Part shown: positions 1 to 64,000 of the stretch, piece by piece
How positions within the stretch are numbered: position 1 is the first letter of the stretch
Layout of the letters: every line of letters begins with the position of its first letter
NCBI GenBank assembly: GCA_964440985.1
Contig: CAYTWE010000001.1
Span: 16,875-80,874, forward strand
DNA: 64,000 nucleotides
Direction of reading: 5' to 3'
Origin: an uncultured Lentisphaeraceae bacterium
GTDB lineage: Bacteria > Verrucomicrobiota > Kiritimatiellia > RFP12 > UBA1067
The notes under the pieces: generated by a model
The model's input: only the letters and a program-made list of their open reading frames with translations
What the model was told of the DNA's origin: nothing
The model's database searches: none
Made by a program: the position numbers and the translations under genes

Positions 1-1056
1 GTAGGGCATGATCTTTGCGGAACCGCGCATCGCGTTCCTGTCGCCGAAGATCGTTGTGCCGCTTCCTCCGAAACGCGACCATCCGCCGTAGCACACACCA
101 TCGAGCAAAACTGAATCGACGTTGCACTGCACCGACAGCAGCCCAGCCACATTATTCTGCTGATCCACATAAGGGCTGCCGCCGTCAACCCTGCCGCTTG
201 ACCTTCTCGCCACATTGCACAGGTACGTGCCGTCACCGGAAAGGAGCAGCGTCCCATCTATTTCAAACGGCCCCATACCGTTATAGCCGGAAAGGACGCC
301 ACCTTCCGCAATCTCAATCTCGCTCACAACGCCGCCAAGATTGCGGATCTTGCGGACACCGTTGATGTTCCATCCGTTCGTGACGGCGCAGTCCCACACG
401 ATCTTAGCGCCGTTCGTCTGCGCAATGTCTATGTATATGAGATGCTTGTACTTGGCAAGTCCCGCAATCTTGATGTCGCCGCATCCCTCGAACTGAAACG
501 CCGTCTCGTCAAACCCCACGCTCGGCTCAAAGAAGAACATCTTCCGGAACGTCAGCGTCTCCGACGAATCGTTGATGATCTTCGCATTCCTGTTTCTGTC
601 GTCGACCTGCTGCACCGCCTGCCGTGGATAGCGGTAGCCGAACGCCGCCACAACTTCGGGAGCTGGTGCGCCGGATTCGACCCTGAACACGCCACCGCTC
701 GGAAAGATGGTCAAAGACTGCTCATCGGACGAGCCAAACGTGTATCGTGGAGCGGATGCCGTCACGACAATGTTCGAGACATCCCAGAAACCGTCAAGGT
801 CAATCGTTGTCGCCGCGCCGTCCGCAACGGCACCGAACACCACAGACGCATTGAGCGCACCGGTCTTGTCATCACCATCTACCGGATTTACGTACATCCC
901 CGGCGGCACTTCCGCAACCGCTCCATCGACTGTCCAGTTCGCGGCGTTCGTCCAGCTGCCGTTATCCGCTCCAGTCCATACCCACGTCCCTGCGGACGCG
1001 CCGTACACGGCAGCAGCACACATAACAGCACACGACAACGCAATTCTGCTTCTCAT
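1..1056 (-). CDS. Secreted PATR / beta-helix repeat protein (autotransporter-associated beta-strand repeat type). N-terminal part only; the 3' end runs off the window start
   Basis: Absent from the ORF track because there is no in-window stop. Manual reverse-complement from 1056 reads ATG AGA AGC AGA ATT GCG.. = MRSRIALSCAVMCAAAVYGASAGTWVWTGADNGSWTNAANWTVDG... This gives a signal peptide followed by the W-x-GA-x-NG-x-W-x-x-AANW signature of PATR passenger repeats. GGAGG lies about 9 nt upstream on the minus strand. My hand translation met no stop before position 1. Confidence 0.5.
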   Translation of the reverse strand, partial: MRSRIALSCAVMCAAAVYGASAGTWVWTGADNGSWTNAANWTVDGAVAEVPPGMYVNPVDGDDKTGALNASVVFGAVADGAATTIDLDGFWDVSNIVVTASAPRYTFGSSDEQSLTIFPSGGVFRVESGAPAPEVVAAFGYRYPRQAVQQVDDRNRNAKIINDSSETLTFRKMFFFEPSVGFDETAFQFEGCGDIKIAGLAKYKHLIYIDIAQTNGAKIVWDCAVTNGWNINGVRKIRNLGGVVSEIEIAEGGVLSGYNGMGPFEIDGTLLLSGDGTYLCNVARRSSGRVDGGSPYVDQQNNVAGLLSVQCNVDSVLLDGVCYGGWSRFGGSGTTIFGDRNAMRGSAKIMPY

Positions 1057-1314
1057 ATACGCAACCTCCAGATTTATCCGCTTGCTGGTATGTCCGCCCA
1101 AACAGGACACACCTGAATGAATGCGTGTATGATATCACAGACCTTTCTAAAAATGCAATTACTGGCTTTTTTTTTTGCCACAAAACTGCGGTATGAGAGC
1201 AAGCGGCAATCATCCAAACCAGATGCGTCGGCATACGCTTCAGCGGCAAAGCGCCATTGCGGCAGCGTCCGCCTGACGAAACAAATGCGCACCGCAAAAT
1301 GCATACGCATTTTT

Positions 1315-1323
1315 TGGTATACT
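1315..1323 (+). promoter_or_regulatory. Extended -10 element TGGTATACT, 7 nt before the ATG of the HAD hydrolase gene (probable leaderless transcript)
   Basis: tttggtatacttctgccc ATG; TGnTATACT geometry; no SD in the 7-nt gap. Confidence 0.35.
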
Positions 1324-1330
1324 TCTGCCC

Positions 1331-2239
1331 ATGAAAGCAACACGTTCTCTGTTTATGCTGACCGCCGCAATTGCGGCCTGGATTGCGTTTCCTACACAGC
1401 GCGCAACAGCCGATGAGCCGCACGTCGATGCGGTCGTCGCCACGGTGATGCAGAATGTCGAAAGGATAAAGGCCGTTCAACCCGATGCCGTTCCAATGGC
1501 GTTTTGGGATTTTGACGGCACGATTCTCAAAGGTGACATATCGGAAGGGCTTGTAGAGAATGGTGAGCAGAAGTTCAAAGGGCTTATTGAAGAGACCGCG
1601 CTCGCTGGTCTGTGTACCGTCTATCGCGGTGCGGACGGATGGAAACAGTACCGCGACATCGACTACCCCCGCATGAACGCCATTGGACGCTGGTTGGCGT
1701 GGCCGTACAACGCACAGATTTTCGTAGGGCAGGATGTTGACGCCCTCGATGCATTCTGCGCGGCGAAATGCCGTGACGTGTACAGCAACTGGTATTTTGC
1801 GTCTTCGGTCAAGATGCTCAAGGTGCTTGAGGCGAAAGGCGTTGAGAACTACATCGTGTCGGCCAGCCCGGAACTTTTCGTCAGGAACGCTGCGGAGTCG
1901 CTTGGATTGCCGAGAAACAGGATATGCGCCATCCGTGTGGAGATAGATGGCGGAAGGGTTACGCCAAAGGTCATCCATCCTGTCCCCATGGGCGAGGGCA
2001 AGGTGGAGAACGTAAGGCGGCTTGTGCTTGCGCGTCCGAACGGCGTGGCCGTGGCGGGATTCGGCAACAGCTATTCGACTGACGGCAATTTCCTGCGGTA
2101 TATCGTTACGCAGCATCTGCCGGGCAATGCAAAGGGCTTCGCCCTGATGATCAACGGCGGAACACCGAAACCGGGATTTGCCGGTTTGTTCACCTGCGTA
2201 TCGCAATCCGAAATTGCGGCAGACGCTCCAGCAAAATAA
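1331..2239 (+). CDS. Secreted HAD-superfamily hydrolase/phosphatase
   Basis: N-terminal signal peptide MKATRSLFMLTAAIAAWIAFPTQRATA. HAD motif I FWDFDGTI. C-terminal GFGNSYSTDGNFLRY resembles HAD motif III/IV. Confidence 0.7.
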   Translation: MKATRSLFMLTAAIAAWIAFPTQRATADEPHVDAVVATVMQNVERIKAVQPDAVPMAFWDFDGTILKGDISEGLVENGEQKFKGLIEETALAGLCTVYRGADGWKQYRDIDYPRMNAIGRWLAWPYNAQIFVGQDVDALDAFCAAKCRDVYSNWYFASSVKMLKVLEAKGVENYIVSASPELFVRNAAESLGLPRNRICAIRVEIDGGRVTPKVIHPVPMGEGKVENVRRLVLARPNGVAVAGFGNSYSTDGNFLRYIVTQHLPGNAKGFALMINGGTPKPGFAGLFTCVSQSEIAADAPAK

Positions 2240-2337
2240 AGTCGATTTGCATTGGCAAAGACATTTGCAGACAACCATTGCGTTGAACTGCGCGCCTGCG
2301 TGCCATGCACAGCAATCGATCTGTCAGAGGCGGTGCG

Positions 2338-2811
2338 CTACCTTGACACTGCCGCAGACAGAAGCATGTTGAGCGCATGATCGACCGCCGCTGCGCGGAC
2401 GGCGGCGCGATCGCCCTTGAATATGCATCTTTCGGTGTGGACGCCGCACTTCGACGCCAACCCGAACCACACAAGTCCAACTGGCTTCTCGGCCGTTGCA
2501 CCCCCAGGTCCGGCTATGCCCGTAACTGAAACCGCAAGATCCGTCTTCATCAGGCTACGCACCCCTGCCGACATCGCCGCCGCACATTCGGACGAGACTG
2601 CGCCTTTCTCGTTGAGCACACCCTGCGGAACGCCAAGAACGTCACGCTTCACGGAGTTATCGTAGCTTATGACACCACCCCAGAAAACAGTGCTTGAACC
2701 GGCCACACCGGTTATCGCACTTCCGACCCCGCCTCCTGTGCACGACTCCGCTGTCGCACACGTCAATCCTGCTTCGGAGAGTTTCTGCACAAGTCTTTCC
2801 GCTACATCCAT
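2338..2811 (-). CDS. pncC: CinA C-terminal domain protein / NMN amidohydrolase PncC-like
   Basis: ATAESCTGGGVGSAITGVAGSS motif typical of the CinA-C/PncC family. Start moved to the internal Met (MDVAERLVQ.., ATG at 2811), which leaves a 17-nt gap to pyrC instead of a 25-nt overlap. Confidence 0.7.
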   Translation of the reverse strand: MDVAERLVQKLSEAGLTCATAESCTGGGVGSAITGVAGSSTVFWGGVISYDNSVKRDVLGVPQGVLNEKGAVSSECAAAMSAGVRSLMKTDLAVSVTGIAGPGGATAEKPVGLVWFGLASKCGVHTERCIFKGDRAAVRAAAVDHALNMLLSAAVSR

Positions 2812-2828
2812 GGATGCGTACTCCCCGT

Positions 2829-3914
2829 TTAACGGCTTGCGGCAACCGGCCAAGCGGAAAAGGACAGCCCGGCATACGGCATATTGCGCGAAAGCGACTT
2901 GAACGTCGAAGGCTCAACCGTCCTGTTCGCCTGAAGATCGATCACCGTTTCGCCATCAGGCTCTTCGCCAATGAGATGGGCCGGACCGTCCGTCCAGCGT
3001 TTAGCCCATTCGTCGACATCCATCCCTTCCTCCTCAACCATCACGCGGAACGTGACGGCCACAGCCGTCTCAAGCCCGATTATGCCGTTTGCGGAGGTGG
3101 CGAACCCACCTGTCTTGAGGGCGGCAGGATGCGGCGCATGGTCAGTTGCGAAAATGCCGATTGTGCCATCCTTCACCGCCGCACGAAGCGCGGCGCGGTC
3201 TTCGCAATTGCCCAAGGGCGGCGCCATCTTCCAGTTGGCGTCGTTCGCAGGTATGTCATCGCACGAAAAAAGCAGATGATGTGGCGTGGCCTCACCCGTG
3301 ACCGGGAGCCCCTCGCGTTGTGCAGCCCTTATCAATTCAATCGTCCCTGCACATGAGATGTGCTGTATGTGGAGCGCACAGCCCGTGTCGCGGCAAAGCC
3401 GTATGTCCCGGAGCACCGCCTCCGTCTCAGCCGCCGGCTGCATCACCGGCAGATTGAATTCACGGGCAACATGACAATCCCTGATCACACCGCCACAAAG
3501 CAAATCCGGCACTACGGCATGTTGCATCACGGGTCTGCCAAGAGCCGCCGAACGGCGCATCGCCTCGCGCATCACGTTTCCGTCGGCGACAAAAGAGCCG
3601 TCATCGGTGAACGCGACAGCGCCGGCCTCGGCGAGCCGTTCAAGATCTGCAACCTCACGACCAAGGCGTCCCTTCGTTATGCAGGCGGACGGTGCAATGC
3701 GGACGGGGAGCGACACATCCTCAATCTGCTCGCGAATCCATGCAACGCTGTCGCCCGCAGGATTTGTGTTCGGCATCGTCGTCACGCACGTGAACCCGCC
3801 GGCCGCCGCCGCCGCCGCACCCGTACGGCGCGTCTCCGCCTCAGGCACTCCCGGATCGCGGAAATGCACATGGATGTCGCGAAAACCCTTGAACCTCAGA
3901 TATCTTTCATTCAT
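2829..3914 (-). CDS. pyrC: Dihydroorotase
   Basis: DIHVHFRDPG metal-binding motif and FATDHAPH motif of the dihydroorotase / cyclic amidohydrolase family; 361 aa. Confidence 0.85.
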   Translation of the reverse strand: MNERYLRFKGFRDIHVHFRDPGVPEAETRRTGAAAAAAGGFTCVTTMPNTNPAGDSVAWIREQIEDVSLPVRIAPSACITKGRLGREVADLERLAEAGAVAFTDDGSFVADGNVMREAMRRSAALGRPVMQHAVVPDLLCGGVIRDCHVAREFNLPVMQPAAETEAVLRDIRLCRDTGCALHIQHISCAGTIELIRAAQREGLPVTGEATPHHLLFSCDDIPANDANWKMAPPLGNCEDRAALRAAVKDGTIGIFATDHAPHPAALKTGGFATSANGIIGLETAVAVTFRVMVEEEGMDVDEWAKRWTDGPAHLIGEEPDGETVIDLQANRTVEPSTFKSLSRNMPYAGLSFSAWPVAASR

Positions 3915-3922
3915 CGCGCAAA

Positions 3923-3931
3923 ATTATACCA
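3923..3931 (-). promoter_or_regulatory. Extended -10 TGGTATAAT, 8 nt upstream of the pyrC ATG (leaderless geometry)
   Basis: minus strand: gtgtgTGGTATAATtttgcgcgATG. Confidence 0.35.
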
Positions 3932-3958
3932 CACACAGTTGATGAATCAGATAGGGCT

Positions 3959-5728
3959 TCAGCGCTTCTGCACCTCTATCTTTCCCTGCGGAGTGGGGAT
4001 TGTCGCGGACATCCCCTCCGCTCCCGGCAGCGGCTTCACCTCGTGCGTTTTCCATCCGTCAGAGGTGGGCTTCACCCCCATCGCCTCCGAAACGAAGATG
4101 AATGCGGGCCATGCGCTCCATGCATGGCAAAGGCTCTTCGCCCACGGACGCCTGTAGAACGAATACATCTCATCGCCCTTTTCATCGGCGCTGTACCCTT
4201 CCCAGAAACTTGTCGCACCTTTATCGAGCATCGCTCCGAACATCTTTTCGATTCCGGCGAAGAACTCCCTCGCCCGTCCAGTGCGGGCAAGCACCGCAAG
4301 CTCCCACCCATATACGTACGGCGTCCCGACCGGCGGCAGATCGCTCTTGACCAGTTCATCCGCGATACGGCGCGACTTCTCGCCGTCGGCGACACCAAAC
4401 ACAACCGCGTAGATGTTTGCCTGCCGCCCGAACACATCGCCATTTCCGACATTCGCCCTGTAGATTCCGCGGCGCTCGTCCCAGGCGACGGCATTCAGTT
4501 CATCGACGACCTTTCGCGCAAGCGCACGATATCGCGCCGCCGACTTGTCGCCCACGCGGTCGGCAAGTTTCGCCGCCGCATCAAGCGTTCCCTTCCAAAT
4601 GGCGTGCATGGCGACATCTGACTTCGGTGTCGCCCAGTCTATGAACACCCAATCCAGCCCCTTCACGACAAAGCCGCGGGCATCCGTGCGCGAAATCAGA
4701 TTTTCAATGCGCCACTTGATGCGCCACCAGCGATCTTCAAGAAACTTGCGGTCGCCGAAGTACAGCTGGTACATGTCATGCGCCACAATCGTCCACATTG
4801 AATACGTGACGATTCCGTTTACGTCACCTTCGTATGCGTCAAGAACAGAAAGGGAACGCCTCGCAATCTCCGCATCACCGTACACATATGCGTCCGCCAT
4901 AAGCGACACCGCTATGTCGCCACCCCACGGAAGGCGGTCGCGCTTGATTCCGTCGAGAAGAAAATCCTGTGCGCAGAGCCGGAGGGTATGCACCCCTACA
5001 TCACGCATCCTGCCGTAGCGACCGTTGCCTGCATCAAGTCTTCCGATCTCAACCATATCGCGCCATACCGGAACGACCTTTACGCCTTTCACTGCACGCT
5101 TGAAGCGGAGATATCGAAATGCAAGAGCGTTCGCGCTTCGCCAACGCCCGTCGGCGACCTGTCTCATTCTCGGTGAATACTCGAGACGCGTACGGTCTTC
5201 CTCGCCGAGTTCAGGAATCGACTCTCCGACAAAGAGGCCAGGATCAGCATCCGCTTCACATTCGACATAGGCAAGCAGCTCGCGTCCACAATCGTAGAAT
5301 CCGTCCTTTTCTGAGACATCGGCATACGACCTGTCCTCCGCGACATCGACAAGGTGCGGCGGCGTTTCCGTGCCCTCGTACTCGGCGGTCGGACGCCAGT
5401 TTCCGTCAAGCGCCTTCGCCTCCCATCCGCCGCTGCGGCTCTTCACGGCGCCGACGCCGCGGAATCCGCCGTTCACCCTCACATAAAGATATCCGTCGCG
5501 CCGCCTTTCCGAAAAGAATCCGGAAGCGGAGTACTCCACCCGCTCCGTGTCGTCACACCGGATGCGGAACTCGGATGCACCGGTAAGCGGAGCCACTTCA
5601 CCGGGATGGGCCGCAATCATGCAAGCGCGCCGCGAATCGTCGCGCAGATGCTCCAGACGATATCGTTCGAGATCCATCTGTGGATAGTGCCACACCGCCG
5701 ATGCGATTGCAAACAAAAACACTGTCAC
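3959..5728 (-). CDS. Six-hairpin glycoside hydrolase, alpha-L-rhamnosidase-like (GH78-type catalytic domain)
   Basis: C-terminal (alpha/alpha)6 region with RDRLPWGGD.., IDWATP, HAWSAWP segments reminiscent of bacterial alpha-L-rhamnosidase catalytic domains; 589 aa. Family assignment not verified. Confidence 0.5.
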   Translation of the reverse strand: MTVFLFAIASAVWHYPQMDLERYRLEHLRDDSRRACMIAAHPGEVAPLTGASEFRIRCDDTERVEYSASGFFSERRRDGYLYVRVNGGFRGVGAVKSRSGGWEAKALDGNWRPTAEYEGTETPPHLVDVAEDRSYADVSEKDGFYDCGRELLAYVECEADADPGLFVGESIPELGEEDRTRLEYSPRMRQVADGRWRSANALAFRYLRFKRAVKGVKVVPVWRDMVEIGRLDAGNGRYGRMRDVGVHTLRLCAQDFLLDGIKRDRLPWGGDIAVSLMADAYVYGDAEIARRSLSVLDAYEGDVNGIVTYSMWTIVAHDMYQLYFGDRKFLEDRWWRIKWRIENLISRTDARGFVVKGLDWVFIDWATPKSDVAMHAIWKGTLDAAAKLADRVGDKSAARYRALARKVVDELNAVAWDERRGIYRANVGNGDVFGRQANIYAVVFGVADGEKSRRIADELVKSDLPPVGTPYVYGWELAVLARTGRAREFFAGIEKMFGAMLDKGATSFWEGYSADEKGDEMYSFYRRPWAKSLCHAWSAWPAFIFVSEAMGVKPTSDGWKTHEVKPLPGAEGMSATIPTPQGKIEVQKR

Positions 5729-5770
5729 GCCCTCCTAAACTGCCGTTCGCGCGAACGGACACCTCATCAG

Positions 5771-6859
5771 TCAACTGCGGGAACTGCGCCATTCCCGTGC
5801 GCGGGCACGCGCCTCGCGGTCTATCTCAAAAATGCTCTCCGCCGTATCCGGCTCGTCAGTCGATGCCAGATACGAAACGTCTGCGACAAGTCTCGCGATG
5901 TCGCTGAACCTGATGTCTCCGGCAAGAAACCTCTCGACGGCAATCTCGTCGGCGGCGCTCAGTGCGGCAGGTCTTGCGCCGCCGGCCGCAAGCACATCCT
6001 TTACGAGCCGCAGAGCCGGAAACCGCGTCTCGTCCGGCTTCCTGAACGTAAGCGCACCGATGGCGGCAAGATCAAGCGTCTCGCGTTCCGCCGGAAAGCG
6101 TTTTGGCCATGAAAGCGCGTACTGTATCGGCACCCTCATGTCCGGCGGCGAAAGCTGCGCAAGCGTGGCTCCGTCACGGAACTCCACCAGCGAGTGGACG
6201 ATCGACTCCGGATGCACCACAACGTCTATCCTGTCCGCAGGAATGGAAAAGAGCCATCTGGCCTCTGCAATTTCAAAGCCCTTATTCATCATGCCGGCGG
6301 AATCGACCGTCACCTTCGGTCCCATCTTCCACCTTGGATGCCGCAAAGCCTGCGCCGGCGTGACGTCATCGAGGTTCGCCGGCGCATCAATGAACGGCCC
6401 TCCGCTCGCGGTCAGAATCAGACGCGATACGCTTTCGATTCCGGCACCGCCTTGCAGACACTGGAATATGGCGGAGTGTTCGGAATCAACCGGAACGATC
6501 GTCACGCCGGCGCGTTCTGCGGCCTTGGTGACGAGCGCACCGGCGGCCACAAGCACCTCCTTGGTGGCGAGAGCAACCGTCATCCCCTTGGAAATGGCGG
6601 CAAGCGTCGGCTTCAGTCCGGAAAGCCCCACTGTAGCGACAAGCGCGACGTCGGCCTCATTCTCCTCGATTGCCCGCAATGCACCGTCATCGCCGGAGTA
6701 GACCTTTGCGCCGAACTCCCGGCCAAGGACATCCGCTGCGGCGAGGTTGCTCCTCACCGCAAGCGCGACAATCTTAAACTCGTCCGGATGAGTGCGCACG
6801 ACATCGCACGCACTCGTGCCGATGGAGCCAGTCGCCCCAAGAAGGATTATCCTTTTCAA
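5771..6859 (-). CDS. dxr: 1-deoxy-D-xylulose 5-phosphate reductoisomerase
   Basis: N-terminus MKRIILLGATGSIGTS.. (NADPH-binding) and overall Dxr-like length of 362 aa. Confidence 0.9.
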   Translation of the reverse strand: MKRIILLGATGSIGTSACDVVRTHPDEFKIVALAVRSNLAAADVLGREFGAKVYSGDDGALRAIEENEADVALVATVGLSGLKPTLAAISKGMTVALATKEVLVAAGALVTKAAERAGVTIVPVDSEHSAIFQCLQGGAGIESVSRLILTASGGPFIDAPANLDDVTPAQALRHPRWKMGPKVTVDSAGMMNKGFEIAEARWLFSIPADRIDVVVHPESIVHSLVEFRDGATLAQLSPPDMRVPIQYALSWPKRFPAERETLDLAAIGALTFRKPDETRFPALRLVKDVLAAGGARPAALSAADEIAVERFLAGDIRFSDIARLVADVSYLASTDEPDTAESIFEIDREARARAREWRSSRS

Positions 6860-7764
6860 CCCTCTGCAGCCTTCATGAGACCCTTGAAGTAGCCGATGCT
6901 CTCGGCGACGTCAATCTCTTTGATCGCAGGCTTGAAGTCCTTGGGCGGGAACGATTCGTATTCAAGCGAACAGCATCCGTCATAGCCCACCGCCACAAGC
7001 TCCTTCACGACAGCCCAGAGATCCATTTCGCCACGCGGCATCGGAACGGCGAGGTTCTTCTTCGGATCAAACAGGACGTTCTTGATGTGCATATCGAAGA
7101 TGCGCGAGTGGAAACGGCGGACGGAATCGGCAGGATTCGCCTTTGCGCGGAAGTCATGCCCGATGTCAAGGCACAGCCCCATGCGCGGATCGAGATCCTT
7201 GACCATGTTCCATGACCTTTCACCGGTCGGGAACAGGTAAGGGATGTCCGGCCCGTGATTGTGGATTGCGTAGCGGATATCGTATTCCCGGCAAAGTTCA
7301 GAAAGAGCCTCGCACAGCGAACGGGACTCCGCCCGCGTCTTCTTGCCGCCGATCTCCTTCATCTCGAACGGCACTCCAACCACAGTGTTCACGCCAACCC
7401 GCTTGGCGAAGTCAAACGTCCGCTTCGCCTGCTCCTTGCTGTCCATGTAGACGGGGCCGAGCGCGTATCCGGTCACCCCGTGGTCGGCGCATTTCTGCTT
7501 GAACGCGGCGATATCCGCATCCGTGGCCGAAAACGGAAGATGGAAATCCTTGATGCAGAGATAATGCACATCGAGTTTCTTCAGAAGGGCAAGCGTTTCA
7601 TCGACCGTAAGCTGGTGGCATGAATATCCGGCCATTGCGAGCTTGAACTTGACCTTCCCGCAGGCAGATGCCGCCGGGCAGCCCTCAGTCCGGACAACGG
7701 ATTTGCAGCCGGCAGCAAGGACAGCCAGTGACGATGATGCGAAAAAACCGCGACGCGTAATCAT
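6856..7764 (-). CDS. Tat-secreted sugar-phosphate isomerase/epimerase (xylose-isomerase-like TIM barrel)
   Basis: Start reassigned to MITRRGFFASSSLAVLAAGC (twin-arginine signal) at 7764, with AGGAG 7 nt upstream. Body is AP-endonuclease/xylose-isomerase-like TIM. The 4-nt overlap with dxr is retained. Confidence 0.65.
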   Translation of the reverse strand: MITRRGFFASSSLAVLAAGCKSVVRTEGCPAASACGKVKFKLAMAGYSCHQLTVDETLALLKKLDVHYLCIKDFHLPFSATDADIAAFKQKCADHGVTGYALGPVYMDSKEQAKRTFDFAKRVGVNTVVGVPFEMKEIGGKKTRAESRSLCEALSELCREYDIRYAIHNHGPDIPYLFPTGERSWNMVKDLDPRMGLCLDIGHDFRAKANPADSVRRFHSRIFDMHIKNVLFDPKKNLAVPMPRGEMDLWAVVKELVAVGYDGCCSLEYESFPPKDFKPAIKEIDVAESIGYFKGLMKAAEG

Positions 7765-7906
7765 TTGCAATCTCCTTATGTTTGAAATGGAGTGATTATA
7801 TCCAATCCACCTGACAAAATCAACGCCGCACACCGGCAAGCGGCTGTGCGGAGATTGTGCGGGCGGTCGGTTCATGGCGATATGCGACGCACAGGATGGC
7901 TTTCCG

Positions 7907-8386
7907 TCATGGCATACGTGGCAGTTCAAGCCTGTGCGGACGGCGGCGTTTTGCGCCGTCCGCACATTCCTCCGCCCAGATGTCAAGCGCAGCGCATATG
8001 CGCTGCAACGTCCTGTCGCAATTCATCTTTCCGAGGGCGCATTCCCACACGACTATCAGATTCCATCCGTCGCTTCGCCAGGTCTCTTCGTTGCGGATGT
8101 CCCTGCGGACGTTCTTGGACCACTTCTCCATCCAAAACGCAACATTGCTCTTCGGCATTGTGGAATCGGCGCAGCCATGCCTGTGCCAGAAGCAGCCGCG
8201 CACATCGATTATTGTGCGGGCGCGCGGCACGACAATGTCCGGACGCCCGACAAAGCGCTTGTCGCATACGCGAAATCTCCAGCCTGCGGCGAATATGCGC
8301 CGCCGCACAAGCGTTTCCGGCTTCGTATCGCGCCCGCGTATGCGGCTCATTATCCTGCTGCGCTGCTCTGGCGTTATTCTGTCCAT
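7907..8386 (-). CDS. vsr: Very-short-patch-repair endonuclease
   Basis: RPDIVVPRARTIIDVRGCFWHRHGC matches the Vsr catalytic core (PD-(D/E)xK-like with the FWHxH motif); 159 aa. Confidence 0.85.
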   Translation of the reverse strand: MDRITPEQRSRIMSRIRGRDTKPETLVRRRIFAAGWRFRVCDKRFVGRPDIVVPRARTIIDVRGCFWHRHGCADSTMPKSNVAFWMEKWSKNVRRDIRNEETWRSDGWNLIVVWECALGKMNCDRTLQRICAALDIWAEECADGAKRRRPHRLELPRMP

Positions 8387-8393
8387 CGCCGGT

Positions 8394-8927
8394 TCAGGTG
8401 CCGGGATATGTGATCAATGCGTCAACATCATAGCCGGCAAGCTTCCCGGCACGGGCGGCAAAGCCGGCAAGCTCCATCACGAACAGAAGCTTTGTCACCT
8501 TTGCCCCAAGACTTTCAACAAGACGTATGCAGGCAGAGGCCGTGCCGCCGGTTGCAAGCAGATCGTCCACCACCACCACACGCGCACAGGGCTTCAGCGC
8601 ATCGCGGTGCATTTCAAGCGAATCTGTGCCATACTCAAGCTCATAGGTTGCGGACACCGTGTCACGCGGCAATTTGCCCGGCTTGCGCACCGGAACGAAC
8701 GGTTTGTGCAGCCTGTAGGCAAGCGGCATCCCGAAGATGAAGCCCCGCGACTCCATCGACACTATGGCGTCAAACTCAACGCCGTCTATCCTATCGGCAA
8801 GTTCATCTATGGCAAGACGCAATCCGTCAGCACTGCCGAGTATACCGGTTATGTCGCGGAACAGTATTCCCTTCTTCGGATAGTCAGGGATCGAGATTAT
8901 GTACGACTCGAGTTTTTCCATTGTCAA
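8394..8927 (-). CDS. apt: Adenine phosphoribosyltransferase
   Basis: PRPP-binding motif VVVVDDLLATGGTASA; 177 aa; typical Apt N-terminus. Confidence 0.9.
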   Translation of the reverse strand: MTMEKLESYIISIPDYPKKGILFRDITGILGSADGLRLAIDELADRIDGVEFDAIVSMESRGFIFGMPLAYRLHKPFVPVRKPGKLPRDTVSATYELEYGTDSLEMHRDALKPCARVVVVDDLLATGGTASACIRLVESLGAKVTKLLFVMELAGFAARAGKLAGYDVDALITYPGT

Positions 8928-8935
8928 CCTTTGCT

Positions 8936-9556
8936 TTACAGCGTACCGAATATCCGGTCTCCTGCGTCGCCCAGCCCAGGAACGATGTAGTGGTGCGAGT
9001 TGAGCCTATCATCCTTTGCGGCCGTATACACAGGCACATCGGGATGATGCCTCTCGAAGTTTTCAATCCCTTCTGGTGCAGAGACGATGTTCAGGAAGAG
9101 GATTTTCCTGTATCCCAACTTCTTGAGTTCCGTCACCGCATCAACCGCGCTGCCGCCAGTGGCGAACATCGGATCTATCACTATCGCAAGTTCGTGCCCT
9201 TTTGCCGGCGGCACTTTGGCGTAGTACGGCACAGGCTCGGCAGTCTCCTCGTTCCGCTGCATTCCAAGCACACCTACCTTCGCGTACGGAAGGACGTTGA
9301 GCATTGCATCCAGCATCCCCATGCCTGCGCGAAGTATGGGGACAAGCACAATATCCTCCGATACCTTGCGGCCGACTGTCTTTGTCAACGGTGTCTGTAT
9401 CTCCACTTCTGCCGTTGACACGTTTCGCAGCGCCTCATACGCCAAGAAGGTTGTAACCTCGGAAACCAGCTCCCTGAAAAGCTTCGGCTGCGTGGCCACA
9501 TCGCGCATATACGCCATGCGGTGGTCTATCAATGGATGGTGAAGGACTGTGGTCAT
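8936..9556 (-). CDS. upp: Uracil phosphoribosyltransferase
   Basis: ILRAGMGMLDAMLNVLP and VIDPMFATGGSAVDAV (PRPP loop). Start moved to MTTVLHHPLIDHRMAYMR (ATG at 9556); the track start at 9568 is a TTG. Confidence 0.9.
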   Translation of the reverse strand: MTTVLHHPLIDHRMAYMRDVATQPKLFRELVSEVTTFLAYEALRNVSTAEVEIQTPLTKTVGRKVSEDIVLVPILRAGMGMLDAMLNVLPYAKVGVLGMQRNEETAEPVPYYAKVPPAKGHELAIVIDPMFATGGSAVDAVTELKKLGYRKILFLNIVSAPEGIENFERHHPDVPVYTAAKDDRLNSHHYIVPGLGDAGDRIFGTL

Positions 9557-9566
9557 ATCTGTTCTC

Positions 9567-9609
9567 AAAAAAAAAACGCACCCTGCCCGTTTGACTGGGT
9601 TTGGGTGCG
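9567..9609 (-). terminator. Rho-independent terminator downstream of the OMP gene
   Basis: Minus strand: cgcaccc..(compound stem with inner ccc/ggg)..gggtgcg followed by a 10-nt U-run (plus-strand A-run 9567-9576). Confidence 0.5.
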
Positions 9610-9647
9610 AATTCTACCTTAATGGCTGTTTGAAATCAAGGTATGCG

Positions 9648-10895
9648 TCAGAAAGCATACGTGAGCGAAAGCCCGGCTGCATGCGAAAGACCATTTTCGG
9701 TATCGAACTTCACCTTCCTGCCGCTCGCCGGGTGCGAGTAGTAGACCGACTCGCCGCACATGAACACAAGACCGTAGCTGAGCGTGACATCAACAGGTCC
9801 GCAATGCCAGGCAAGAGCGAGCGTTCCGATGTGGCGGTCGCCGGGCGGAAGCATGGTAGAGCCGTTGTTGCTGGAGGTGCTGCACGGATCCATGTCAAAC
9901 ACATAGGAACCGAGGAGAGAGAAATTCTCGTGGAAATCCCACGCGCCGCCGAAGCCGATGCGGAAGACGTCATCCCAGCCAAGTTTCGTGGGCTTGCGTC
10001 CGTTCGGAAGATCGAAGTTAATGGCCGGCATCGAAGACCACTCCGTCCAGACCAATGTTGTGCCGAGGTGTACGGTTTCCGTAACATCCCAGTTTGCGCC
10101 TATCGTGACGGACTGCGGAAGGCGGATATCTGCGCTCGCCGTTCCGTTGGCGCTTCTGTTCACCATGCTGTCAAGCGCCCCATTGCCTGAGTTCGCGTGC
10201 ATCGACGCCCTGCCCTTGATTGTGGAATCGATATATGACTTGTACATTGCACCCACCGAGAAGGTATCGGTAATCTTGTAGCGCGTAGAGACCTGCCAGC
10301 CCCAGTCGGAGAAGCTGTTGTCTCCCTTCAGACGGTATCTGCCACGAATATATCCGTATGGCGTCTGTACATACTGGTAGGAACGCTGCTCAAAGTCAAA
10401 GTACAGAAGGCGGAAGCCGGCTGACACAGACCAGTCTTTGGTGATGCTGTACGAGAGGTTTGGCGTAAGCGTAAGCCCGCGCACAGTAGTCTCGATCGTA
10501 TTCCAGTTCATCTCCCAGTCAGGATTGTAATGAGTGCCGAGACCGAACTCAGGTGCAAAGCCGAGACCGAAAGCGAAATCGTAGGGAAGAGGCTGAACGA
10601 GATGGAAGTGCGGAAGCACAAACGCGCCTGGATCCATCTTGCGTCCGTGATGTCCGTCAATCACAGTGTCGGCGGTCGGATGCTCCGTGACGAAACCGAC
10701 GGTCACAATGGTATTCGTGAAATCCGCCATCGTTGCAGGGTTGTAGAAGTTTGCGGACGCATCAACGGCCTTACCCATCACTGCGCCGCCGAGTGCGGTA
10801 CCCTTTGCCGATCCTTCATACAGCGCAAAACCTGCGCCAAACGCCGCTGTCGTCATGACGGAAACCGCCGCCACCATTGCACACGCTATTTTCAT
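9648..10895 (-). CDS. Outer-membrane beta-barrel transporter of the FadL/OmpP1/TodX family (hydrophobic compound / long-chain fatty acid uptake)
   Basis: Signal peptide MKIACAMVAAVSVMTTAAFG. GAGFALYEGSAKGTALGGAV...ANFYNPATMADF is typical of FadL-family N-termini. C-terminal ...LSLTYAF ends in an aromatic residue. Start set at the internal ATG 10895, with AAGGAAGG upstream. Confidence 0.7.
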   Translation of the reverse strand: MKIACAMVAAVSVMTTAAFGAGFALYEGSAKGTALGGAVMGKAVDASANFYNPATMADFTNTIVTVGFVTEHPTADTVIDGHHGRKMDPGAFVLPHFHLVQPLPYDFAFGLGFAPEFGLGTHYNPDWEMNWNTIETTVRGLTLTPNLSYSITKDWSVSAGFRLLYFDFEQRSYQYVQTPYGYIRGRYRLKGDNSFSDWGWQVSTRYKITDTFSVGAMYKSYIDSTIKGRASMHANSGNGALDSMVNRSANGTASADIRLPQSVTIGANWDVTETVHLGTTLVWTEWSSMPAINFDLPNGRKPTKLGWDDVFRIGFGGAWDFHENFSLLGSYVFDMDPCSTSSNNGSTMLPPGDRHIGTLALAWHCGPVDVTLSYGLVFMCGESVYYSHPASGRKVKFDTENGLSHAAGLSLTYAF

Positions 10896-10926
10896 TCGCC
10901 TAACCTTCCTTTGGTTAAAAAGACAG

Positions 10927-10961
10927 TGTGACATTATATATCAAAGTGTCACAAAAGTCAA
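10927..10961 (-). promoter_or_regulatory. Near-consensus sigma70 promoter for the OMP gene (TTGACT-N17-TATAAT) bracketed by a 7-bp inverted repeat TGTGACA-N13-TGTCACA
   Basis: Minus strand: TTGACT tttgtgacactttgata TATAAT gtcacactg. The -35 is at 10956-10961, the -10 at 10933-10938, and the inverted-repeat arms at 10947-10953 and 10927-10933. Confidence 0.55.
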
Positions 10962-10964
10962 ACA

Positions 10965-10998
10965 GAAAAAAGGTGGTCCGCAACTGACGTTGCGAACC
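10965..10998 (-). terminator. Rho-independent terminator of the rplKAJL operon (after rplL)
   Basis: Minus strand: GGTTCGCAAC gtca GTTGCGGACC (10-bp stem, one G.U pair) followed by CCTTTTTT. Confidence 0.6.
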
Positions 10999-11021
10999 GC
11001 CCTTCAACCATGCAACCGAAG

Positions 11022-11387
11022 TTACTTGATCTCGACCTCTGCACCGGCCTTCTTGAGCTGCTCGGCAATCTTGTCGGCATCTTCCTTGGAAGCACCTTCC
11101 TTGACGGTCTTGGGAGCACCGTCGACGAGATCCTTCGCATCCTTGAGTCCGAGACCCGTGATGGCGCGGATTTCCTTGATGACGGCAATCTTGTTGGCGC
11201 CAGCGGCCTTGAGGACAACGTCGAACTCCGTCTTCTCTTCGGCAGGAGCGGCACCAGCGGCGGGGCCGGCAACGGCAACTGCAGCGGCGGCGGAAACGCC
11301 CCACGCCTCTTCGAGAGCCTTAACGAGCTCGTTGATTTCGAGAACGGTCTTGCCAGACAGTTCGTTGATGATTTCTTCGTTCGTCAT
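11022..11387 (-). CDS. rplL: 50S ribosomal protein L7/L12
   Basis: [31 protein letters not shown]...[26 protein letters not shown]; canonical L12 N-terminal domain, Ala-rich hinge and C-terminal domain. Confidence 0.95.
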
Positions 11388-11474
11388 TTTCTTCTTCCTT
11401 TGTTTTACTTTTCAACCCAAGCCGTGTTCCATGCTTGGGAAATCAGTGTCATGCCGCCAGAAGGCGGCACTTGA

Positions 11475-11981
11475 TCAAGCGGCGGGAGCGGCCTCGCCAC
11501 CCTCCTTCTTCGCCTTCTCGGAAAGGACACGTGCAAGGCGCGTTGCAGGCTCCTTGAGGAGCATGAGCAACGTAGCGCGGAGCTCGTTCTTGCCGGGAAT
11601 CTTCGAGAGCGCTTCAACCATCGCGGCATCGACAATCTTGTTGTCGTAGTCGGCACCCTTGACGGATGCTTTGCCGGCGGAGTTCTTCACAAACTCCATG
11701 ATCGACTTCGCTACGGCAGTCGGCTCGCCCTTGCCCGTAACGATGGCCGTAGGACCGGCAAACATCGCGTTGACCTCATCGCTCCAGCCCTTCTCCTTCG
11801 CAACATGGGCGAGGAAGGTGTTCTTGACGACGAGGAGGCGGGACTCCTGAGTGCGGAGAGCGGCGCGGAGAGCAGCAAGCTGCGTCACGGACACGCCGCC
11901 GTAGTTGATGATGAAGCAGTAGTCGCTCGCCTTGACGCGATCGACGACTTCGTTCATTATTGCGACTTTTTCGATTCTCAT
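11475..11981 (-). CDS. rplJ: 50S ribosomal protein L10
   Basis: Position between rplA and rplL; L10-like sequence (..FIINYGGVSVTQLAALR..); 168 aa. Confidence 0.93.
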   Translation of the reverse strand: MRIEKVAIMNEVVDRVKASDYCFIINYGGVSVTQLAALRAALRTQESRLLVVKNTFLAHVAKEKGWSDEVNAMFAGPTAIVTGKGEPTAVAKSIMEFVKNSAGKASVKGADYDNKIVDAAMVEALSKIPGKNELRATLLMLLKEPATRLARVLSEKAKKEGGEAAPAA

Positions 11982-11995
11982 TTCGTCACACTCCT

Positions 11996-12691
11996 TTACT
12001 CGGCGTCAGCCGTAAGAATGCAGGGGACGCCAGGCCCCATCGTGGAGCAGAGCGTAAGGGTCTTGACGAACTGCCCCTTCACGGTAGCAGGCTTCGCGGA
12101 CTGCACAGCGGCAATCACAGCGTTGACGTTCTGCACGAGCTTGTCGGCATCAAACGAAAGCTTGCCGGCGATGACGCAGCAGTTGCCTGTCTTGTCCATG
12201 CGGAAATCGACCTTGCCCGCCTTCGCCTCCTTGACGGCCGTCGCCGGATCATCGGTCACGGTTCCCGTCTTGGGATTGGGCATGAGACCGCGAGGACCGA
12301 GGACGCGGGCGCACTTGCGCACGCTCTTCATCGCCTCAACCGTTGCGATCGCAACGTCAAAATCGCACCAGCCCTCCTTCGTGATCTTCTCGACGAGATC
12401 GTCAAGACCGACGAAATCAGCACCAGCGGCGCGAGCCTCATCAGCGTGTTCACCGCCGGCGAAGACGAGAACCTTGACGTTCTTGCCGGATCCGGCGGGG
12501 AGCTTCACCGTGCCACGCACGGGAGAGTCGCTCTTGACGAGATCCACACCCATCTTGAACGCGACGTCAAGGGTCTCATCGAACTTAGCCGCAGGATGAG
12601 CCTTGATGAACTTTACGGCCTCAGCGACCGACACAGGCTGCTTGGGGAGAGCCTTGGCGATGCTGCGATACTTCTTACCAAATTTAGCCAT
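11996..12691 (-). CDS. rplA: 50S ribosomal protein L1
   Basis: MAKFGKKYRSIAKALPK..FDETLDVAFKMGVD.., typical L1; 231 aa. Confidence 0.95.
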   Translation of the reverse strand: MAKFGKKYRSIAKALPKQPVSVAEAVKFIKAHPAAKFDETLDVAFKMGVDLVKSDSPVRGTVKLPAGSGKNVKVLVFAGGEHADEARAAGADFVGLDDLVEKITKEGWCDFDVAIATVEAMKSVRKCARVLGPRGLMPNPKTGTVTDDPATAVKEAKAGKVDFRMDKTGNCCVIAGKLSFDADKLVQNVNAVIAAVQSAKPATVKGQFVKTLTLCSTMGPGVPCILTADAE

Positions 12692-12704
12692 GGGTCACTT
12701 CCTT

Positions 12705-13130
12705 TCAGTCAACAACCTCAATGCCCATGTTGCGCGCCGTGCCAGCAATCATGCGCATGGCGGCCTCAGGATCTGTCGTGTTGAGGTCAGCCTTCTTCAT
12801 CTCGACAATCTTCGCGAGCTGAGCCTTCGTGACCTTGCCAACCTTGTTCTTGTTCGGAACGCCAGAACCCTTGGCGAGACCGGCTTCCTTCTTGAGGAGC
12901 ACGGACGCGGGCGGCGACTTGAATTCGAGGGAGAAGCTGCGATCCTGATAGACCGTGATGATAACAGGAATCACGAGACCGGCCTGCTTCGCCGTCTTCG
13001 CATTGAACTCCTTGCAGAACTGCATGATGTTGACACCAGCAGAACCGAGTGCCGGACCGACCGGCGGCGCAGGATTCGCGGCACCTGCCGGAATCTGGAG
13101 CTTGACTACGCCCTTGACCTTCTTGGCCAT
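12705..13130 (-). CDS. rplK: 50S ribosomal protein L11
   Basis: [44 protein letters not shown]; canonical L11. Confidence 0.95.
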
Positions 13131-13201
13131 ATCTTTCTTCCTTTATTCTCGTGTCCTCCCGGCGATCCTGCCGGTGCTGACGGACCGATGACTTCAACGC
13201 A

Positions 13202-13819
13202 TCATATCGCAGGATTCGAATCGACGATGTCCGCTGTAGACATCTTCTCGACCTGCCAATACTCAACGTCCACAGGCGTTTTGCGGCTGAAAATCTGAAC
13301 TTCAACCGTGAGCTTGCCTTTGGGATCGACAACCGTGACCTGTCCCACCTGCCCTTGGAAGGGACCGTCAATGACTTTCACCGTGTCATCCACGTTGAAA
13401 AGAACCTTTGGACGCGGCGGCGGTTCACTCTTTCCGCCACCCTTGCCGGAGGAGAGTATCGCATCAATCTCCGACTGCTTGAGGGGCATCGGACGCTCCC
13501 CTCCAATGAAACCTATGACACCCGGCGTCGCACGAAGGAACTGCCATGTGCGATCGTATACCGCCTTCTTTCCGGTCGCGGGGTCAATGCCTACCGAATC
13601 ATCATAAAGAGCCAATTCGCAGAGCACATATCCAGGGAAGAACTTCTTGACAAGCGTACGGCTCTTTCCGTTCTTCTTCTCAGTGACCCGCTCGGTGGGA
13701 ATGAGGCACTCGCCGATGTAGTCCTCCATGGCCTCGAGTTTCCTGCGAGCCACAATCGACCGCTGAGCCTTGTTCTCCTGCCCAGTCAGCGTATGCAGAA
13801 CAAACCATTCTTTCTTCAT
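13202..13819 (-). CDS. nusG: Transcription termination/antitermination factor NusG
   Basis: KKEWFVLHTLTGQENK (NGN domain start) and a C-terminal KOW (VKVIDGPFQGQVGQV). Start placed at ATG 13819 (MKKEW..); the track start at 13849 is a TTG that overlaps secE. Confidence 0.9.
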   Translation of the reverse strand: MKKEWFVLHTLTGQENKAQRSIVARRKLEAMEDYIGECLIPTERVTEKKNGKSRTLVKKFFPGYVLCELALYDDSVGIDPATGKKAVYDRTWQFLRATPGVIGFIGGERPMPLKQSEIDAILSSGKGGGKSEPPPRPKVLFNVDDTVKVIDGPFQGQVGQVTVVDPKGKLTVEVQIFSRKTPVDVEYWQVEKMSTADIVDSNPAI

Positions 13820-13829
13820 CGCGGATCTC

Positions 13830-14027
13830 TTACGCCCCTGCGTGAACAATCTGAATGAAGAGCTGGATCACCTTGTCGCAGGCAAGCGTAGTGACGGCCA
13901 GTATGAAGATGAACGCGACAACTACAAGCGTCGAGTCGTAGAGCTCATGCTTGTCGGGCCACGAAACACGTTTCGATTCGCCCTTTACCTCGGCAAGATA
14001 GCCCTTAATGCGATTGAACCAGTTCAT
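13830..14027 (-). CDS. secE: Preprotein translocase subunit SecE
   Basis: MNWFNRIKGYLAEVKGESKRVSWP + single TM; 65 aa; conserved position between tRNA-Trp and nusG. Confidence 0.85.
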   Translation of the reverse strand: MNWFNRIKGYLAEVKGESKRVSWPDKHELYDSTLVVVAFIFILAVTTLACDKVIQLFIQIVHAGA

Positions 14028-14047
14028 CTCCTGCTCCTCAATCCTTT

Positions 14048-14121
14048 TGGCAGGGTAGGAGGGAATCGAACCCCCATAGGCGGTTTTGGAGACCGCTGCA
14101 CTGCCATTGTGCTACTACCCT
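14048..14121 (-). tRNA. tRNA-Trp (anticodon CCA)
   Basis: Minus strand: AGGGTAGTAGCACAATGGCAGTGCAGCGGTCTCCAAAACCGCCTATGGGGGTTCGATTCCCTCCTACCCTGCCA. 7-bp acceptor stem, anticodon loop CUCCAAA, T-loop GGTTCGATTCC, 3' CCA encoded. Confidence 0.9.
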
Positions 14122-14137
14122 AAAAAGAAAGGAAAAC

Positions 14138-14290
14138 CTACTTGACCTCTTTGTGTCCCGTGCGCTTTCCGCAGTGCGGACAGAACTTCGACTTCTCGAC
14201 GCGCTCTGTCATCGTCTTCTTGTTGCGCGTAGTCGTATAGTTGCGGCGCTTGCAATCCGTGCACGCCAGAATGGCCAACTCTCTCGGCAT
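14138..14290 (-). CDS. rpmG: 50S ribosomal protein L33 (50 aa; below the ORF-track size cutoff)
   Basis: Manual translation MPRELAILACTDCKRRNYTTTRNKKTMTERVEKSKFCPHCGKRTGHKEVK*. This gives the L33 zinc-ribbon pattern (C-x2-C ... C-x2-C) and the NY.T.RNK motif. GGAGG lies 8 nt upstream. Canonical position between tRNA-Trp/secE and tuf. Confidence 0.85.
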   Translation of the reverse strand: MPRELAILACTDCKRRNYTTTRNKKTMTERVEKSKFCPHCGKRTGHKEVK

Positions 14291-14398
14291 CTTAATCTTC
14301 CTCCCGTCTTTTGCGGTAGATCAAGTCCGCCCCCGCACCCGACCGACCACTTCGGCCGGATTGCGGGGAACGGACTTTTCCCACAGAAGACGATCTAA

Positions 14399-15610
14399 TT
14401 ACTTGATCACCTTCGAAACCGTGCCGGCGCCGACCGTGCGGCCGCCTTCGCGGATTGCGAAGCGCATCTTCTCCTCAAGCGCGACAGGCGCGATGAGCTT
14501 GACCTTGAGCGTCACGTTGTCACCAGGCATCACCATCTCGACGCCCTCAGGCAGCTCGATGTCGCCCGTCACGTCCGTCGTGCGGATGTAGAACTGCGGG
14601 CGGTAGCCCTTCATGAACGCCGTGTGGCGGCCACCCTCGTCCTTCGTGAGGACGTAGACCTGACCCTCGAACTCGGTGTGCGGGGTGATCGAACCCGGCT
14701 TGGCGAGCACCTGACCACGCTCGACATCCTCCTTCTTCGTGCCACGGAGAAGGCAGCCGATGTTGTCGCCGGCCTGACCCTGATCAAGAAGCTTGCGGAA
14801 CATCTCAACGCCCGTGACGGCCGTCTTCGCCGTCGGCTTGAGACCGACGATCTCAACTTCGTCGCCGACCTTGATGACACCGCGCTCAACACGACCGGTG
14901 ACGACCGTGCCGCGACCTTCAATCGAGAAGATGTCCTCGATAGGCATGAGGAACGGCTGGTCAAGAGCGCGCTCAGGCTCAGGGATGTAGCTGTCAAGGG
15001 CAGCCATAAGCTCGTCGATGCACTTGCACGCCGCATCGTCCTTGCTCGTGGCCTGGGTTGCGGGATAGGCGGCGCCGCGGATCACCGGAGCGTTGTCGCC
15101 ATCGTAGTCGTACTTGGAAAGAAGTTCGCGAACCTCCATCTCAACGAGGTCGAGCATCTCGGCATCGTCAACGAGATCGCACTTGTTGAGGAACACGACA
15201 ATCTTCGGAACGCCGACCTGGCGGGCGAGAAGGACGTGTTCACGCGTCTGGGGCATCGGACCGTCGACGGCGGAGACAACGAGGATGGCACCATCCATCT
15301 GCGCCGCACCCGTAATCATGTTCTTGACATAGTCAGCATGTCCCGGGCAGTCAACGTGCGCGTAGTGGCGGTTCTCGGTCGCGTACTCGACGTGGGAGGA
15401 CGCAATCGTCAAAATCTTAGTGGCATCACGGCGGCCGGCGGACTCAGAAGCCTTGGCGACCTGGTCGTACTTGATCTCATCGCAGAGACCCTTAAGGGAC
15501 TGTACGTGCGTGATGGCGGCCGTGAGTGTGGTCTTGCCGTGGTCGACGTGGCCGATTGTGCCGACGTTCACGTGCGGCTTTCCGCCGCGATCGAATGTTT
15601 CCTTAGCCAT
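14399..15610 (-). CDS. tuf: Elongation factor Tu
   Basis: [33 protein letters not shown]... Real start is the ATG at 15610 with AGGAGA upstream. The track start 15706 is an in-frame upstream extension. 403 aa. Confidence 0.97.
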
Positions 15611-15661
15611 TTTCAGTGGTCTCCTGTAGGTTTGTTCTTGTCTTTTCTGTTCAGGGGCAAA

Positions 15662-15737
<76 letters not shown>

Positions 15738-15762
15738 CTTATGTCCCTAAAAAGAAGTTCGT

Positions 15763-15830
15763 AGTATACTACATATGCCCTTTTACCGCAAGTGGTAAAA
15801 TTAATAAAATGAAATGCCCGTAAAAAAGCC
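15763..15830 (-). promoter_or_regulatory. Candidate strong promoter for tRNA-Thr/tuf: TTGCGG-N17-TATACT with an AT-rich UP-element-like tract upstream
   Basis: Minus strand: ..tttcattttattaattttaccac TTGCGG taaaagggcatatgtag TATACT acgaac... The -35 is at 15786-15791 and the -10 at 15763-15768. The 15792-15830 stretch is about 30% GC in a 62% GC genome. Confidence 0.45.
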
Positions 15831-15991
15831 CCGCTTTGCCGTAGCACAGGATCCCCGGGACCTCAAGTCCAAGCGGAGACCTTAGTCGGTTTGCCAAAGC
15901 GCACCGCATTCAGGCTATCCTCACAAAAACGAAGGTCGGAGAAATTACCTGCCAAGTCCGCGTGCAAAACAGGGCCCACGATGTACAAAGA

Positions 15992-18433
15992 TCAGCCTTC
16001 GCGAACCTCCACCGCAAGCGACGTCTTCAGTGCGTCCGCAATCTTTGCAAATGCGGCGTTCACCTCGTCGTCGGTCAGCGTTCTGTCATCCGCGCGGAAC
16101 GTGAGGGAGTAGGCGCGGCTCGACCTGCCTTTCCCCAATTCCTTGGACGCAAATATATCAAATAGCCTTATGCCGGTCAACTCCTTCGGCGCAACCTTGC
16201 GAATCGCCTTGACCACCGCCTCATGCGTCACGCCCGCATCCGCAACGAACGCAATGTCGCGTGTGACCGGCGGGAACTGCGGCACGGCGGAGACACGACC
16301 TGTCGCACCGATGCGCTTGAGCAGTGGCTTGAGATCCAACTCGGCAAGCGCCAGCTGGGTCGCGAGGCGGAACGGGTGGCGAAGTTTGTCGGAGACGACG
16401 CCGAGGACACCGGCGGGGCGTCCGTTGATGACCACTTCAAGCGCCACCTGAAACGCGGGATGCTCAACGCGGCGGAACTCCGTCTTGCCGACCTTCACCA
16501 GTTTCACAACGCGCTCAACCGCACCCTTCATCCAAAGGAGAGCCTCCTCCACCGAAACAGGCTTGACACGCGCCAACGCATCGCGTCCCACCGGACCGAA
16601 GAAGCCCATCGCAAGCCTTGAAGCCTCAAACGGCTTGCCGTCCTTCTGCCCAAACACCCTTCCGATCTCGAAGAGTTTCCCCTCCTCCAGTCTGTGGGCG
16701 GCGTTGCGTCCAAGGCTCTGGTACAGCTGCGGCATCAGGGAATCGCGCAACACTCCGTATTCGGCGCTCACCGGGTCCGGCAGAGGCAGCCTTTCGGGGT
16801 TCGTCCCGAACGGCGCAAGGTCGGAGGCGGAGAGGAACGAATAGTGCATCGCTTCGGAGAATCCAAGCCCGGTCAGGAATGAGCGCAACGTCTCCTGCGC
16901 CCGGAACGGAGCATCATCAAGCGACGACACCGACGGAGCGGACGGCATCGTGTCCGGAATGTTGTCCAGACCGTAGAGACGCGCCACCTCCTCGACGAGA
17001 TCCGCCTCAAGCGAAAGATCCCATCGCCAGCTCGGAATGGCGTATGTCGCATATCCGTCGCCTGAGTCCACGCGCTTCAACCCGATCGATTCGAGAATCT
17101 GAAGTATCCTGTCGTCGGGGATGTCTATACCGATCAGACGACGGGCGCGTTCAAACACAATCTTGACTGGTTCGTTGAACGAGAACGACTCATCAACCCC
17201 GGCGACAGGGAACCGCTTCCGCCCGTCCGCATCAACAACGCCTTTGGCTATCACGGCACCGCCGTATTTCTGGAGAAGGTGCGCGGCACGGCGGCTCGCG
17301 AAGTCCGCAAGATCCTTGTCCACACCACGGATGTAGCGGTAGCTGGCCTCGGTTGCAAGCCCAAGTTTCGTCGACGAATATTTTGTCGTCCCTGGATCGA
17401 ACAGCGCAGACTCGATGAGCACACTGCTCGTTCCGGCGGCAATCTCAGAATCCTCACCGCCCATGACGCCGGCTACTGCGGACGGCTTCGACTCATCGCA
17501 TATGAGAAGCATGTTCGGGTCGAGCTTGCGCTCCACACCGTCGAGCGTCTTCATCGTCTCGCCGTCGCGGGCGGCGCGAACCACAACCTTGCGCCCGGCC
17601 AGCTTCGTGTAGTCGAACGCATGGAGCGGCTGGCCCAATTCCAGCATCACATAGTTCGTGACGTCAACAAGAAGTCCGAGTGAGCGGACACCGCACGCCT
17701 CAAGGCGCTTCACCATGAACTCAGGCGACGGCCCATCCTTCACCGATGTCACAACCCTCGCGGTGTAGCGCGGACATTTCGCGAAATCCTCCACCTCAAC
17801 CTTCACCTCGCCGTTGACGTCCGTATCGGATTCGACGAAGTCAGCCTCAGGCATCTTCAGCGGGCGTCCGAGAATTGCGGCGTACTCACGCGCAAGGCCA
17901 ACGACGGAGAGCGCGTCAGGACGGTTCCACGTCACCTCTATCTCGAACACGGTCTCCGGCTTTTCGCCATGCAGCACATCACGGAGGAACGCCCCCACAG
18001 GCGCATCCGGCGGCAACTCCATTATGCCTTCGTGCGTACCGCCCGGCAGGGCAAGTTCGCTTGAGGAGCACAGCATGCCGAACGACTCTACGCCGCGCAG
18101 CTTGCCCTTCTTGATCTTGAATCCGCCGTCAGGTATGACTGCACCGATCTTGGCGAATGCACTCTTCATTCCGGCGCGGCAGTTCGGTGCGCCGCACACG
18201 ACTTGAACAGTCTCCTTCCCGTCGGTGACTGTCGTCTTGTGCAGATGTGTACCCTCAATCACCTCGCACGTCAAGACTTCCCCCACGACAATCTCGTCGC
18301 AGAGCGGCGCAGGGCCGGACGTTTCTATCGATTCAACCTGAAGTCCTGCATGGGTCAGCCTGTCGGCAAGCTCTTCGGGCTTGATGTCATCGACCTTTAC
18401 ATATTCATTGAGCCAGCTTATCGGCAGCTTCAT
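15992..18433 (-). CDS. pheT: Phenylalanine--tRNA ligase beta subunit
   Basis: N-terminus MKLPISWLNEYV (compare E. coli MKFSELWLREWV); 813 aa with B3/4, tRNA-binding and FDX-ACB-like regions. Confidence 0.95.
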   Translation of the reverse strand: MKLPISWLNEYVKVDDIKPEELADRLTHAGLQVESIETSGPAPLCDEIVVGEVLTCEVIEGTHLHKTTVTDGKETVQVVCGAPNCRAGMKSAFAKIGAVIPDGGFKIKKGKLRGVESFGMLCSSSELALPGGTHEGIMELPPDAPVGAFLRDVLHGEKPETVFEIEVTWNRPDALSVVGLAREYAAILGRPLKMPEADFVESDTDVNGEVKVEVEDFAKCPRYTARVVTSVKDGPSPEFMVKRLEACGVRSLGLLVDVTNYVMLELGQPLHAFDYTKLAGRKVVVRAARDGETMKTLDGVERKLDPNMLLICDESKPSAVAGVMGGEDSEIAAGTSSVLIESALFDPGTTKYSSTKLGLATEASYRYIRGVDKDLADFASRRAAHLLQKYGGAVIAKGVVDADGRKRFPVAGVDESFSFNEPVKIVFERARRLIGIDIPDDRILQILESIGLKRVDSGDGYATYAIPSWRWDLSLEADLVEEVARLYGLDNIPDTMPSAPSVSSLDDAPFRAQETLRSFLTGLGFSEAMHYSFLSASDLAPFGTNPERLPLPDPVSAEYGVLRDSLMPQLYQSLGRNAAHRLEEGKLFEIGRVFGQKDGKPFEASRLAMGFFGPVGRDALARVKPVSVEEALLWMKGAVERVVKLVKVGKTEFRRVEHPAFQVALEVVINGRPAGVLGVVSDKLRHPFRLATQLALAELDLKPLLKRIGATGRVSAVPQFPPVTRDIAFVADAGVTHEAVVKAIRKVAPKELTGIRLFDIFASKELGKGRSSRAYSLTFRADDRTLTDDEVNAAFAKIADALKTSLAVEVREG

Positions 18434-19910
18434 CAGAAACCTCTTCCTTGTTTTCCTTCACCTCAGCGCCCTCGACGGCGCTCACCGCCTGCGCGGCATC
18501 CTCAACGACCTTCGCCTGTTCGCCCTTTTTCTGTGGCTGGTTGCGGAACTTCGGATTCTCCTCCGGCAGCGCAAGAAGACCGTTGAAGTACTGAATCACG
18601 TGCCCCTTTTCGACAAGCCAGCCAAGATGTCCCTTCATCTCCTGCGGAAGCTCGCCAACGCTGCAGAGCGGATGCTCTTCAACATACCGAACCACCGCGA
18701 CAAGCTCCGGTATCGCGTGCGACGTATCGAGAGGCACCGGCTTGGCCGCGCACACAAACTCCTGTCCGCGAGGTTCATTTGCCCTGAAGAACGAAAGCTT
18801 GCGGTGGTGGAACGCACCCCTGAGAGCGAAGAAAAGCGACGCGGGGAAACGGCGTTCACGCGTAATCGCGTCACGTACGGCGAACAGGTACGGCAGATCT
18901 GCGCTCTTGAGAGCCTGCTCAAGCGACATGTCCGAACTCTTCGCGACGCCCTTCAACTGCGGCATTATGTCGCGGCGAAACGCGGCTTCCGCCTGCTCAC
19001 GCTCGAACGCCGGAACTGTCGGCGTCTCCACCGCATTCTCACCGGCGGCATCCTGCGGCGCGGCTGCGGTCTCCGCCACCTTGAGACGGTAGACGGTCTT
19101 CTTGGTTGCACTCTTCCGCCAGGCTTCGACGGAATCGGCGTCACGCACGGTCTCAAGTCTGGCGCGGTACGCACTTTCGTCCATGCCAAGCTTCTGCGCC
19201 ATTGCGCTCACGGCGGCGTTGTAGCCGTGGAGGTTCGGCGGTCCGATCAGTTCACCGGTGATTCCGCACTTCATGACGCATCCGAACTGCCCGGACGGGG
19301 GATCGACCTCAATCTCCTCCGCAGTATAGTAGTCGCCAAGATGCGCCGAAAGCAGATGGGCGTCAAGCGCCTCGGAGGTGGCGCATGAGAATCCGCAGGC
19401 CTTGCATACGTGGAAACGTGTTTCGGGATCCTTCGGCGTGACCTTTACATGGCAGGCCTCCGGATGGTCGAGGAAGAACAGCGCAATCTGCTTGAGCGGA
19501 TACGCAACGTACCCCGTCTGCATCTTGCGGATGATGCCGCCAAGCTCCTTCTGTCCCGGAAGCACCCTGACCTCGGCATCCATGGGCTTGACAGGCTCGC
19601 GTCTTGCGAATCCGCGGCGTCCGCCATCCTTGCCGTCGCGGCCAAATGGCTTGCGCGGACGGTCGCTGCGGTCGAACGGCTTTCTCTGCCTGTCGTCGCG
19701 GCGCGGCGGGCGGTCGCCGGATGGATTTGCGTCATTGAACCTGCGCGGTGGACGCGATTCGCGCGATGGGCGATCATCGTCCCCGTCGCGGAATCCGCCA
19801 CGTCCGGCCTTGGCGACAACCTTGTCACCGGCAGTCCATGACGGCGCAAAGTCAAACGAACCGAGTGAACTCAGATCGACAGCCTGACCATCCATGTTCT
19901 CTTCCGCCAT
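18405..19910 (-). CDS. Hypothetical protein with an N-terminal Arg/Asp/Pro-rich low-complexity region and a single C2H2-type zinc-finger motif
   Basis: 501 aa. Residues ~30-110 read RPSRESRPPRRFND..RPPRRDDRQRKPFDRSDRPRKPFGRDGKDGGRRGF. CKACGFSCATSEALDAHLLSAH has C-x2-C-x12-H-x4-H spacing. Acidic C-terminal tail. Overlaps the pheT start by 29 nt. No recognisable enzymatic motif. Confidence 0.6.
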   Translation of the reverse strand: MAEENMDGQAVDLSSLGSFDFAPSWTAGDKVVAKAGRGGFRDGDDDRPSRESRPPRRFNDANPSGDRPPRRDDRQRKPFDRSDRPRKPFGRDGKDGGRRGFARREPVKPMDAEVRVLPGQKELGGIIRKMQTGYVAYPLKQIALFFLDHPEACHVKVTPKDPETRFHVCKACGFSCATSEALDAHLLSAHLGDYYTAEEIEVDPPSGQFGCVMKCGITGELIGPPNLHGYNAAVSAMAQKLGMDESAYRARLETVRDADSVEAWRKSATKKTVYRLKVAETAAAPQDAAGENAVETPTVPAFEREQAEAAFRRDIMPQLKGVAKSSDMSLEQALKSADLPYLFAVRDAITRERRFPASLFFALRGAFHHRKLSFFRANEPRGQEFVCAAKPVPLDTSHAIPELVAVVRYVEEHPLCSVGELPQEMKGHLGWLVEKGHVIQYFNGLLALPEENPKFRNQPQKKGEQAKVVEDAAQAVSAVEGAEVKENKEEVSDEAADKLAQ

Positions 19911-19934
19911 ACCAATGCCCTCCGGTGCGTCTGC

Positions 19935-20705
19935 TTACTTCTTGTCTGCGGCGGGCTTGGCCTCCGCAGGTTTTGAATCGGCCGGCTTCGCCTTTGTGTC
20001 AGCCGCCGGCTTCTCCTGCTCAATCTTCACGGCAGCCGAGTTGGCGGCATCGAAAAGCGATACTGTCTTGCGGTTCGGATCGAAGCGACGGATTGTCTCG
20101 ATGAGGTTCTTTGCGCGGACATCGTCGGACGCCTCAAGCATCTTTATCGCGCCGTCCTTGTCTCCCTTGAGCGCCATGCAGCGGGCGACGCCAAGCTTCG
20201 CGGTGGCGTTCACGGGCAGGTTGGTGTCTGCGGCGAGAAGCGAGAACTCCTTCTCGGCCTCATCGAACTTTCCGCCCCCCTCCAGCGCGTATGCCCGGCC
20301 GAGCATGGCAAGGGACGCAAACGGATCGTCCTTCGCAGCAGCCGCAACGTAGCCGGAATAAGTCTTCTCAGCCTCATCCCAGCGCTCCGCATCGAGATAA
20401 CTCTTGCCAAGACGAAGCTTCAGCGCCGGACCCGTAGCCGAACCGCCGAACTTTGCCGCCGCCTCCTCAAGTTCATCGGTGGTGAACGCATTCATCAGCG
20501 CATTGTTGGCGGCGGCAGCCCTATCCGCCCGCCAGTTCTTGAACAGAAACCAGCCGGCGACGCATATAGCGGCTACGAGCAGCAACGTCACGGTCGAACG
20601 TCCCTCGCGCACCCACCAATCCCAGACCGGCAGGAGTTCCGGGGATTTTTTGACCCAGTTCGGCAAATTCTCTGTGACTGGCTTGGTCTTCTTTTCTTTG
20701 CTCAT
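19935..20705 (-). CDS. YfgM-like membrane-anchored TPR-like protein (UPF0070 family)
   Basis: Single N-terminal TM (TVTLLLVAAICVAGWFLF), then a TPR-like helical domain. Start set at ATG 20705, which forms an ATGA overlap with the pcnB stop. Lys/Ala/Pro-rich tail. Confidence 0.55.
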   Translation of the reverse strand: MSKEKKTKPVTENLPNWVKKSPELLPVWDWWVREGRSTVTLLLVAAICVAGWFLFKNWRADRAAAANNALMNAFTTDELEEAAAKFGGSATGPALKLRLGKSYLDAERWDEAEKTYSGYVAAAAKDDPFASLAMLGRAYALEGGGKFDEAEKEFSLLAADTNLPVNATAKLGVARCMALKGDKDGAIKMLEASDDVRAKNLIETIRRFDPNRKTVSLFDAANSAAVKIEQEKPAADTKAKPADSKPAEAKPAADKK

Positions 20706-21919
20706 TTTTCCTTGCTCATTTCTTCGTTGTATAGGTTCTGCCATTGGTCGAGAACCTGTTCATTGTTGCCTTCGGCGCGTACGACGATCCGGTTGAAGTC
20801 GAGTGCGTCCGGAAATTCACGATTGCGCAGAAACCTCCTCCTGTTCCTGTCCGGCGGCTTCGACAGCCGCTTTACGGAATCAAGCATCAGCACTGCGGTG
20901 AAATACGTTGCCTTCGGTATCTTCAGCGACTTGAGCATCGTGCCGACTATCTCGCGGCCGCTGCCCGGCGCGTCGTGCGCCCAAGCGGCATAGAGGGCGG
21001 CCGCCCGCAGTCCGTTGGAGACTTCGTAGCCGTTCTTCGCCATCGCAATCTCGTAGCGGTCAAGCATCGCCAGGTATTTCCATGTGCGTGACTTGCGGCC
21101 ACCGTCCTTGGCTATGAACTCAGAAAGCTCCGGAAGAAGGTCGCCAAGAAGCCCATACTCCCACATCATGCGGAACGCCGCCTCGGACTTTCCGTACGGA
21201 AAGAGCCGGAACACCTCTTCGCACACACGGGGGACGGCGGCAGAGAGTATCATGCTGTGCAGCTTCCCTATCGCCCGCTCGGTGCCTTTCTCGATCTTGA
21301 AGTCAAGCCTCGACGCAAACTTTATCGCACGCATCATGCGCACCGGATCCTCGCGAAAGCGGATCATCGGGTCGCCTATCGATCTGATGAGCCGCTTGTC
21401 AAGATCCTTCAGCCCTCCGACCCAGTCGATGACAGAGAAGTCCCTTATGTTGTAGAACAGCCCGTTCACCGTGAAGTCGCGACGGTACGCATCCGTCTCC
21501 GGAGTGCCGAACGTGTTGTCCTCGAACGGCCCCTCCGCTGCGTGTTCCATTATCTCGCCGACGGTCTGCGAACTCTGCCGGAACGTCGCCGTCTCGATGA
21601 CTTTCTTTCCGAACCGTACGTGTGCGAGACGGAAACGCCGCCCAATCAGGAAGCAGTTGCGGAACGCACGCTTGACCTCAGCCGGCTTGGCGCTTGTGCC
21701 GACGTCAAAATCCTTCGGGGTACGGCCGAGAAGAAGGTCGCGCACGCCGCCGCCGACAAGGTACGCGGTGTATCCGAGCCTGTCAAGACGGTAAAGCACC
21801 CTCAGAGCATCAGGGTCTATGTTTTTCCTGGAAATGCAATGATCAGGACGCTCCCTTATCACAGGCTCATCCCGCTTGGCTTTCCTTTTGCCTAAAAACC
21901 CGAACATTTGAAGGCGCAT
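20702..21919 (-). CDS. pcnB: Poly(A) polymerase I / tRNA nucleotidyltransferase family protein
   Basis: PVIRERPDHCISRKNIDPDALRVLYRLDRLGYTAYLVGGGVRDLLLGRTPKDFDVGTSAKP closely parallels the E. coli PcnB head domain (GGxVRD...DxD). Start ambiguous (ATG 21919 or 21907); neither has an SD. Confidence 0.8.
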   Translation of the reverse strand: MRLQMFGFLGKRKAKRDEPVIRERPDHCISRKNIDPDALRVLYRLDRLGYTAYLVGGGVRDLLLGRTPKDFDVGTSAKPAEVKRAFRNCFLIGRRFRLAHVRFGKKVIETATFRQSSQTVGEIMEHAAEGPFEDNTFGTPETDAYRRDFTVNGLFYNIRDFSVIDWVGGLKDLDKRLIRSIGDPMIRFREDPVRMMRAIKFASRLDFKIEKGTERAIGKLHSMILSAAVPRVCEEVFRLFPYGKSEAAFRMMWEYGLLGDLLPELSEFIAKDGGRKSRTWKYLAMLDRYEIAMAKNGYEVSNGLRAAALYAAWAHDAPGSGREIVGTMLKSLKIPKATYFTAVLMLDSVKRLSKPPDRNRRRFLRNREFPDALDFNRIVVRAEGNNEQVLDQWQNLYNEEMSKEK

Positions 21920-21953
21920 TATCTCAAATAACACATGAAAAAGCAAGCGCACG

Positions 21954-24041
21954 TCAAGTCGCGGGAACGCCCGCCGCAACATCGCCCGCAGGCGCAAGCA
22001 CTCCGCCATCCTTACCGGGTTCGCCAGCGTACAGGATCATCCCCTCGGAGACGCCTACGCTCATCTTGCGCGGCGCAAGGTTGGCGACGAACAGCACGTC
22101 GCGACCGACCAGCTCTTCAGGCTTCGGATATGAACCGCGTATGCCGCTGAAGATGGTACGACGACCGAGCGAACCGGCATCCAGCTCGAACTTGAGAAGC
22201 TTCGAGCTTTTCGGCACCGTCTCGCAGGAAAGCACCTTGCCGACGCGAAGATCCACCTTCTCGAAATCCCCGAACGCAATCTCAGGCTTCAGAGGCGGCA
22301 CAGGCGCAGCCGACACTGCCGCCTTCGCCTTGTTCTTCGATGCACGCGATTCATGGGAGACTTCACCGCTTGATGCGGGCTTCACCTTGGCCGCCTCCAC
22401 CATCGCCTCGACCTGCTCCGGCATGACGCGTGTGGCAAGATACTCGTACTTGCCGATGGATGCGTTCTCCAAGGTCTTCTGGGCGTCGTCCCAACACCAC
22501 GCGGACTCGCCGAACAGCCTTGCGGCCTTTTCCGCGTAGTCCGGAAGTATCGGCTTGAGGTAGACCGCAAGAATCCGGAACACGTTGAGCGTGGCGGTGA
22601 GCGTGATGCGCGTCGTCTCCGCGTCAGTCTTGCATGTGAGCCACGGCTGGCGACGGTCGAAATACTCGTTCGCGGCATCGGCAACCTTGGCAATCTCCAC
22701 CGGAACCTGCGAGAAGCGCCGCGCCTCGTAATGGGCGGCGATCGTCTCTGCCCTGGACTGCGCCAAGGCCACAAGAGCCTTCCCCTCCTCGTCAAGCGTA
22801 CCGAGCCGTCCGCCAAGAGCCGGCACCTTGTTGAGCATCTGCGCACCACGCGATGCGAGATTCGTTATCTTGCCGACGAGATCGGAGTTCACCCTGAAGG
22901 TGAAGTCCACAAGGTTGAGATCCTGGTCGTCTATCGTACCGGGCGCCTTGCAGGCGTAGTAGTATCGCAACGCCTCTGCGGGAAGGTGGTCGAGATACGT
23001 GCGGGCGTTGATGAACGTCCCCTTCGACTTCGACATCTTCTCGCCGTTGACGGTGAGAAAGCCGTGCACAAAAACCTTGGTCGGTGTCTGGAAGCCGCCG
23101 ACATGGAGCATTCCCGGCCAGAAGAGACAGTGGAAGCGGATGATGTCCTTCCCGATGAAATGGTATATCTCAGGAGCATCGACCGCCGATGGCGCGTCGC
23201 CAGACGGCCACCATTCCTCAAGCCGTTCGCCGTGGCTCTTGCACCAGTTCGCGAGCGAAGCGATGTATCCGATGGGCGCATCGACCCACACGTAGAAGAA
23301 CTTGCCGGGATGTCCCGGAATCTCAAATCCGAAGTAGGGGGCATCGCGACTTATGCACCACCCGCGCAGAGGCTCGCTGAACCATTCAAGGAGCTTGTTG
23401 GACACATCGCTCGTCGTGTGTTCCGGAAGCCATTTGCGCAGATACTCCTTGAACGGCTCAAGCTCGAAGTAAAGGTGTTCTGAATCCTTCACGGTCGGGA
23501 CGCTGCCGCAGACGGTGCAGTGCGGATTCCCCAGCTCCTCGGCGGCGTATGTGCTGCCGCACTTGTCGCAGCTGTCGCCATACTGCCCTTCCGCTCCGCA
23601 TTTCGGACATGTCCCCTTGACGAAGCGGTCCGGCAGGAACATCCCGCATTTCGGACACCACAGCTGCGGCGAAGTCCTGGTCGTTATCGCCCCGCTCTTC
23701 TCCATGGCGGCAAAAAAGCGTTCGGAGAGTTCCTTGTTCTCGGCGGTGTTCGTGGTGTAGTAGTTGTCGAACGCAACGCCGAAGTCCGTGAAGTCCTTGA
23801 GATGCTGCTCATGGCTCCGCGCAATCAGCGTCTCCGGCGTGATGCCCTCGTTCCGGGCACGGATCATCACCGGAGTGCCGTGCGTATCGTCTGCGCACAC
23901 GTAGACGCAGCGGTTGCCGCGCATCTTCTGGAATCGCACCCAGAAATCGGTCTGAAGATACTCGACCAGATGACCGAGATGGATATCCCCGTTCGCATAG
24001 GGGAGTGCGCTGGTGACAACAATCTTCCGTTTTTCCGCCAT
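21954..24041 (-). CDS. metG: Methionine--tRNA ligase with a C-terminal tRNA-binding (EMAP/Trbp111-like) domain
   Basis: MAEKRKIVVTSALPYANGDIHLGHLVEY (HIGH motif), KMSKS and zinc knuckles (CPKCG..CDKCG); 695 aa. Confidence 0.95.
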   Translation of the reverse strand: MAEKRKIVVTSALPYANGDIHLGHLVEYLQTDFWVRFQKMRGNRCVYVCADDTHGTPVMIRARNEGITPETLIARSHEQHLKDFTDFGVAFDNYYTTNTAENKELSERFFAAMEKSGAITTRTSPQLWCPKCGMFLPDRFVKGTCPKCGAEGQYGDSCDKCGSTYAAEELGNPHCTVCGSVPTVKDSEHLYFELEPFKEYLRKWLPEHTTSDVSNKLLEWFSEPLRGWCISRDAPYFGFEIPGHPGKFFYVWVDAPIGYIASLANWCKSHGERLEEWWPSGDAPSAVDAPEIYHFIGKDIIRFHCLFWPGMLHVGGFQTPTKVFVHGFLTVNGEKMSKSKGTFINARTYLDHLPAEALRYYYACKAPGTIDDQDLNLVDFTFRVNSDLVGKITNLASRGAQMLNKVPALGGRLGTLDEEGKALVALAQSRAETIAAHYEARRFSQVPVEIAKVADAANEYFDRRQPWLTCKTDAETTRITLTATLNVFRILAVYLKPILPDYAEKAARLFGESAWCWDDAQKTLENASIGKYEYLATRVMPEQVEAMVEAAKVKPASSGEVSHESRASKNKAKAAVSAAPVPPLKPEIAFGDFEKVDLRVGKVLSCETVPKSSKLLKFELDAGSLGRRTIFSGIRGSYPKPEELVGRDVLFVANLAPRKMSVGVSEGMILYAGEPGKDGGVLAPAGDVAAGVPAT

Positions 24042-24082
24042 TGCCGTGCCCTCTCTTCCTTGTGTCGTACTGTGCCGCCGAA

Positions 24083-26116
24083 CTACTTCGTCAGCAGACG
24101 AAGCGCCCCCGTCGGACAGGCGTCAACGCACATATGGCAGTCTTTACATCCGGAAATCGCCTCCGGAGTGTTGAACTCCGGCTTGATCACCGTCTTGAAG
24201 CCGCGTCCCACAAGACCAAGCAGACCCTTCTTCGCCTTCTCTTCGCATACGCGGACGCAGAGGTTGCAGGTGATGCACTTGCGCTGGTTGCGTTCGATGC
24301 ACACGAGGGTGTTCTCCACGAATCCTGGGTGGAACGCCCCGCGCAGACGCTTCGTGTCGGTGCGGAGCAGATTTGCGTAGCGGATGAGCCTGCAGTCCGC
24401 ATAGTCATGGCATCCACATTCAAGACACCGCTTCGCCTCGGCCATGGCGACTTCCGGCGACAGCCCAAGGTTGACCTCCTTGAAGTCGTGTCTGCGCTCT
24501 TCCGCAGGACGCTGCGGCATCACCGCCCTCGCAATGCGCTCGCGGTCGGCAAAGTCCTTCTCGGTAAGGTCGCGTTCAGAGATGACAGGCTTGACCGGAC
24601 GGTACTCGCCACCGGCAAGATATGCGTCAACGGCAAGCGCGGCCTCGTTCGCCTGCGCAATCGCGCCGATCGCTATGCCTGCGCCCTTGTTCACGGTATC
24701 TCCGCAGGCAAACACGCCTGGCAACGTCGTCGCGAAGTTGCCTTCATCTGCGGCGATCGTTCCCTTGGGGGTCTGCGGAAGCGCCTCAAAGCCGGCAGGG
24801 TCGTTGCGCTGCCCGATGGCGGCGATGACGCTGTCGAGGGCAATCTCCTCGAACTTCCCCTCCACCGGCACAGGCTTGCGCCGTCCACGTTCATCCGGCT
24901 CACCAAGCTCCATCACCTGAAGGCGCATTCCGGACACCTTGCCGTCGCACCCGAGGATCTCGTCAGGAGCGCAGAGGAACTTGAACTTCACTCCCTCCTC
25001 CTCGGCCTCGGTGATCTCCACATCCTCTGCCGGCATCTCTTTGCGGGTGCGGCGATAGACGACAAACACCTCTTTTGCGCCAACGCGCACCGCCGTGCGG
25101 CAAGCATCCATAGCCGTGTTTCCGCCGCCGACAATGGCGACGCGCTCGCCTATGTCGGGAGCCTGTCCGGTCACGACTGCGCGGAGGAAGTCGATTCCGC
25201 CCCACACGCCTTTCAGGTCTTCGCCCTTCACGCGCATTCCGGTGGACTTCCATGCGCCGTTCGCGACGATCACGGCGTCATAGCGCGCCCTGAACTCGTC
25301 AAACCCCGCATCACGTCCGATCTTGAAGTTGTTGACAAACTTTACGCCGAGCGACGCTATGGCATCGGTCTCGGCCTTGAGGATCGCCTTCGGCAGACGG
25401 TATTCCGGAATGCCGTAGCGGAGCATTCCGCCCATCTCGGGCATCTGGTCGCAGACCGTGACATCGTGTCCGCGCTGCACAAGCTTAAACGCCGCAGTGA
25501 GGCCGGCAGGTCCGCCGCCGATGATTCCGACTTTCTTGCCGGTTGGAGCCGACACCTTGATGGGATGCTCACCGCCGTTCTCGCGCACCTGATCGGCCGC
25601 AAAGTATTTCAGCTGGGCGATGGAGATCGGCGCCTCGACAAGACGGCGGCGGCAGGCCTTCTCGCACGGATGCGGACATACCCGGCCGATCGCCGCCGGC
25701 AGAGGAAACGTCTCCTTGATCGTCGCCACCGCATCGGCGAAACGCCCTTCGGCTATCTCCTTCACATACTTCTGGCAGTCTGTGTGGGCAGGGCAATTCA
25801 GCTTGCACGGTCCCTGGCAGTCGCCGTCATGGTCGCCCATGAGCAGTTCCAGCGCAAGGCTGCGGGCCTTGAGTGCGCGTTCGCCGTTCGTGCGCACGAC
25901 CATGCCCTCGGAGACCTTCGTCGCGCAGGCGCGGAGCAGTTTCGGACACTTCTCGACCTCAACCACGCACACACCGCACGCGCCGTAGGGATTCATCTCC
26001 TTCATGAAGCAGAGATTCGGAATTTCGATTCCTGCCTTCTCCGCCGCCGCCAGGATCGTGGTTCCTTCCTCCACCGACACCTGGACGCCATCAATAGTCA
26101 AATTCACGGTTCCCAT
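24083..26116 (-). CDS. Multi-domain iron-sulfur flavoprotein: N-terminal [2Fe-2S] ferredoxin + His-ligated [4Fe-4S] (NuoG/HydA N-terminal type), fused to a GltD-like FAD/NAD(P)H oxidoreductase and a C-terminal 2x[4Fe-4S] ferredoxin (StnC/NfnB-like)
   Basis: MGTVNLTIDGVQV..CFMKEMNPYGACGVC (2Fe-2S); CQGPCKLNCP..CPHPCEKAC (Fe-S); two Rossmann motifs GIIGGGPAGLTAA and VAIVGGGNTAMD (GltD / pyridine-nucleotide-disulfide fold); C-terminal CIERNQRKCITCNLCVRVC..CKDCHMCVDACP. No [FeFe]-hydrogenase H-cluster motifs. Confidence 0.7.
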   Translation of the reverse strand: MGTVNLTIDGVQVSVEEGTTILAAAEKAGIEIPNLCFMKEMNPYGACGVCVVEVEKCPKLLRACATKVSEGMVVRTNGERALKARSLALELLMGDHDGDCQGPCKLNCPAHTDCQKYVKEIAEGRFADAVATIKETFPLPAAIGRVCPHPCEKACRRRLVEAPISIAQLKYFAADQVRENGGEHPIKVSAPTGKKVGIIGGGPAGLTAAFKLVQRGHDVTVCDQMPEMGGMLRYGIPEYRLPKAILKAETDAIASLGVKFVNNFKIGRDAGFDEFRARYDAVIVANGAWKSTGMRVKGEDLKGVWGGIDFLRAVVTGQAPDIGERVAIVGGGNTAMDACRTAVRVGAKEVFVVYRRTRKEMPAEDVEITEAEEEGVKFKFLCAPDEILGCDGKVSGMRLQVMELGEPDERGRRKPVPVEGKFEEIALDSVIAAIGQRNDPAGFEALPQTPKGTIAADEGNFATTLPGVFACGDTVNKGAGIAIGAIAQANEAALAVDAYLAGGEYRPVKPVISERDLTEKDFADRERIARAVMPQRPAEERRHDFKEVNLGLSPEVAMAEAKRCLECGCHDYADCRLIRYANLLRTDTKRLRGAFHPGFVENTLVCIERNQRKCITCNLCVRVCEEKAKKGLLGLVGRGFKTVIKPEFNTPEAISGCKDCHMCVDACPTGALRLLTK

Positions 26117-26131
26117 GACCTTCCGTCCCCC

Positions 26132-27889
26132 TTAGCCAACCACAACAGCACCAAACCGGCACGTCGCCGCGCAGGCGCCGCACTTGATGCATTTCGCCGC
26201 ATCGATCACATGCGGATTCTTGAGCGAACCGGAAATCGCGTTCGCAGGACACTTCCGCGCACACATCGTGCAGCCCTTGCACTTCGTCGCATCAATCGAA
26301 TACGTGCGAAGCGCAGCGCATTCGTGCGCGGGGCAACGGCGCTCGCGGATGTGGGCGTCATACTCGTCACGGAAGTAGCGGATAGTAGTGAGGACAGGGT
26401 TCGGGGCAGTCTGCCCAAGACCGCAAAGGGCGCCGTCCTTGATTCCGCGGCACAACTCTTCGAGCAGTTCCACGTCACCCTCGCGCCCCTGACCCTCTGT
26501 GATGCGCACGAGCGTCTCGTGAAGCCGCTTTGTGCCTATCCGGCAATGGACGCACTTGCCGCAGCTCTCCTTGGCCGTGAAGTCCAGGAAGAACCGCGCC
26601 ATGTTCACCATGCACGTACGGTCGTCCATCACCACCATGCCGCCGGACCCCATGATTGCGCCAGTTGCGCCGAGAGCCTTGTAGTCGATCTGCGTGTCGA
26701 GCAGGGACTCAGGGATGCATCCGCCCGAAGGACCACCCATCTGGACAGCCTTGAACCTGCGTCCGTCGCGCACTCCGCCGCCGATTCCGAAGATCACGTC
26801 GCGGAGAGTAAGCCCCATCGGCACCTCCACAAGACCGCCTCGGCGTATCTTGCCGGTGAGCGCAAACACCTTCGTTCCCTTTGAGAACTCCGTCCCCATC
26901 GCCGAGAACGCCGCACCGCCGTTCTGGATGATCCACGCGACGTTGGCGAACGTCTCCACGTTGTTGATGTTGGAGGGCTTCTCAGTAAATCCCTTCTCCG
27001 CGGGGAACGGCGGCTTGAGGCGGGGCATTCCACGGCTTCCCTCAAGAGACTCGATGAGAGCCGTCTCCTCGCCGCAAACGAACGCGCCGGCGCCGGCCTT
27101 GATGCGAAGTTCGCACGAGAAGTCCGAACCAAGTATGTTCTTTCCGAGCAGATTCGCCGCCGTTGCATCGCGAATTGCTTTCTCGAGACGCACAATCGCA
27201 AGCGGATACTCGGCACGCACATACACGAACGCCCTTGACGCACCGATCGCATAGGCGGCAATCAGCATTCCCTCGATGAGCGAATGGGGATCGCCCTCGA
27301 TGACGGCGCGATCCATGAACGCACCGGGGTCGCCCTCGTCGGCGTTGCAGATGAGGTACTTCTCGCTCCCGGCCGACTTCCTCGCAGCGTTCCACTTGAA
27401 CCACGTCGGGAATCCCGCACCGCCGCGTCCGGCAAGACCGGAGACCTTGATCTCCTCGATCACCTGCTCCGGCGACATCGGTTCGCCGCCGCTCTTTCCG
27501 AGAATCTTCGCGATGGCGCGATACCCATCCGCCGCACGGTACGATTCGAGCGACTCCGGATCGATCACGCCGCAGTGGCGAAGCGCTATGCGCGTCTGCT
27601 TTTCGAGGAACTGCCTGTCGTCATCCGAAATCTCAAGATCCTTGACACCGGAAAGATCGCCGCTCAAGGCAGCGGCGGCAATGCGCTCCGCATCCTTCTC
27701 CTGCACCCTCACAAGGCGGGCAGCCAGCGCGTCACCGTTGTAGAGATCCACAATCGGCTCAAGATAGCACATTCCGATGCATCCAGTGACGCCGATATCC
27801 TGCACCGTTCCGAGAGCTTCAAGAGCATTGCGCACCTTGCGCGCTCCGGCGGCGATTCCGCAGCTGCCTTCTCCTACCACAATTCTCAT
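26132..27889 (-). CDS. NuoF-like NAD(P)H-binding FMN/Fe-S subunit (HydB/HndC/NfnB-partner type) with an N-terminal thioredoxin-like [2Fe-2S] domain and C-terminal 2x[4Fe-4S]
   Basis: GLAGRGGAGFPTWFKW (NuoF FMN/NADH motif); ESCGKCVHCRIG (N3-type cluster); C-terminal CKGCTMCARKCP..CIKCGACAATC. Start set at MRIVVGEGSCG (ATG 27889), an ATGA overlap with the upstream gene. Confidence 0.85.
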   Translation of the reverse strand: MRIVVGEGSCGIAAGARKVRNALEALGTVQDIGVTGCIGMCYLEPIVDLYNGDALAARLVRVQEKDAERIAAAALSGDLSGVKDLEISDDDRQFLEKQTRIALRHCGVIDPESLESYRAADGYRAIAKILGKSGGEPMSPEQVIEEIKVSGLAGRGGAGFPTWFKWNAARKSAGSEKYLICNADEGDPGAFMDRAVIEGDPHSLIEGMLIAAYAIGASRAFVYVRAEYPLAIVRLEKAIRDATAANLLGKNILGSDFSCELRIKAGAGAFVCGEETALIESLEGSRGMPRLKPPFPAEKGFTEKPSNINNVETFANVAWIIQNGGAAFSAMGTEFSKGTKVFALTGKIRRGGLVEVPMGLTLRDVIFGIGGGVRDGRRFKAVQMGGPSGGCIPESLLDTQIDYKALGATGAIMGSGGMVVMDDRTCMVNMARFFLDFTAKESCGKCVHCRIGTKRLHETLVRITEGQGREGDVELLEELCRGIKDGALCGLGQTAPNPVLTTIRYFRDEYDAHIRERRCPAHECAALRTYSIDATKCKGCTMCARKCPANAISGSLKNPHVIDAAKCIKCGACAATCRFGAVVVG

Positions 27890-28374
27890 GATGCGGACTC
27901 CTCCTTGATCTTCCTGACGATCGCCCGCGCCTTTTCGGGCGTGAGGGAGCCGTACGCTGTTTCGTTGATCATCATGACCGGCGAAAGCGAGCAACAGCCG
28001 AGGCAAGCCACTTCCTTGAGCGAGAACAGTCCGTCCGCCGTCGTTTCGCCATCGCCTATGCCAAGCTCGTCCTGAAGCGCCTTGGCGATGGAATCCGCGC
28101 CGTTTACGTGACACGCCGTACCCTTGCACAGCATTATCAGGTTTTTGCCGACAGGCTGAAGCCTGAACTGGGTATAGAACGTCGCCACGCCCATCACCTT
28201 CGCAGGGCTTACCCCCACATGCTCCGCCACGGCGTAGATCACGTCCGTAGGCAGATAGCCATATATCTCCTGCGCCTTCTGCAGAATGGAGATCAGGGCA
28301 TGACCATCGCCCTCGAACTCCTTGAACACTGCATCAAGCCGCGTCAGATCGCTTTTTGCACACGTCTCACACAT
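27886..28374 (-). CDS. NuoE-like thioredoxin-fold [2Fe-2S] subunit (HydC/HndA type)
   Basis: CKGTACHVNGADSI...CLGCCSLSPVMMI gives the four Cys of 24-kDa-subunit-type ferredoxins; 162 aa. Confidence 0.85.
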   Translation of the reverse strand: MCETCAKSDLTRLDAVFKEFEGDGHALISILQKAQEIYGYLPTDVIYAVAEHVGVSPAKVMGVATFYTQFRLQPVGKNLIMLCKGTACHVNGADSIAKALQDELGIGDGETTADGLFSLKEVACLGCCSLSPVMMINETAYGSLTPEKARAIVRKIKEESAS

Positions 28375-28410
28375 CGACCGTCTCTTTTCTTTTTTTGAAA
28401 TAAAGTTGAA

Positions 28411-28440
28411 ATTATATCACAAGATGCCTCTATTAGTCCA
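28411..28440 (-). promoter_or_regulatory. Candidate promoter of the nuoE-like operon within an AT-rich island: TGGACT-N18-(TGa)TATAAT
   Basis: Minus strand: aaTGGACTaatagaggcatcttgTGaTATAATttcaac. The 28375-28492 stretch is strikingly AT-rich (tcttttctttttttgaaataaagttgaaattatatcac) relative to the genome. Confidence 0.4.
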
Positions 28441-28492
28441 TTCCCCATGCTCTAAATGGCACTTTACTGCATTATCGGCACAATAAACTGAA

Positions 28493-28984
28493 TCAGCCCC
28501 ACATCCATGTAGCTGCCGAAACAATCAACGCGGAATACGCCGCCGACACCACGTCGTCGAACAGGACGCCATGCGCATTGTGTATGTTTCGGTCGATATA
28601 CCGCGCTCCAGGCAGCTTGATGGCGTCCAGTATGCGGAAGACCACGAACGCCGCCGCGAGTTGCCACCAGTGCGTGAAATTCACCGCAAACAGCGGCACG
28701 CAAAGATAGCCGACGATCTCATCGAGAACGAAGTGGCTTGGATCAGGATCGTTCCAGCGCTTCTGCGCCCACGGAGTGAGAATGTAGTGCACCGCGGAGA
28801 AGAACACCGCTCCCGCAAGGCACCAGATCCGGATGCACATGGGATCCCATTCGCGCCAGAACGCAAGTGCGTGCCACGCCAGACCGACAAGCGCCCCCAT
28901 GCTGCCGGGAACTATCGGCGAAAGCCCCAGCAAAAATCCGCTTCCAAGAAAAACCTTGATGAACTCCTTGGCGTCTGCCTTCAT
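28493..28984 (-). CDS. pgpA: Phosphatidylglycerophosphatase A
   Basis: LGSGFLLGLSPIVPGSMGAL, VLDEIVGYL and FRILDAIKLPGARYIDRN match PgpA signature regions. Start set at MKADAKEF (ATG 28984) with GAGGGAG 7 nt upstream. Confidence 0.75.
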   Translation of the reverse strand: MKADAKEFIKVFLGSGFLLGLSPIVPGSMGALVGLAWHALAFWREWDPMCIRIWCLAGAVFFSAVHYILTPWAQKRWNDPDPSHFVLDEIVGYLCVPLFAVNFTHWWQLAAAFVVFRILDAIKLPGARYIDRNIHNAHGVLFDDVVSAAYSALIVSAATWMWG

Positions 28985-29010
28985 CCATTTTCTCCCTCGC
29001 ATACCAAACA

Positions 29011-30057
29011 TCACGAACTGCGCCACACCCCATCGCCGGACATCTCCGCATCGTCCGTAACGGCTATCATCGGCCTTAAGGTGCGGCATCCAATCTCTCC
29101 AAGAGCCGCAGAGAGGCGCGAAAACTGGGCATCGTCCACATACGTGCCGACAATCGCCCCGCCTGAACCGGCGAACTTTGCGCTTGAGCCTGCATTTCTC
29201 GCCACGTTGACCATGCGCCTGTTTTCGTCCGACACGTCAAAGATTCTGTCCCTGAGATCGAAGTTTGCGTCTATGAGCGCCGGCAGTTCGCCAGCGCGTC
29301 CTGCAACAAGCGCATCGCGCCCTCGCTGGGCTATGTCCGCAAACTCCGTCATGGCGGAAAGGATGTCCGGCCGCCTCTCCTCAAACAGCCGCTTCACCTT
29401 CTTGTGCGCCTTGCCGGACTCTTCGGCGCGGTTGGGATCGTACGCCACATAGAGCTTCGGCAGGAGGGATACGTCAAGCCGCTCGTAGCGGCCATACCCG
29501 TGATTCTCGACGTATCTGCGGTCGAAGTCCATGAACACAAGGCCGTTGTACATCTGTATCACGCGATCCTGGTAGCCGCAGTTGATGCCAAGTTCGTCGC
29601 GCTCGGCCTCAAGGCACAGGGTGGGCGCATATTCCTCCGGAACCACGATGCCGTAGAACCTCATGAGCGCCTTCAGCATTGCCGTGCAGATTGCGCTTGA
29701 ACCGGAAAGCCCCACAAGGCGCGGCACGTTTATCCTGTACTCCGCCGTGAAGTTCCTCGCGGGTATGGCGATGCCACGCTCCATGCAGTACTCGAAGAAA
29801 AGCTTCGCGACGGCCTTCAGCATCCGTATGCCGCCGTAGTAGCCGAACGTGCGCAGATCGTGCACAAGCTGCTCCGGCGAATCGAACATGGCGTCGTCCA
29901 CCTCGCCCGGCACGAACCGCATCTTGGACGACTCGGTGAGCCGCAGATCCACGCCGAAGTTTGAGAACGCGAATGAAAGCGTCTTGCCGAAATATCCGTC
30001 GCTCGGATTCCCGAGAAGCCCTGCGCGGGCGAAGCTCCTAACCTTGACCGATTCCAT
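29011..30057 (-). CDS. GHMP-family sugar kinase of the glucuronokinase (GlcAK) subfamily
   Basis: RSFARAGLLGNPSDGYFGKTLS, GYYGGIRML, GLSGSSAI, GYQDRVIQMYNGLVFMDF and SSAKFAGSGGAIV track the conserved blocks of plant/bacterial glucuronokinases (as recalled from memory, not database-checked); 348 aa. Confidence 0.65.
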   Translation of the reverse strand: MESVKVRSFARAGLLGNPSDGYFGKTLSFAFSNFGVDLRLTESSKMRFVPGEVDDAMFDSPEQLVHDLRTFGYYGGIRMLKAVAKLFFEYCMERGIAIPARNFTAEYRINVPRLVGLSGSSAICTAMLKALMRFYGIVVPEEYAPTLCLEAERDELGINCGYQDRVIQMYNGLVFMDFDRRYVENHGYGRYERLDVSLLPKLYVAYDPNRAEESGKAHKKVKRLFEERRPDILSAMTEFADIAQRGRDALVAGRAGELPALIDANFDLRDRIFDVSDENRRMVNVARNAGSSAKFAGSGGAIVGTYVDDAQFSRLSAALGEIGCRTLRPMIAVTDDAEMSGDGVWRSS

Positions 30058-30799
30058 TGAACGCCTCCAGTGCCTTTAGATAGCCTTGCGGATTCCCGAT
30101 GTCCTGACGGTGTCCGCGATAGATGTAGCCGAACACCGGCTTCACAGCCATCATGCGGCGGATCGCGTCCGTCAGCTGTATCTCGCCGCCGTGTCCAGGC
30201 GTCTGCGTGGCAAGCAGACCAAAGATGTCCCCGTCAAGCAGATAGCGTCCGGCCACCGCCAGATTGCTCGGCGCATCCTCCTGCCTCGGCTTCTCGACGA
30301 GATCGACGAGCCGCGCCGACGCCCCGGCGGCAAGCGCGGCGTGGTCTTGCTCCACAGCGGCGATGCCGTACCGGCTCACCCTCTCTACCGAAACGCGCTC
30401 CATGCCGATTACGCTTGCACCGCCATTGGCCTCGGACACCGCCACCATTTCCCGGCTTGGGTTCGGGCCGGTCACAAGTGCATCGCCAAGCAGTATCAGC
30501 GTCCGTTCCGACGCGAAATCCGCCGCCTGCAGAACGGCGTGTCCCAGCCCATTCTGCTCACGCTGATAGACGAACCTGATGTCCACGCCGAAGTCCGGAC
30601 TGCCCTCGAAATATCTGCGTATTATCTCCTTGCCCTCGGATATGACCATCACCACGCAGTCCGCACCGGCCTCCACGGCCTCCTCGACTATGCAGTGGAT
30701 TGCGGGTTTCGCTCCTATCGGCAGCATCTCCTTCGGCACAACCCTCGTGACGGGCAGAAAACGTGTGCCCAACCCGGCGGCCGGTATTATCGCAGTCAT
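30038..30799 (-). CDS. Sugar-1-phosphate nucleotidylyltransferase (GalU/RmlA fold; NDP-sugar pyrophosphorylase)
   Basis: MTAIIPAAGLGTRFLPVTRVVPKEMLPIG (G-x-G-T-R-x-x-P-x-T-K motif). Start at ATG 30799 with GGAGGG upstream. One-nt gap to the upstream gene; 20-nt overlap with the kinase. Confidence 0.75.
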   Translation of the reverse strand: MTAIIPAAGLGTRFLPVTRVVPKEMLPIGAKPAIHCIVEEAVEAGADCVVMVISEGKEIIRRYFEGSPDFGVDIRFVYQREQNGLGHAVLQAADFASERTLILLGDALVTGPNPSREMVAVSEANGGASVIGMERVSVERVSRYGIAAVEQDHAALAAGASARLVDLVEKPRQEDAPSNLAVAGRYLLDGDIFGLLATQTPGHGGEIQLTDAIRRMMAVKPVFGYIYRGHRQDIGNPQGYLKALEAFNGIGQG

Positions 30800-30800
30800 C

Positions 30801-32072
30801 TCAGTCGTTCCCTCCGTCGCTCGCGAAGATCTTGGTGTCACCCACCCGAACACCATCCTCAAGGCCAAGCTCCTCCTCAAGCTTCTCGCCCGGACGTATC
30901 CCCGTGAAAACGATGTCTATGTCCTTGTACGGTCGCCACCCTGCCTCCTTTATCATGTCCTCCGCAAGCTTGAGTATGCCTATCGGCTCTCCCATGTCAA
31001 GCGTGTACACCTTCCCGGACTCAAGCGCGGCGGCGGAAAGCACAAGGCTTACCGCCTCCTGTACGCTCATGAAGTAGCGCGTCATCCGTCGGTCCGTCAC
31101 TGTCACAGGTCCGCCGGCGGCGATCTGTTCGCGCCAAAGCTCCACCACGCTCCCGGAACTTCCAAAGACGTTGCCGAATCTGACTACGGTGAACCCGGCA
31201 GCCAGAACGAACTTCTCGGCTTCACGCTTAGTGCGCCCCATGACGCTGCGCGGATGCACCGCCTTGTCGGTGGAGATGAACACGAACCGCTCCACGCCTG
31301 CATCCTTCGCGATCTTGACAAGCCTCTCCGTGGCGGCGGTGTTGTTGCGGAAGCCCTCCTCCGGATTCATCTCGACCATCGGCACATGCTTGTATGCCGC
31401 CGCATGAAGCACGATGTCGGGCTTCCACTCATCGAACAGCTCCCGCATCTTCGCCTCGTCAGACACATCGACCATGAGCGGAACGCATCGTCCGTCTCCG
31501 CCCATCTCATGGTCAATCCTGTACAGGACGTTCTCGCCTCGCTCGACCATCAGCACCTTCGCCGCACCGGCGCAGGCAACCTGCCTCACGATCTCGCTGC
31601 CGATAGTTCCGCCGGCCCCGGTCACAAGAACCGTGCGGCCGGCAAGGACAGGCGGCACCGGAAGGCTTGCCGCCGGTGTCGATGGACATACGGCAACCCT
31701 GTGCGCCTGGCGGAGAAACCTTACGCCGAGCGTTCCGAAGAACGCAAATACGGCATCTATCATCGTGACGGAATATGGCGGTCTCGCCCACGAAAGACCT
31801 GCGTTCGGCATCAGGGCGCGCATCCAGAGCAGCAGCGCCGCCGCAATGCCGAACGCCGCCACGTACTTCGGGATGTCCTTCGCGGCGACGCGCCAGCGCC
31901 ATGCGCGATTGAGACCGAACGCGGCAAGCATCGCCACCTGTGCCACGCATACGAATATCGACGAAATGCAGGCCGAACGCCATCCGGCGAGCGGCTCCTC
32001 AAAATTCATCCGTACGCAGAACGCCGCAGCATATGCGGCAAGAAGCACAGCGATGTCTATAACGGCGATCAT
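30801..32072 (-). CDS. Membrane-anchored polysaccharide biosynthesis protein CapD / NDP-sugar 4,6-dehydratase (PglF/WbpM type)
   Basis: N-terminal TM segments, then VLVTGAGGTIGSEIVRQ (Rossmann), YKHVPMVE (YxxxK) and STDKAV, typical of the CapD/PglF/FlaA1 family; 423 aa. Confidence 0.75.
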   Translation of the reverse strand: MIAVIDIAVLLAAYAAAFCVRMNFEEPLAGWRSACISSIFVCVAQVAMLAAFGLNRAWRWRVAAKDIPKYVAAFGIAAALLLWMRALMPNAGLSWARPPYSVTMIDAVFAFFGTLGVRFLRQAHRVAVCPSTPAASLPVPPVLAGRTVLVTGAGGTIGSEIVRQVACAGAAKVLMVERGENVLYRIDHEMGGDGRCVPLMVDVSDEAKMRELFDEWKPDIVLHAAAYKHVPMVEMNPEEGFRNNTAATERLVKIAKDAGVERFVFISTDKAVHPRSVMGRTKREAEKFVLAAGFTVVRFGNVFGSSGSVVELWREQIAAGGPVTVTDRRMTRYFMSVQEAVSLVLSAAALESGKVYTLDMGEPIGILKLAEDMIKEAGWRPYKDIDIVFTGIRPGEKLEEELGLEDGVRVGDTKIFASDGGND

Positions 32073-32087
32073 GGGCGACAGGCGGCT

Positions 32088-32702
32088 TTACGATCCCGGA
32101 TGGCAGGGCTTCCCGCCAGCCTTGCAGAGCGGACACTCGGACGGCTCCCACGTCACGGGCGTCATCTGCACGAGCGAAAACATCGGGATTCTGCCGAACT
32201 TGACCTTGCCGGAACTGCGGTCAACGAGAACGACGACGCCGGCCACCTTCGCGCCGGCCGCCTTCACGAGATCGATGGTTTCCTGGACGCGGCCGCCCTT
32301 CGTGACCACATCCTCCGCGACAACGTACCGTTCGCCCTTCTTGAGGGAGAACCGGCGCATGGCGAGCTTTGTGAGTGGCTTGCCCGCAGCGTCCTTGCTG
32401 TCGCCGTCCTGAACCTTCTCGGCGAACACGCACTTGACGTTGAGCGCACGGGCGACCTCGTGTCCGACGAGTATTCCGCCGACGGCCGGAGATATAACGC
32501 CGTCAATTCTCTTGCCAAGCTTGCCGCTCTTGACTGCACGGGCCGTCACCTCCTTGCAGAGCTTCTCCGCAATCCTGGGATAGCGCAGCACGTTGGCGCA
32601 CTGGAAATAGCGGTCTGAGTGCAGTTTTGAGCGCAGCTCGAAGTGTCCGGAGAGAAGAGCCCCCGTATCCTCGAAATACTTCATCACCTGTTTTTCTGTC
32701 AT
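32088..32702 (-). CDS. pyrE: Orotate phosphoribosyltransferase
   Basis: GHFELRSKLHSDRYFQCANVL.. and PRPP loop VVAEDVVTKGGRVQETI; 204 aa. Confidence 0.85.
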   Translation of the reverse strand: MTEKQVMKYFEDTGALLSGHFELRSKLHSDRYFQCANVLRYPRIAEKLCKEVTARAVKSGKLGKRIDGVISPAVGGILVGHEVARALNVKCVFAEKVQDGDSKDAAGKPLTKLAMRRFSLKKGERYVVAEDVVTKGGRVQETIDLVKAAGAKVAGVVVLVDRSSGKVKFGRIPMFSLVQMTPVTWEPSECPLCKAGGKPCHPGS

Positions 32703-33211
32703 TTCATTATCTCCTTGAGTACTGTGGAATTTTCTGCGGAAAGCATGTCGTCCCGGCTGAACATCTCCGGATGCGCAGCCGGGCTGCGCACGCTGGCCCC
32801 CGTTTTCCCGGGTTGCGCCCGGACGGCAAACGCCGCCACATCGCGCCCCATCGTGAACGGCAGAAGCGAATATGCCGCTGAGCCGGACGGCGGCAGTCCG
32901 ACGGCCGGCGGAAGGTGGTCATCGGCAGGCAGCTTCGCCACCACTTTGGGCATCGTCTCGTCGAGCAGCCCTATGCCGGAATCAAGACGCCCTATCGACG
33001 GACGGTTTCGCGCATCCCGGCGCACCTGCCACGGAGTGCGCACCGCGTCAAGACAGGCGGCATTCACGTCCGGCGACAGCGACACGAACGACGCAAAAGG
33101 CCTCATCCGCTCACTTGCGGACACAAAGGACAAAGGGACATTGTGCGGGAAGCGTGTGGCAAGAAACGCAAACACGATGAAGAGCAGAACTATGTATATC
33201 GCATCCCGCAT
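32699..33211 (-). CDS. Hypothetical membrane-anchored protein in the TonB/TolA position of an ExbBD-like operon
   Basis: N-terminal TM (IYIVLLFIVFAFLATRF). Pro-rich stretch LPADDHLPPAVGLPPSG. No recognisable TonB C-terminal domain. Overlaps pyrE by 4 nt (ATGA) and exbD by 1 nt. Confidence 0.45.
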   Translation of the reverse strand: MRDAIYIVLLFIVFAFLATRFPHNVPLSFVSASERMRPFASFVSLSPDVNAACLDAVRTPWQVRRDARNRPSIGRLDSGIGLLDETMPKVVAKLPADDHLPPAVGLPPSGSAAYSLLPFTMGRDVAAFAVRAQPGKTGASVRSPAAHPEMFSRDDMLSAENSTVLKEIMK

Positions 33212-33633
33212 CAGTCATGCTTCTCCGCGAGCTGGACGTTGACAATCCGCGCACCCTTGGCGATCGACATTACGCGCATGAGATCGCCGGACGGCACACG
33301 CTTGTCGGAAAGAAGCGTAAGAGTTCCGCATCGCGTCTCCGAAACACGTTCGTCAAGACGGTTCGAGAACTCCTCAGCGCTTGCCGGATCCGAAAGCACA
33401 TACCGTGCATCGTCGAAAAACACGAGTGTTCCCTCGGACTGTGCACCACCGGGCATTAGCAGCGCGACAAGTCCGGTCTGCGCAGTGTCCGCTATGTCCG
33501 AAACGGGAAGCTCCATGGACACCGCCGGCGCAGGCGCAAGTGTGCCGTAGAGAAGCGACATCATCACCATGACAAGCACGAGCGTAAGCCACGGCGCAAT
33601 CTGCACAAGATACCTGAACCACGCCATGTTCAT
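33211..33633 (-). CDS. Biopolymer transport protein ExbD/TolR
   Basis: Single TM near the N-terminus (WLTLVLVMVMMSLLYG), then an ExbD-like periplasmic domain; 140 aa; operon position after the ExbB-like gene. Confidence 0.7.
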   Translation of the reverse strand: MNMAWFRYLVQIAPWLTLVLVMVMMSLLYGTLAPAPAVSMELPVSDIADTAQTGLVALLMPGGAQSEGTLVFFDDARYVLSDPASAEEFSNRLDERVSETRCGTLTLLSDKRVPSGDLMRVMSIAKGARIVNVQLAEKHD

Positions 33634-34238
33634 GCGGATGTCTCCGTCAGCCTCGCAACAATGTCCCGTACCGTCGCGTCAAGGTCGGCGGCAAGATGCT
33701 CAAGCCGCGCTCGGAGAAGGGCATACAGCACATACACGAACACGGAGACAAGCAGACCTGCGGCGGCGCAGGCAAGCGCAGGCCCCATGAGTGGAACGAG
33801 ATCGGCGCGTGTCGCCAGCGTCTTTCCGGAAACCGCCGCCAATGCGCGGGCGAATCCGACCATCGTGCCAAACAGCCCCAGGAGCGGCGAGATCTGCGCA
33901 ACTGTCTGCAGCACCGACAGACGGCGCGAAAACCGGCGGGCTTCGGTACGCGCAGCGACTTCGGCGGCCTCCTTTATCGCGACAGCGGACTCGTGCCTCC
34001 GGCGGATGGCTGCCGCAACGACCCGTGCGACAGGCGTTGGAGTTTCATCGCATATCGCCAAGGCCTCGCGGTCGTTCTCCTTCGCCACAAGGTTGTCCAC
34101 ACCGGCCATGAAATCGACGTACACCACATGCGCCCGCCTCAGGTCGATGAACCTCATGAAGAAGATGCCGGCCGAGACAAGCCCCACAATCGCTATCGTC
34201 CACAACACCGGACCGCCAGAAAGCATTACGGATATCAC
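33630..34238 (-). CDS. MotA/TolQ/ExbB proton-channel family protein
   Basis: Three-TM topology with conserved C-terminal block LQTVAQISPLLGLFGTMVGFARAL..PALACAAAGLLVSVFVYVLY; 202 aa. Confidence 0.8.
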   Translation of the reverse strand: MISVMLSGGPVLWTIAIVGLVSAGIFFMRFIDLRRAHVVYVDFMAGVDNLVAKENDREALAICDETPTPVARVVAAAIRRRHESAVAIKEAAEVAARTEARRFSRRLSVLQTVAQISPLLGLFGTMVGFARALAAVSGKTLATRADLVPLMGPALACAAAGLLVSVFVYVLYALLRARLEHLAADLDATVRDIVARLTETSA

Positions 34239-36457
34239 CTTGCACCACCCTTCCTTTTAAGCGCCGCAATGCGCCGCTGCGCCTCACGCGAAGCCGGCAC
34301 GTCAGCATCCGCCACCCGTTCAAGCATTGCGATTGCGGCATTGGCGTTGCCCTCGGAATCATAATGATCCGCAAGCGCAAACGCTGCGCGGACGAAAAAC
34401 GTACGCGCCACTTCGCCGAACAGCATCCCCTTCGCACATCCTTCCGAATAGGCAAGCACCACATTTCTGTAATACTGCTCCATTGCCTTTTCCGTATTGC
34501 GAAGCTTCTCCATTGCGCGGCCGATCTTGAACGCAACTTCGATTTTCCGGTCGGGCGAAATGGCGTTGCCGTCCGGAAGCGCCCGGTACGCCGATATCGC
34601 CTCTGCGTAGCAGTTCGTGTCTCCGGCCCCCATGGCGTATAGCGCGTCCGCCTTCAGCACGGACGCCTTGACCGCGTTTGGACTGCCTGGCACCTGCGTT
34701 GCGGCGCGGTTGAACAGCTGCGATGCCTCCGCATATCTTCCAAGCTCCATCAAGGCCTCTCCCTGAACAAGCAGCGTTTCAGCAAAGAGCGTACGGTTCG
34801 TTCCGGATTCGCCGGCTGCCTTCGTCGCAAGCTCCACAGCCTTGGAATAGTCCATCAGCGCGGATGAGCATCGCGCCGCCCAAAGAAGCGCGGATGATGC
34901 ATTTGCGCCGCCGGGGCGGCGGGCCGCATACGTCTCGAAATACGAACGCGCATCCTCGTACTTCCCGTGGTTGTACTCGTATTTTGCGCACCACAGCATC
35001 AGATCGGTGCGCAGTTCCTCGCTTTTCGTGGATGCCATGAGGGATGTCGCCGTAGCCTTCGCATCAACGTCCATGCCCGCTCCGTACAGGCACAGAGCCT
35101 CAAGGAAGCGCATCTCGTCCGAAAGTTTCGGGTTGCGTTTCGCCACGGTTCCGAAATCTTTTGCCGCCTCTCCGAAACGGTATCCCCTGTAGCAGGCTCG
35201 TCCTCTTCCGAGATACGCCTCCGTGACATCCGCCTCGGCAAGACCGTTCGACGCTATCAGGCCGTCATACCGTTCAATCGCAATGCCGATGCGCCCTCTC
35301 CTTGCGTCGATTGACGCCAATCGCAACGCCGACTTCTCCCCCCATGGACCGCCCTTTTTCTCAAGTTCTCCATAGATTCTCTCGGCGCGTTCCATCTCGC
35401 CGGCGCGTTCAAGCGCATCAGCCTCCGAGAAGCGCATCTCTCCGGCATTCGCGCCGCCTAAGGCCGCCGCCCTTCCGTACGCCTCGGCGGCCTCCGCGTA
35501 ATGTCCATCCGCAAGGAACGACTCCGCCTGACCAAATGCCGCAGACGCCTTCATCTCCGCATTTGTGGCGGACTGCTCCGCACGCGAAAACGCCCCGACG
35601 GCTTCGGAATGTCGCCCAAGCATGAACAGCGCCCGCCCACGGCGGCTGAGAACTGCGAAATCAGTTGCGGCAGACGGGTCGATCTCAAGGTAGCGGCGGT
35701 ATTCGTCATCCGCACCGGCGGCGTCCCCGAGGGTCAGAAGTTTGTCTGCAAAGATCCGTGCGGACTGCACCGATACGCGCTCTCCAGGGTTCATGCGCAA
35801 GAGAGCGCGCACTCGCGCAACTCCAGTCGTACGCAGAGTCTCCTGCGCCATCTCCGCGAAACCAAGCAGATACCCTGCGCGAAGGCGTGATTCTCCGTTT
35901 AGACCATGTTCCGCAACCGGACGCAAAACCGCACACGCCTCCACGTTCTTTCCCGCCTCCGACAGCAGTTCGCCCTTCAGGAGCATCGCATCCTCTGCCG
36001 CCGGCCCGGTCCTGCCTTCAAGCGTCTCCGAAGAGATGAGCGCAAGCGCGTCGGAACGTCTGCCTGTCTCCGCAAGCATGTACGCCCTGAGGAACTTCAC
36101 CGGCAATGCGAGGTTCGAATCGGAGAAAGGCTCCTTCAATGTATCAATCGCCGCGGCAAAGTTACCCGCCCGCACCTGAGAACGCGCTCGCCAGAAACGG
36201 AAGCGTTCGCCGGTTTCATCCGTCCACAAGGAAAGTCGCCTGTCTATCTCCGCATCATTTCCGAGATGCGCCAAAGCCTCAAGCGACACAAGCCGAGCAT
36301 CAGTCCGCTCCGCCGCATTCCCGGCTGCGGCATCCGCCGCAGAAAGCGCCGTGCCCCACACTCCGTCCTTCAGCGCCTGCCGTGCGACATCAATGTCTCC
36401 GGCGGCAAAGACTGCCGCAGAGACAAGGCAAAGCACGGCTGCGACAGGCAAACTCAC
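34235..36457 (-). CDS. Periplasmic tetratricopeptide-repeat protein (740 aa)
   Basis: Signal peptide MSLPVAAVLCLVSAAVFAAG; long arrays of Ala/Leu/Tyr-rich TPR-like helices; 4-nt overlaps with era (upstream) and exbB-like (downstream). Confidence 0.7.
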   Translation of the reverse strand: MSLPVAAVLCLVSAAVFAAGDIDVARQALKDGVWGTALSAADAAAGNAAERTDARLVSLEALAHLGNDAEIDRRLSLWTDETGERFRFWRARSQVRAGNFAAAIDTLKEPFSDSNLALPVKFLRAYMLAETGRRSDALALISSETLEGRTGPAAEDAMLLKGELLSEAGKNVEACAVLRPVAEHGLNGESRLRAGYLLGFAEMAQETLRTTGVARVRALLRMNPGERVSVQSARIFADKLLTLGDAAGADDEYRRYLEIDPSAATDFAVLSRRGRALFMLGRHSEAVGAFSRAEQSATNAEMKASAAFGQAESFLADGHYAEAAEAYGRAAALGGANAGEMRFSEADALERAGEMERAERIYGELEKKGGPWGEKSALRLASIDARRGRIGIAIERYDGLIASNGLAEADVTEAYLGRGRACYRGYRFGEAAKDFGTVAKRNPKLSDEMRFLEALCLYGAGMDVDAKATATSLMASTKSEELRTDLMLWCAKYEYNHGKYEDARSYFETYAARRPGGANASSALLWAARCSSALMDYSKAVELATKAAGESGTNRTLFAETLLVQGEALMELGRYAEASQLFNRAATQVPGSPNAVKASVLKADALYAMGAGDTNCYAEAISAYRALPDGNAISPDRKIEVAFKIGRAMEKLRNTEKAMEQYYRNVVLAYSEGCAKGMLFGEVARTFFVRAAFALADHYDSEGNANAAIAMLERVADADVPASREAQRRIAALKRKGGAR

Positions 36458-37380
36458 ACCAACGCTCCCTTGTACCCCATTTCAGAAAGCAGCCTGTCGT
36501 TCTTCATCCAGTTCTGCTCAACCTTAACCCACAGCTCAAGGCGCACTTTCACGCCAAACATGTCTGAAAGCTCCGGTTCAGCGGCCTTTCGTGCGTACTT
36601 GAGCGTCCTGCCGCCTGATCCGATCACCATGCCCTTCTGCGACGGCTTGTTTACGTAGATCGCAACATTCACATCCCAAACGCCGTTTCGCTCAGAGATG
36701 TCCTTGACGGCCACACCAATCTCGTGCGGGATCTCCTGGAACAGCCGCGCAAGCAGCTTCTCTCGCACGACATCAGCAATGGCAAGCTTGCGCGGGTAGT
36801 CCGTCACTATGTCATCATCGAAAAGCGCCGGGCCTGGCTCAGCCATGCCATACAGCGCATCGGCGAGAGCGGCAAGCCCTTCTCCCGTCTTCGCCGAAAG
36901 TTTAATCCATGTCGGAGACACCCCGCAATCCCTGTGCGCCGCAGCCCAGCTGTCGTGATACATTGTCTCGAAGAACGGACTCTTGTCGCACTGATTCAGG
37001 ACGAAGATGCACTTTTCCGGCTTCTCGCGGGCTACACGCGCCATCCATCCTTCATCTTCCATCTGCGGCGCGTTTGATGCATCAAAAACGAGGCAAAGTA
37101 TGTCCGTACCCGCACTTGACGCCCTGGCCATGCCGTTAAGCAGACGTCCAAGCGGACCTTCCGCCTTGTGAAGTCCGGGAGTGTCGACAAGCACCAGCTG
37201 CCCACGCGGATCGGAGACAATGCCGCGCACCGTGTTGCGCGTCGTCTGCTCGACGGGTGACACGATCGACACCTTCTCTCCGACAAGGGCGTTGACAAGC
37301 GTCGATTTGCCGGCATTTGTCCTGCCGACGATGCCCACAATCGCCGCTTTTTTCTCACAGTTTTCTTCTCTGCTGCCCAT
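36454..37380 (-). CDS. era: GTPase Era
   Basis: AIVGIVGRTNAGKSTLVNAL (G1), DTPG (G3), NQCD (G4 variant) and a C-terminal KH domain; 308 aa. Confidence 0.92.
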   Translation of the reverse strand: MGSREENCEKKAAIVGIVGRTNAGKSTLVNALVGEKVSIVSPVEQTTRNTVRGIVSDPRGQLVLVDTPGLHKAEGPLGRLLNGMARASSAGTDILCLVFDASNAPQMEDEGWMARVAREKPEKCIFVLNQCDKSPFFETMYHDSWAAAHRDCGVSPTWIKLSAKTGEGLAALADALYGMAEPGPALFDDDIVTDYPRKLAIADVVREKLLARLFQEIPHEIGVAVKDISERNGVWDVNVAIYVNKPSQKGMVIGSGGRTLKYARKAAEPELSDMFGVKVRLELWVKVEQNWMKNDRLLSEMGYKGALV

Positions 37381-37410
37381 AGGCTGTCACCATTCTCCAA
37401 AACACTGGCG

Positions 37411-37419
37411 ATTATAGCA
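37411..37419 (-). promoter_or_regulatory. Extended -10 (TGCTATAAT) upstream of era, immediately after the acpP terminator-like hairpin/U-tract
   Basis: Minus strand: ..gtctcttttttgTGCTATAATcgccagtgttttggagaatggtgacagcctATG. Confidence 0.35.
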
Positions 37420-37485
37420 CAAAAAAGAGACCTGCGCGGAGTGCGCGGCCTCTTTTTCGCCCTTGCTGCTCAAGGATTTTGGCGG

Positions 37486-37743
37486 TTACGCCTGGGCGCC
37501 GTCACCATATCCCTTGGATGTGAGATACTCGATGACCTTGCCAACCGTGGTGAGCTTTTCAGCGTCCTCTTCGGGGATCGCCGCGCCGAATTCCTCTTCA
37601 AACGCCATAATGAGCTCGACGGAATCGAGGGAGTCTGCGCCGAGATCGTCGATGAACGACGCTTCGGACGTCACCTGCTCAGCGTTGACGCCGAGCTGAT
37701 CCACGATAATCTCTCTGACGCGATCTTCAAGTTTACCTGCCAT
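37486..37743 (-). CDS. acpP: Acyl carrier protein (housekeeping type)
   Basis: [78 protein letters not shown] phosphopantetheine site and close similarity to canonical AcpP. Start at ATG 37743 with AGGAG upstream. Confidence 0.9.
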
Positions 37744-37858
37744 AGTCTTTAAGTCTCCTTTTTGTTGGAACGCCTTGTAAGATACCAAATCCCAACCTTG
37801 AAATCAAGCGAAATTGTTGCTTGACAAGTGACCCGAAATTGGCGTACGCAGTTCCACA

Positions 37859-39529
37859 TCATTCACGACAGTCCGGGGGGCCAGACACTTCGCGCACACC
37901 GGGTGGCGGCTTGACGGTCTTGACAATCCTGTCGCCTTCACGCCGCCATTCGGCGACAATCGGCCCGTGCGGCGTCGGAACGCTACCTTTTGCGAAATCG
38001 ACTGATGACGGCGGAACTGGTTCGAACGCGAATGTCGCGTAGCCGGGCGAAAGCGGTCGCACTCCAAGCACATACGACGTAAGCAGCCCGGCGACCGCCG
38101 TATCCGGATGAGCCTCATCGCCCCATCCGGGCATCGCCACATCCATGCACTCGTACGTCGTGCGGCATCCCTTCCACTCCGGAGATATCACCGTGAAGAA
38201 GCCATGCTCCTCTATCGACTTCAGCGCAAGGTCGCCAAATCCGAACTCAAAGCGTCCACGCGCCGACAGCGCCTGAAACTTGCCGTGCCAGTTGCGCGGA
38301 AGCGCTGAGGCAAGCGTGGCCGCCTCACGTCTGTCGACGAAACGGACGGCAAGCGCAAGGGCATTCGCCTCAGTGGAGTATGTTCCATCCTCAATCGAGA
38401 ACGCAAACGCCCGGCCGTCTTCGCATCTGAAATCGCGTTTCGTCACAGAGGCGATGCGTTCCGCCTCACTTCGCCAAATCTTCGCATCCGCATCATGCCC
38501 CAACCACTCCGCAATCTCCGCAGAGTCGGAAAGCGCCTTCCAAAGCAGGATTTGCATATAGCTGCGGCGATGTAGCGACGTTGCGCCGAACCGGAGAGCC
38601 CCTGCGTTCTTGCAAGTCTCCTTCCGCTGAATGAACACCCCGTCGCGCACATTGCGCAGGAGATATCCGATTAGGCGCCGCAAATTCGGAAACAGATCGC
38701 GCATCAGCGCCATATCGCCGGTGTACAGCGCATAGTTGCGCATCACCGGCGCAAACCACGCGGCGAATTCATCCGACGCAAACGGTCCGTATTCGCCCGA
38801 TGCCGGCGACACTTTCGCCTCAGGGTACGGACAGGCCTGAACATAGCCTTCCGGCGTCTGCGCCAGCGCAAGCATTCGCAATGAACCCGGCATATACGGC
38901 GAATCGGATGCATACGCCGCGTACATGTTGAGATCCGCCCACCAGAGATCGCCGCTCCACACAAGCCTGTCGCGCTTTGCGCCATCAGAAAGATACGCGC
39001 ACAGCGTCTCCTCGCCGCGCTTCGGTATGGCAGCAAGCTGACATGTGCGCACACTTGCGCGCCACAGCGCATTCAGACGTTCATCTGAGCAGGAAAACGA
39101 GCCTTCAACCGGCTCTTCCGAATACGTGCATCTGTTCTCGAACCTGAAATCATCAATGTCAACGGACGCGCCTGGCGTATCTACGGCCACGCGCACATAG
39201 CGGACAAGCCCTTGCTGGAATCTCGCCCTGCATACGCCACCCGTCGTCACCGTGAACAGCTCAAAGCGGTCGGTAGATGACGGCGGAATCGGCAGCGGCA
39301 CATCCTTGCCAAGATAATCCGCACGTGTATCGTCCCAGAAGTCGCCCCTCTCCGTCATGCGATCAGGATGGTTGGCGTACGATATGCGCACAACCGCGCC
39401 TGACGCCCCGACAGTCACGGGCGACGCCTTGAACACTGCATAGCCTGCGGTTGCATCAGGGCCGAAATCAATGATATGCGGATGCCCATGCGACACCAGC
39501 GCTGCCAACAACAATCCTCCACAAAACAC
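37859..39529 (-). CDS. Secreted six-hairpin glycoside hydrolase, alpha-L-rhamnosidase-like (second copy in the window)
   Basis: N-terminal hydrophobic signal; RDRLVWSGDLWWADLNMY region resembling the GH78 catalytic (alpha/alpha)6 domain; 556 aa. Family not verified. Confidence 0.45.
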   Translation of the reverse strand: MFCGGLLLAALVSHGHPHIIDFGPDATAGYAVFKASPVTVGASGAVVRISYANHPDRMTERGDFWDDTRADYLGKDVPLPIPPSSTDRFELFTVTTGGVCRARFQQGLVRYVRVAVDTPGASVDIDDFRFENRCTYSEEPVEGSFSCSDERLNALWRASVRTCQLAAIPKRGEETLCAYLSDGAKRDRLVWSGDLWWADLNMYAAYASDSPYMPGSLRMLALAQTPEGYVQACPYPEAKVSPASGEYGPFASDEFAAWFAPVMRNYALYTGDMALMRDLFPNLRRLIGYLLRNVRDGVFIQRKETCKNAGALRFGATSLHRRSYMQILLWKALSDSAEIAEWLGHDADAKIWRSEAERIASVTKRDFRCEDGRAFAFSIEDGTYSTEANALALAVRFVDRREAATLASALPRNWHGKFQALSARGRFEFGFGDLALKSIEEHGFFTVISPEWKGCRTTYECMDVAMPGWGDEAHPDTAVAGLLTSYVLGVRPLSPGYATFAFEPVPPSSVDFAKGSVPTPHGPIVAEWRREGDRIVKTVKPPPGVREVSGPPDCRE

Positions 39530-39542
39530 GACATCCTCCGTT

Positions 39543-41135
39543 TCAGTTTATGGCAACGTCCAACGTCGTCCCCTTCGTGAATGCGTACTGGAAGCGTCCG
39601 TTGTCCGATGCGACAAATGATTTCCCGGTGGCGGGAGCGAACACGCCAAGAAGGTTCTGCGTATACAGAAACGCAGACTCCCTGAACGCATAGGTGCTCC
39701 ACTCATGTCTTGGCTTCGCGAGCGGATTCGCGCATGGCGCATCCTCCGGCGACATCCCCGGCATGAAAAACGGCCTTGCGAGAAGCAGCACAACACCTTC
39801 ACCCTTCGCCGCCTCACATCTGAAATACGCATCCTGCCCGTTATCCACATCGTGTCCGGAATTGTCTATCCACACGAAGCGTACGCCATCCTCCACCCAC
39901 GCCGCCATGCGCTCCCGCCTGACGAAATCCCCTGGCCGGAGACGAAGTCTGCGCGGACGCGGATACGACGAGGAAACGATGCGAACCGCCGCCCCCTCCA
40001 CGGCAAACGACTTCGCGCCACGGCAACGCGACGGGAACACGCGATCACACTGTTCGCCGCCGCATCCGATGCGAAACACCTTCGTCTGGCTTCGGTAGGG
40101 CTTGACGGCAACAACGTCAATCAGCATCGACGCCGCAAGATTGATGCGGTTGAAACGATACATCGGCCGCAGGTTCTCCGGCCCGTTCAATCCATAGCTC
40201 TGCGTGATGACGTGCCGTACGCCGTTCTCCATCACATCGGCATCTAAATGCGCATGGCCGGCAAACGAACCCGCAATCCTGATGCGCCCTGTCTTTGCGT
40301 GGCGTTCAACGACGGCAAGCGCATCCGCAAGTCCGGGCGTAGTGCACGGCTCCGCGCTTGACCGCCAAAGGCCAAGATACGGATGCAGCGTCGCGTGAGA
40401 AAGGATAACCGCAGTCCAGCCATCCTTCAACTCTCCAAGGCTCCTGTCAAGGAAATCGACCTGACGCTGCGTCACGCCTACCCACGTCTTCCCCTTGGTG
40501 TTCCCGACGTTCAATTCAGACGTGTTGAGAAATATCACGCGGGTCATCTTGCGCGGGAAATCCCACAGGCCGTATCCGTCCACTGCATAGCGAAAACCCG
40601 AAGCGGACTCAAGCGCTGAATTGAAGAACCGGAAATAGTCGTCGGACGACTGGTGCCAGATGACGTTTCCGAGGTCGTGATTCCCGACAACATGAAGCGA
40701 CGGAACCGAGAACGTGCCGTATATGCGCCTCTCGCAATCCATTACCGCCCTTCCGAACGCCTCCGGCTCATCCTTCCACGTCTTCCTTCCGCGATCAAGA
40801 CCTATGTCGCCGAGATTGGCGATGAAGTCGGCGCCGAAGATTTTTGCCGCCGCATCTAAGGCATACTGGTGCACCATCCCGTCGCCCCAGTCCGGCGATC
40901 CGCCAAGCGACACGGTACCGGAATGGACATCGCTGACAACCGGGAACACAAGTGTCTCGTCAGCCCCTTTCCATTCGCAGAACCTTGCCTTCGCAAGCCT
41001 TATCTCACGCATCATCCAGTCGGGAATCGCGGGAGCGGCAGGCTTCCCTGCTTGCGATGCCAAAGCATTGGAGCCGAGCGCGACCGCCGCACCGGCGCCG
41101 GCCATCCCGATAACGGCCCTTCTTGTCATGTTCAT
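39543..41135 (-). CDS. Tat-secreted calcineurin-like metallophosphoesterase
   Basis: MNMTRRAVIGMAGAGAAVALGSNALA (twin-arginine signal); VVSDVHSG, LGDIGLD and VVGNHD metallophosphatase motifs. Start ATG 41135 with AAGGA upstream; ATGA overlap with the upstream gene. Confidence 0.7.
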   Translation of the reverse strand: MNMTRRAVIGMAGAGAAVALGSNALASQAGKPAAPAIPDWMMREIRLAKARFCEWKGADETLVFPVVSDVHSGTVSLGGSPDWGDGMVHQYALDAAAKIFGADFIANLGDIGLDRGRKTWKDEPEAFGRAVMDCERRIYGTFSVPSLHVVGNHDLGNVIWHQSSDDYFRFFNSALESASGFRYAVDGYGLWDFPRKMTRVIFLNTSELNVGNTKGKTWVGVTQRQVDFLDRSLGELKDGWTAVILSHATLHPYLGLWRSSAEPCTTPGLADALAVVERHAKTGRIRIAGSFAGHAHLDADVMENGVRHVITQSYGLNGPENLRPMYRFNRINLAASMLIDVVAVKPYRSQTKVFRIGCGGEQCDRVFPSRCRGAKSFAVEGAAVRIVSSSYPRPRRLRLRPGDFVRRERMAAWVEDGVRFVWIDNSGHDVDNGQDAYFRCEAAKGEGVVLLLARPFFMPGMSPEDAPCANPLAKPRHEWSTYAFRESAFLYTQNLLGVFAPATGKSFVASDNGRFQYAFTKGTTLDVAIN

Positions 41136-43315
41136 TTCCGGACATCCTTTCCGCAAGCGTTTCCGAGAATTATACCGGCAAGCCGCTCACGCGCCTTGCG
41201 TACCGCTTCCGGATTGCGCGTGAAGTCGGTCATCGAGCGGATGAGCGTTTTCGATATTTCCTTTACGGCTGCCGGATCTTTCGCGGCGGCCATCACAAGA
41301 TAATCGTAGTCCTCCGAGCCGTCGCGCAGATTCGCCAGGCGGATTGACGGCAGGATGCCATTCTTTCCGGGATATGCAAGCACCCCGTCCCCAGGCGCCT
41401 GAAGTCCGCTCCATGTATTCCATGCGGGGAACCACACATCCCGCTCATCAAGTTTCGGCTGGCTGCCGCTCCAGTAGTTTACGTTCCAGAAGAGAAACCC
41501 GTCTGAGCGATACAGATGCGTGAACCACGGGATGAGCCGCCCCTCCACCGTCGGATTCTCGTATGACGAGAAGTTGCAGTACGGATGGAACGGAGAGCAG
41601 CACGTGTACCACCAGACCTGACGCCCCATCCTGCGAAGCTCATCCGAGACGTCTTCGCGATAGATTGCGGTGAGAGGGGTGTGCCAGTCCGTTGCGGTCC
41701 AGAACGGAGAGACCTTGTCAGGATGCTGAACGCGATCTCTGTACATGTACGCGCTCGTGATGAGCGGCAGATCGGGATATACACCCTTAAGTCTTCTCCA
41801 CATCCTGTCGATGCCCTCGTAATAATCTGCTTCACGCTCGTCAAAACCGTAGATGCAGCATCCGTCAAGAAGGTTCCTTTTTCTGAGTTCCGCAACATAC
41901 GGCGTTAACGTGTTTGTCACGTACGTAAAAAACCCCTCCGAGAACACATCCTTCTTGGAGCCGTACACCACCCACGCCTGCCCCTTCGGCGGTGGCGGCG
42001 CAAGGTTGAGCAGGTTCACGTGCCGCTGCCCACGCGACTTGGCGTATGCGATATCCTCGATATCCGGAGGTGACGTGCGCGATATGTCAGTCCAGTCAAG
42101 CCTGTGGTCAAGCATCATGTCCATCGCCTCGCGACGCCGAACCTCAAACGATTCGGGGTAATGCCGCTTGATGAAACCATCCATGCAAGCGAACATCGCC
42201 GGAAAGGAAAACATCTTCGGAAGCGCAAAATTCCACACCTCCACGGCAACCGGAACCGTCTGCGAAAAACCGTCAGCGGCAACGAACTTCGCTTCGCACC
42301 TGTACGTCCCCGGCTTGGCGTCGCGTCCGGCGAAAACGGTAAGCCAGATGCCTTGCGTCGCTCCTTTCCTGACATCAACCGGCGCGGCAGGCAGCAGCAC
42401 CTCCGGAATCCACTTCTCGTGAGGATCAACGCCGCAAGGATGCGGCGCATACTCCGGACGGCGGGCAAGGTATCCCAACCGTTCCCACGAAATCGTGCCG
42501 TTGAGACGGTTCCCGGACGCATCCACCAGCGGCGTCAACTCTACGTTCAGCTCCTTCAGTTCACGCTCCGCACCTGTCGTGACAAGCACCTGCGCCGATT
42601 CGCGCTCGCCCTTCGCCAATCGCAGACACACGCTTGCCGGCGTTCGCCTGTCCTCATCCGCTGGGAACGTAAGCGGCGTCACCTTGCGCATTGAATCAGC
42701 CGTCCAGAGGCACACGCCATCCGGCGGCAAAGACGACACCGGCCCACATTTCGCCGCCCCGTCCGCAATCGGCTCATAGACAAACCTGCCAGCAGAGTGA
42801 AGCGACCTGGCGGGATACGTCACAAGCATCTCATCGCTCTCAGAGAACGGCCGTCCCGTCATGCGCCGCGCAGACAGCTGTACATGTCCGGGATCGCGAC
42901 GCTCAAGGAACACATTGCGGAAAAGAACCTCGCCGCCCGGCGCAAACGGGTCGCGGTAGAGGGCATAGAGCTTGATTTTCCGGACCGGAGAGCCGGGATA
43001 GTGCACAGATCCGGATTTCTCCCAGCCGTGCGTCCCCTCGGTGAACGTCGCAAGCAGTTTGTACGTAAACGTGCCGTCAGCGTGCTCGACATCCACATAG
43101 AGACAGTACTCCTTCGCGCAGGCATTCACCGCCTTCGATTCGCCGCCGAACCATATCGGTGAGCAGTCAGGAGATTCATACGTCCGTTCAATCACCGCCT
43201 TGGTGACTGATGGAGCAAAGGTTGCCGCAGAATCCGAAGCGATGCCGGACAGTGCTGCAGCTGCGGCAAGCGCGACAACGGCCGTCATCGTCTTCATATT
43301 GCAGCAACCCTTCAT
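41132..43315 (-). CDS. Secreted hypothetical protein, possibly a glycoside-hydrolase-like (DUF4091-type) enzyme
   Basis: Signal peptide (MKTMTAVVALAAAAALSG); 727 aa; Trp/Tyr-rich C-terminal half (FWNVNYWSGSQ..WFPAWNTWSG). No catalytic motif identified with confidence. An alternative start is at ATG 43297. Confidence 0.4.
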   Translation of the reverse strand: MKGCCNMKTMTAVVALAAAAALSGIASDSAATFAPSVTKAVIERTYESPDCSPIWFGGESKAVNACAKEYCLYVDVEHADGTFTYKLLATFTEGTHGWEKSGSVHYPGSPVRKIKLYALYRDPFAPGGEVLFRNVFLERRDPGHVQLSARRMTGRPFSESDEMLVTYPARSLHSAGRFVYEPIADGAAKCGPVSSLPPDGVCLWTADSMRKVTPLTFPADEDRRTPASVCLRLAKGERESAQVLVTTGAERELKELNVELTPLVDASGNRLNGTISWERLGYLARRPEYAPHPCGVDPHEKWIPEVLLPAAPVDVRKGATQGIWLTVFAGRDAKPGTYRCEAKFVAADGFSQTVPVAVEVWNFALPKMFSFPAMFACMDGFIKRHYPESFEVRRREAMDMMLDHRLDWTDISRTSPPDIEDIAYAKSRGQRHVNLLNLAPPPPKGQAWVVYGSKKDVFSEGFFTYVTNTLTPYVAELRKRNLLDGCCIYGFDEREADYYEGIDRMWRRLKGVYPDLPLITSAYMYRDRVQHPDKVSPFWTATDWHTPLTAIYREDVSDELRRMGRQVWWYTCCSPFHPYCNFSSYENPTVEGRLIPWFTHLYRSDGFLFWNVNYWSGSQPKLDERDVWFPAWNTWSGLQAPGDGVLAYPGKNGILPSIRLANLRDGSEDYDYLVMAAAKDPAAVKEISKTLIRSMTDFTRNPEAVRKARERLAGIILGNACGKDVRK

Positions 43316-46300
43316 CTTACGACAACCACTGTGCCAAGTCTGCCGTACCCGATGCGGAGACGCTTGTCTGAAACGAAAATCCTCCAGCCGTCATCGAGCG
43401 CTCCATCTGAATCGAGTTTAAGCGCACCATTGCATTTGATCGTCCCGGCAGTTGTGAGGATTGTGAACCGCTCCGTTCGCCTCTTGGCAAGAAGTTCCGC
43501 GTTCCCGATCTTCACGGTTGCACCTGATTCAATCTCAATGTTTCCTGAGAGCGCAAGGTCAAGCGTCTTACCGGCGATGAATTCAGCAGCATCGAACCCC
43601 AAGGCCGCCGTTTGAACGGCAGCGGCATGGACTGTTCCGAATCCGGAAAGGCCAACGAGTTTGACTGAGGCAAGCTTGTCTGACGTGAGACCTCCGTTTC
43701 CGAACCGGCACACGCCACCATCCATCACAAGCGGTGAATTTGTCGGATAATGCCATCCGGCAGACCAATACTGAACCGTCGCGCCGGAAGATATTGTCGT
43801 CGCACCGCGATAGTCCGATTCCTGTTCCGCATTCGAGGCAATAGTGAGCGTACCGTCTCCGCAATAGCGAACGCCGCCGCTTCTGTCGTTGTCGGCAAGA
43901 CAGTCCGTAATCGCAATCTCGGTATCCTGCGTCCGTCCGCCTCGACGCAGAATGGCCTTTGCCCAGGTGTAGTCGCATCCGGGGGACGTCACGACGATGT
44001 TCGTTATCAGCCCCGCATTCTCATCGAACTGCGCAAACGCGGAGGCGCCCCATCCATCGCCCTCTACCTCGATTAGCGGCGATGCCGTGAACTCCCACGC
44101 CCCGACATCAGGCACGGGAATCGCCCTTACGCCCTTCCCCGTGGGCGACTTGAACGCCTTGCGCAGTGTGCCGCCGCCGGAACCGCCTGACGGCAGAGAC
44201 AGATCGAAGTTTGCTCCGCCACCGAAAACCGTCATCCGGGTAATCCTGTTGCCGGCCATCTCTGAACCGGCACCCTGAAACTGCAGCGTCCCGCCGTTGA
44301 AGTTGAGGTAGACGCGGTTGTCAGCAACGCGGAAGGAAGCCATGTTGTTCTGTATCTGCGTAGAGTTTGTGATGGCTGCGCCATTCAAGAGCGATGCGGG
44401 AGAAAGCATGACGCCACCGTTCAGGTTGATGATCGATACGGAGTTCGAGCCGCATCCGAGATTTAGGTTCGACATCGACACGGCGGCATTTCCGTCGATT
44501 GTCAATGCACTGCGCGCATTCGCCGTATTCCCGGCCTGCCCCCACACGATGAACGGCATGTCAATGCGGAGGAATTTCGCTTCAGCATTTCCGCCGATGT
44601 ACATGTGCGCCTTTCCGCCATGGCTTCCGATTCCCACGCCGCCGTTTGCGGTGTGATCGAACAGTCCGCCGGTCATGTCGAATGTTGCGCACCCGGTGGA
44701 CGTATGTCCGAAGCAGACCCAGTTGTTCGAACGCCAGCGGCCATCGCGCATCAGTACGCATCCGCCGATGTGGTCGCCCACCATGCCGTACGGCCAGTAT
44801 CCGGAGGCGTATTCAACCCAATAGTCTCCACCGTCAATCACAAACGTCCCTTGGCTGTATATGGAATCGCCCGACGAAAACGTCGAATCGTCAACGCTGT
44901 ATACGCCGTTTGATATTATGCCGCCATTTTCAAGACGGAGAATTCCCCGCGAAGCGACGGTGTTGTTTGTGCTGTTTCTTCCGAGGAGTATTCCATGCGC
45001 CCCATTCACGGACATTGGTTTGCCGAGATCGAGCACACCGCCGTCCTCCACGGTAAGCCGTGCGACTTCAGGATACGGAGAACCTATCATGTAGCAGGTC
45101 TTTTCAAGCAGGGTATACGACCCAACGGCAAAGCCATTGGAGGCTGACTCGTCCATTATCAGGCTTATCCGCGGGTCGCCAGCGGACTCTTTTGCGCGAA
45201 ACGCCGCAGGATAGTGCGCGTGATAGTACATGACTGCGGCGGCATCGTCCTTCCCGCTTGGCGATACGGTGATGAACGTACCCAGCCCGTCTGCACTCGA
45301 AAGGTAGGAGCTCGTGAATGTACCGTTCGTGAAACTCGGCATGACGGCGGAGACCGACGTGGCATAGAGACACCCCTGGTAGTTGTTGATGTTCATGATG
45401 GTGTTGCCGGGGTTGTCGAGCACAAGATAGTTGTCGCGGCAACGTATGGTGCCCTCGCCTGATACGATGCCTGATATCGTACACGCCAATGTTCCATCGG
45501 AATTGCTGCCGTCAGTGCCTGGGTGCCAAGCGAGTGTCGCACCTTTCGCAATCTCGACCGGTCCGGACCATCCGCGCTCCGCCTTGGGCCATTTATCCGC
45601 CCATGTGGAACACGCCCATTGCACAGACACCCCTTCCTCAATCGCGAGACGCCAGGTCATGACAGACCGGGCATTGTTCGCGATGCGCCACTGGCACGAT
45701 GACTTGAACGTAAGCGAATGTTCGTCGCCACCGGGGAAACTCGTGTTCTCTGTCACGAAGTAAAGCCCTTTGTCAATGACCATGCTGCCGGGGTTGACTA
45801 TCAGGTTCGGCATTGATGTATAAAAGTGGATGCTGTTCATCACGCCATTCCCGCACAGGGTGAGCGTATGGCCGTTCATGTCTATGGATTGACTTCCACC
45901 CGTGGCGAACACCTCGGACTTCGACGACGCGCCGCCCCAGGTTGCATCGCCTGACAACTTCCATGAAACGTTCTTGTGCGTCCAGTTGCCGCCGATGACG
46001 CGCACCGCGCTTTCACCATCAACGCCGCTGCCCTCGAATTCAATCTTGCCGCAGAGGAGATCTGAATCAGAAAGCGCCGCACCGTCTATTTCAAGCGTGG
46101 CGCCATCCGCCACGATTGCGCCGCGCGCAGCGGCGGAGCCTAACGCACCGGTGTGCGCAACGCGGAGATAGCCTTCATCGACCTTTACCGCTCCGCTCCA
46201 GGACGCATCAAACAGCCCGCCGGATATGACGAGACGTCCCCGCCCTTTCTTCACGAGATTGTCAGCTGCTCCAAGTCCTGCGACATCCGCCGCCGAAAGC

Positions 46301-46434
46301 GTTCTGTCCGCATCGCCTTCGTCCACCATGACGGTCACGTCGGCAACGGCAATGCCGCCGAGAGCGCACAGAGCACAGAGCATGGCTTTCGGCAGCAAAC
46401 TGTTTTTTGAACGGCACACTGATCCATTTTCCAT
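43312..46434 (-). CDS. Large secreted parallel beta-helix / PATR-repeat protein (autotransporter-associated beta-strand repeat type)
   Basis: 1040 aa. Signal peptide MENGSVCRSKNSLLPKAMLCALCALGGIAVA. Gly/Asn/Thr/Ser-rich repeats throughout. Start set at ATG 46434, with GGGAGGTG 7 nt upstream. Confidence 0.6.
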   Translation of the reverse strand: MENGSVCRSKNSLLPKAMLCALCALGGIAVADVTVMVDEGDADRTLSAADVAGLGAADNLVKKGRGRLVISGGLFDASWSGAVKVDEGYLRVAHTGALGSAAARGAIVADGATLEIDGAALSDSDLLCGKIEFEGSGVDGESAVRVIGGNWTHKNVSWKLSGDATWGGASSKSEVFATGGSQSIDMNGHTLTLCGNGVMNSIHFYTSMPNLIVNPGSMVIDKGLYFVTENTSFPGGDEHSLTFKSSCQWRIANNARSVMTWRLAIEEGVSVQWACSTWADKWPKAERGWSGPVEIAKGATLAWHPGTDGSNSDGTLACTISGIVSGEGTIRCRDNYLVLDNPGNTIMNINNYQGCLYATSVSAVMPSFTNGTFTSSYLSSADGLGTFITVSPSGKDDAAAVMYYHAHYPAAFRAKESAGDPRISLIMDESASNGFAVGSYTLLEKTCYMIGSPYPEVARLTVEDGGVLDLGKPMSVNGAHGILLGRNSTNNTVASRGILRLENGGIISNGVYSVDDSTFSSGDSIYSQGTFVIDGGDYWVEYASGYWPYGMVGDHIGGCVLMRDGRWRSNNWVCFGHTSTGCATFDMTGGLFDHTANGGVGIGSHGGKAHMYIGGNAEAKFLRIDMPFIVWGQAGNTANARSALTIDGNAAVSMSNLNLGCGSNSVSIINLNGGVMLSPASLLNGAAITNSTQIQNNMASFRVADNRVYLNFNGGTLQFQGAGSEMAGNRITRMTVFGGGANFDLSLPSGGSGGGTLRKAFKSPTGKGVRAIPVPDVGAWEFTASPLIEVEGDGWGASAFAQFDENAGLITNIVVTSPGCDYTWAKAILRRGGRTQDTEIAITDCLADNDRSGGVRYCGDGTLTIASNAEQESDYRGATTISSGATVQYWSAGWHYPTNSPLVMDGGVCRFGNGGLTSDKLASVKLVGLSGFGTVHAAAVQTAALGFDAAEFIAGKTLDLALSGNIEIESGATVKIGNAELLAKRRTERFTILTTAGTIKCNGALKLDSDGALDDGWRIFVSDKRLRIGYGRLGTVVVVR

Positions 46435-46560
46435 TTGGACACCTCCCATTTTCTCCAATGGGCTTTATTGTCTCATAATGGTTTTTTTTTTGTCAACAGG
46501 AAAGTGCCGCCCGGAATCTGCCAATGCTGCTCGGCGGGCGTATCCATCCGGTGGACATCG

Positions 46561-47274
46561 TCATCCGGACACGATCTGCGCGACGATGTCGCGACAATGC
46601 GTCGAGACGAAGAGGTATGCCGCCACTGCATTGGACAGAAGGCTTGAGCCTATTGCGCAGAACGTGACATCGGTTGTACACGCAATCCAAAGAAGCACTC
46701 CGAGCAGGTTGCAGGCAAGTATCAGCGTCCAGGAGAACACCCGACCATACTCCTCGACATCTGGCTGCGTCTGCATGAGCGAACGTATCGTAAAGCAGAG
46801 ATGGAAGCACCATGTAAACCCTACTGCGAACATCCACGCCCATGGAGCGGGGAATGGCGACGACGGGGCGACGAAACACATGACCGCACGGACCATGAGC
46901 GCAAGCAGGACGACCACCATCGTCCAGAACGGGAAAAAGTACGGCGCAAGGGTGATCCACACGTTCGATTTCGTCAGCTTCACGCTGCCTCCCTTTACGC
47001 CCACCTTCAGATCCGCAACCTTTGCGCCGAACGCCAGCCCCCACACGGCATGGGTCAGTTCATGCCCCAACACGTACAGACGCACTGGGTCGGACACGAA
47101 AAGCCGCATGGCAAGAAACGCAGCCATGCCAAGAAAAAGTGAAATCGCCTCGGCAGAGAAGAGTCCGTGCGCAGAGCCGGAAACGAGCGAAAACGAATCA
47201 AAAAACGTCAGACACAGCGCCCAGACGAAGGGAAAGCACAGCACGGCCGCGAAAAAACGGACGAACCGCACCAC
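46561..47274 (-). CDS. Polytopic membrane protein with an HExxH zinc-binding motif (putative intramembrane zincin-like metallopeptidase)
   Basis: YVLGHELTHAVWG sits between predicted TM helices; 237 aa with at least 5 hydrophobic segments. Family unresolved (M50/DUF3267-like). Confidence 0.5.
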   Translation of the reverse strand: MVRFVRFFAAVLCFPFVWALCLTFFDSFSLVSGSAHGLFSAEAISLFLGMAAFLAMRLFVSDPVRLYVLGHELTHAVWGLAFGAKVADLKVGVKGGSVKLTKSNVWITLAPYFFPFWTMVVVLLALMVRAVMCFVAPSSPFPAPWAWMFAVGFTWCFHLCFTIRSLMQTQPDVEEYGRVFSWTLILACNLLGVLLWIACTTDVTFCAIGSSLLSNAVAAYLFVSTHCRDIVAQIVSG

Positions 47275-47283
47275 GGCAAGCCC

Positions 47284-47559
47284 TCAGTTCTCAAACACAA
47301 AGACGAGTTCACCGGGGAACGCCCGGCGATTCTCTCGCGCCAATCCCTCTACGAATTCGCGATCGGTGCGGAATCTGTTCTGCTTTTCGCGCACAGCCGC
47401 AATCTCCTCGTTCTTGAGGTTGATGCGACGCTCCAGATCCGCCTTTGTCTGCTCAAGCCCCGCCGCCTGGCGGTACTTGGGGAGCGTAATCATCAATCCA
47501 GTCGCCACGATGGCGCCAAATATGACGAAAAACAATCCCTTGAACAATTTGTCTATCAC
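47284..47559 (-). CDS. ftsB: Septum formation initiator family protein (FtsB/DivIC-like)
   Basis: N-terminal TM, coiled-coil LEQTKADLERRINLKNEEIAAVREKQNRF, C-terminal ..DREFVEGLARENRRAFPGELVFVF. Probable GTG start. A TTGACA-N18-TTTAAT promoter-like element lies at 47600-47629 inside the upstream CDS. Confidence 0.6.
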   Translation of the reverse strand: MIDKLFKGLFFVIFGAIVATGLMITLPKYRQAAGLEQTKADLERRINLKNEEIAAVREKQNRFRTDREFVEGLARENRRAFPGELVFVFEN

Positions 47560-47599
47560 TTTGCCGATTCCGTCTTTGAGGTGAATTGCGTGTATTAAA

Positions 47600-50500
47600 T
47601 CACAAATCCATGCCTGCTGTCAACAGTACGCGCAAGAACTCAGAAGCACTCCACGCCTGCGCCCTGCATCCCTTCTGGGCATGGGGAGCGTCACCATCCG
47701 CTATCTCGGAAATATGGCATAGACATTCTGTGTTCAGGTTCTCGACCGCTCCGGCAAGCAGCGAACCGGCCTGCGCCCTATTGAGACGACCGCATTTCAT
47801 CGCCGCCTCGGCGAACATCGGCATCGGCCACGCCCACACGGTGCCGTTGTGGTATGCCGGCTTCCGGCTCGTATCCTCATCGCCGGCGTATGAACCGCGG
47901 TATTTCGGATCGTCTGCGGCAAGCGAACGGATGCCGCCCGGCACAAGAAGGCGTTCGCACGAATCCATGATTGCCTTGCAGAACACCTGACGCTGCACAG
48001 CCTCTGCGGACTTCGCCGTGCCGTCTTGCGGCGGCGGGACGCCAATCACATCGAGCGTTATCAGCATCAGCTGATTCGGCCGTACGGAGAAGTCCGGCTT
48101 CGCCTCCGCCGCCGGCTCGCCGTTCCAGGCGTCGAGGCAGTCTGCAAACCCGTCAGGTCCGGCGAACAGACGCATCACGCTTTCAGTCGCCTTGTCCGCA
48201 AGCACATTCCATCTGCCGCCCGCGAACCGCAAGGCCGCTATCCAAAGTGCCTGGATATCCACCGGATATCCGCAGCGCGGGGTGCAGGCGGGATAGTTCG
48301 TATCCATCCACGTGAAGTGCGAGGGGGTCCACACAAGTCCAGATGCGGCGTCCACGCGGATGCCGTTCGGGGTGCCCTTCACATAGTTTTCAATTATCGA
48401 CGCCGTAGTTCTGCGGAACAATGCGACGGATGGCGATGTTCCGTCGCTGCCGGATTTTTCAATCCACTCCTTGACGCACAGGATAAACCAAAGCTGCGCG
48501 TCGACGGTGTCGCGATTGCCCGCCGTTTCTCCGTAGATGATGTTTGGAAGCGTGCCGCACTCCTCGAACGAAGCGAACTCGGCGAGAATCCTTTCCGCAT
48601 CGTCAAGCCGTCCATCCGCAATCGCACCGCGCAGGAATATGAACGTGTCGCGTCCCCAGTCAAGAAACCACGGATATCCGGCAATGGCGGTCTTGTTCGC
48701 TCCGCGCCTTACCATGAAGAGGTTGAGCGCCGCGGAAAGGTCGTCGATCAACGGCATCGTCTGACACCCTTCGCCATCCACACCATGCGGCGTCTCGACG
48801 ATCTTCAGCCATTCAGCGCAGTGAAGGTCTGCGTCACGGTAGCCGCATACAATCTCCGCAGAATCGCCCGGCATCATGTCGCACGATATCCATCCCGGCG
48901 AATACAGGTCGCCGCTCGGCTCCTGCCCACGCGCCGCCTCGTCCGGATGCGGCACAGAGTACGTCCACTGCGGCTCACGGTGCATCTCGCCGCCGTTCAC
49001 GTGAAGATGCACGTCAGATTCGATTTGGGACGCAATCGCGCCTTCACCGGCGTACGCTTTCGTCACGCCGTGGAAACTGCGGCATTCGAGATCCGGACGG
49101 AAGACCAGTCGCACACGCTCACCGAATCTTGCGGCGTCATCGCAGCGTCTTACGAGCAGCCGCGCCACATTCACGCCATGCGCAAGCTCAAGCCTGAACA
49201 TTAACGGCACAACCCTGCCCATGCCTGACGGAACGGCAAACCGCCATTCCGCAAACCGGCCCGCCGGATCCGCCCTGAAACCTTCGGACGTGTCTGCATC
49301 TATCGCATGGGAATAGCCCTCGTACTGAAGCCACGCACGGCATCGCGTCCAGACTACCATGCGGTCTGAAGGGCAGTCCGGATTCGGGTTCGCCGAAAAC
49401 AGCGAATCATACTGCGAACGGATTTCGCCCCACCGCAGCGGCAGGAACGCATCGGCGCCGGCGCCGTTGGAAAGACAGGTGCGGAGCGTCGGGTCACGAC
49501 GGATGTCATCTCCGGTGACGGACACCATTGCACGCGCATCCTTCAAAGACGGAAGCACGAGCACTGCGGAGCGTGAACGCTTCACGCCGTCGGGCGCAAA
49601 CACGGCCATCTCAAGGGAAAGACGGCGGGCACGCGTACCGTCTCCGCTGTACGACGGCACCTCAGGGAACGCAGTCTCGCCTTCAAGCAGCAGCGCCCGG
49701 TACGGATGCGGGCACTGAATGCGCAGCCCCATCCCGTCCGGAACGCACACTTCGCGCCGCACGTCTTCAGGCCAGTGCCAGACCATGCATGAGCGCCGCT
49801 CCGGCCGGATGCGATGCTCCGCGTCTGCACGGTCGCACTTTTCGCAAATCGAATCCGCACATGATTCAAGGCACATGAATCCGCCCGGCGCAAGTTCCAT
49901 CCCCTGATGCAGATCCACATCGCCGCCGTTCAGGACATCATGGCACCGCCCCACCGGGAACTTGGCGGCGTCCCAATGCACCCGCACGGAATTCGCGCAG
50001 TCGAGATTCGCGAAGACGAGAAGCCGCCGCCCCGTCAATTCCGCCACGCGCAGGACGGCAAGGAAATTCCCGCCGTCACGCTGAACCATCTCCTGGCGAA
50101 CGCTGCCGGCAAAAGCCGGGTGGCTCGAAACGAGCCGGTTGAGCGAAGCGACAAGTTCGACCATGTTGTCCGACGATCCCCAGTTGAGGTCGTTCTTTCC
50201 GTGGACGTCTATCTTCTCCGTTGCGTACCACTCCACTCCGTTCGTGATCCCCCACGCGCCCTGATGGCTGAGCAGCGCCGCAAGCGCCACGCGCATACGC
50301 GCATACGTCTTGCCGGAGGCGGCAAGTCTGCTGTTGTCGTGCGTCTCCGCGAAATGCACGAGCGCACCGAAACGCATCGCCCTGTCGTTTGCGGAAGGAA
50401 GATAGCTCTCGAACTGCGAGCGGTCGTAAGTCTGGAAAAGTTCAGAGTACGCCCAGTCCAGTCCTACATCCGCAAGAAGACTGTCGGTTACGTCAAGCCG

Positions 50501-51415
50501 TCCGCCAAGCCCCTCAAGCATGAACACAGTGTCGGGATGCTGTTCGCGCACCCGTCCCACGATCACCTTCCATGCGGCAGACGGTATCATGTACCCCGCA
50601 TCGCAGCGGAAGCCGTCAACGCCCTGTCTGCACCAGAAGAGGAACACGTCGGCCATGTACTCACGCAATGCTTCGTGGGCGTAGTCAAGTTCGACAAGAT
50701 CCTCCCACACCACTCCCCATGCGCCGGGTGATGCGAACTTCCCGTCATCGCGGCGGCGGAACCATTCCGGATGGTGCGTCTGAAGCGCACTCGCCCAACC
50801 CGTGTGGTTTGCCGGCAGATCCACAAAGATGCGTCCGCCACGTGCGTGAACGCCGTCAATGAGTTCGCGGAACTGATCAAGCGGCGTCACGCCCCTGTCA
50901 AACTCCGCCATTGCCGGGTCTACGGACTTGAAATCCGTAGCGGCAAACGGAGAGCCATATTCGCCCATGACTGCGTACGTCACCGGAACGGGGAACGGCG
51001 GAAGCGTCTGGACGATGCGAAAGCCCATGCCGTCCATGATGTGCGGAAGCCTGCGCACGATCTCGCGGAACGACCCGAACTGGCGCGGAAACACCGTGTA
51101 TATCGAGTTTGCGCTCCGTGTGTACGCCGGCGCAACCTTGATGCGCACATTGCCGCCCTGCGGCCATTCCGGAACTGTCGATCCGTCGGCGAAGAAGCAG
51201 CACTTGCCCTCGAACACGCCAACGCGAACAAGAGGGACGTCGGCCACAAACGTTCCGGGCGTACGCTCCTCCATTTCGATGTCATCCCAGATTCCGCTGA
51301 CGTTGGTGCGAAACACCGCACGTCCACGGCGCGGAGAGAAAAGCGTAAGCGACACGGGAAGCGCGTCACCGCACCACCGGACAGCATGTTCGCCGCAAGC
51401 AGGTGTCTGTATCAT
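47600..51415 (-). CDS. Fusion protein: N-terminal GH13 alpha-amylase-family domain (GlgE-like motifs) + C-terminal amylo-alpha-1,6-glucosidase / glycogen debranching enzyme domain (GDE_N/GDE_C)
   Basis: 1271 aa. GH13 regions I-IV: RIFVDLPANHTG, GVDGFRCDAGYM, FMLEGLGG, FAETHDN, plus HPEWF. C-terminal half: GYPWFLDWGRDTFI and AYHNGTVWAWPMPMF, typical of amylo-1,6-glucosidase (GH133-type) domains. Confidence 0.75.
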   Translation of the reverse strand: MIQTPACGEHAVRWCGDALPVSLTLFSPRRGRAVFRTNVSGIWDDIEMEERTPGTFVADVPLVRVGVFEGKCCFFADGSTVPEWPQGGNVRIKVAPAYTRSANSIYTVFPRQFGSFREIVRRLPHIMDGMGFRIVQTLPPFPVPVTYAVMGEYGSPFAATDFKSVDPAMAEFDRGVTPLDQFRELIDGVHARGGRIFVDLPANHTGWASALQTHHPEWFRRRDDGKFASPGAWGVVWEDLVELDYAHEALREYMADVFLFWCRQGVDGFRCDAGYMIPSAAWKVIVGRVREQHPDTVFMLEGLGGRLDVTDSLLADVGLDWAYSELFQTYDRSQFESYLPSANDRAMRFGALVHFAETHDNSRLAASGKTYARMRVALAALLSHQGAWGITNGVEWYATEKIDVHGKNDLNWGSSDNMVELVASLNRLVSSHPAFAGSVRQEMVQRDGGNFLAVLRVAELTGRRLLVFANLDCANSVRVHWDAAKFPVGRCHDVLNGGDVDLHQGMELAPGGFMCLESCADSICEKCDRADAEHRIRPERRSCMVWHWPEDVRREVCVPDGMGLRIQCPHPYRALLLEGETAFPEVPSYSGDGTRARRLSLEMAVFAPDGVKRSRSAVLVLPSLKDARAMVSVTGDDIRRDPTLRTCLSNGAGADAFLPLRWGEIRSQYDSLFSANPNPDCPSDRMVVWTRCRAWLQYEGYSHAIDADTSEGFRADPAGRFAEWRFAVPSGMGRVVPLMFRLELAHGVNVARLLVRRCDDAARFGERVRLVFRPDLECRSFHGVTKAYAGEGAIASQIESDVHLHVNGGEMHREPQWTYSVPHPDEAARGQEPSGDLYSPGWISCDMMPGDSAEIVCGYRDADLHCAEWLKIVETPHGVDGEGCQTMPLIDDLSAALNLFMVRRGANKTAIAGYPWFLDWGRDTFIFLRGAIADGRLDDAERILAEFASFEECGTLPNIIYGETAGNRDTVDAQLWFILCVKEWIEKSGSDGTSPSVALFRRTTASIIENYVKGTPNGIRVDAASGLVWTPSHFTWMDTNYPACTPRCGYPVDIQALWIAALRFAGGRWNVLADKATESVMRLFAGPDGFADCLDAWNGEPAAEAKPDFSVRPNQLMLITLDVIGVPPPQDGTAKSAEAVQRQVFCKAIMDSCERLLVPGGIRSLAADDPKYRGSYAGDEDTSRKPAYHNGTVWAWPMPMFAEAAMKCGRLNRAQAGSLLAGAVENLNTECLCHISEIADGDAPHAQKGCRAQAWSASEFLRVLLTAGMDL

Positions 51416-51437
51416 GTCGCGATGTCTCCCATTAATG

Positions 51438-52397
51438 TCAGAATATCTGCGAAGCGAGGAACGGGGTGCGGTCGTACGGAGGCTGGACTTCGCCGACGTT
51501 CGTCACTACGGGGCTGTTCAGCTGATCATGCTTCGACCATGCCGCAACGAGCGACGCGACGCGTGAAAGCGCTTCGGCGGGCGGCTCGCCCGGCACAAGC
51601 GCCGTCGGACCGGGACAGTTCACGGTGTACACGACCTTTCCGACATCGCCGCACTTCTTCAGGATGGCGTTCTCGCGTGAATCGCGTCCAAGAATCACAC
51701 CCGTGCCGTCCGGGAAACGGAAGCGCCTGGCTATTACAAGAATGTCCACAAGCTTCCTCACGCCAAGCCCTTCATGCTCCAGCAGATCCCTGAGCCGGTG
51801 TCCGAAACCTTTCTCCGTGAGTTTGCATCCGCCAGCGGGCGACGGATAGTCCACAACGCCATACTTCTTGGCCAGCTCAAACTGCGGCTCGCGGCGACGT
51901 CCGGAAAGCGCAAGCAGTTTTGAACGGTCTATGCCGCCCTCAATCTCCGGGATCGTCGGATCAAGCAGCTGGGCGCTCAACGGACGCAGCAGCCGTCCCT
52001 GCAGTCCGCTCGCCTTGGCGACGACTCCGAGCGACTGCTTGTTCTGGCTCATCGGACGCTGGTTCAGCACCTCTCCAGTTGCTACGAAATCGTAGCCGAG
52101 CGACGACATCATCTCGCCGGCCCTGCGTATCATCGTCGCATGGCAGTCTATGCACGGGTTCATCGCGCCGCCGAAGCCGTGCGGCGGATTCTCGATCAGA
52201 CGGCACTCATCGTCTGTGAAGTCGATCACGTGCAGCGGCACGCCAAGCGCCGCCGCCGCCCGCCGTGCCGCAGAGGACGAAAAGAACGGCGTCTCGAAGC
52301 ACACGCACTCCACCACCGCCCCAGCATCCTGAAGCACCTTCACCGCGAGCTGGCTGTCCAGCCCTCCACTAAGCAGGCTCAACCCTTTTGCGCCCAT
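51438..52397 (-). CDS. PP-loop superfamily ATP pyrophosphatase (ThiI/MnmA/QueC-like sulfur or amido transferase); function unresolved
   Basis: LSLLSGGLDSQLAVKVL (SGGxDS PP-loop) and NPCIDCH Cys pair; 320 aa from the internal Met (MGAKGLSLLSGG). Confidence 0.55.
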   Translation of the reverse strand: MGAKGLSLLSGGLDSQLAVKVLQDAGAVVECVCFETPFFSSSAARRAAAALGVPLHVIDFTDDECRLIENPPHGFGGAMNPCIDCHATMIRRAGEMMSSLGYDFVATGEVLNQRPMSQNKQSLGVVAKASGLQGRLLRPLSAQLLDPTIPEIEGGIDRSKLLALSGRRREPQFELAKKYGVVDYPSPAGGCKLTEKGFGHRLRDLLEHEGLGVRKLVDILVIARRFRFPDGTGVILGRDSRENAILKKCGDVGKVVYTVNCPGPTALVPGEPPAEALSRVASLVAAWSKHDQLNSPVVTNVGEVQPPYDRTPFLASQIF

Positions 52398-52457
52398 CCT
52401 TGCACCGCCTCCCTTGTCCGTAAAAAACAATTCAAGAAAACATCTCCACTGCGCCGC

Positions 52458-53120
52458 TCACGCATACCACGCGCCAAGACGCCCGGCGATCGGCGATTCT
52501 GCGAGTCTCCGGACAAGCCCGTCCGCAAGCTCATCCGCTCCGTCAGGAGCCTCGCCATCCGCCATATCATCGCGCACCTGAAACAGGATGCCGAAATCAA
52601 GCCCATACCGGCGATACGGCGCGGGATCGGCGCCGGCCGCAAGTGCGCCGAGCGCCGCCGAAAGCGCGAACGGCTCACCGGTCTTGCGCTCGCACACCGA
52701 AAGGTACTCCTCACGGGGACGGCTCGCCACCGTTCCGCAGATGTCATCGCCCTGCCCCTCGCAGAGGGCAATGTGCGAACGGACTGTCTCGCCAATCATT
52801 GCCGCCGCATTGCCGAAGCCAGATTCGGCGATCAGCCCGTAGCCGTGCGCAACGAGCCAGTCGCCCGCCGCTATCGCGAGCGCAACGCCATGCTCCTTCC
52901 ACACCGTCGGCTTTCCGTAGCGCTCCTCGCTGCAGTCCTGGATGTCATCGTGTATGAGCGACGCCTTGTGGAAGCATTCCACCGCCTCGCACAGGCTGTC
53001 AATTCCTGCGGACCGGATGCGTCCGCCCGACGCAAGATCGAACGCCGCCTTGCAGAGACGCGGCCGCAATCTCTTGCCGCCGCGTCCGCAGAACCCCATC
53101 GCTATCGAGGCGACACTCAC
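52458..53120 (-). CDS. Short polyprenyl diphosphate synthase-like protein (trans-IPPS fold), atypically compact
   Basis: GGKRLRP..LIHDDIQD (first DDxxD) and FQVRDDMAD (second DDxxD). Only 220 aa, against about 300 for IspA-type enzymes. The ORF is bounded by an upstream stop, so the N-terminal helix is missing. Confidence 0.5.
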   Translation of the reverse strand: MSVASIAMGFCGRGGKRLRPRLCKAAFDLASGGRIRSAGIDSLCEAVECFHKASLIHDDIQDCSEERYGKPTVWKEHGVALAIAAGDWLVAHGYGLIAESGFGNAAAMIGETVRSHIALCEGQGDDICGTVASRPREEYLSVCERKTGEPFALSAALGALAAGADPAPYRRYGLDFGILFQVRDDMADGEAPDGADELADGLVRRLAESPIAGRLGAWYA

Positions 53121-53770
53121 TTTCCGAAAACTTCAATCTCGATGTAGTTGTTCACCGGCTCGGAGGAGGAGCCGTTTGAATAGCACCTCACATAGCGGGC
53201 CTTCGTGAGCTTGCCGTCGATCGGGCGGCCATCGTTGCGCTCACGGTACTCCTTGTCCGACCCTTTGCCGAGCTTCGACGAATTGTCGTGGTCGTTGTTG
53301 AAGATCGTCGTGACGTCCTTCGAGAAGCTCTCGTCGTTGGAAAGCTGCACAATCACGTCCTTGTATGCACGGTCGTCACCCTGATCATGCCAGACGCACA
53401 CGGCGGACACCGTCTTCTCCGCGCCAAGGTCAAGCTGCACCCACTGGACACCGCCGGGGAGCTGAAGCATACAGGTCGCGTCAGGGGTCTTGTCGCCATC
53501 AACGACATACTCGTTGTCGCCCGTCACAGACTCTTCGGAAGTGGTCACCTTGGTATCTTCCGTCGTGAGTTTCTTGTCATAGCCCACCGGAACCATGATT
53601 GGAGCGCGGAGCTTTCCGGGGCCGGGATCCGGCTCAAGGTTGTCGCTCTTTATCTCCTTGGGCGTACCGCTGGAATGGGGTGGCGGCAGCTCGAACTTGA
53701 TGGCGACCTTCTCGCCGGCAAACAGACACGCCGTGGCGGACACCAACGCAAACGCAACAAGTCTTTTCAT
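53117..53770 (-). CDS. Secreted (possibly lipo-)protein with a C-terminal F5/8 type C (discoidin / galactose-binding-like) domain
   Basis: Signal MKRLVAFALVSATAC (lipobox-like ATAC). C-terminal ..ARYVRCYSNGSSSEPVNNYIEIEVFGK matches the discoidin-domain ending pattern. Start at ATG 53770 with AGGGAAG upstream. Confidence 0.5.
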   Translation of the reverse strand: MKRLVAFALVSATACLFAGEKVAIKFELPPPHSSGTPKEIKSDNLEPDPGPGKLRAPIMVPVGYDKKLTTEDTKVTTSEESVTGDNEYVVDGDKTPDATCMLQLPGGVQWVQLDLGAEKTVSAVCVWHDQGDDRAYKDVIVQLSNDESFSKDVTTIFNNDHDNSSKLGKGSDKEYRERNDGRPIDGKLTKARYVRCYSNGSSSEPVNNYIEIEVFGK

Positions 53771-53862
53771 CAACATCTTCCCTTTCTTGATACGGCGGAT
53801 TGTACCAAAACCGCGCACACCAATCAACGGCGGCATTCAAATCTCAATGGACAAACCGACAC

Positions 53863-53891
53863 TTGCATGTTTGGCGGTGAAATGATATCAT
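53863..53891 (+). promoter_or_regulatory. Sigma70-like promoter for rpmE (TTGCAT-N17-TATCAT)
   Basis: acTTGCATgtttggcggtgaaatgaTATCATacg; 32 nt upstream of the rpmE ATG; RBS GGAGGAGAAAG. Confidence 0.5.
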
Positions 53892-53923
53892 ACGCGAACA
53901 TTTTTTAAAGGCAGAGGAGAAAG

Positions 53924-54136
53924 ATGAAAGCAGGAATCCATCCTACCTACGAAGACGCGACGATCACGTGCGCGTGCGGCAATGTCATAAAGACGCGCTC
54001 CACGAAGAAGGAGATGCAGGTCAACACCTGCTCCGCGTGCCATCCGTACTTCACCGGACAGAAGACGATCGTCGATACCGAAGGTCGCGTCGATACGTTC
54101 AAGAAGCGTTACGCGAAGTTCCGCAAGGACGCGTAA
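53924..54136 (+). CDS. rpmE: 50S ribosomal protein L31
   Basis: MKAGIHPTYEDATITCACGNVIKTRSTKKEMQVNTCSACHPYFTGQ..; the zinc-ribbon Cys x4 is present. Confidence 0.92.
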   Translation: MKAGIHPTYEDATITCACGNVIKTRSTKKEMQVNTCSACHPYFTGQKTIVDTEGRVDTFKKRYAKFRKDA

Positions 54137-54184
54137 GCGACACTTGCGCACCAACGGTTCCTCCCGGCAATCCGGGCGATGGTG

Positions 54185-54221
54185 GCATCCGGGCGGTTCC
54201 GTCCGGATGCTTCGGTTTTTT
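54185..54221 (+). terminator. Rho-independent terminator/attenuator after rpmE
   Basis: GCATCCGG gcggttccgt CCGGATGC followed by TTCGGTTTTTT, ending 4 nt before the prfA ATG. Confidence 0.6.
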
Positions 54222-54225
54222 GTCA

Positions 54226-55314
54226 ATGGTCGAGAAACAGCAGATAGCGAAGGTGCTTGCACGGCTTTCCGAGACAGAGGCCGCGATGGGCGACCCTGCG
54301 GTACTGGCCGACGCCAAGCGCTACCGCGAAACAGTGCGCGAGCATACCGCCCTCAAAAGGCTTGAGGCGGCGGCCAAACGCTATTTCAAGCTGCTTGACG
54401 ACATTGACGGCGCCAAGGCAATGCTGACGGAGGCCTCGATAGACCCTGAGCTTGCGGCGGAAGCCGAACATGAGATAGAAAGCCTATCCGCCGGCATCGC
54501 AGACGCTGAGCGCGACGTGCTTGCCGGACTTCTCCCCCCTGACCCGCTTGAGGCGCGGAACGCCTGTTTCGAGATTCGCGCCGGCACCGGCGGCGAGGAG
54601 GCCGCACTTTTTGCCGGCGACCTGTTCCGCATGTATTCGCGCTACTGCGAAGCAAAGGGCTGGCACATTCGCGTGATGTCGGCGAACCAGACATCCCTCG
54701 ACGGATACAAGGAGGTAATCTTCACGGTCGAAGGCGATGGAGCGTACGGACTTTTCCGCTTCGAGAGCGGTGGGCACCGCGTTCAGCGCGTCCCCGCGAC
54801 AGAGGCGCAGGGACGCATCCACACAAGCGCCGCCACAGTTGTCGTGTTTCCGGAGGCGGATGAAGAGGACGAACTGGAAATCCCGGAGAAGGACATCCGG
54901 ATAGACCTCTTCTGCGCCGGCGGCGCCGGTGGGCAGCACGTCAACAAAACGGAATCCGCCGTGCGCATGACGCATCTTCCCACCGGACTTGTCGCGCAAT
55001 GTCAGGACGAGCGTTCGCAGATACGCAACCGCGAAAAGTGCCTCGCGACGCTCAAGGCGCGGATTCTCGACTTCAAGCGACGCGAAGAGGAGGCGAAGCT
55101 CGGAGCATCGCGTCTTTCCCTGCGCGGCTCGGGAGACCGCTCCGAACGCATCAGGACGTACAACTTCCCGCAGAACCGCCTTACAGACCACCGCGTAGAC
55201 CTTACGCTGTATTCCCTTGACCGCATCGTCGAGGGCGCTCTCGATCCAATCCTCTCGGCCCTGCGCGAAAAAGACCTTTCGGAACGGATCGCCGCCGGGC
55301 TTGGCCGCATCTGA
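54226..55314 (+). CDS. prfA: Peptide chain release factor 1
   Basis: PxT tripeptide region (RVQRVPATEAQGRIHTSAATVVV), GGQ motif (AGGAGGQHVNKTESAVRMTHLPTG), 362 aa. The track ORF from 53968 is an upstream extension that overlaps rpmE. Confidence 0.95.
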   Translation: MVEKQQIAKVLARLSETEAAMGDPAVLADAKRYRETVREHTALKRLEAAAKRYFKLLDDIDGAKAMLTEASIDPELAAEAEHEIESLSAGIADAERDVLAGLLPPDPLEARNACFEIRAGTGGEEAALFAGDLFRMYSRYCEAKGWHIRVMSANQTSLDGYKEVIFTVEGDGAYGLFRFESGGHRVQRVPATEAQGRIHTSAATVVVFPEADEEDELEIPEKDIRIDLFCAGGAGGQHVNKTESAVRMTHLPTGLVAQCQDERSQIRNREKCLATLKARILDFKRREEEAKLGASRLSLRGSGDRSERIRTYNFPQNRLTDHRVDLTLYSLDRIVEGALDPILSALREKDLSERIAAGLGRI

Positions 55315-55336
55315 TGCAGGCATCCATGCGCATTTG

Positions 55337-56092
55337 ATGGAGAATCCCGCAATGCTGAGCGAAGATGCCGAGGAAACGCTTTTCGATGTGAAGGGTCTGC
55401 GTGTGCGCTACGGCACGATGGAGGCCGTGAAAGGCGTAAGCTTCCACCTTTCACGCAGGGAGACTCTTGGAATAGTCGGCGAATCGGGAAGCGGAAAATC
55501 GACGATCGCGAAAGCACTTGTCGGAATCGAGAAGCCGTCTTCCGGCTCAATCACATGCCGCGCAAAGTCTGTGCAGATGGTTTTTCAGGACGCAGTCGGT
55601 TCGCTGAATCCGCGCATGACAGTGCGGCAGACCCTCCAGGAGGTGCTGAAGATCAAGCGAAACGGAAGGCGCACCGCCCCTGAACTGCTTGACCTGGTTG
55701 GGCTTAGCGCGGCCGTGCTGGAGCAATATCCGCGTGAGATGTCCGGCGGACAGTGCCAGCGCGTGAGCATAGCGCGTGCGCTGGCCTGCGAACCGGAAGT
55801 GCTTATCGCCGACGAACCGGTAAGCGCACTTGACGTGAGCGTACAGGCCCGCATCCTCAACCTGCTGCGGGATCTGCGCCGGAATCTTGGGCTATCCATA
55901 CTGCTCATCGCCCACGATCTCGCCGTCGTGAAAAACGTATGCGACCGCGTATGCGTGATGCAAAACGGAACGTTTGTTGATGCCGGAACATCCGACGAGG
56001 TTTTCAACCATCCGAAGAGCGAATACACGCGACATCTCCTCGACGCCGTGCCGGATGTTGCCCGCGCACTTGCCGGCCGCCGTCCCGCGTGA
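55337..56092 (+). CDS. ABC transporter ATP-binding protein (DppF/OppF-like), with no adjacent permease or binding protein
   Basis: Walker A GESGSGKST, signature LSGGQCQRVSIARAL, Walker B LIADEPVSALD, H-loop IAHDL; first in-frame ATG after the prfA stop. Confidence 0.8.
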   Translation: MENPAMLSEDAEETLFDVKGLRVRYGTMEAVKGVSFHLSRRETLGIVGESGSGKSTIAKALVGIEKPSSGSITCRAKSVQMVFQDAVGSLNPRMTVRQTLQEVLKIKRNGRRTAPELLDLVGLSAAVLEQYPREMSGGQCQRVSIARALACEPEVLIADEPVSALDVSVQARILNLLRDLRRNLGLSILLIAHDLAVVKNVCDRVCVMQNGTFVDAGTSDEVFNHPKSEYTRHLLDAVPDVARALAGRRPA

Positions 56093-56101
56093 CTTCCGTT
56101 T

Positions 56102-56110
56102 TGGTATAAT
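56102..56110 (+). promoter_or_regulatory. Extended -10 TGGTATAAT, 7 nt upstream of the ACP ATG (leaderless geometry)
   Basis: cgttTTGGTATAATgcgccacATG; no SD. Confidence 0.4.
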
Positions 56111-56117
56111 GCGCCAC

Positions 56118-56372
56118 ATGAAAAAAGACGAGTTGTTGAAGCAGATCAGGGATACGCTTGCCGCCGAGTTCGGCTGCGACGCGGCCAAGGTTGTGCCGGA
56201 GGCACGTTTCTTCGAGGATCTTGACCTCGATTCGATCGATGCGGTGGATCTTATCGTGCGTCTCAGGAACGAACATCAGATTGACGTGTCGCCGGACGAT
56301 TTCAAGTCCATCCGCACGATCGGCGATCTCATTGACGTTCTCGAGCGGCTTACGGAAGGCTCAGGCAAGTAG
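56118..56372 (+). CDS. Acyl carrier protein, divergent second copy
   Basis: MKKDELLKQIRDTLAAEFGCDAAKVVPEARFFEDLDLDSIDAVDLIVRLRNEHQIDV.. The DSID serine site lies in a 4-helix ACP frame and is distinct from acpP at 37486-37743. A GCATCCG-cagcgc-CGGATGC hairpin follows the stop codon. Confidence 0.8.
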   Translation: MKKDELLKQIRDTLAAEFGCDAAKVVPEARFFEDLDLDSIDAVDLIVRLRNEHQIDVSPDDFKSIRTIGDLIDVLERLTEGSGK

Positions 56373-56410
56373 ATAACCGAAAGGCATCCGCAGCGCCGGA
56401 TGCATCCGAC

Positions 56411-56758
56411 ATGAATTGCCGAGAGCCAGAACTGCACTCGTGGAACGCCACGGCGGACTCCCTTGCGGCGGAAATGACCTTTCCCCCTGACGGCGAGTGG
56501 TTTGCCGGACACTTCCCCGGATTCCCTGTGCTTCCGGGCGTGGCGCAGCTCTTCTTCACGCGACGTTTCGCCCAGCGCGCATTTCCGGATTTCCCTGACG
56601 CCGCATCGTACCGGCGAATCAAGTTCAAACGGCTGGTGCGTCCAGGCGAACGGGTGCGCCTTGAAGTCCTGAGACGCGGCGCCGGCTCCTTCACGTTCAA
56701 CATGTCCGTGGACGGGGAGATTGCGTCAAGCGGCTCGGTGGAGGGCCTCTCGAAATGA
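56411..56758 (+). CDS. Small hotdog-fold dehydratase subunit (FabZ/FabA-like His motif)
   Basis: GHFPGFPVLPGV (FabZ catalytic-His motif) but no LEAMAQ-type Glu block; 115 aa; ATGA overlap with the next gene. Confidence 0.6.
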   Translation: MNCREPELHSWNATADSLAAEMTFPPDGEWFAGHFPGFPVLPGVAQLFFTRRFAQRAFPDFPDAASYRRIKFKRLVRPGERVRLEVLRRGAGSFTFNMSVDGEIASSGSVEGLSK

Positions 56759-57231
56759 ACGGCATCGCAGGTTCACTCCTTGAACTGCTGCCGCACCGTC
56801 CGCCGATGACGATGCTGTCGGATGTGGTTTCGGTTGACGGACAGGGAAGAGCCGTTGCCGTGGCGGACGTTTCGGAAGATTCAATATTCCACGACTCCGC
56901 CCTTGGCGGCGTACCGGCCTGCGCCGCAGTCGAATACATGGCGCAGACCGTCGCCCTCATTGTCGGCGACAGGCACCGCAGAAGCGGCGAAACGCCTAAA
57001 GTCGGCTTCCTTCTCGGAACAAGAAAACTCGACGTGTCCATTCCTTCATTCAAAAGCGGAACGCGATACGAGGTGACGGCAAACTGCATCTATTCGGATG
57101 ACGAGTTCGCGTCGTTCGACTGCACGATAACCGATCCAGACGGGGCAACTGTCGCATCCGCAACGCTTACGGCGTTTCAGCCGCCGGGCGATCCCGAAGA
57201 GTTTGCCGAGAAAATGAAGGAGCGTGGATGA
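56755..57231 (+). CDS. FabZ-like 3-hydroxyacyl-ACP dehydratase (hotdog fold)
   Basis: N-terminal LLELLPHRPPMTMLSDVV (compare FabZ LPHRYPFLLVD); ..IFHDSALGGVPACAAVEYMAQTVALI (His plus the Glu block); 158 aa. Confidence 0.7.
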   Translation: MNGIAGSLLELLPHRPPMTMLSDVVSVDGQGRAVAVADVSEDSIFHDSALGGVPACAAVEYMAQTVALIVGDRHRRSGETPKVGFLLGTRKLDVSIPSFKSGTRYEVTANCIYSDDEFASFDCTITDPDGATVASATLTAFQPPGDPEEFAEKMKERG

Positions 57232-57279
57232 TCCACATTTCGTACGCGGTTCACGTTCCGCGCATGGAGTTCAATCAAC

Positions 57280-57963
57280 ATGGGAAATGAAAAGAAAGTC
57301 ATCGTGACCGGTTCGAGCCGCGGCATAGGCAAGGCCATTGCCGAAACACTTTCAAAGGCCGGCTACAGCGTCGTCACACATTCCGTAAGATCGGGCGGCA
57401 CCGATCTCGTGTTCGACGTCTCCGACCGCGCAGCAGCAGCAGCGGCGCTCGGCAAGTGGATAGAGGAGAACGGCGCACCGTACGGCGTTGTGCTGAACGC
57501 CGGCATCGCGTGTGACAATGCGTTTCCCGCGATGGAGGATGACGAATGGGATCGCGTCGTCAGGACGGATCTCGACGGATTCTACAACGTCCTCAAGCCA
57601 CTCGTCCTTCCCATGGTGCAGACCCGCGCCCCAGGAAGGATTGTGGTCATCTCGTCCCTCTCCGGCGTGATCGGGAACCGGGGCCAGACCAACTACGCCG
57701 CCGCCAAGGCCGGCGTTATCGGGGCGGCGAAATCGCTGGCGATTGAGCTTGGGAGACGAAACATAACGGTGAACTGCGTCGCTCCGGGCGTCATTGAAAC
57801 TGAAATGACGGAAGCGATTCCCGAAAACGAAGTCAAGAGCGTGATACCGATGCGCCGCTTCGGACGCCCTGAAGAGGTGGCCGCCGCCGTGGAGTTCCTG
57901 CTTTCTGATGGCGCATCGTACATCACACGCCAGGTGCTGCAGGTGAATGGAGGCATGATTTGA
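57280..57963 (+). CDS. 3-oxoacyl-ACP reductase (SDR family, FabG-like)
   Basis: VIVTGSSRGIGKAIAETL (TGxxxGIG), NAG, catalytic S..YAAAKAG (YxxxK); 227 aa. Confidence 0.85.
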   Translation: MGNEKKVIVTGSSRGIGKAIAETLSKAGYSVVTHSVRSGGTDLVFDVSDRAAAAAALGKWIEENGAPYGVVLNAGIACDNAFPAMEDDEWDRVVRTDLDGFYNVLKPLVLPMVQTRAPGRIVVISSLSGVIGNRGQTNYAAAKAGVIGAAKSLAIELGRRNITVNCVAPGVIETEMTEAIPENEVKSVIPMRRFGRPEEVAAAVEFLLSDGASYITRQVLQVNGGMI

Positions 57964-59189
57964 AGCGCAGGGTGGCAATAGTCGGCGAGGGCATCGTAAG
58001 TTCACTCGGACATTCGCCAGATGAGGCGTATTCAAGGCTGAAGACTCTCCGCAACTGCGTGAAGGTGTCGGACGACCTTGCTTCATACAAGGGGCTTCAC
58101 ACGAAGCTGTGGGCGCCGTGCGGATATGTCCGCCCGGCGGAATACACACGCAAGACCATCCGCACGATGAGTCCGGTATCCGAAATGGCGCTCTTTGCGA
58201 CTGAACGCGCATTGGCCGATGCCGGGCTGCTCGAAGACGCCGCCACACTAAAAGGCGGACGGCTCGGCGTGGCGTACGGCTCATGCTCCGGCGGCGTAGA
58301 GGCGAATCTCGACTTCGCAAGCATTCTCGTGAACCGCGAAGTCAAGAACGTCACAAGCTCCACCTACATCAAGATGATGCCGCAGACGACGGCGGTGAAC
58401 CTTTCCGTACATTTCGGAACGACGGGGCGGCTGCTCCCGACGGGGACGGCCTGCACGTCGGGATCGCTCGCCATCGGTGAGGCGTATGAGGCAATCGCCT
58501 ACGACAGGCAGGACATCATGATAGCCGGCGGGGCAGAGGAGTTCTCCGTCACGCAGGTTGCGGTGTTCGACACCCTCTTCTCCGCGTCATGCAAAAACGA
58601 CAAGCCGGAGAACACCCCGTGCGCGTTCGATGTGTCGCGCTCTGGACTTGTCATAGGCGACGGTGCGGCGACGCTCATTCTCGAAGAGATGGAACACGCA
58701 AAGGCGCGTGGCGCAAGAATCATCGCCGAAGTCGTGGGATTCGGACTGAACACCGACGGCCGCCACGTCACCCAGCCAAATGCGGACACCATGTCAAACG
58801 CACTTTCGCTGGCGCTTGAGGATGCCGCCCTGCCGCCGTCCGCAATCGGGTACGTGAACGCCCACGGTACGGCCACAGTGCTCGGCGACATCGCGGAGGG
58901 CACAGCCACCCAACGCGTGTTCGGAAGCGGCAATGTGCCGGTGTCGACGATAAAGAACTACACCGGGCATACCCTCGGCGCATGCGGCGCGATAGAGGCG
59001 ATAATGACCGTGGAGATGATGCGCAACGGATGGTTCGCGCCAAATCTCAACCTTCACGAACCCGACCCGCGATGCGGTGAAAACGACTTCATAATGGGCG
59101 ATGGACGGATGGTTGACGCCGAATACGCGATGTCGGACAACTTTGCGTTCGGCGGCGTGAACACCTCATTGATTTTCAGGCGGATGTGA
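57960..59189 (+). CDS. Beta-ketoacyl-ACP synthase I/II (FabB/FabF-type KAS)
   Basis: Active-site Cys GTACTSGS, His NAHGTATVLGD, His/Lys block NYTGHTLGACGA. TTG start at 57960 overlapping the fabG-like stop. 409 aa. Confidence 0.88.
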   Translation: MKRRVAIVGEGIVSSLGHSPDEAYSRLKTLRNCVKVSDDLASYKGLHTKLWAPCGYVRPAEYTRKTIRTMSPVSEMALFATERALADAGLLEDAATLKGGRLGVAYGSCSGGVEANLDFASILVNREVKNVTSSTYIKMMPQTTAVNLSVHFGTTGRLLPTGTACTSGSLAIGEAYEAIAYDRQDIMIAGGAEEFSVTQVAVFDTLFSASCKNDKPENTPCAFDVSRSGLVIGDGAATLILEEMEHAKARGARIIAEVVGFGLNTDGRHVTQPNADTMSNALSLALEDAALPPSAIGYVNAHGTATVLGDIAEGTATQRVFGSGNVPVSTIKNYTGHTLGACGAIEAIMTVEMMRNGWFAPNLNLHEPDPRCGENDFIMGDGRMVDAEYAMSDNFAFGGVNTSLIFRRM

Positions 59190-59248
59190 AACGCCATGCG
59201 GCGTCGCCCGCATTGATGGCGACAGACAGCAAAGAAAGGACATAACCT

Positions 59249-60643
59249 ATGACGATAATGCAGATGACCGCAATTGCGGCGGTGATGGCGGCGACGGTCG
59301 CATCGGGTCGGCCAGTGCCGCGTCCGGCACTCGTGGAACGCATGGAGAAAGGGCCGAACATCATCGGCATCGTGCATTGGGGACTTAACACCTACTCCGA
59401 CCGCGAATGGGGATACGGGGATGAAGATCCGAAGACACTTGCGCCCTCCGCATTTGACGCAGATCAGATAGTCTCCGCGTGCAAGGATGGAGGAATCGGC
59501 GGGCTTGTCATCGTCGCAAAGCACCATGACGGCTTCTGCCTGTGGCCGACGAAGACGACCGGACACAACATCTCGAAGTCTTCTTTCCGCAACGGCAAGG
59601 GAGACTACGTGAAGGAGATGGAGCAGGCCTGCCGCAGGGCCGGGATCCGCTTCGGCGTGTACGTCTCACCATGGGACCGCAATGCACCGGACTACGCCTC
59701 TCAGTCCTATGTTGAGAAGTATCATGCACAGATCAAGGAACTTCTGAGCGGGGACTATGGCGAGGTGTTCGAAATGTGGTTCGATGGCGCAAACGGCGGA
59801 AACGGCTGGTACGGAGGCGCAAAGGAAGTCCGCAGGATCCCGAACGGCTACTACCGGTTTGACGAGGTGTTCGCATTCGTCCGCGCACTGCAGCCCAAGG
59901 TGTGCATCTTCGCAGGCGAGTATGACGCATCCGATTTCCGCTGGCCGGGCAACGAACGCGGAATGCTCGACCCTGAATCACGTGCGACGATCGAAACCGT
60001 GGGCGGATACGCAAACGGAAAGTACGGCAACCCGAACTACAAGGGGCAGATCAACACCGGCTCTCCTGACGGCACGTTCTTCCGCGTGTGCGAGGCGGAC
60101 TTCCCGATGCGCCCCGGCTGGTTCTACCATGCCAAGGACAAAGGCCGCACCAAGAACGCCGCCTTCCTGATGCAACGCTACCTGACCACCGTCGGCAACG
60201 GCGGCACGATGAACTTGGGCATTGCCCCCAACCGCGAAGGACGACTTGACGACGAGGACGTGAACGCCCTGCGCGGATTCAGCGCACTCCGCAAGGCGTA
60301 CTTCTCCCGTCCGGTCAAGGATGGCAAGGCGAATCTCGCCGTTCTGCGCGAGGACATCTCGAAGGGCGAACAGATAAGCTCATGGAAGATCGTCGCGGGG
60401 GATTCGGTTCTCGCATCGGGGAAGGTCGTAGGCTGTGAACGCATCCGCGCACTTGCCGCCGCGACCGACGTGGCCCGAATCTCCCTCAAGACCGAGGGTG
60501 GCGACGTAAAGTCGGCTGAATACTACAACGTAGATCCGGAACTCGTCGAGCTTGTCGCGAACGCGACGGCAGAGGGCGGAGAGACGGATACGGCCAAGTG
60601 GATGACCGGCGCCGCAAAGGAGCCTGCCAGTTCACGGAAGTGA
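59249..60643 (+). CDS. Secreted alpha-L-fucosidase (GH29)
   Basis: VIVAKHHDGFCLWPT (GH29 nucleophile-region motif), signal-like N-terminus, RBS AAAGAAAGGA; 464 aa. Confidence 0.8.
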   Translation: MTIMQMTAIAAVMAATVASGRPVPRPALVERMEKGPNIIGIVHWGLNTYSDREWGYGDEDPKTLAPSAFDADQIVSACKDGGIGGLVIVAKHHDGFCLWPTKTTGHNISKSSFRNGKGDYVKEMEQACRRAGIRFGVYVSPWDRNAPDYASQSYVEKYHAQIKELLSGDYGEVFEMWFDGANGGNGWYGGAKEVRRIPNGYYRFDEVFAFVRALQPKVCIFAGEYDASDFRWPGNERGMLDPESRATIETVGGYANGKYGNPNYKGQINTGSPDGTFFRVCEADFPMRPGWFYHAKDKGRTKNAAFLMQRYLTTVGNGGTMNLGIAPNREGRLDDEDVNALRGFSALRKAYFSRPVKDGKANLAVLREDISKGEQISSWKIVAGDSVLASGKVVGCERIRALAAATDVARISLKTEGGDVKSAEYYNVDPELVELVANATAEGGETDTAKWMTGAAKEPASSRK

Positions 60644-60656
60644 CCGGCTGAGCGAT

Positions 60657-60693
60657 GCGGGGATCGCGCATATTCCTGATTCGCGATCCCCGC
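60657..60693. promoter_or_regulatory. Perfect 12-bp inverted repeat hairpin (GCGGGGATCGCG-N13-CGCGATCCCCGC) immediately after the fucosidase stop codon, with no U-tract
   Basis: Seen directly in sequence. Could be a terminator-like stabiliser or a protein-binding palindrome. Confidence 0.4.
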
Positions 60694-60855
60694 GCAACCG
60701 TCACCTTCCCGCATCGGTACGAACACGGCGTACCGCAGCCTTCCATCGAACAGCCGAACAGCAAGGCGGCAACACAGAGGGCAATCAATGCCGCTGATGC
60801 CATGCACCTTTGCGATGAGTGTTCTCATGCCGCGAATTATCTGAAATCCAGATTG

Positions 60856-60888
60856 CGGCAACATTGTCCCCACATTGCCATTTGGCAA
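60856..60888 (+). repeat. Copy A of a nested-dyad motif: GCGGCAACATTG tcccca CATTGCCATTTGGCAA
   Basis: Contains TTGCCA-tt-TGGCAA (a perfect 6-2-6 dyad) and an upstream GGCAA-ca-TTGTC half-dyad. 16/16 identity to copy B over CATTGCCATTTGGCAA. Confidence 0.6.
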
Positions 60889-60904
60889 GCAGGACAACAT
60901 CACG

Positions 60905-60936
60905 AAAAACGCATCTGGCAAGCGGCAGCTTGCGCG
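60905..60936 (-). terminator. Putative terminator after the HAD hydrolase gene
   Basis: Minus strand: GCAAGC tgcc GCTTGC, then 8 nt, then TTTTT. Weak because of the long stem-to-U spacing. Confidence 0.35.
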
Positions 60937-60944
60937 ACACGGCG

Positions 60945-61595
60945 TCACTCTTCCGGCTTGAGGTAGCGCAGAAGTTCGTCAAAGCGGCGAAGCTTGACGG
61001 TGCAGCGGCTTTCGTTCAGCCGCCCGAAACCGAACGAGCAGAACGCAGTCTTGATTCCGGCGGCACACCCGCTCTCCATGTCCGTCCAGTTGTCGCCCAC
61101 CATCCAGTCGTGAGCCGACAGTCGATGCCCGCGCATACGCGCTGCGCACTCGCGGAGCGGAAGCCCCGACGGTTTCATCTCGGCGCAATCACCGCCGGCA
61201 ACGACGGCATCGCCGAAATACTGCAGGATCCCGTAATGAGACAGCAGGTCTCTTGCGGCGAAATTTGGCTTGTTGGTGTTTACGCCCATGAGCCAGCCGC
61301 GATCCGCAAGTTCCGCAAGCGTCCGGCGGACGCCCGGATAAAGCACCGTCTCGTCTGTCATGTGGGCGCGGTAGTTCGCGCTGAACATTGGCCAAAGTTC
61401 ATCAAACCTTCCGGCGATTTCGGGGATTGCGTTTTCAAGAAGATGCCTTGCACCGCACCCTACGAAACCGATGACGGACTCCTGCGGCAGTGTACACAGT
61501 CCAAGATCCCTGCGTGTGTAGTTCACGGCATTCGCAAGATCAGCCCGCGAATCGAAAAGCGTACCGTCCATGTCGAAAAATACGGCGTTCATCAT
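60945..61595 (-). CDS. HAD-superfamily hydrolase (phosphoglycolate-phosphatase-like, subfamily IA)
   Basis: Motif I FFDMDGTLFDS, motif III/IV ..MVGDNWTDMESGCAAGI. Start at ATG 61595 (MMNAVFF); the track start is a TTG at 61610. No clear SD. Confidence 0.7.
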   Translation of the reverse strand: MMNAVFFDMDGTLFDSRADLANAVNYTRRDLGLCTLPQESVIGFVGCGARHLLENAIPEIAGRFDELWPMFSANYRAHMTDETVLYPGVRRTLAELADRGWLMGVNTNKPNFAARDLLSHYGILQYFGDAVVAGGDCAEMKPSGLPLRECAARMRGHRLSAHDWMVGDNWTDMESGCAAGIKTAFCSFGFGRLNESRCTVKLRRFDELLRYLKPEE

Positions 61596-61786
61596 GTTGC
61601 TGCGAGGCAAACCAGCCGCCTGAATCGGCGACCCATCTGCCTTTTGCTCCTTGTTTCTGTCTGCTGCTCCACAAACCAGCCACGTTCGCCGCTGCGCACG
61701 GTGCGGTCAGTGAACGCGGATTATAGCAGAAACGCCAAACCGTCCGCAAACCGCCTCCGGCATACGGCATCTGTCGGCGACATACG

Positions 61787-62020
61787 TCACGATTCCGACG
61801 CCGGAATCGCAGACCATGCGGCGCGGCGGGACGTCATGGCTATGCGCACTGCCTCTGCCTTGCCGACGTTCACCGGAAGATAAAGTGCACGGATGGACGG
61901 CGATTCCCGTTCGAGAAATGCCAGCATCTCAGCCGTTGAATCCGCGAATCCGTCATCGACGAACTGGAGCCTCAAGCCCAACGTGCACCGTTTGATGAAT
62001 TTGACATTGGACCTCTTCAT
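61787..62020 (-). pseudogene. Remnant of a family-2 glycosyltransferase (N-terminal ~75 aa only)
   Basis: LQFVDDGFADSTAEMLAFLERESPSIRALYLPVNVGKAEAVRIAM matches the GT2 head (VDDGS.D.T..h...., then R..GK..A...G). The ORF then terminates; only ~175 nt remain before the next gene, so the catalytic DxD half is absent. Confidence 0.4.
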
Positions 62021-62094
62021 GCAAGGAACAGCAAGAAGCGGCCACGGAAGAGCCATGCCGCGAAGTATGTTCGCCGTACATGACTGGGACATTG

Positions 62095-62116
62095 CCGCAA
62101 CATTGCCATTTGGCAA
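62095..62116 (+). repeat. Copy B of the nested-dyad motif: CCGCAACATTGCCATTTGGCAA, preceded by another CATTGCC at 62090-62096
   Basis: CGCAA-ca-TTGCC-att-TGGCAA: two overlapping inverted repeats sharing the central TTGCCA. Same orientation as copy A, 1.24 kb downstream of it. Confidence 0.6.
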
Positions 62117-62140
62117 TCCTCCGGCAGGTTGAGATGCGCC

Positions 62141-62169
62141 TTGACCCGTGATTCGCCTTTCGGTATATT
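62141..62169 (+). promoter_or_regulatory. Sigma70-like promoter for the patatin gene (TTGACC-N17-TATATT)
   Basis: ccTTGACCcgtgattcgcctttcggTATATTgcg. The copy-B dyad centre lies about 66 nt upstream of the predicted TSS. The 5'UTR is about 78 nt, with GGAGGAG at 62241-62247. Confidence 0.45.
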
Positions 62170-62253
62170 GCGCACACATCGGCATTGAAACGGCCTGCTC
62201 AGGGTGTTCCGACAGGACGCAGAAGCAGGTTAGGTTCAGCGGAGGAGCGGACA

Positions 62254-63048
62254 ATGGGAAAAAGGATAGGATTGGCTTTAGGCGGCGGCGGTGCGCGTGG
62301 GCTTGCGCATCTCGGCGTGTATGAACGCTTGACCGAACTGGGCATACCGCTGCATTGCATAGCCGGAACGTCCATAGGCGCAATCGCCGGTGCAATCATC
62401 GCCTCTGGGAACGTCGGAAAGGCGCTTGACTGGTGCAACGCACCGGACTGGAAGAAATTTCCGGGGCTGATGCTTGAAACGCATTTCACGGCGAAAGCCA
62501 TAACATCCGGAAGAAGGATCGAGCGGCTTCTTGCCGAACTTATCGTGGTTCAAAGTTTTGACGGCCTGAACCTTCCATTTGGTGCTGTGGCGACAGATCT
62601 GAACACTGGTGACGAGGTGGTGATGCGCGATGGGGATCTGCTTTCGGCGGTCCGCGCCTCCATATCCATTCCGGGTGTGTTTCTCCCGGTGGAGCGCAAC
62701 GGACGTGTGCTGATCGACGGACAGATAGTGAATCCCGTACCGGTGTCGGTGTGTCGTGCGATGGGGGCTGACATCGTCATTGCAGTGGACATCAATCCTC
62801 CGAATCCGCCGTCTGGGGCCAGGCCTCTCGACAGGCTCAGCATAATAGACATCATAAGCGGTACGTTCACCATCCTGAACTGCGAACTTACGAAGCGTGT
62901 GCTTTCAGAGAATCCGCCCGACGCTCTGATACGTCCGGCCGTAGGCGGCGTGATGGCACTCGACTTCCGCCATGCCGAGCGTCTTGTCGAGATCGGGCGG
63001 CAGTCGGTTGACGACAGGATCGCGGCTGAACTGCTTGCCCTGCTCTAA
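62254..63048 (+). CDS. Patatin-like phospholipase (RssA/YchK type)
   Basis: GLALGGGGARGLAHLGV (oxyanion G-G-G-x-R/K-G), GTSIGAIAG (GxSxG nucleophile), DGGxxxNxP-like IDGQIVNPVP (Asp dyad partner). Start at ATG 62254 with GGAGGAG upstream. Confidence 0.85.
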   Translation: MGKRIGLALGGGGARGLAHLGVYERLTELGIPLHCIAGTSIGAIAGAIIASGNVGKALDWCNAPDWKKFPGLMLETHFTAKAITSGRRIERLLAELIVVQSFDGLNLPFGAVATDLNTGDEVVMRDGDLLSAVRASISIPGVFLPVERNGRVLIDGQIVNPVPVSVCRAMGADIVIAVDINPPNPPSGARPLDRLSIIDIISGTFTILNCELTKRVLSENPPDALIRPAVGGVMALDFRHAERLVEIGRQSVDDRIAAELLALL

Positions 63049-63755
63049 TCTGCGACGGCATCCAGCACAAGATGCGCAAGCGTCATCCCGAACGCGCACG
63101 TCACCGGCATCAGGCTGCCTTTGACGCCACCCGCCGTTTCTGACGGCAGTTCATCCGAATGTACGCACAGGTGCGCCGGAAGCGGCAGTCCGTCTTTTCT
63201 GAATCTGCCGCGAAGGGCGCGGGCAAGACCGTCTCCGGCGATTTTCCTGAACGGCGACACGCAGACCTTCGTCGGATCGGTACGCAGCGCCGCACCCATA
63301 GACGAGAACACTGTCGGCTTGCCGCCGTCTGCACATGAAGAAAGGCAGTGCCTGACAAGGGCGTACTTGCAGTCGACTGAATCAATTGCGTCCACCACAA
63401 AATCCGCACCTGATATGATGCCGTCAAAGCGGGATGCCGTTTCCGGCGTGTAGCGCTCCGCAATCGCGTCGATTTCGGCATCCGGCGACACGTCATGAAG
63501 AATGTCCCGCAGCACTTCGACCTTCATGCGCCCCACCGTTGCGGGAGTGGCTTGACGCTGACGGTTTATGTTCGATACGGCGACAGAATCGTCATCTATC
63601 AGCGTCATTCGCCGCACACCTGTGCGGACAAGCGCCTCCGCACACCATCCGCCTACGCCGCCTACGCCGAATATGACTACTTTCAACCCTGATATGCGGT
63701 TGAATGCGTCTTCACCAAGCAGCGAACGCGAACGTTCAAATATTTCATCCGTCAT
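63045..63755 (-). CDS. tcdA: tRNA threonylcarbamoyladenosine dehydratase (ThiF/MoeB E1-like fold)
   Basis: KVVIFGVGGVGGWCAEALVRTGV..LIDDDSVAVSNINRQ parallels E. coli TcdA/CsdL (GIGGVGSWAAEALARTG..LIDMDDVCVTNTNRQ); 236 aa. Confidence 0.75.
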   Translation of the reverse strand: MTDEIFERSRSLLGEDAFNRISGLKVVIFGVGGVGGWCAEALVRTGVRRMTLIDDDSVAVSNINRQRQATPATVGRMKVEVLRDILHDVSPDAEIDAIAERYTPETASRFDGIISGADFVVDAIDSVDCKYALVRHCLSSCADGGKPTVFSSMGAALRTDPTKVCVSPFRKIAGDGLARALRGRFRKDGLPLPAHLCVHSDELPSETAGGVKGSLMPVTCAFGMTLAHLVLDAVAD

Positions 63756-63820
63756 GCCGCTGTATTATATCACGGACGCGGCGCTATGCCGGCAAGTCCG
63801 TGCGGAACTGCGGTGTGGTG

Positions 63821-63829
63821 TGGTATAAT
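63821..63829 (+). promoter_or_regulatory. Extended -10 TGGTATAAT upstream of the last (partial) gene
   Basis: gtgTGGTATAATtcacgct; the fourth occurrence of this 9-mer family in the window. Confidence 0.3.
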
Positions 63830-63839
63830 TCACGCTGTT

Positions 63840-64000
63840 TTGGCTTCAAACACGATTTTAAGGCTCGCATCTGCGATTGTTATGGCGGCATTGGCGGCGG
63901 ATTCCGCCGGTGCCGACTTTTCCGTTGCGCCGAAATCGGCAACGAGCTCAGATGGTTTCATCCGTGTGGTGGCATACGACAATCCGCGTGACGAGGTTGG
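63840..64000 (+). CDS. 5' end of a gene that runs off the window (hypothetical, possibly secreted)
   Basis: Open frame from TTG 63840 / ATG 63882 to the window end: (M)ASNTILRLASAIVMAALAADSAGADFSVAPKSATSSDGFIRVVAYDNPRDEV. Not in the ORF track because it is edge-truncated. Start codon uncertain. Confidence 0.3.
   Translation, partial: MASNTILRLASAIVMAALAADSAGADFSVAPKSATSSDGFIRVVAYDNPRDEV

Follow-up and report, generated by a model that had tools for sequence, protein, structure and literature searches.

The operon lies on the minus strand of the window, by which we mean the whole 64-kb stretch of DNA that was analysed, and consists of three genes in the order A-B-C, encoding proteins of 162, 585 and 677 amino acids. 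The first is a stnA/nfnC-like gene of the NuoE/24-kDa type (27886..28374; 17.3 kDa), the second is a stnB/nfnB-like gene of the NuoF/51-kDa type (26132..27889; 62.3 kDa), and the third is a short stnC/nfnA-like gene (24083..26116; 73.1 kDa) that encodes the large subunit, a GltD-NuoG fusion. The ATG of the NuoF-like gene (27889) overlaps the upstream TGA (27888..27886) to form a 4-nt ATGA overlap, and 15 nt separate the second gene from the third. We rejected a longer, GTG-initiated reading frame for the NuoF-like gene and took the ATG at 27889 as its start, because translation from this codon aligns with StnB residue 1 to residue 1. After a gap of 41 nt (24042..24082, minus strand), metG begins at 24041 on the same strand, followed by pcnB. 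This layout agrees with an earlier note made from the sequence of this DNA, which had described the three genes, their overlap and their downstream neighbors. The gap has no terminator-like hairpin, and it is therefore possible that transcription runs on from the operon into metG. The linkage to metG and pcnB is local, as it is found in the window's own species and at no other related locus.

Between the first gene of the operon and a pgpA-like gene is an AT-rich intergenic region of 118 nt (28375..28492, minus strand). The earlier note had proposed an AT-rich island of roughly 120 nt and about 30% GC; the AT-richness holds, but the GC content is 35.6%, whereas the window has 59.2% and the operon 61.4%. 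The promoter-like site that it had pointed out can be located, as a sequence match, at 28411..28440 on the minus strand, about 35 nt upstream of the first gene's ATG. It comprises a -35 element, TGGACT (28440..28435), an 18-nt spacer and an extended -10 element, TGaTATAAT (28419..28411). TGGACT-18-TATAAT has 10 of 12 consensus matches in addition to the TG extension, and is the only site in the region to reach 10 of 12. A promoter scan found 2 sites, where 0.7 would be expected from shuffles, and many homologous Kiritimatiellae loci likewise have a TGnTATAAT element 35-72 nt upstream of their first gene. We regard the site as a candidate promoter by virtue of its match to the consensus.

The A subunit is, like BfuC/StnA proteins, a thioredoxin-like [2Fe-2S] protein: it matches PF01257 (E=1.5e-53), and 64 homologues show no variation in its [2Fe-2S] ligands, C83, C88, C124 and C128. 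Its best matches in the PDB are 9bov_C (4e-58) and 8oh5_A (5e-56). The B subunit is made up of an N-terminal thioredoxin-like domain, an FMN/NAD(H) site, an N3-type [4Fe-4S] cluster, a hinge/Zn-site Cys pair and a C-terminal 2x[4Fe-4S] domain. The last of these had been predicted earlier and is found by Pfam (Fer4), together with PF01512 and PF10589. The extra N-terminal domain, also predicted, has no Pfam match, but along its entire length it can be aligned with the thioredoxin-like domain of StnB. Over residues 1-584, which align to StnB residues 1-583, the B subunit shares 64% identity with StnB, and it keeps every StnB Cys; C10, C37, C41, C106, C443/446/449/489, C519/524, C537-547 and C567-577 are common to StnB and 63 homologues. 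It is thus predicted to have the bifurcating BfuB core of a NuoF module, a thioredoxin-like [2Fe-2S] domain, a hinge (Zn/B2) site and a C-terminal 2x[4Fe-4S] domain, of which all but the NuoF module are absent from non-bifurcating homologues (PMC9304861).

Pfam matches along the large subunit are Fer2_4 (aa 3-77), Fer4_20 (100-180), Pyr_redox_2 (195-489) and Fer4_7/Fer4_Nqo3 (607-672). The earlier note had placed a NuoG/HydA-type Fe-S module at the N-terminus. Such a module is present, but it is not confined to the N-terminus, as an inserted GltD-like domain splits it. Its N-terminal part is a [2Fe-2S] domain (25886..26110, minus strand; aa 3-77; PF13510) with ligands C36, C47, C50 and C64, which are ~100% conserved among homologues that are equally short and among longer ones. 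Its C-terminal part (24116..24427, minus strand; aa 564-667; Fer4_7, Fer4_Nqo3) contains a 4-Cys [4Fe-4S] site (C564/567/569/575) and a 2x[4Fe-4S] ferredoxin fold (C614/617/620/624 and C657/660/663/667), and across 79 short and 114 long forms, conservation of these 12 Cys is 96-100%. The ligands of the on-path Fe-S chain, i.e., the [2Fe-2S], 4-Cys and ferredoxin-fold clusters, are therefore all present. Between the two parts, the GltD/NfnL-like FAD and NADP(H) domain (24617..25819, minus strand; aa 100-500; PF14691, PF07992) has two [4Fe-4S] sites with ligands C100, C104, C108, C114, C147, C151, C155 and Lys170, as well as R240 and a YRRT motif at 354-357. K170 occurs in 79 of 79 short forms and 112 of 114 long forms, while R240, R355/R356 and the Cys ligands of this domain are invariant in both. 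The roles of K170, C114 and R239 in StnC, where R239 corresponds to R240 in the window, have been described, and the Lys ligand of the FAD-proximal cluster was reported as "strictly conserved in all StnC" (PMC10482914). An AlphaFold model has low confidence (pLDDT 64) and is uninformative about assembly.

For all three proteins, the best matches among solved structures are StnABC of Sporomusa ovata (8oh5) and NfnABC of Caldicellulosiruptor saccharolyticus (9bov), with E-values of ~1e-56 to 1e-258; StnABC (8oh5) and NfnABC (9bov, 9n5u) outscore HydABC hydrogenases, complex I and formate dehydrogenases. With 64% identity to StnB and 49% to StnC, homology supports the Stn/Nfn-type assignment made in the earlier note. 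Features typical of these enzymes at the locus include adjacent NuoE-like, NuoF-like and GltD-NuoG fusion genes, and a GltD/NfnL-like FAD-NADP(H) domain with a Lys-ligated FAD-proximal cluster.

We considered several other families. An [FeFe]-hydrogenase of the HydABC type was rejected, as the protein has no Fe-hydrogenase large-subunit Pfam domain and HydA matches cover residues 2-121 only. An NAD-dependent or Bfu-type formate dehydrogenase was likewise rejected; PF00384, PF04879 and PF01568 are absent, and matches to Fdh alpha cover residues 3-129 only. In agreement with the earlier statement that the operon encodes neither enzyme, Pfam finds neither an H-cluster nor a molybdopterin domain in its proteins. 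In NfnAB/NfnSL, the position of Lys170 is occupied by Glu; moreover, no nfnA-like (NfnS) gene is found here, and the gene directly upstream of the large-subunit gene is NuoF-like. Stand-alone FNORs of the Cac_0764 type do not fit the extra N- and C-terminal Fe-S modules or the operon with NuoE/F-like genes. Finally, the NCBIfam model NF009454 (PRK12814, 'putative NADPH-dependent glutamate synthase small subunit') matches residues 1-630 with 621 bits, below its cutoff of 916.

In one respect the domain set does not match StnABC as had been claimed. Characterised StnC/NfnA proteins have 955-1178 aa and end in a molybdopterin-fold, Fdh/NuoG-like domain with a distal [4Fe-4S] cluster; in the canonical proteins it is a catalytically dead molybdopterin-oxidoreductase (FdhF-like) domain of ~500 aa. 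The window protein ends exactly where this domain would begin: its alignments cover residues 2-671 of 8oh5_C (1172 aa) and 3-670 of 9bov_A (1178 aa), and PF04879 and PF00384, both present in long homologues, are absent from the 677-aa protein according to Pfam. The earlier note had named a molybdopterin domain as a sign against its assignment. None was found; however, this is a poor criterion, as it would wrongly exclude the canonical enzyme, and characterised StnC/NfnA proteins are even annotated as formate dehydrogenases.

It might be supposed that the 677-aa gene is what remains of a full-length stnC after decay and truncation, in an operon that no longer functions, given that deletion of the FdhF-like domain in S. 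ovata left no purifiable active complex (PMC7483475, PMC10482914). This is extremely improbable, and the conservation data already contradict it. The stop codon is at the same position in 80 of 80 related species loci. The short forms constitute a monophyletic clade with 100/100 bootstrap support relative to 114 long forms, and this clade spans two phyla, with gut Kiritimatiellae nested among gut Clostridia. All 79 clade sequences retain the cofactor ligands, and tblastn found no match to coding sequence for the Fdh-like tail anywhere in the 64-kb window, where metG follows so closely downstream. The shared stop position, the monophyly of the short forms and the retention of the operon (see below) show that the short architecture is natural and under selection rather than an artefact of truncation.

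Of the 74 loci that allowed a judgement, 67 retain the A-B-C operon, their B and C genes being separated by -2 to 112 nt, and an independent short lineage (P0216) is also found in an A-B-C operon. However, seven Kiritimatiellae species have a short large-subunit gene with neither A nor B adjacent, as does an unrelated short form (P0173), and so the large subunit may not be strictly tied to an A-B-C complex. It could instead be mainly a stand-alone, non-energy-conserving oxidoreductase of NADPH and ferredoxin (or another acceptor), functionally similar to Cac_0764-type FNOR or SfrB-like proteins, for which adjacency to NuoE/F is not obligatory. Isolated StnC and NfnB do give some NADPH-linked ferredoxin/viologen activity in vitro, and the new C-terminus would lie close to the ferredoxin-fold cluster that is kept from the former dead-end branch. 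We nevertheless consider this hypothesis unlikely in view of the tight operon in most loci. The lone copies are scattered in the tree, with no lineage of their own and no common alternative partner gene, and the A and B genes of those genomes could lie elsewhere. In addition, the N-terminal [2Fe-2S] and 4-Cys modules that link StnC to StnB are fully conserved, whereas Cac_0764-type FNORs have no extra Fe-S modules.

Another hypothesis, which we judge quite improbable, retains a Bfu-type complex but supposes that its third substrate is not NADP(H), such that it might, for example, reduce sulfur/polysulfide or oxygen with NAD(P)H, or serve as an electron-input module for another enzyme such as a glutamate-synthase-like partner. 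NsoABC of Thermococcus litoralis, which is closely homologous to Stn, was originally described as a sulfur oxidoreductase, although Nso has itself been reinterpreted as an Nfn-type enzyme. GltD-like modules supply electrons to varied partners, and the nearest NCBIfam model is the glutamate synthase model mentioned above, even if its score is below the cutoff. Against this, no variation is seen in the NADP(H)/FAD residues, which are common to enzymes with a solved NADPH complex. No gltB-like or sulfur-related gene adjoins the operon, and neighboring genes vary between species.

Our preferred reading, to which we assign a probability of roughly three in four, is that the operon encodes a short-form Stn/NfnABC (Nfn-Bfu) ferredoxin-dependent NADH/NADPH transhydrogenase that has no FdhF-like domain; the activity is predicted from homology. 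Based on the solved homologues, NADP(H) would react at the FAD in the GltD-like domain of the 73-kDa subunit. Single electrons would then pass through the two [4Fe-4S] clusters of this domain, one of them ligated by Lys170, the 4-Cys cluster, the [2Fe-2S] cluster and one ferredoxin-fold cluster, and would arrive at the N3-type cluster and FMN of the 62-kDa subunit. This FMN and neighboring B and A clusters would split or merge electron pairs between NAD(H) and ferredoxin, with the C-terminal 2x[4Fe-4S] domain of B presumably serving ferredoxin. The published electron path of S. ovata StnABC (FAD-C7-C6-C5-C4-C3-B1) bypasses the FdhF-like domain (PMC7483475, PMC10482914). In a gut bacterium that ferments and degrades polysaccharides, the reaction would be expected to run physiologically from NADH and reduced ferredoxin to NADPH for biosynthesis.

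Among known systems, NfnAB/NfnSL (PDB 5jca, 4ylf) have the same overall reaction, and their NfnB/NfnL subunit is a homologue of the GltD-like domain (E=1e-90; target-normalised TM-score 0.74). However, they work by an unrelated mechanism with an unrelated partner subunit, the bifurcating cofactor in NfnSL being the FAD of NfnL. The electron-bifurcating HydABC [FeFe]-hydrogenases and NiFe-HydABCSL, which belong to the Bfu family, have a homologous BfuBC core. HydB matches the B subunit with 667-698 bits, slightly below the Stn/Nfn B subunits, and HydA has an N-terminal Fe-S module similar to the one in the large subunit, which has a GltD-like FAD/NADP(H) domain in place of the H-cluster domain.

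The same three-gene set is found in S. ovata StnABC (PDB 8oh5/8oh9; Kremp 2020, PMC7483475; Kumar 2023, PMC10482914), which comes from an acetogen, whereas the host here is a gut Kiritimatiellae fermenter. The large subunit is 48.6% identical to StnC over StnC residues 1-671, and the operon keeps the ligands of all A and B cofactors, the [2Fe-2S] cluster, the Lys170 cluster, R239, the FAD/NADPH site and on-path clusters C3-C7. It has no counterpart to StnC residues 683-1172, the inactive FdhF-like domain, which carries a distal cluster and mediates a tetramer of trimers. NfnABC of C. saccharolyticus (PDB 9bov/9bp5; PMC11829005) is the top-scoring structure for the large (9e-224) and small (4e-58) subunits. 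Its NfnA is ~52% identical to the large subunit, and the BfuBC core is the same, including the Zn site. In this enzyme, the Fdh/NuoG-like lobe makes up the core of the tetramer; the lobe and the NfnB Rossmann fold jointly form a cleft that holds the NfnC N-terminal domain (PMC11829005). Clusters A4 and A5 are a dead-end branch (PMC11829005), of which, judging by motif counts, the window protein would keep only the A4 equivalent. Since the domain is both tetramer core and part of the small-subunit cleft in the bacterial enzymes, we predict a smaller complex of ~153 kDa that would not assemble into the known tetramer of trimers. Given this anchoring cleft and the S. ovata deletion result, the short form presumably must compensate somehow for the lost domain. 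NfnABC of Thermococcus sibiricus and NsoABC of T. litoralis (PDB 9n5u; PMC12018979, PMC9304861) carry out the same reaction with a reduced C-terminal domain. T. sibiricus NfnABC is active as a single ABC heterotrimer (PMC12018979, PMC9304861), and therefore neither a full Fdh-like domain nor tetramerisation is needed for bifurcation. These archaeal large subunits (955-963 aa; ~40% identical to the window protein) still have ~280 residues of the NuoG/Fdh-like fold, and in their NfnB, Zn replaces two clusters. The present operon is thus set apart from every characterised member by the absence of the ~500-residue Fdh-like domain and its distal cluster, and this trimmed version of the predicted transhydrogenase is conserved in many gut bacteria.

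The operon consists of three minus-strand genes, and our ORF analysis places them where the earlier note had put them. Gene A (27886..28374) encodes a NuoE-like protein of 162 aa (17.3 kDa; Pfam PF01257), gene B (26132..27889) a NuoF-like protein of 585 aa (62.3 kDa; PF01512, PF10589 and a C-terminal dicluster ferredoxin), and gene C (24083..26116) a large subunit of 677 aa (73.1 kDa), in which Pfam matches Fer2_4 (residues 3-77), Fer4_20 (100-180), Pyr_redox_2 (195-489) and Fer4_7/Fer4_Nqo3 (607-672). A mechanical ORF list extends the start of B to a GTG at 28129. The true start is the ATG at 27889, because it lies on the upstream TGA in the ATGA overlap that the earlier note had described, has a AAGGAGGAG ribosome-binding site 5' of it, and allows an alignment with StnB of Sporomusa ovata from residue 1 to residue 1. 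We also observed a 947-aa ORF (24041-26884, plus strand) that lies opposite gene C and a portion of gene B, with similar long antisense ORFs nearby; these are most likely high-GC artefacts rather than genes.

In a search against all PDB sequences, the best matches of the three proteins are S. ovata StnABC (8oh5; E=5e-56 for A, 3.5e-258 for B and 1.7e-201 for C) and Caldicellulosiruptor saccharolyticus NfnABC (9bov; 4e-58, 2e-245 and 9e-224, respectively). NfnABC of Thermococcus sibiricus (9n5u) is third for all three proteins, and HydABC hydrogenases, formate dehydrogenases and complex I rank below these structures. Protein B aligns with StnB over its full length at 64% identity and keeps all StnB cysteines, and the B-subunit features kept here are those that distinguish bifurcating BfuB from non-bifurcating NuoF homologues (PMC9304861). 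Protein C is 48.6% identical to StnC residues 1-671. An AlphaFold2 model of the large subunit, made from a shallow alignment (81-91% identity), has a pLDDT of 64, with Fe-S regions below 50; Foldseek placed 9bov_A, 8oh5_C and 9n5u_A at the top for this low-confidence model, which is too weak for structural conclusions. By homology and predicted cofactor inventory, the operon is that of a Stn/NfnABC enzyme.

The earlier proposal of a Stn/Nfn-type bifurcating transhydrogenase thus appears right in substance, with StnABC and NfnABC as the top PDB matches and the ligands kept. It had also reported no H-cluster or molybdopterin motif in the locus, and Pfam finds neither domain in the operon's three proteins. 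However, its use of a molybdopterin domain to exclude this identity was mistaken, because canonical StnC itself contains a molybdopterin-fold domain. The NuoG/HydA-type Fe-S module that it placed at the N-terminus is present, but the alignment shows that it is split around the GltD-like insertion and so is not purely N-terminal.

In StnC, residues 683-1172 form this catalytically inactive FdhF-like domain, which adds a dead-end branch of clusters and holds the heterotrimers together as a tetramer; when it was deleted in S. ovata, no active complex could be purified. In C. saccharolyticus, the Fdh-like lobe is the tetramer core and, together with the NfnB Rossmann fold, makes a cleft in which the small subunit's N-terminal domain is held (PMC11829005). 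The PDB alignments of the window's large subunit stop at target residues 670-671 of 1172 (StnC) or 1178 (NfnA of C. saccharolyticus), and the protein ends 10 residues past its last Fe-S cysteine, with none of the Fdh-like domain. In long homologues, i.e., those with the domain, Pfam matches PF04879 and PF00384 from about residue 685 on. A split gene is rejected, since the Fdh-like tails of 30 long homologues gave zero tblastn matches in the whole 64-kb window. An assembly or truncation artefact is ruled out by the common stop position in 80 independent species loci, and the conservation data leave effectively no room for a decayed pseudogene.

We assessed ligand conservation by aligning the large subunit with 79 members of its clade, which are short forms, and 114 long homologues. 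Essentially invariant across both groups are the [2Fe-2S] ligands C36, C47, C50 and C64; the GltD-domain cluster ligands C100, C104, C108, C147, C151 and C155 with Lys170; R240 (StnC R239) and the YRR motif of the NADP(H) fold; and the 4-Cys site C564/567/569/575 with both ferredoxin-type motifs. Lys170 is an unusual cluster ligand, reported to be strictly conserved in all StnC (PMC10482914). As a separate observation, Cys339, in the GGGNTAMDaCRTA motif of the NADP(H) fold, occurs in 79/79 sequences of the short clade and is Ala in 91/114 long forms, and Cys114, which in StnC modulates the Lys-ligated cluster (PMC10482914), is found in 57/79 short versus 17/114 long forms. By motif count, the short protein has one [2Fe-2S] and five [4Fe-4S] clusters versus six [4Fe-4S] in StnC, and therefore the sole lost cluster is that of the molybdopterin domain (C1 in S. 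ovata, A5 in C. saccharolyticus). From these motifs, we infer that the dead-end branch still has its first cluster.

The short form is widespread. All of the 120 closest database proteins have lengths of 667-701 aa (81-99% identity), and the named ones among them all come from Kiritimatiellae MAGs. A scan of species-representative genomes gave 80 related loci, and, apart from one gene that runs off its contig, every stop lies within ~12 residues of the equivalent of window residue 675. In a neighbour-joining tree with the 114 long forms, the short sequences make up one clade with 100/100 bootstrap support. Within it, the rumen and gut Kiritimatiellae, which have a high GC content, are embedded among gut Clostridia of low GC (Acutalibacteraceae and Oscillospiraceae; 57-66% identity), so the operon seems to have moved between the two phyla. 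The A and B proteins follow the same pattern, with 70-77% identity to the Clostridia loci versus 64% to StnB. The order A-B-C is kept in 67 of the 74 loci with enough flanking sequence, with B-C gaps of -2 to 112 nt.

Some MAG labels in this set (loci L007, L009, L059 and L080) are inconsistent: 'Lentisphaeraceae' stands for the window's species, 'Limosilactobacillus gorillae' for a locus of 92% identity, and 'Clostridium sp. CAG:138' and 'Bacteroidaceae' for others. Noise from binning or labelling is the likely cause, and for this reason our phylum assignments lean partly on GC content and neighbouring named MAGs. On one Kiritimatiellae contig (L025, JAFXEA010000341.1), a NuoE/NuoF-like pair lies 3' of the short gene; with 39% and 52% identity to the window proteins, it may be part of another Bfu-type enzyme.

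Of the 150 best representatives of clusters made at 50% identity, 115 have a length of 950 aa or more. Outside the main clade, the representative P0216 (690 aa; loci L087/L088) is a genuine short form of a separate lineage with its own A(162)-B(584)-C(690) operon, and P0173 (682 aa; L090) is a stand-alone short form that adjoins a dockerin protein gene and is followed 3' by a 494-aa gene that is not Fdh-like. P0242 (675 aa; L089) was discarded as a mere contig-end fragment. Given these outlying short forms, more than one loss of the Fdh-like domain has probably taken place, and the operon outlives such a loss.

In StnABC, electrons pass from NADPH to FAD, through clusters C7, C6, C5, C4 and C3 to B1, and on to the FMN of StnB (PMC10482914). 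This FMN bifurcates the electrons: one route leads to NAD+, and the other to ferredoxin via the small-subunit [2Fe-2S] and StnB's C-terminal clusters. The Fdh-like branch lies off this path. All elements of the path are conserved in the window proteins. Moreover, T. sibiricus NfnABC has a reduced Fdh-like domain and is active as a single heterotrimer (PMC12018979), so neither the full domain nor tetramerisation is required for bifurcation. On these two grounds, we predict with a probability of roughly three in four that the operon encodes a short-form bifurcating transhydrogenase, a complex of ~153 kDa (17.3 + 62.3 + 73.1 kDa for the trimer) that would be unable to assemble into the known tetramer, which NfnA mediates. 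For the window enzyme, activity, direction and oligomeric state are thus predictions.

In a saccharolytic gut fermenter, the enzyme would make NADPH from NADH and reduced ferredoxin. Such a host fits the window's glycoside hydrolases and its minus-strand glycogen-debranching fusion (47600-51415; 1271 aa), which joins an alpha-amylase catalytic domain to GDE_N and GDE_C. A GH123-like gene lies at 41132-43315 and a rhamnosidase-like gene at 37859-39529. Four minus-strand ORFs had no Pfam match at E<=1e-5 or 1e-6: 43312-46458 (1048 aa) and 39543-41156 (537 aa), which lie within the run of glycoside-hydrolase genes, 18405-19910 (501 aa) and 962-2278 (438 aa).

In seven Kiritimatiellae species (L008, L013, L026, L029, L036, L041 and L055; L026, on JAFWKK010000038.1, shares its contig with L002), the short gene has no NuoE- or NuoF-like genes in the available upstream flank. 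In one of these MAGs, the upstream neighbours are RNase HII, ExbB and ExbD, whereas those downstream are a PALP enzyme and a class II tRNA-synthetase-like gene. Such copies would fit a large subunit that works alone as an NADPH:ferredoxin oxidoreductase, an activity that isolated StnC and NfnB proteins show weakly. However, the copies are dispersed through the tree, and clustering of neighbouring ORFs found no alternative partner gene common to the seven loci; we consider this role improbable, and the simplest reading is that the operon has broken up and that A and B lie at another place in the genome. A related idea, in which the short form is more than a pared-down StnC, starts from the former dead-end branch, whose first cluster is still 100% conserved in the short form. 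With the Fdh-like lobe gone, this cluster would sit at a new C-terminal surface and could serve the gut clade as an extra electron entry or exit, or could enable the large subunit to function by itself. The seven stand-alone copies would agree with this, as an NADPH:ferredoxin oxidoreductase able to dock reversibly onto the BfuBC core, the bifurcating module of NuoF- and NuoE-like subunits. If so, the enzyme could alternate between coupled (bifurcating) and uncoupled modes. We view this proposal as unlikely.

The surroundings of the operon vary. As the earlier note stated, metG starts 41 nt past the stop of the large-subunit gene and pcnB follows; there is no terminator-like hairpin between the large-subunit gene and metG, so read-through is possible. 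Nevertheless, a functional link to metG, pcnB or pgpA is rejected, as the pgpA-operon-metG arrangement occurs, among the related loci, only in the window's own species. The 118-nt upstream gap is AT-rich, as that note observed, but its GC content is 35.6% (versus 59% for the window), not ~30%. The TGGACT-18-TATAAT sequence with a TG extension is present, and it is the best promoter-like site in the region. In many Kiritimatiellae loci, an extended -10 (TGnTATAAT) recurs 35-72 nt 5' of the first gene, with a weak and variable -35 element, making a putative promoter plausible. In 62 upstream regions, operators of the NADH-sensing repressor Rex did not rise above background (mean 3.9 mismatches for the best matches versus 4.2 in shuffled sequence). 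A different third substrate, as in an Nso-type sulfur reductase or electron input to glutamate synthase, is very improbable, given that the NADP(H)/FAD residues are invariant and the gene neighbourhood is variable.

Electron-bifurcating transhydrogenases govern the NADH/NADPH/ferredoxin balance in anaerobes. To our knowledge, the large inactive Fdh-like domain has no understood role past assembly, and its experimental removal failed. The short clade contradicts what the S. ovata deletion would lead one to expect: that a natural, conserved lineage does without the domain shows it to be dispensable in evolution. The studied bacterial Stn/NfnABC enzymes are tetramers of heterotrimers (~214 kDa per heterotrimer in C. 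saccharolyticus), and a ~153 kDa system would be a smaller option for structural and mechanistic study of the Bfu bifurcation site. The lineage occurs in at least 80 rumen and gut species, either Kiritimatiellae or Oscillospirales-type Clostridia, and it widens the range of Stn to the PVC superphylum and gut polysaccharide degraders. By comparison, the published StnC inventory spans 891-1241 aa without the PVC superphylum, and a survey of the Bfu family assigns Nfn-Bfu from bacteria 'mainly in the Firmicutes'. The open-access literature that we searched describes neither a ~677-aa StnC nor Stn from Kiritimatiellota, although absence there is not proof. The Stn assignment also corrects the database names 'FAD-dependent oxidoreductase' and 'formate dehydrogenase major subunit' that the short forms carry. 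Common among gut bacteria, the short form represents a natural minimisation of the architecture, and its mechanism is not new; we regard the conserved clade and its cross-phylum spread as mildly surprising and also useful, mainly in providing a simpler system in which to study Bfu-type bifurcation. Compared with the StnABC/NfnABC family, the window's large subunit lacks one defining feature, the C-terminal Fdh/NuoG-like domain; in every other testable defining feature the enzyme agrees with the family, and phylogenetically it lies inside it.

Follow-up and report, generated by a model that had tools for sequence, protein, structure and literature searches.

Four co-directional genes, packed almost without gaps into a 64,000-nt stretch of DNA (the window) from a gut-dwelling member of the Kiritimatiellia, raise the question of whether they jointly make up one biosynthetic route or whether a smaller functional unit is embedded in a longer gene string. 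A sequence-only reading had proposed the former, with a glucuronokinase-like GHMP kinase and an NDP-sugar pyrophosphorylase supplying UDP-glucuronic acid (UDP-GlcA) or a similar sugar to a membrane-anchored dehydratase and further into an envelope glycan, and with pgpA in the same operon. The analysis described here favours a two-gene salvage module at 30799-30038 and 30057-29011, which probably converts free glucuronic acid (GlcA) into UDP-GlcA and to which the flanking genes do not belong.

Gene layout and flanking genes

According to the ORF list, profile searches and public gene calls, all four genes are located on the minus strand, at the places previously assigned to them. The gene of a CapD/Polysacc_synt_2 protein (32072-30801, 423 aa) comes first, and its TGA stop is separated by a single base from the ATG of the NTP-transferase, a GalU-like sugar-1-phosphate nucleotidyltransferase (30799-30038, 253 aa). 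The latter is followed by the GHMP kinase (30057-29011, 348 aa) and, 26 nt behind the kinase stop, by phosphatidylglycerophosphatase A (PgpA; ORF 29089-28493, called start 28984, 163 aa). Identical contigs carry the same four-gene arrangement, and the public gene calls on them also include the 163-aa PgpA and begin the NTP-transferase at MTAII; a 280-aa ORF with TTG start was rejected as an over-extension of this gene. Similarly, long plus-strand ORFs were dismissed as shadows, since the GC1/2/3 patterns mark the minus-strand frames as coding. At the junction of the module genes (30038..30068, minus strand), NTP-transferase stop and kinase start overlap over 20 nt, and 7 nt 5' of the kinase ATG (30057) there is a GGAGG (30068-30064); this overlap and the 1-nt gap at the CapD-like gene, both read directly from the sequence, agree with the earlier reading. 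The overlap together with the internal GGAGG suggests that the two genes are translationally coupled. In the closest relatives (L005, L007, L009, L023) the genes again overlap, by about 14-20 nt.

The proposed identity of the CapD-like protein held up well. It matches Polysacc_synt_2 (PF02719) with 309.7 bits and Campylobacter jejuni PglF (WlaL, PDB 5bju) with E 3e-62 and an aligned TDK catalytic motif, while the Rossmann motif GAGGTIG and the TDK are located at residues 152 and 268, respectively. The PglF catalytic match begins at residue 140, and four hydrophobic 19-residue segments within residues 2-120 form an N-terminal transmembrane anchor. PglF and WbpM comprise about 600 aa, compared with 423 aa here. 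Based on these matches, the protein is a predicted membrane-anchored sugar-nucleotide 4,6-dehydratase of the PglF/CapD type.

Whether it acts on the product of the neighbouring pair is a different matter. A four-gene pathway, in which this enzyme would modify the NDP-sugar from the pair for an envelope glycan and pgpA would belong to the operon, agrees with the nearly touching, co-directional genes (1-nt gap, 20-nt overlap, 26-nt gap), with the repeated arrangement on identical contigs and with the SDR genes that at times flank the pair elsewhere (L078, L080, L085). In a neighbourhood survey of 80 genomes at species level, drawn from many phyla and all carrying the kinase, however, a CapD homologue was found beside the kinase in none (0/80) and pgpA in a single one (L005), and the place directly upstream of the pair is taken by ClpX, Rpe, Dus or UvrA in its nearest relatives. 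Moreover, PyrE (orotate phosphoribosyltransferase; 32088..32702, minus strand; 157.9 bits to TIGR01367 pyrE_Therm with a cut-off of 150.25), the product of an unrelated upstream housekeeping gene, is encoded 15 nt from the CapD-like gene, so tight spacing links unrelated functions here; Era, a TPR protein, ExbB/ExbD and PyrE are joined at similar spacing in the same string. Enzymes of the PglF-type family use UDP-GlcNAc as substrate. 4,6-Dehydration requires a C6 hydroxyl, which is absent in UDP-GlcA, and is chemically impossible on a uronate. With this, and given that the annotated genes of the 64,000-nt window include neither a glycosyltransferase nor a glycan cluster, a four-gene pathway feeding an envelope glycan becomes very improbable, and neither the CapD-like gene nor pgpA (Pfam PgpA, 100.8 bits) keeps the part it had been given. 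To judge from gene context, the dehydratase, pgpA and pyrE belong to a densely packed co-directional housekeeping string and have no functional part in the module.

The kinase and its family

By sequence, the kinase is a GHMP kinase of the glucuronokinase family (GlcAK, EC 2.7.1.43), as the sequence-only reading had recognized from motifs. It is co-linear with plant glucuronokinase 1 (P0142) and 44% identical to it over its length (E 5e-85 in the pairwise comparison, 7.7e-72 in the library search), and shares about 40% identity with the kinase domain of the fish protein GKUP (P0148; E 2e-69). Plant and fish glucuronokinases are 48% identical, which places the bacterial kinase about as near to either of them as these two are to each other. 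When 1.84 billion cluster representatives were searched at a threshold of E<=1e-30, 471 clusters matched, and the named ones include plant glucuronokinase 1 and a carp 'glucuronokinase with putative uridyl pyrophosphorylase' (P0148).

Besides a match to Pfam GHMP_kinases_N (44.2 bits), the kinase displays the blocks FARAGLLGNPSDGYFGK, GYYGG, VGLSGSSAI and GYQDRV...MDF as quoted before; only the last block had been misread and is SAKFAGSGGA, not ASKF. GHMP ATP-binding motif II (PxxxGLxSSA) is present as PRLVGLSGSSA and motif III as GSGGA, and GNPSD, PxxxGLSGSSA, GxQDR (here GYQDR) and GSGGA are common to the kinase and plant GlcAK. The family-specific N-terminal motif GNPSDxYxG[KR] occurs as GNPSDGYFGK; it is also found in the plant, fish, ichthyosporean and Chromera members and in most of the compared bacterial ones (one lacks the strict pattern), and agrees with a peptide, VGFLGNPSDVYFGR, whose sequence was obtained from glucuronokinase purified from lily (PMC2823444).

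Other GHMP families are clearly more distant. Among curated bacterial families HddA comes closest, and it also provides the closest solved structure by sequence, but the likeness is remote: the kinase reaches 42.3 bits with the HddA model NF049969 (cut-off 600) and E 7e-10 with the top PDB match 4n3o, against E 1e-72 to 1e-85 for glucuronokinases. The PDB contained no structure of a glucuronokinase-family member. The models of mevalonate kinase (36 bits) and galactokinase (24 bits) likewise score far under their cut-offs, and all three identities were rejected. The heptose pathway of HddA/HddC was discarded as well, given this score and since no annotated gene in the window was seen to encode GmhA or GmhB. 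Both the plant and the zebrafish enzyme are specific for GlcA (PMC2823444, PMC3938481). As a bacterial orthologue of these eukaryotic glucuronokinases, the kinase would phosphorylate free D-glucuronic acid at C1 using ATP, although GlcA as its sugar is what we infer from the family.

The GalU-like partner and its sugar

In 48 of the 80 genomes surveyed, a GalU-like gene directly adjoins the kinase gene on the same strand (upstream in 8, downstream in 40), and in two further genomes it is located within 3 kb. These genomes represent Kiritimatiellia, Lentisphaeria, Verrucomicrobiota, Planctomycetota, Bacteroidota, Spirochaetota, Acidobacteriota and Calditrichota, and no other conserved neighbour of the kinase was seen among the 80 loci. 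Additionally, GalU-like::kinase fusion proteins form at least 10 protein clusters on prokaryote-type contigs, several of which are 150-400 kb long; one fusion is located in an exosortase/EPS cluster together with a glycosyltransferase, a UDP-GlcNAc 2-epimerase and a UDP-sugar dehydrogenase. The NTP-transferase is 38% identical to the N-terminal domain of fusion P0123 (E 2e-46), and the kinase 48% identical to its kinase half. Because of the adjacency in 48/80 genomes and the fusion in several lineages, it is well supported that both enzymes function together, and the kinase-plus-pyrophosphorylase part of the original proposal stands.

The NTP-transferase itself is a shortened GalU variant, which matches Pfam NTP_transferase with 109 bits and TIGR01099 (GalU) with 223 bits, below the curated equivalog cut-off of 326.8. 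Its nearest relatives of solved structure are the UDP-glucose pyrophosphorylases (UGPases) YngB and GalU (PDB 7b1r, 3juk; E 6e-49). All YngB residues contacting nucleotide, Mg2+ and diphosphate (A13, G14, K28, E29, Q105, G110, D133, G172, E191, K192) are kept, including the uridine, Mg, EKP and Gly contacts, and they are near-invariant over 39 kinase-linked enzymes save two truncated or masked rows. In contrast to GalU, the NTP-transferase and its gut-Kiritimatiellia relatives lack the helical insertion after beta-3 and the C-terminal extension. The UDP-glucose contacts are conserved with one exception, as Ala107 occupies the position after the Mg-binding Asp, where YngB (D134) and PaUGP (D131) carry a glucose-contacting Asp.

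This single exception bears on the question of which sugar 1-phosphate is used. The residue is Thr in 27, Ala in 10 and Ser and Cys in one each of the 39 linked enzymes, and Cys or Ser in the GalU-like domains of the fusions (n=10), but Asp in none of either, whereas the YngB, Burkholderia and Pseudomonas UGPases possess the glucose-contacting Asp. Klebsiella GalU carries Val instead, so that Asp is not universal in GalU (PMC11796359). The substitution points to a sugar pocket unlike that for plain glucose 1-phosphate. At the same time, 24 of the 39 linked nucleotidyltransferases score around the GalU equivalog cut-off (with the E-value as proxy) and the one from Dyadobacter reaches 317 bits with YngB, a bona fide UDP-glucose pyrophosphorylase; hence the partner may be an ordinary GalU with glucose 1-phosphate as main substrate. 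It would then be a housekeeping enzyme for UDP-glucose, placed next to the kinase so that the UDP-glucose/UDP-glucuronate pool is co-regulated, while GlcA-1-phosphate goes to another enzyme. Such an arrangement would also suit the otherwise conserved UDP-glucose contacts and the 25/80 genomes in which the kinase has no adjacent nucleotidyltransferase, but covalent fusion in at least 10 protein clusters argues for consecutive reactions and both of the two gene orders are maintained, which makes it rather improbable.

Somewhat less improbable, though still unlikely, is that the same architecture of anomeric kinase and GalU-like uridylyltransferase serves another sugar, such as GalA, glucose/galactose, xylose or an amino or deoxy sugar, and delivers its UDP form. 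The literature search revealed neither a characterised bacterial member of the kinase family nor a published activity for one, most partners resemble canonical GalU, and UDP-xylose salvage by a promiscuous bacterial GalK plus a uridylyltransferase (PMC11267548) demonstrates that salvage of this kind is not limited to GlcA. Against this stand the similarity of the kinase to GlcA-specific plant and fish enzymes, comparable to that between the latter, the full set of conserved family motifs and the consistent replacement of Asp in the 39 linked and 10 fused GalU-like domains.

For the favoured GlcA module, the shortened GalU-type uridylyltransferase would convert GlcA-1-phosphate and UTP into UDP-glucuronic acid, the use of both substrates being what we infer; no report of a GalU-type enzyme accepting GlcA-1-phosphate was found in the literature consulted, and one tested RmlA did not accept it (PMC8606822). 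The chances appear about even that kinase-linked and kinase-fused GalU-type enzymes are true GlcA-1-phosphate uridylyltransferases, recognizable by Thr, Ala, Cys or Ser at the position of the glucose-contacting Asp and present in a minimal 253-aa form in gut Kiritimatiellia. Salvage by this route would bypass the NAD-dependent UDP-glucose dehydrogenase step and likely allow a fermentative gut anaerobe to reuse GlcA freed from host or plant glycans.

Comparison with known salvage systems

Taken as a GlcA salvage module, the pair is a bacterial member of an already known system. In plants, the route from myo-inositol oxygenase to UDP-GlcA follows the two-step logic of kinase and pyrophosphorylase proposed here, employing a GlcAK of the same family (Arabidopsis GlcAK1, At3g01640) and UDP-sugar pyrophosphorylase (USP). 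However, the plant partner is a eukaryotic UDPGP-family USP of about 600 aa instead of a short bacterial GalU-type nucleotidyltransferase, and the plant genes are unlinked while those in the window are adjacent and overlapping. Moreover, plants obtain GlcA through myo-inositol oxygenase, whereas an anaerobic gut bacterium would presumably take it from the environment.

Zebrafish GKUP, a glucuronokinase with putative uridyl pyrophosphorylase, has homologues in fish, frogs, tunicates, fungi and protists (PMC3938481). Its kinase domain is homologous to the window kinase and its nucleotidyltransferase is located N-terminally, in the same order as the window genes, but the latter domain belongs to another subfamily: the window NTP-transferase reaches only E 0.34 with fish GKUP (BLASTP). 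As homology is confined to the kinase half, a GKUP-type bifunctional enzyme was rejected. Fish-type GKUP nucleotidyltransferase domains were not found beside bacterial kinases, and fusion of this kinase in eukaryotes was an independent event that involved another type of nucleotidyltransferase (PMC3938481). Pyrophosphorylase activity of GKUP could not be demonstrated (PMC3938481), and this persistent inactivity of the fish domain counts against the main reading. If the kinase-linked and kinase-fused GalU-type enzymes are true GlcA-1-phosphate uridylyltransferases, they would provide the working UDP-GlcA pyrophosphorylase that animal GKUP proteins failed to show, as part of a widespread bacterial UDP-glucuronate salvage pathway reaching from the PVC superphylum and Bacteroidota into further phyla.

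The closest counterparts are the prokaryotic fusions (P0123, P0297-P0303, P0309, P0324; JGI label 'glucuronokinase'), in which both halves are homologous to the window proteins and the nucleotidyltransferase likewise precedes the kinase. They differ in forming one polypeptide with a linker of about 30 aa instead of two overlapping genes, and in carrying Cys or Ser where the window enzyme has Ala. In more general terms, the design of a GHMP anomeric kinase combined with an NTP-transferase is shared with HddA/HddC (D-glycero-D-manno-heptose 7-phosphate kinase and guanylyltransferase) and with Bacteroides Fkp, in which fucokinase and GDP-fucose pyrophosphorylase are joined.

Gene layout and the family of the kinase

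The sequence-only reading had proposed that four adjoining genes form a salvage pathway for uronates or hexoses. In transcription order on the minus strand, pyrE (32702-32088) comes first of five genes and is followed by those for a CapD/Polysacc_synt_2 protein of 423 aa (32072-30801), an NTP-transferase of 253 aa (30799-30038), a GHMP kinase of 348 aa (30057-29011) and PgpA of 163 aa (28984-28493). As read from the sequence, one base separates the stop codon of the CapD-like gene from the ATG of the NTP-transferase gene, the latter overlaps the kinase gene by 20 nt, with a GGAGG located 7 nt 5' of the kinase ATG, and a gap of 26 nt precedes pgpA. Since these junctions and the gene boundaries, which are identical for all five genes in the public gene calls (four contigs encoding an identical kinase), match, the positions and spacing originally assigned to the four genes are confirmed. 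GC1/2/3 profiles are uniform over the five genes, and the long plus-strand ORFs are shadows. Close homologues are encoded in Kiritimatiellia MAGs from ruminant, horse and human hosts, and the source organism belongs to a gut or rumen lineage of Kiritimatiellia.

Judged by search scores, the kinase is not claimed by the curated bacterial families. Its best NCBIfam match is HddA with 42 bits against a cut-off of 600, and among solved structures a heptose kinase comes closest to it in sequence (E 7e-10); HddA, galactokinase and mevalonate kinase are ruled out as its identity by the scores. A search of 1.84 billion cluster representatives yielded 471 clusters at E<=1e-30, among them as named clusters a plant 'glucuronokinase 1' (P0142, 366 aa) and a carp 'glucuronokinase with putative uridyl pyrophosphorylase' (GKUP; P0148, 619 aa). 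Fused-type protist proteins are also found among the matches, and many metagenomic members carry the JGI label 'glucuronokinase'. In pairwise alignments, the window kinase is 44% identical to the plant protein over 307 residues (E 5e-85) and about 40% identical to the fish kinase domain, while plant and fish glucuronokinases share 48% identity. The motifs GNPSDxYxG[KR], PxxxGL(S/A)GSSA, GxQDR and GSGGA are common to the compared members, the first being missing in one bacterial member by strict pattern; this first motif agrees with VGFLGNPSDVYFGR, a peptide sequence obtained from glucuronokinase purified from lily (PMC2823444). Based on these pairwise identities and common motifs, all of which the window kinase has kept, its membership in the glucuronokinase family is solid and, in line with the initial assignment, no clustering with GalK or HddA was observed.

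Homologues in 'a few bacteria', namely Solibacter, Dyadobacter and Verrucomicrobium, had already been noted (PMC2823444), and a characterised bacterial glucuronokinase, or an operon with one, was not found in the literature. The plant and zebrafish enzymes are reported to be specific for glucuronic acid (GlcA) (PMC2823444, PMC3938481), and by analogy the window kinase would be GlcA-specific as well. AlphaFold2, run on a shallow alignment, modelled the kinase with a mean pLDDT of 66.5, and the PDB Foldseek matches of this model (generic GHMP fold, <=18% identity) were given little weight. Separately, a contig filed as Limosilactobacillus gorillae (L005; CAVJWR010000003.1, 9232-11555) carries NTP-transferase, kinase and pgpA genes in the window order, encoding proteins with 72-85% amino-acid identity to those of the window; this contig is probably mis-binned in the L. 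gorillae assembly.

Pairing of kinase and GalU-like gene

Conservation of the gene context was assessed in 80 species-level genome loci encoding kinase homologues, out of at least 593 matching stretches, each of the 80 being searched for the four neighbours of the window kinase. A GalU-like gene directly adjoins the kinase gene on the same strand in 48 of the 80 loci. It lies upstream and overlaps the kinase gene, as in the window, in 8 of the 80, which include all closest window relatives (gut Kiritimatiellia) in the sample, and it follows immediately downstream in 40 of the 80, from Verrucomicrobiota, Planctomycetota, Bacteroidota, Spirochaetota, Calditrichota and others. In two further loci the gene lies within 3 kb of the kinase, not adjoining it, and 25 of the 80 have no GalU-like neighbour with full flanks present. 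Clustering of all flanking ORFs of the 80 loci gave no other conserved neighbour: transporters, glucuronidases, UXS, Ugd and glycosyltransferases were sought as such and not found, only scattered SDR genes occur (L078, L080 and L085), and the neighbour clusters are housekeeping (ATP synthase, DnaK, PolX, sulfatase, alanine racemase, MutY, others). At individual loci, SDR epimerase/dehydratase genes lie flush with the pair (L078, 11887-12840; L080, 459-2495, with one UXS/ArnA-like) or an RmlA gene lies beside it (L079, 11913-12785), which hints at downstream use of a UDP-sugar.

Elsewhere, both proteins are fused into a single polypeptide. The metagenomic fusion P0123 combines an N-terminal domain that shares 38% identity with the window NTP-transferase (E 2e-46) and a kinase domain 48% identical to the window kinase, and a search seeded with it returned at least nine further fusion clusters, several of them on contigs of 150-400 kb. 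In one genome (L085; GCA_041745295.1, JBGTJE010000053.1, 1-7902), a GalU::glucuronokinase fusion gene ends an exosortase/EPS gene run, its neighbours encoding a GT4 glycosyltransferase, a UDP-GlcNAc 2-epimerase, a UDP-sugar dehydrogenase, exosortase EpsH and an SDR epimerase/dehydratase; in this organism, the module sits within an exopolysaccharide cluster. In contrast, the eukaryotic GKUP fusions contain a type of nucleotidyltransferase different from the GalU-like one of the window, and the window NTP-transferase matches the N-terminal domain of fish GKUP with an E-value of 0.34. A fish-type pyrophosphorylase beside bacterial kinases was considered as well and found in none of the genomes lacking a GalU-like neighbour. 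Since the eukaryotic fusions use another nucleotidyltransferase that is missing beside bacterial kinases, coupling of a glucuronokinase to a nucleotidyltransferase has arisen more than once.

Given conserved adjacency, fusions and repeated coupling, the conclusion that the analysis supports best is that the two window proteins act one after the other, and the earlier proposal of a kinase and NTP-transferase pair is thereby upheld.

The GalU-type enzyme and the proposed route to UDP-GlcA

The best solved relatives of the NTP-transferase are the B. subtilis UGPase YngB and H. pylori GalU (E 6e-49). Its score with the equivalog model for GalU is 223 bits, below the cut-off of 326.8, which is roughly reached by 24 of the 39 linked enzymes, i.e. 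GalU-like proteins encoded beside a kinase gene (E-value proxy), and the linked enzyme of Dyadobacter matches YngB with 317 bits. Such scores would also suit an ordinary GalU merely co-located with the kinase, an improbable explanation given the fusions and the two gene orders that are both maintained. Compared to GalU, the window enzyme and its gut-Kiritimatiellia relatives lack the helical insertion and the C-terminal extension, and the partner is unusual in being a GalU-type enzyme that is minimal in the window's lineage.

The residues by which YngB contacts UDP-glucose (PMC7961091) were mapped onto the linked enzymes through alignments. All uridine, Mg2+, diphosphate and backbone glucose contacts are kept, and one glucose-contact position differs. 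In YngB, three Burkholderia UGPases and Pseudomonas UGP, the Mg-binding Asp is followed by a second Asp that contacts glucose; the D131A mutant of the Pseudomonas enzyme is almost inactive (PMC11796359). At this position (window residue 107), the 39 linked enzymes carry Thr (27), Ala (10), Ser (1) or Cys (1) and the ten fusions (P0123, P0297-P0324) Cys or Ser, Asp occurring in none of these linked and fused GalU-like domains. Loss of an acidic side chain from the sugar pocket would be expected if a carboxylated sugar must fit, and the position is a candidate specificity determinant. As Klebsiella GalU has Val there (PMC11796359), the missing Asp is a lead and not a rule.

With family membership, conserved pairing and fusions observed, a two-step route is proposed. 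From the putatively translationally coupled NTP-transferase and kinase genes, the kinase would convert GlcA and ATP into GlcA-1-P, and the GalU-like enzyme, which would have to accept GlcA-1-P, would use UTP as nucleotide to give UDP-GlcA and PPi, presumably in order to reuse GlcA from host or plant glycans. The same kinase plus uridylyltransferase design might serve another sugar; considering how similar the window kinase is to the GlcA-specific plant and fish enzymes, this is unlikely. The window pair adds a new bacterial member to a known salvage system and does not represent a new kind of system.

Biochemical proof of GlcA salvage to UDP-GlcA is known from plants alone and, as regards the kinase step, from fish, and bacterial UDP-GlcA is generally assumed to come from UDP-glucose oxidation. 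Found in hundreds of bacterial species and in some lineages as a fusion, the pair suggests that there is a second route, by which gut and environmental glycan degraders could reuse GlcA from host glycosaminoglycans, glucuronides or plant xylans, as possible sources, without NAD+ cost. It is also a compact two-enzyme candidate for the in vitro production of UDP-GlcA from cheap GlcA and could serve as the positive control missing from the zebrafish study (PMC3938481).

CapD-like gene, pgpA and further window genes

The CapD-like protein had rightly been described as a membrane PglF-type enzyme, based on its match to C. jejuni PglF (5bju; E 3e-62, Thr-Asp-Lys motif aligned), a GAGGTIG Rossmann motif and four N-terminal hydrophobic segments. 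Its four predicted membrane segments run almost straight into the catalytic domain; in comparison with PglF/WbpM proteins of roughly 600 aa, the intermediate domain and some of the C-terminus seem to be missing from this dehydratase of 423 aa (30801-32072, minus strand).

Its inclusion, together with pgpA, in a four-gene pathway is very improbable. A CapD homologue adjoins the kinase in none of the 80 loci and pgpA in one, and upstream of the pair in the closest relatives among them lie genes for ClpX, ribulose-phosphate epimerase, a Dus-like protein or UvrA. PglF-family enzymes use UDP-GlcNAc, and 4,6-dehydration, following SDR chemistry, requires a C6 hydroxyl, which uronates do not have. 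No glycosyltransferase cluster is present in the 64-kb window, the rest of which holds housekeeping genes and scattered glycoside hydrolases. What favours the larger pathway is tight spacing. The genes belong, however, to a string of ten co-directional minus-strand genes (37380-28493) with overlaps or few-base gaps and unrelated functions, encoding Era, a TPR protein, ExbB, ExbD, a 170-aa protein without Pfam match, PyrE, the CapD-like protein, the NTP-transferase, the kinase and PgpA. Because the first six are joined equally tightly, spacing is uninformative on function here; for annotation, operon-like spacing in this genome does not equal a shared pathway. Hence, the CapD and pgpA part of the earlier proposal should be dropped.

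After pgpA, a promoter-like site (28440-28411) lies within the 118-nt gap preceding hydrogenase-type genes, and no terminator-like site was found in this gap. The three minus-strand genes just downstream (24083-28374), with the promoter-like site 5' of the set, encode a NuoE-like protein with a 2Fe-2S thioredoxin-like fold and two proteins of about 665 and 677 aa that look Fe-S flavoprotein-like by reading of the sequence; as a group, the three are reminiscent of an electron-bifurcating hydrogenase or NADH-dependent oxidoreductase. A xylose-isomerase-like TIM-barrel protein (6856-7986, minus strand) shows weak similarity (29.5 bits) to the D-mannonate dehydratase UxuA and could be part of a uronate breakdown pathway competing for glucuronate. 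Finally, four glycoside hydrolase genes amid housekeeping genes (3959-5728, 37859-39529, 41132-43315 and 59249-60643), encoding two rhamnosidase-like six-hairpin proteins, a GH123-like protein and an alpha-L-fucosidase, fit a glycan-degrading lifestyle.

Follow-up and report, generated by a model that had tools for sequence, protein, structure and literature searches.

A bacterial GH13-GH133 fusion protein with two apparently intact active sites belongs to a widespread family and may debranch glycogen or other alpha-glucans

In eukaryotes, the glycogen debranching enzyme (GDE; AGL or Gdb1) combines an N-terminal GH13_25 transferase with a C-terminal GH133 glucosidase, and the roles of its key residues, including mutagenesis showing their essentiality, have been described (PMC4837477; PMC12219210). 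Bacteria have been said to lack this bifunctional enzyme (PMC12219210). The biochemistry of standalone prokaryotic GDE_N-GDE_C proteins ("archaeal-type," TIGR01561) is barely explored (PMC4236520; PMC11046441), and deletion of a standalone GH133 gene in Sulfolobus results in excess glycogen. Two GH13 subfamilies also bear on the protein analyzed here. Characterized members of GH13_48 hydrolyze starch and glycogen to release maltose, and no GDE fusion is found among the GH13_48 architectures in the same work (PMC11239784). In GlgE (GH13_3), the phosphate of maltose-1-phosphate is held by N352, K355, Y357, and N395 in Streptomyces coelicolor numbering (PMC4526890).

We analyzed a stretch of 64,000 nucleotides (the window) from an uncultured Lentisphaeraceae bacterium, in which a single uninterrupted frame on the minus strand, beginning with ATG, encodes 1271 aa plus a stop (ORF listing and translation). 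An earlier note, made from the letters of the window, had read this frame as a GlgE-like GH13 domain fused to an amylo-1,6-glucosidase domain. The ORF and every motif quoted for it were recovered (residues are those of the fusion protein): DLPANHTG at 199-206, HPEWF at 215-219, GFRCDAGYM at 268-276, EGLGG at 301-305, FAETHDN at 355-361, GYPWFLDWGRDT at 913-924, and YHNGTVWAWP at 1188-1197. The proposed single polypeptide with GH13 and GDE (GH133) parts is genuine, with three Pfam domains on one ORF: Alpha-amylase PF00128 (residues 114-277, E 1.3e-10, 41.5 bits versus a cutoff of 22), GDE_N PF12439 (residues 650-853, E 8.7e-18), and GDE_C PF06202 (residues 903-1262, E 4.4e-67). All three matches lie far beyond chance. 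The features are as follows.

51425..51430, minus strand: GGGAGA, a Shine-Dalgarno-like site 9 nt 5' of the ATG (sequence)
47600..51415, minus strand: whole ORF, GH13 + GDE_N + GDE_C fusion protein (ORF listing, translation, Pfam)
51101..51415, minus strand: residues 1-105, N-terminal beta-sandwich that aligns with GlgE domain N in Foldseek (AF2 pLDDT >90 over residues 1-100)
50111..51100, minus strand: residues 106-435, GH13 catalytic (beta/alpha)8 barrel with a short domain B (Pfam, alignments, motifs)
49856..50110, minus strand: residues 436-520, GH13 domain C, all-beta (AF2 model, strands at 439-518)
49790..49855, minus strand: residues 521-542, intermodule linker (pLDDT <50 at 524-539; unconserved alignment columns)
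48776..49789, minus strand: residues 543-880, GDE_N-type beta-sandwich region (PF12439, alignments to standalone proteins, AF2 model of the C-terminal half)
47603..48775, minus strand: residues 881-1271, GDE_C/GH133 (alpha/alpha)6 barrel (PF06202, alignments to human and Candida GDE)

Residues 1-520 of the protein thus form a GH13 module and residues 543-1271 a complete GDE_N+GDE_C (GH133) module of the prokaryote type, with a linker between them that differs in length and sequence across the fusion family; alignments to standalone GDE_N-GDE_C proteins set in at about residue 543. The PP-loop ATPase gene upstream (51438-52430) is codirectional and stops 22 nt short of the fusion ATG, an order repeated in loci L082-L084. 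Hydropathy analysis revealed neither a signal peptide nor a transmembrane segment, and the substrate is therefore predicted to be intracellular.

By sequence, both active sites are intact, their catalytic residues being invariant in 72 full-length family members drawn from several phyla, with identities down to ~40%. GH13 regions I to IV are present with their catalytic residues, namely, D199/N203/H204 (region I), R270/C271/D272, E301, and H359/D360, where D272 is the predicted nucleophile, E301 is the acid/base, D360 is the transition-state stabilizer, and the triad D272/E301/D360 is accompanied by H204, R270, and H359. All of these, together with D239, are identical in 72/72. The earlier note had considered that the N-terminal half might turn out to be noncatalytic or of an unrelated fold; the PF00128 match and the invariant GH13 residues were found instead. 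In the C-terminal half, D923 (WGRD), D1038 (TWMD), and E1237 are 100% conserved (72/72), and alignments to human and Candida GDE equate D923 with CgGDE D1078, D1038 with hsGDE D1261/CgGDE D1241, and E1237 with hsGDE E1502/CgGDE E1492. An (alpha/alpha)6 domain carrying the catalytic Asp and Glu as well as the WGRD Asp places this half in GH133/GDE_C, and a fold search with it retrieved GDE and other (alpha/alpha)6 glycosidases.

Within GH13, the domain appears closest in sequence to the exo-maltogenic amylases of subfamily GH13_48 from Thermotoga neapolitana (AmyB; 4GKL) and Lactiplantibacillus plantarum (3DHU), which rank highest by sequence among solved structures (E 2e-29 and 2e-20; 105 bits for 3DHU and 76 bits for 4GKL, with GlgE third at 56 bits). 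A Cys directly before the nucleophile, found in 81% of GH13_48/49 members (PMC11239784), is present as C271-D272 and invariant in the 72 sequences. In the alignments to both structures, D239, which lies in a loop of low confidence in the AF2 model, falls on the Asp of "dWsDv"; it is the equivalent of AmyB Asp135, which belongs to the non-reducing-end site and is 95% conserved in GH13_48 and not elsewhere (PMC11239784). The short domain B and the HPEWF block are also common to these amylases and the fusion protein. However, region VII of the fusion (NGVEW) has Gly-Val (G393-V394) in place of the Gly-Gln ending of GH13_48, and 4GKL and 3DHU are standalone proteins of ~420 to 450 aa without the N-terminal beta-sandwich and the GDE module, both of which the fusion has.

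As the earlier note had recognized, the layout mirrors that of eukaryotic GDE, with a putatively alpha-1,4-active GH13 domain at the N terminus and an amylo-1,6-glucosidase domain at the C terminus. The GH133 domains are homologous and keep the Candida and human residues named above, and glycogen phosphorylase is the apparent partner of both proteins. The middle, however, is made up of M1/M2 domains in eukaryotic GDE and of the bacterial GDE_N in the fusion protein, which is ~250 residues shorter. Pfam gave no match to hGDE_N, hDGE_amylase, or hGDE_central at E<=0.01, TIGR01531 reached 53.6 bits versus a cutoff of 1399.55 in the GDE_C part only, and the N-terminal half matched GDE neither by sequence search nor by fold search. 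Because its GH13 domain is of a different subfamily, the fusion was assembled independently, and its architecture is analogous, not orthologous, to that of eukaryotic GDE.

Standalone prokaryotic GDE_N-GDE_C proteins align end to end with residues 543-1271 at 36 to 50% identity, having both Pfam domains and lacking the GH13 module. The TIGR01561 model matches residues 809-1198 only (145.8 bits versus a cutoff of 364.15), making the protein a relative of that family and not an equivalog. With GlgX and TreX (GH13_11), the fusion protein presumably has in common a role in removing branches during glycogen breakdown, as well as a position in glycogen clusters. The catalytic solution, however, is unrelated. 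The fusion presumably cuts the alpha-1,6 bond by means of an (alpha/alpha)6 inverting enzyme, and searches of Pfam and NCBIfam returned no match to CBM48, the GH13_11 signature, or the GlgX/TreX models. The same GDE module is also found downstream of a different alpha-1,4-glucan-active domain, a GH77 4-alpha-glucanotransferase instead of GH13, in two MAG-encoded proteins of 1956 and 3058 aa, one of them with signaling domains (MBN2143060.1 from Candidatus Auribacterota and MHB8155328.1 from Candidatus Omnitrophota). This independent fusion shows that the prokaryotic GDE module has been recurrently paired with an enzyme that shortens or transfers alpha-1,4 chains, a pairing that follows an indirect debranching logic.

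In several lineages, the gene neighborhood points to glycogen metabolism. The next codirectional gene encodes an alpha-glucan phosphorylase (DUF3417 + Phosphorylase) in loci L054, L062, L074, L079, and L080, while GlgA (GT5) and then GlgB follow in Pontiella (L067); tblastn showed either fusion-glgP-glgA(-glgB) or fusion-glgA-glgB as the gene order at 12 loci, which span several phyla. In gut Kiritimatiellia, including the window, the fusion gene sits amid housekeeping and other glycoside hydrolase genes. No glycogen gene adjoins it in the window or the gut Kiritimatiellia loci, which counts against the indirect reading given below, and the neighbors that the earlier note had thought of (glgE, treS, pep2, and glgB) are all absent from the window.

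We put the chances at about even that the fusion is a bifunctional, soluble, cytoplasmic enzyme whose two active sites debranch stored glycogen or imported alpha-glucan by the indirect route set out below. Its observed basis is the domain architecture, the intact invariant catalytic residues, the wide conservation of the fusion, and the linkage to glgP/glgA/glgB in several lineages; from these we infer what the substrate is, which of the two reactions comes first, and whether the GH13 domain hydrolyzes or transfers. The enzyme would substitute for GlgX and act in partnership with alpha-glucan phosphorylase. On the indirect route, the GH13 domain, whose nearest characterized relatives are exo-acting maltogenic hydrolases and which keeps the recognition residue Asp135 as D239, would take off the alpha-1,4-linked part as maltose-sized units that are either released by hydrolysis or transferred onto another chain. 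The GH133 domain, a homolog of the glucosidase domain found in animal and fungal GDE and probably an inverting glucosidase of the pocket type, would then hydrolyze the residual alpha-1,6-linked glucose. Since a maltose-unit exo-enzyme would turn a 4-glucose stub into a maltosyl stub, this scheme would be clean only for 3-glucose stubs or with a different use of subsites. The GH13 active-site loops are of low confidence in the AF2 model (pLDDT <50 at 143-173, 202-206, and 227-241), which also counts against the indirect reading. Either order of events may apply, with stub trimming preceding glucose release or with direct debranching preceding exo-trimming.

Direct debranching is possible, though we consider it rather unlikely. 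In this scenario, GDE_N-GDE_C would, like isoamylase, cut the branch-point alpha-1,6 bond and free the side chain in one piece, whereupon the GH13_48-like domain would degrade the freed linear maltooligosaccharides, or outer chains, to maltose. The C-terminal half does find its best fold match in the amylo-alpha-1,6-glucosidase of Thermococcus gammatolerans (7VMA; Foldseek E 2.7e-14, target-normalized TM 0.59), which has the same beta-sandwich and (alpha/alpha)6 barrel. This enzyme reportedly debranches maltodextrin and glycogen directly, releasing whole chains with a preference for DP 13-24 (PMC9142091), and the match counts against the indirect reading. The maltose-forming hydrolytic activity of characterized GH13_48 members (PMC11239784) would suit such a division of labor, and the glycogen-cluster context fits it and the indirect model equally. 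However, 7VMA is 16% identical to the fusion protein, and sequence similarity between the two went undetected even by profile search at E<=10, whereas the glucosidase domains of eukaryotic GDE do match, sharing the WGRD, TWMD, YHNG, and E...QAWS motifs. Their active site is a pocket from which single glucose residues are released, and the independent fusions of a GH77 transferase to GDE favor a transferase-plus-glucosidase logic.

It is improbable that just one half is functional, the amylase domain then being merely a binding or targeting module, or that the substrate is not glycogen but another alpha-glucoside, such as a compatible solute or fragments of dietary starch or pullulan. The weak and partial Alpha-amylase match (41.5 bits, 114-277), NCBIfam matches that all fall far under their cutoffs, and the housekeeping and glycoside hydrolase surroundings of the gene in gut Kiritimatiellia would be in keeping with this idea. 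Yet the invariance of all catalytic residues of both domains in the 72 sequences argues that neither domain has decayed, and the predicted cytoplasmic location and the clustering with glgP, glgA, and glgB in 12 loci likewise speak for an enzyme of glycogen metabolism.

The earlier description of the N-terminal half as GlgE-like stands for the overall fold and the HPEWF block and falls for the sequence, which is closest to GH13_48, and for the phosphate site. Over the whole fold, residues 1-640 match GlgE structures best (Foldseek E ~1e-28 over ~650 columns), N-terminal domain included; the Asp following HPEWF is common to both, and both donor sites presumably have a cap at -2. An N-terminal maltose-1-phosphate-dependent maltosyltransferase, through which the fusion would serve alpha-glucan remodeling in a biosynthetic pathway like that of GlgE, is nevertheless very improbable. 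GlgE N352/K355/Y357/N395 are replaced by A232/V235/W237/A273, of which A232, W237, and A273 are identical in 72/72, and position 235 is V in 68 sequences, T in 3, and N in 1, never Lys. The canonical Asn-His of region I and His-Asp of region IV are kept, whereas GlgE has Gln-Cys and Pro-Asp. No GlgE family model of NCBIfam or GlgE-specific domain of Pfam matched at E<=0.01, and treS, pep2, and mak are absent among the neighbors examined. The GlgE-type reading is therefore disfavored.

That assembly, a frameshift, or read-through fused two neighboring genes is excluded for all practical purposes, since the identical 1271-aa product is encoded on 9 contigs independently assembled from separate sequencing runs, >120 full-length homologs have the same three Pfam domains, the linker is in frame throughout the family, and nothing at the window locus suggests otherwise. 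In 71 of the 80 best loci, a single ORF of >1200 aa has GDE motifs after the GH13 match; 8 others are cut by contig ends. In the remaining one, L017 on a related MAG contig, the fusion gene is frameshifted and split across three frames. Taxa with the single-ORF fusion among these loci include Kiritimatiellia, Lentisphaerae/Victivallales, Pontiella, and Desulfobacterales, and the ~60 clusters formed at 50% identity have lengths of 1300 to 1640 aa. The view that such an enzyme is unusual in a bacterium fits the searchable literature (PMC4236520; PMC12219210), in which we found no paper describing the GH13 + GDE_N + GDE_C architecture, and does not fit the sequence databases, where relatives are encoded by at least 566 species-level genomes.

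In conclusion, the fusion protein is a member of a widespread bacterial family that is described in no paper we found in the searchable literature. Should direct debranching, rather than the indirect route that we prefer, prove to be true, the protein would still be a bifunctional catabolic enzyme of glycogen or alpha-glucan, mechanistically unlike eukaryotic GDE.

Our analysis confirmed that the gene at 47600-51415 on the minus strand unites a GH13 domain and a glycogen debranching enzyme (GDE) module in one polypeptide, as the earlier note had read from the sequence alone. The ORF listing and translation gave a single frame without interruption, with an ATG start and 1271 codons plus a stop; all the motifs on which that reading had rested were found at their expected positions, and Pfam placed Alpha-amylase at residues 114-277 (E 1.3e-10), GDE_N at 650-853 (E 8.7e-18), and GDE_C at 903-1262 (E 4.4e-67). 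The domain layout was drawn from family alignments and two AlphaFold models, one for the N-terminal half (pLDDT 80, pTM 0.82) and one for the C-terminal half (pLDDT 78, pTM 0.84).

Features of the fusion gene (47600-51415, minus strand) and of its product
Upstream, co-directional: PP-loop ATPase gene with ThiI and NFACT-R_2 matches, stop 22 nt before the fusion ATG
9 nt 5' of the ATG, minus strand: ribosome-binding-site-like GGGAGA
Residues 1-105: beta-sandwich
Residues 106-435: GH13 barrel with a short domain B
Residues 199-206: motif DLPANHTG
Residues 215-219: motif HPEWF
Residues 268-276: motif GFRCDAGYM
Residues 301-305: motif EGLGG
Residues 355-361: motif FAETHDN
Residues 436-520: GH13 domain C
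Residues 521-542: variable linker
Residues 543-880: GDE_N-type beta-sandwich region
Residues 881-1271: (alpha/alpha)6 GDE_C barrel
Residues 913-924: motif GYPWFLDWGRDT
Residues 1188-1197: motif YHNGTVWAWP

Since the stretch from about residue 543 to the C terminus of the fusion aligns with standalone bacterial GDE_N-GDE_C proteins, at 36-50% identity, the fusion consists of a complete GH13 enzyme ahead of a complete prokaryote-type GDE. Neither a signal peptide nor a hydrophobic segment was found in it (maximum 19-residue Kyte-Doolittle score, 1.29), from which a cytoplasmic location is predicted. No NCBIfam family model hits the protein above its curated cutoff, and it therefore has no equivalog name. 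In most family members, the N-terminal beta-sandwich is lengthened by about 25 inserted residues (consensus ...RREII..TE.G.TPLAKAW..., family alignment A1), which neither the window protein nor its nearest relatives have (site at residues ~40-45, window ~51281-51298); some members, such as the homolog P0070, have low-complexity, KGE/KVK-rich linker inserts.

The supposed rarity of such a fusion in bacteria was not borne out in the databases. When one genome per GTDB species was scanned, at least 566 loci with a relative of the fusion's N-terminal half were found. The closest species-level relative, at 74% identity, is encoded by a human gut metagenome MAG of Kiritimatiellaeota, so that a gut Kiritimatiellia bacterium is the most likely source of the window. 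The best 80 of these loci belong to Kiritimatiellia (many of them gut and rumen MAGs), Lentisphaerae/Victivallales, Pontiella, Desulfobacterales (Desulfosarcina, Desulfatitalea), Deferrisomatales, one Planctomycetaceae bin, and one Gemmatimonadaceae bin. In 71 of the 80, one ORF of more than 1200 aa has GDE motifs downstream of the GH13 match; eight others end at a contig edge and one is frameshifted. In this last locus (L017, 8001-11770, on the rumen MAG contig RUG12612), the homolog is broken across three reading frames, as either a pseudogene or a sequencing error. Three loci, L045, L020, and L006, hold Kiritimatiellia-type gene copies (74%, 55%, and 57% identity, respectively) in bins labeled Limosilactobacillus gorillae, Faecalibacterium prausnitzii, and Clostridiales, probably through binning contamination.

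A word-indexed protein search returned more than 120 full-length relatives at 54-93% identity, nearly all with the same three Pfam domains and with generic NCBI names (Kiritimatiellae/Kiritimatiellia "amylo-alpha-1,6-glucosidase" or [quoted passage not shown]), and in an exhaustive HMMER search of 50%-identity representatives, both halves were matched by about 60 clusters, with lengths of 1300-1640 aa. Nine contigs from different sequencing runs encode exactly the same 1271-aa protein, with identical neighbors each time, a recurrence that, together with the full-length relatives and the single ORF in 71 of the 80 best loci, rules out that two genes were joined by assembly or by a frameshift, an artifact that the earlier note had named as one that would refute its reading.

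With respect to the GH13 domain, the description "GlgE-like" in that note stands only in part. Among solved structures, the best sequence match is the amylase of Lactiplantibacillus plantarum (3DHU; E 2e-29, 105 bits), followed by Thermotoga neapolitana AmyB (4GKL; E 2e-20, 76 bits), Streptomyces coelicolor GlgE (3ZSS; E 1.5e-14, 56 bits), and cyclodextrin glucanotransferases (1CYG, 3CGT, and others; E 2.4e-12 and weaker, at most 49 bits). The first two are the founding members of GH13_48, a group of exo-acting maltogenic amylases in which a Cys before the nucleophile and Asp135 of AmyB have been singled out (PMC11239784). Both features recur in the fusion, where C271 directly precedes the nucleophile D272 and D239 is the equivalent of Asp135, and both are invariant in the family.

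By fold, GlgE structures are the best matches to the 640-residue N-terminal half (E ~1e-28, about 650 aligned columns, TM ~0.55), since an N-terminal beta-sandwich is present in GlgE as well; without one, 3DHU matches with a TM of 0.65 normalized to its own length. As GlgE and the fusion further share the HPEWF block and the Asp after it, the earlier impression is understandable. However, the residues that bind the phosphate of maltose-1-phosphate in GlgE, N352, K355, Y357, and N395 (PMC4526890), align with A232, V235, W237, and A273 of the fusion, and where GlgE has Gln-Cys in region I and Pro-Asp in region IV, the fusion has the canonical Asn-His and His-Asp. No GlgE family model in Pfam or NCBIfam matched, and a GlgE identity was rejected on these grounds. 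We conclude that the domain is GH13_48-like and would be exo-acting, rather than a GlgE; its AlphaFold model is too uncertain in the active-site loops for subsites to be read from it.

Both halves retain their catalytic residues. In the GH13 domain these are D199/N203/H204, R270/D272, E301, and H359/D360. In the GH133 (GDE_C-type amylo-1,6-glucosidase) domain, D923 (WGRD) aligns with D1078 of the Candida glabrata enzyme (CgGDE), D1038 (TWMD) with D1261 of the human enzyme (hsGDE) and D1241 of CgGDE, and E1237 with hsGDE E1502 and CgGDE E1492; mutation of the equivalents of these three residues abolishes glucosidase activity in eukaryotic GDE (PMC4837477; PMC12219210). When the window protein was aligned with 71 full-length relatives from several phyla, at identities down to about 40%, all of the listed residues proved 100% conserved, a pattern indicative of purifying selection on both active sites.

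The genomic context links the fusion to glycogen clearly in the more divergent family members. The next co-directional gene encodes an alpha-glucan phosphorylase (DUF3417 and Phosphorylase) in Desulfobacterales (loci L074, L079, and L080) and Victivallales (L054 and L062), and in Pontiella (L067) the fusion is followed by GlgA (GT5) and then GlgB (CBM48, amylase, and amylase_C). By tblastn, the order is fusion-glgP-glgA(-glgB) at L054, L062, L068, L079, and L080, fusion-glgP at L055, L060, L072, and L074, and fusion-glgA-glgB at L065, L067, and L075. The first of these groups forms compact, co-directional clusters (~12.3-18.3 kb in locus coordinates), as does the third, and the clusters span Victivallales, Desulfobacterales, and Pontiella. 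On casual inspection of the sequence around them, no glgX-like gene was seen. The fusion thus sits where a debranching enzyme belongs in glycogen gene clusters.

Around the fusion in the window, as around its relatives in gut Kiritimatiellia, lie housekeeping genes and other glycoside hydrolases. The glgB gene, which the earlier note had suggested seeking elsewhere in the genome, was not found in the 64-kb window, where Pfam scans of 30 large ORFs detected no glycogen genes and GlgP, GlgA, and GlgB from related loci gave no tblastn match; on the 100-kb contig of a 55%-identical homolog, the neighbors of the fusion are housekeeping genes only. The window's further glycoside hydrolases (37859-39529, 41132-43315, 3959-5728, and 59249-60643) comprise two rhamnosidase-like proteins (Bac_rhamnosid6H), one GH123-like protein, and one alpha-L-fucosidase, which fits a complex-glycan-degrading Kiritimatiellia lifestyle. 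A 452-aa ORF at 46226-47584 on the plus strand, without a family match, is probably a spurious shadow ORF. Opposite it lie a 237-aa gene (46561-47274, minus strand) and a 91-aa gene, which the independent contigs have annotated downstream of the fusion. Also downstream, a 1048-aa protein (43312-46458, minus strand) has a subthreshold passenger-associated-transport-repeat as its sole match. About 20 kb from the fusion gene, the window (24083-28129, minus strand) has NuoF-like (Complex1_51K) and Fer2/Fer4/Pyr_redox_2 genes whose products resemble subunits of an NADH-dependent or electron-bifurcating oxidoreductase; in a 55%-identical relative (locus L081, 20529-23885), such genes are about 7-9 kb away from it, which may reflect loose synteny.

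By the best-supported reading, the fusion would be a cytoplasmic, bifunctional enzyme that debranches glycogen in partnership with phosphorylase. For its mode of action we favor, at roughly an even chance, an "indirect" order: the GH13_48-like domain would shorten the branch stub from the nonreducing end, by hydrolysis or transfer, and the GH133 domain would then take off the residual alpha-1,6-linked glucose. This order is favored because the motifs for catalysis and glucose binding are common to the GH133 domain and the eukaryotic glucosidase domain, and because the (alpha/alpha)6 relatives of the GH133 domain (GH15, GH63, and GH133), with which the fold matches of the C-terminal half agree, are pocket-type exo-glycosidases. 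A further reason is that the same GDE_N-GDE_C module has been independently fused to a GH77 4-alpha-glucanotransferase; GH77 members are transferases. This second fusion, in which GDE_N and GDE_C follow the GH77 domain, is found in MBN2143060.1 (1956 aa, Candidatus Auribacterota MAG) and in MHB8155328.1 (3058 aa, Candidatus Omnitrophota MAG), the latter also carrying Response_reg and HATPase_c domains. A weakness of the indirect scheme is that a four-glucose stub, trimmed by maltose units, ends as maltose rather than glucose. Its main rival, which we regard as unlikely, is direct debranching, wherein the GDE module would cut off the whole side chain at the branch and the released chains would then be exo-trimmed. 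Thermococcus gammatolerans 7VMA, whose fold the C-terminal half matches best, is indeed reported to release whole chains (DP 13-24) (PMC9142091), but it has no detectable sequence similarity to the fusion, even in a profile search at E<=10.

The comparison with eukaryotic GDE drawn in the earlier note holds as an analogy: the architecture would work similarly, outside that family, and the GH133 motifs are shared. Pfam did not detect hGDE_N, hDGE_amylase, or hGDE_central in the fusion, TIGR01531 reaches 54 of the 1399 bits set as its cutoff, and neither sequence nor fold searches matched the N-terminal half to GDE, so that, over its N-terminal two thirds, the fusion was judged not to be an ortholog. 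It is not a member of the eukaryotic family and is best regarded as having been assembled independently.

Debranching in bacteria is conventionally credited to GlgX and MalQ. Prokaryotic GDE homologs have been described as GDE_N-GDE_C proteins without experimental evidence (PMC4236520), and a Sulfolobus GH133 mutant accumulates glycogen (PMC11046441). Bifunctional GDE has been stated to be absent from bacteria, the two-activity enzyme being treated as a eukaryotic invention in textbooks and in recent structural work (PMC12219210). A survey of GH13_48 architectures lists no GDE fusions (PMC11239784), and we found no description of a bacterial GH13-GDE fusion in the searchable literature. The sequences themselves are already public under generic annotations and do not constitute a new protein family; the fusion is a widespread, unrecognized, and apparently uncharacterized architectural variant of known enzyme families.

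We put forward, tentatively and at somewhat less than an even chance, that the PVC group and Desulfobacterota possess a true single-polypeptide "indirect" GDE, combining an alpha-1,4 stub remover or transferase with an amylo-1,6-glucosidase, which would be independent of the eukaryotic enzyme and would have arisen at least twice in bacteria, as GH13_48-like plus GH133 and as GH77 plus GH133 (Auribacterota and Omnitrophota). If true, this would overturn the claim that bifunctional GDE is restricted to eukaryotes and provide the first functional handle on the large, uncharacterized prokaryotic GDE_N-GDE_C family. A less probable extension would connect such a bacterial fusion with how the eukaryotic GDE architecture originated. 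The fusion runs counter to that general statement, yet stays within well-known enzyme chemistry. Joining an exo-acting GH13 to GH133, often directly upstream of glgP-glgA-glgB, it acts as a natural "Rosetta stone" that ties the processing of alpha-1,4 chains to the GH133 module of prokaryotes and offers a clue to the function of the GH133 family. The family could also yield compact bifunctional debranching enzymes for starch processing. These data suggest that Kiritimatiellia, Lentisphaerae, and Desulfobacterales use an alternative to GlgX when they break down glycogen, and the biochemistry of the fusion would inform both how debranching strategies evolved and how abundant anaerobes of gut and sediment turn over their glycogen.
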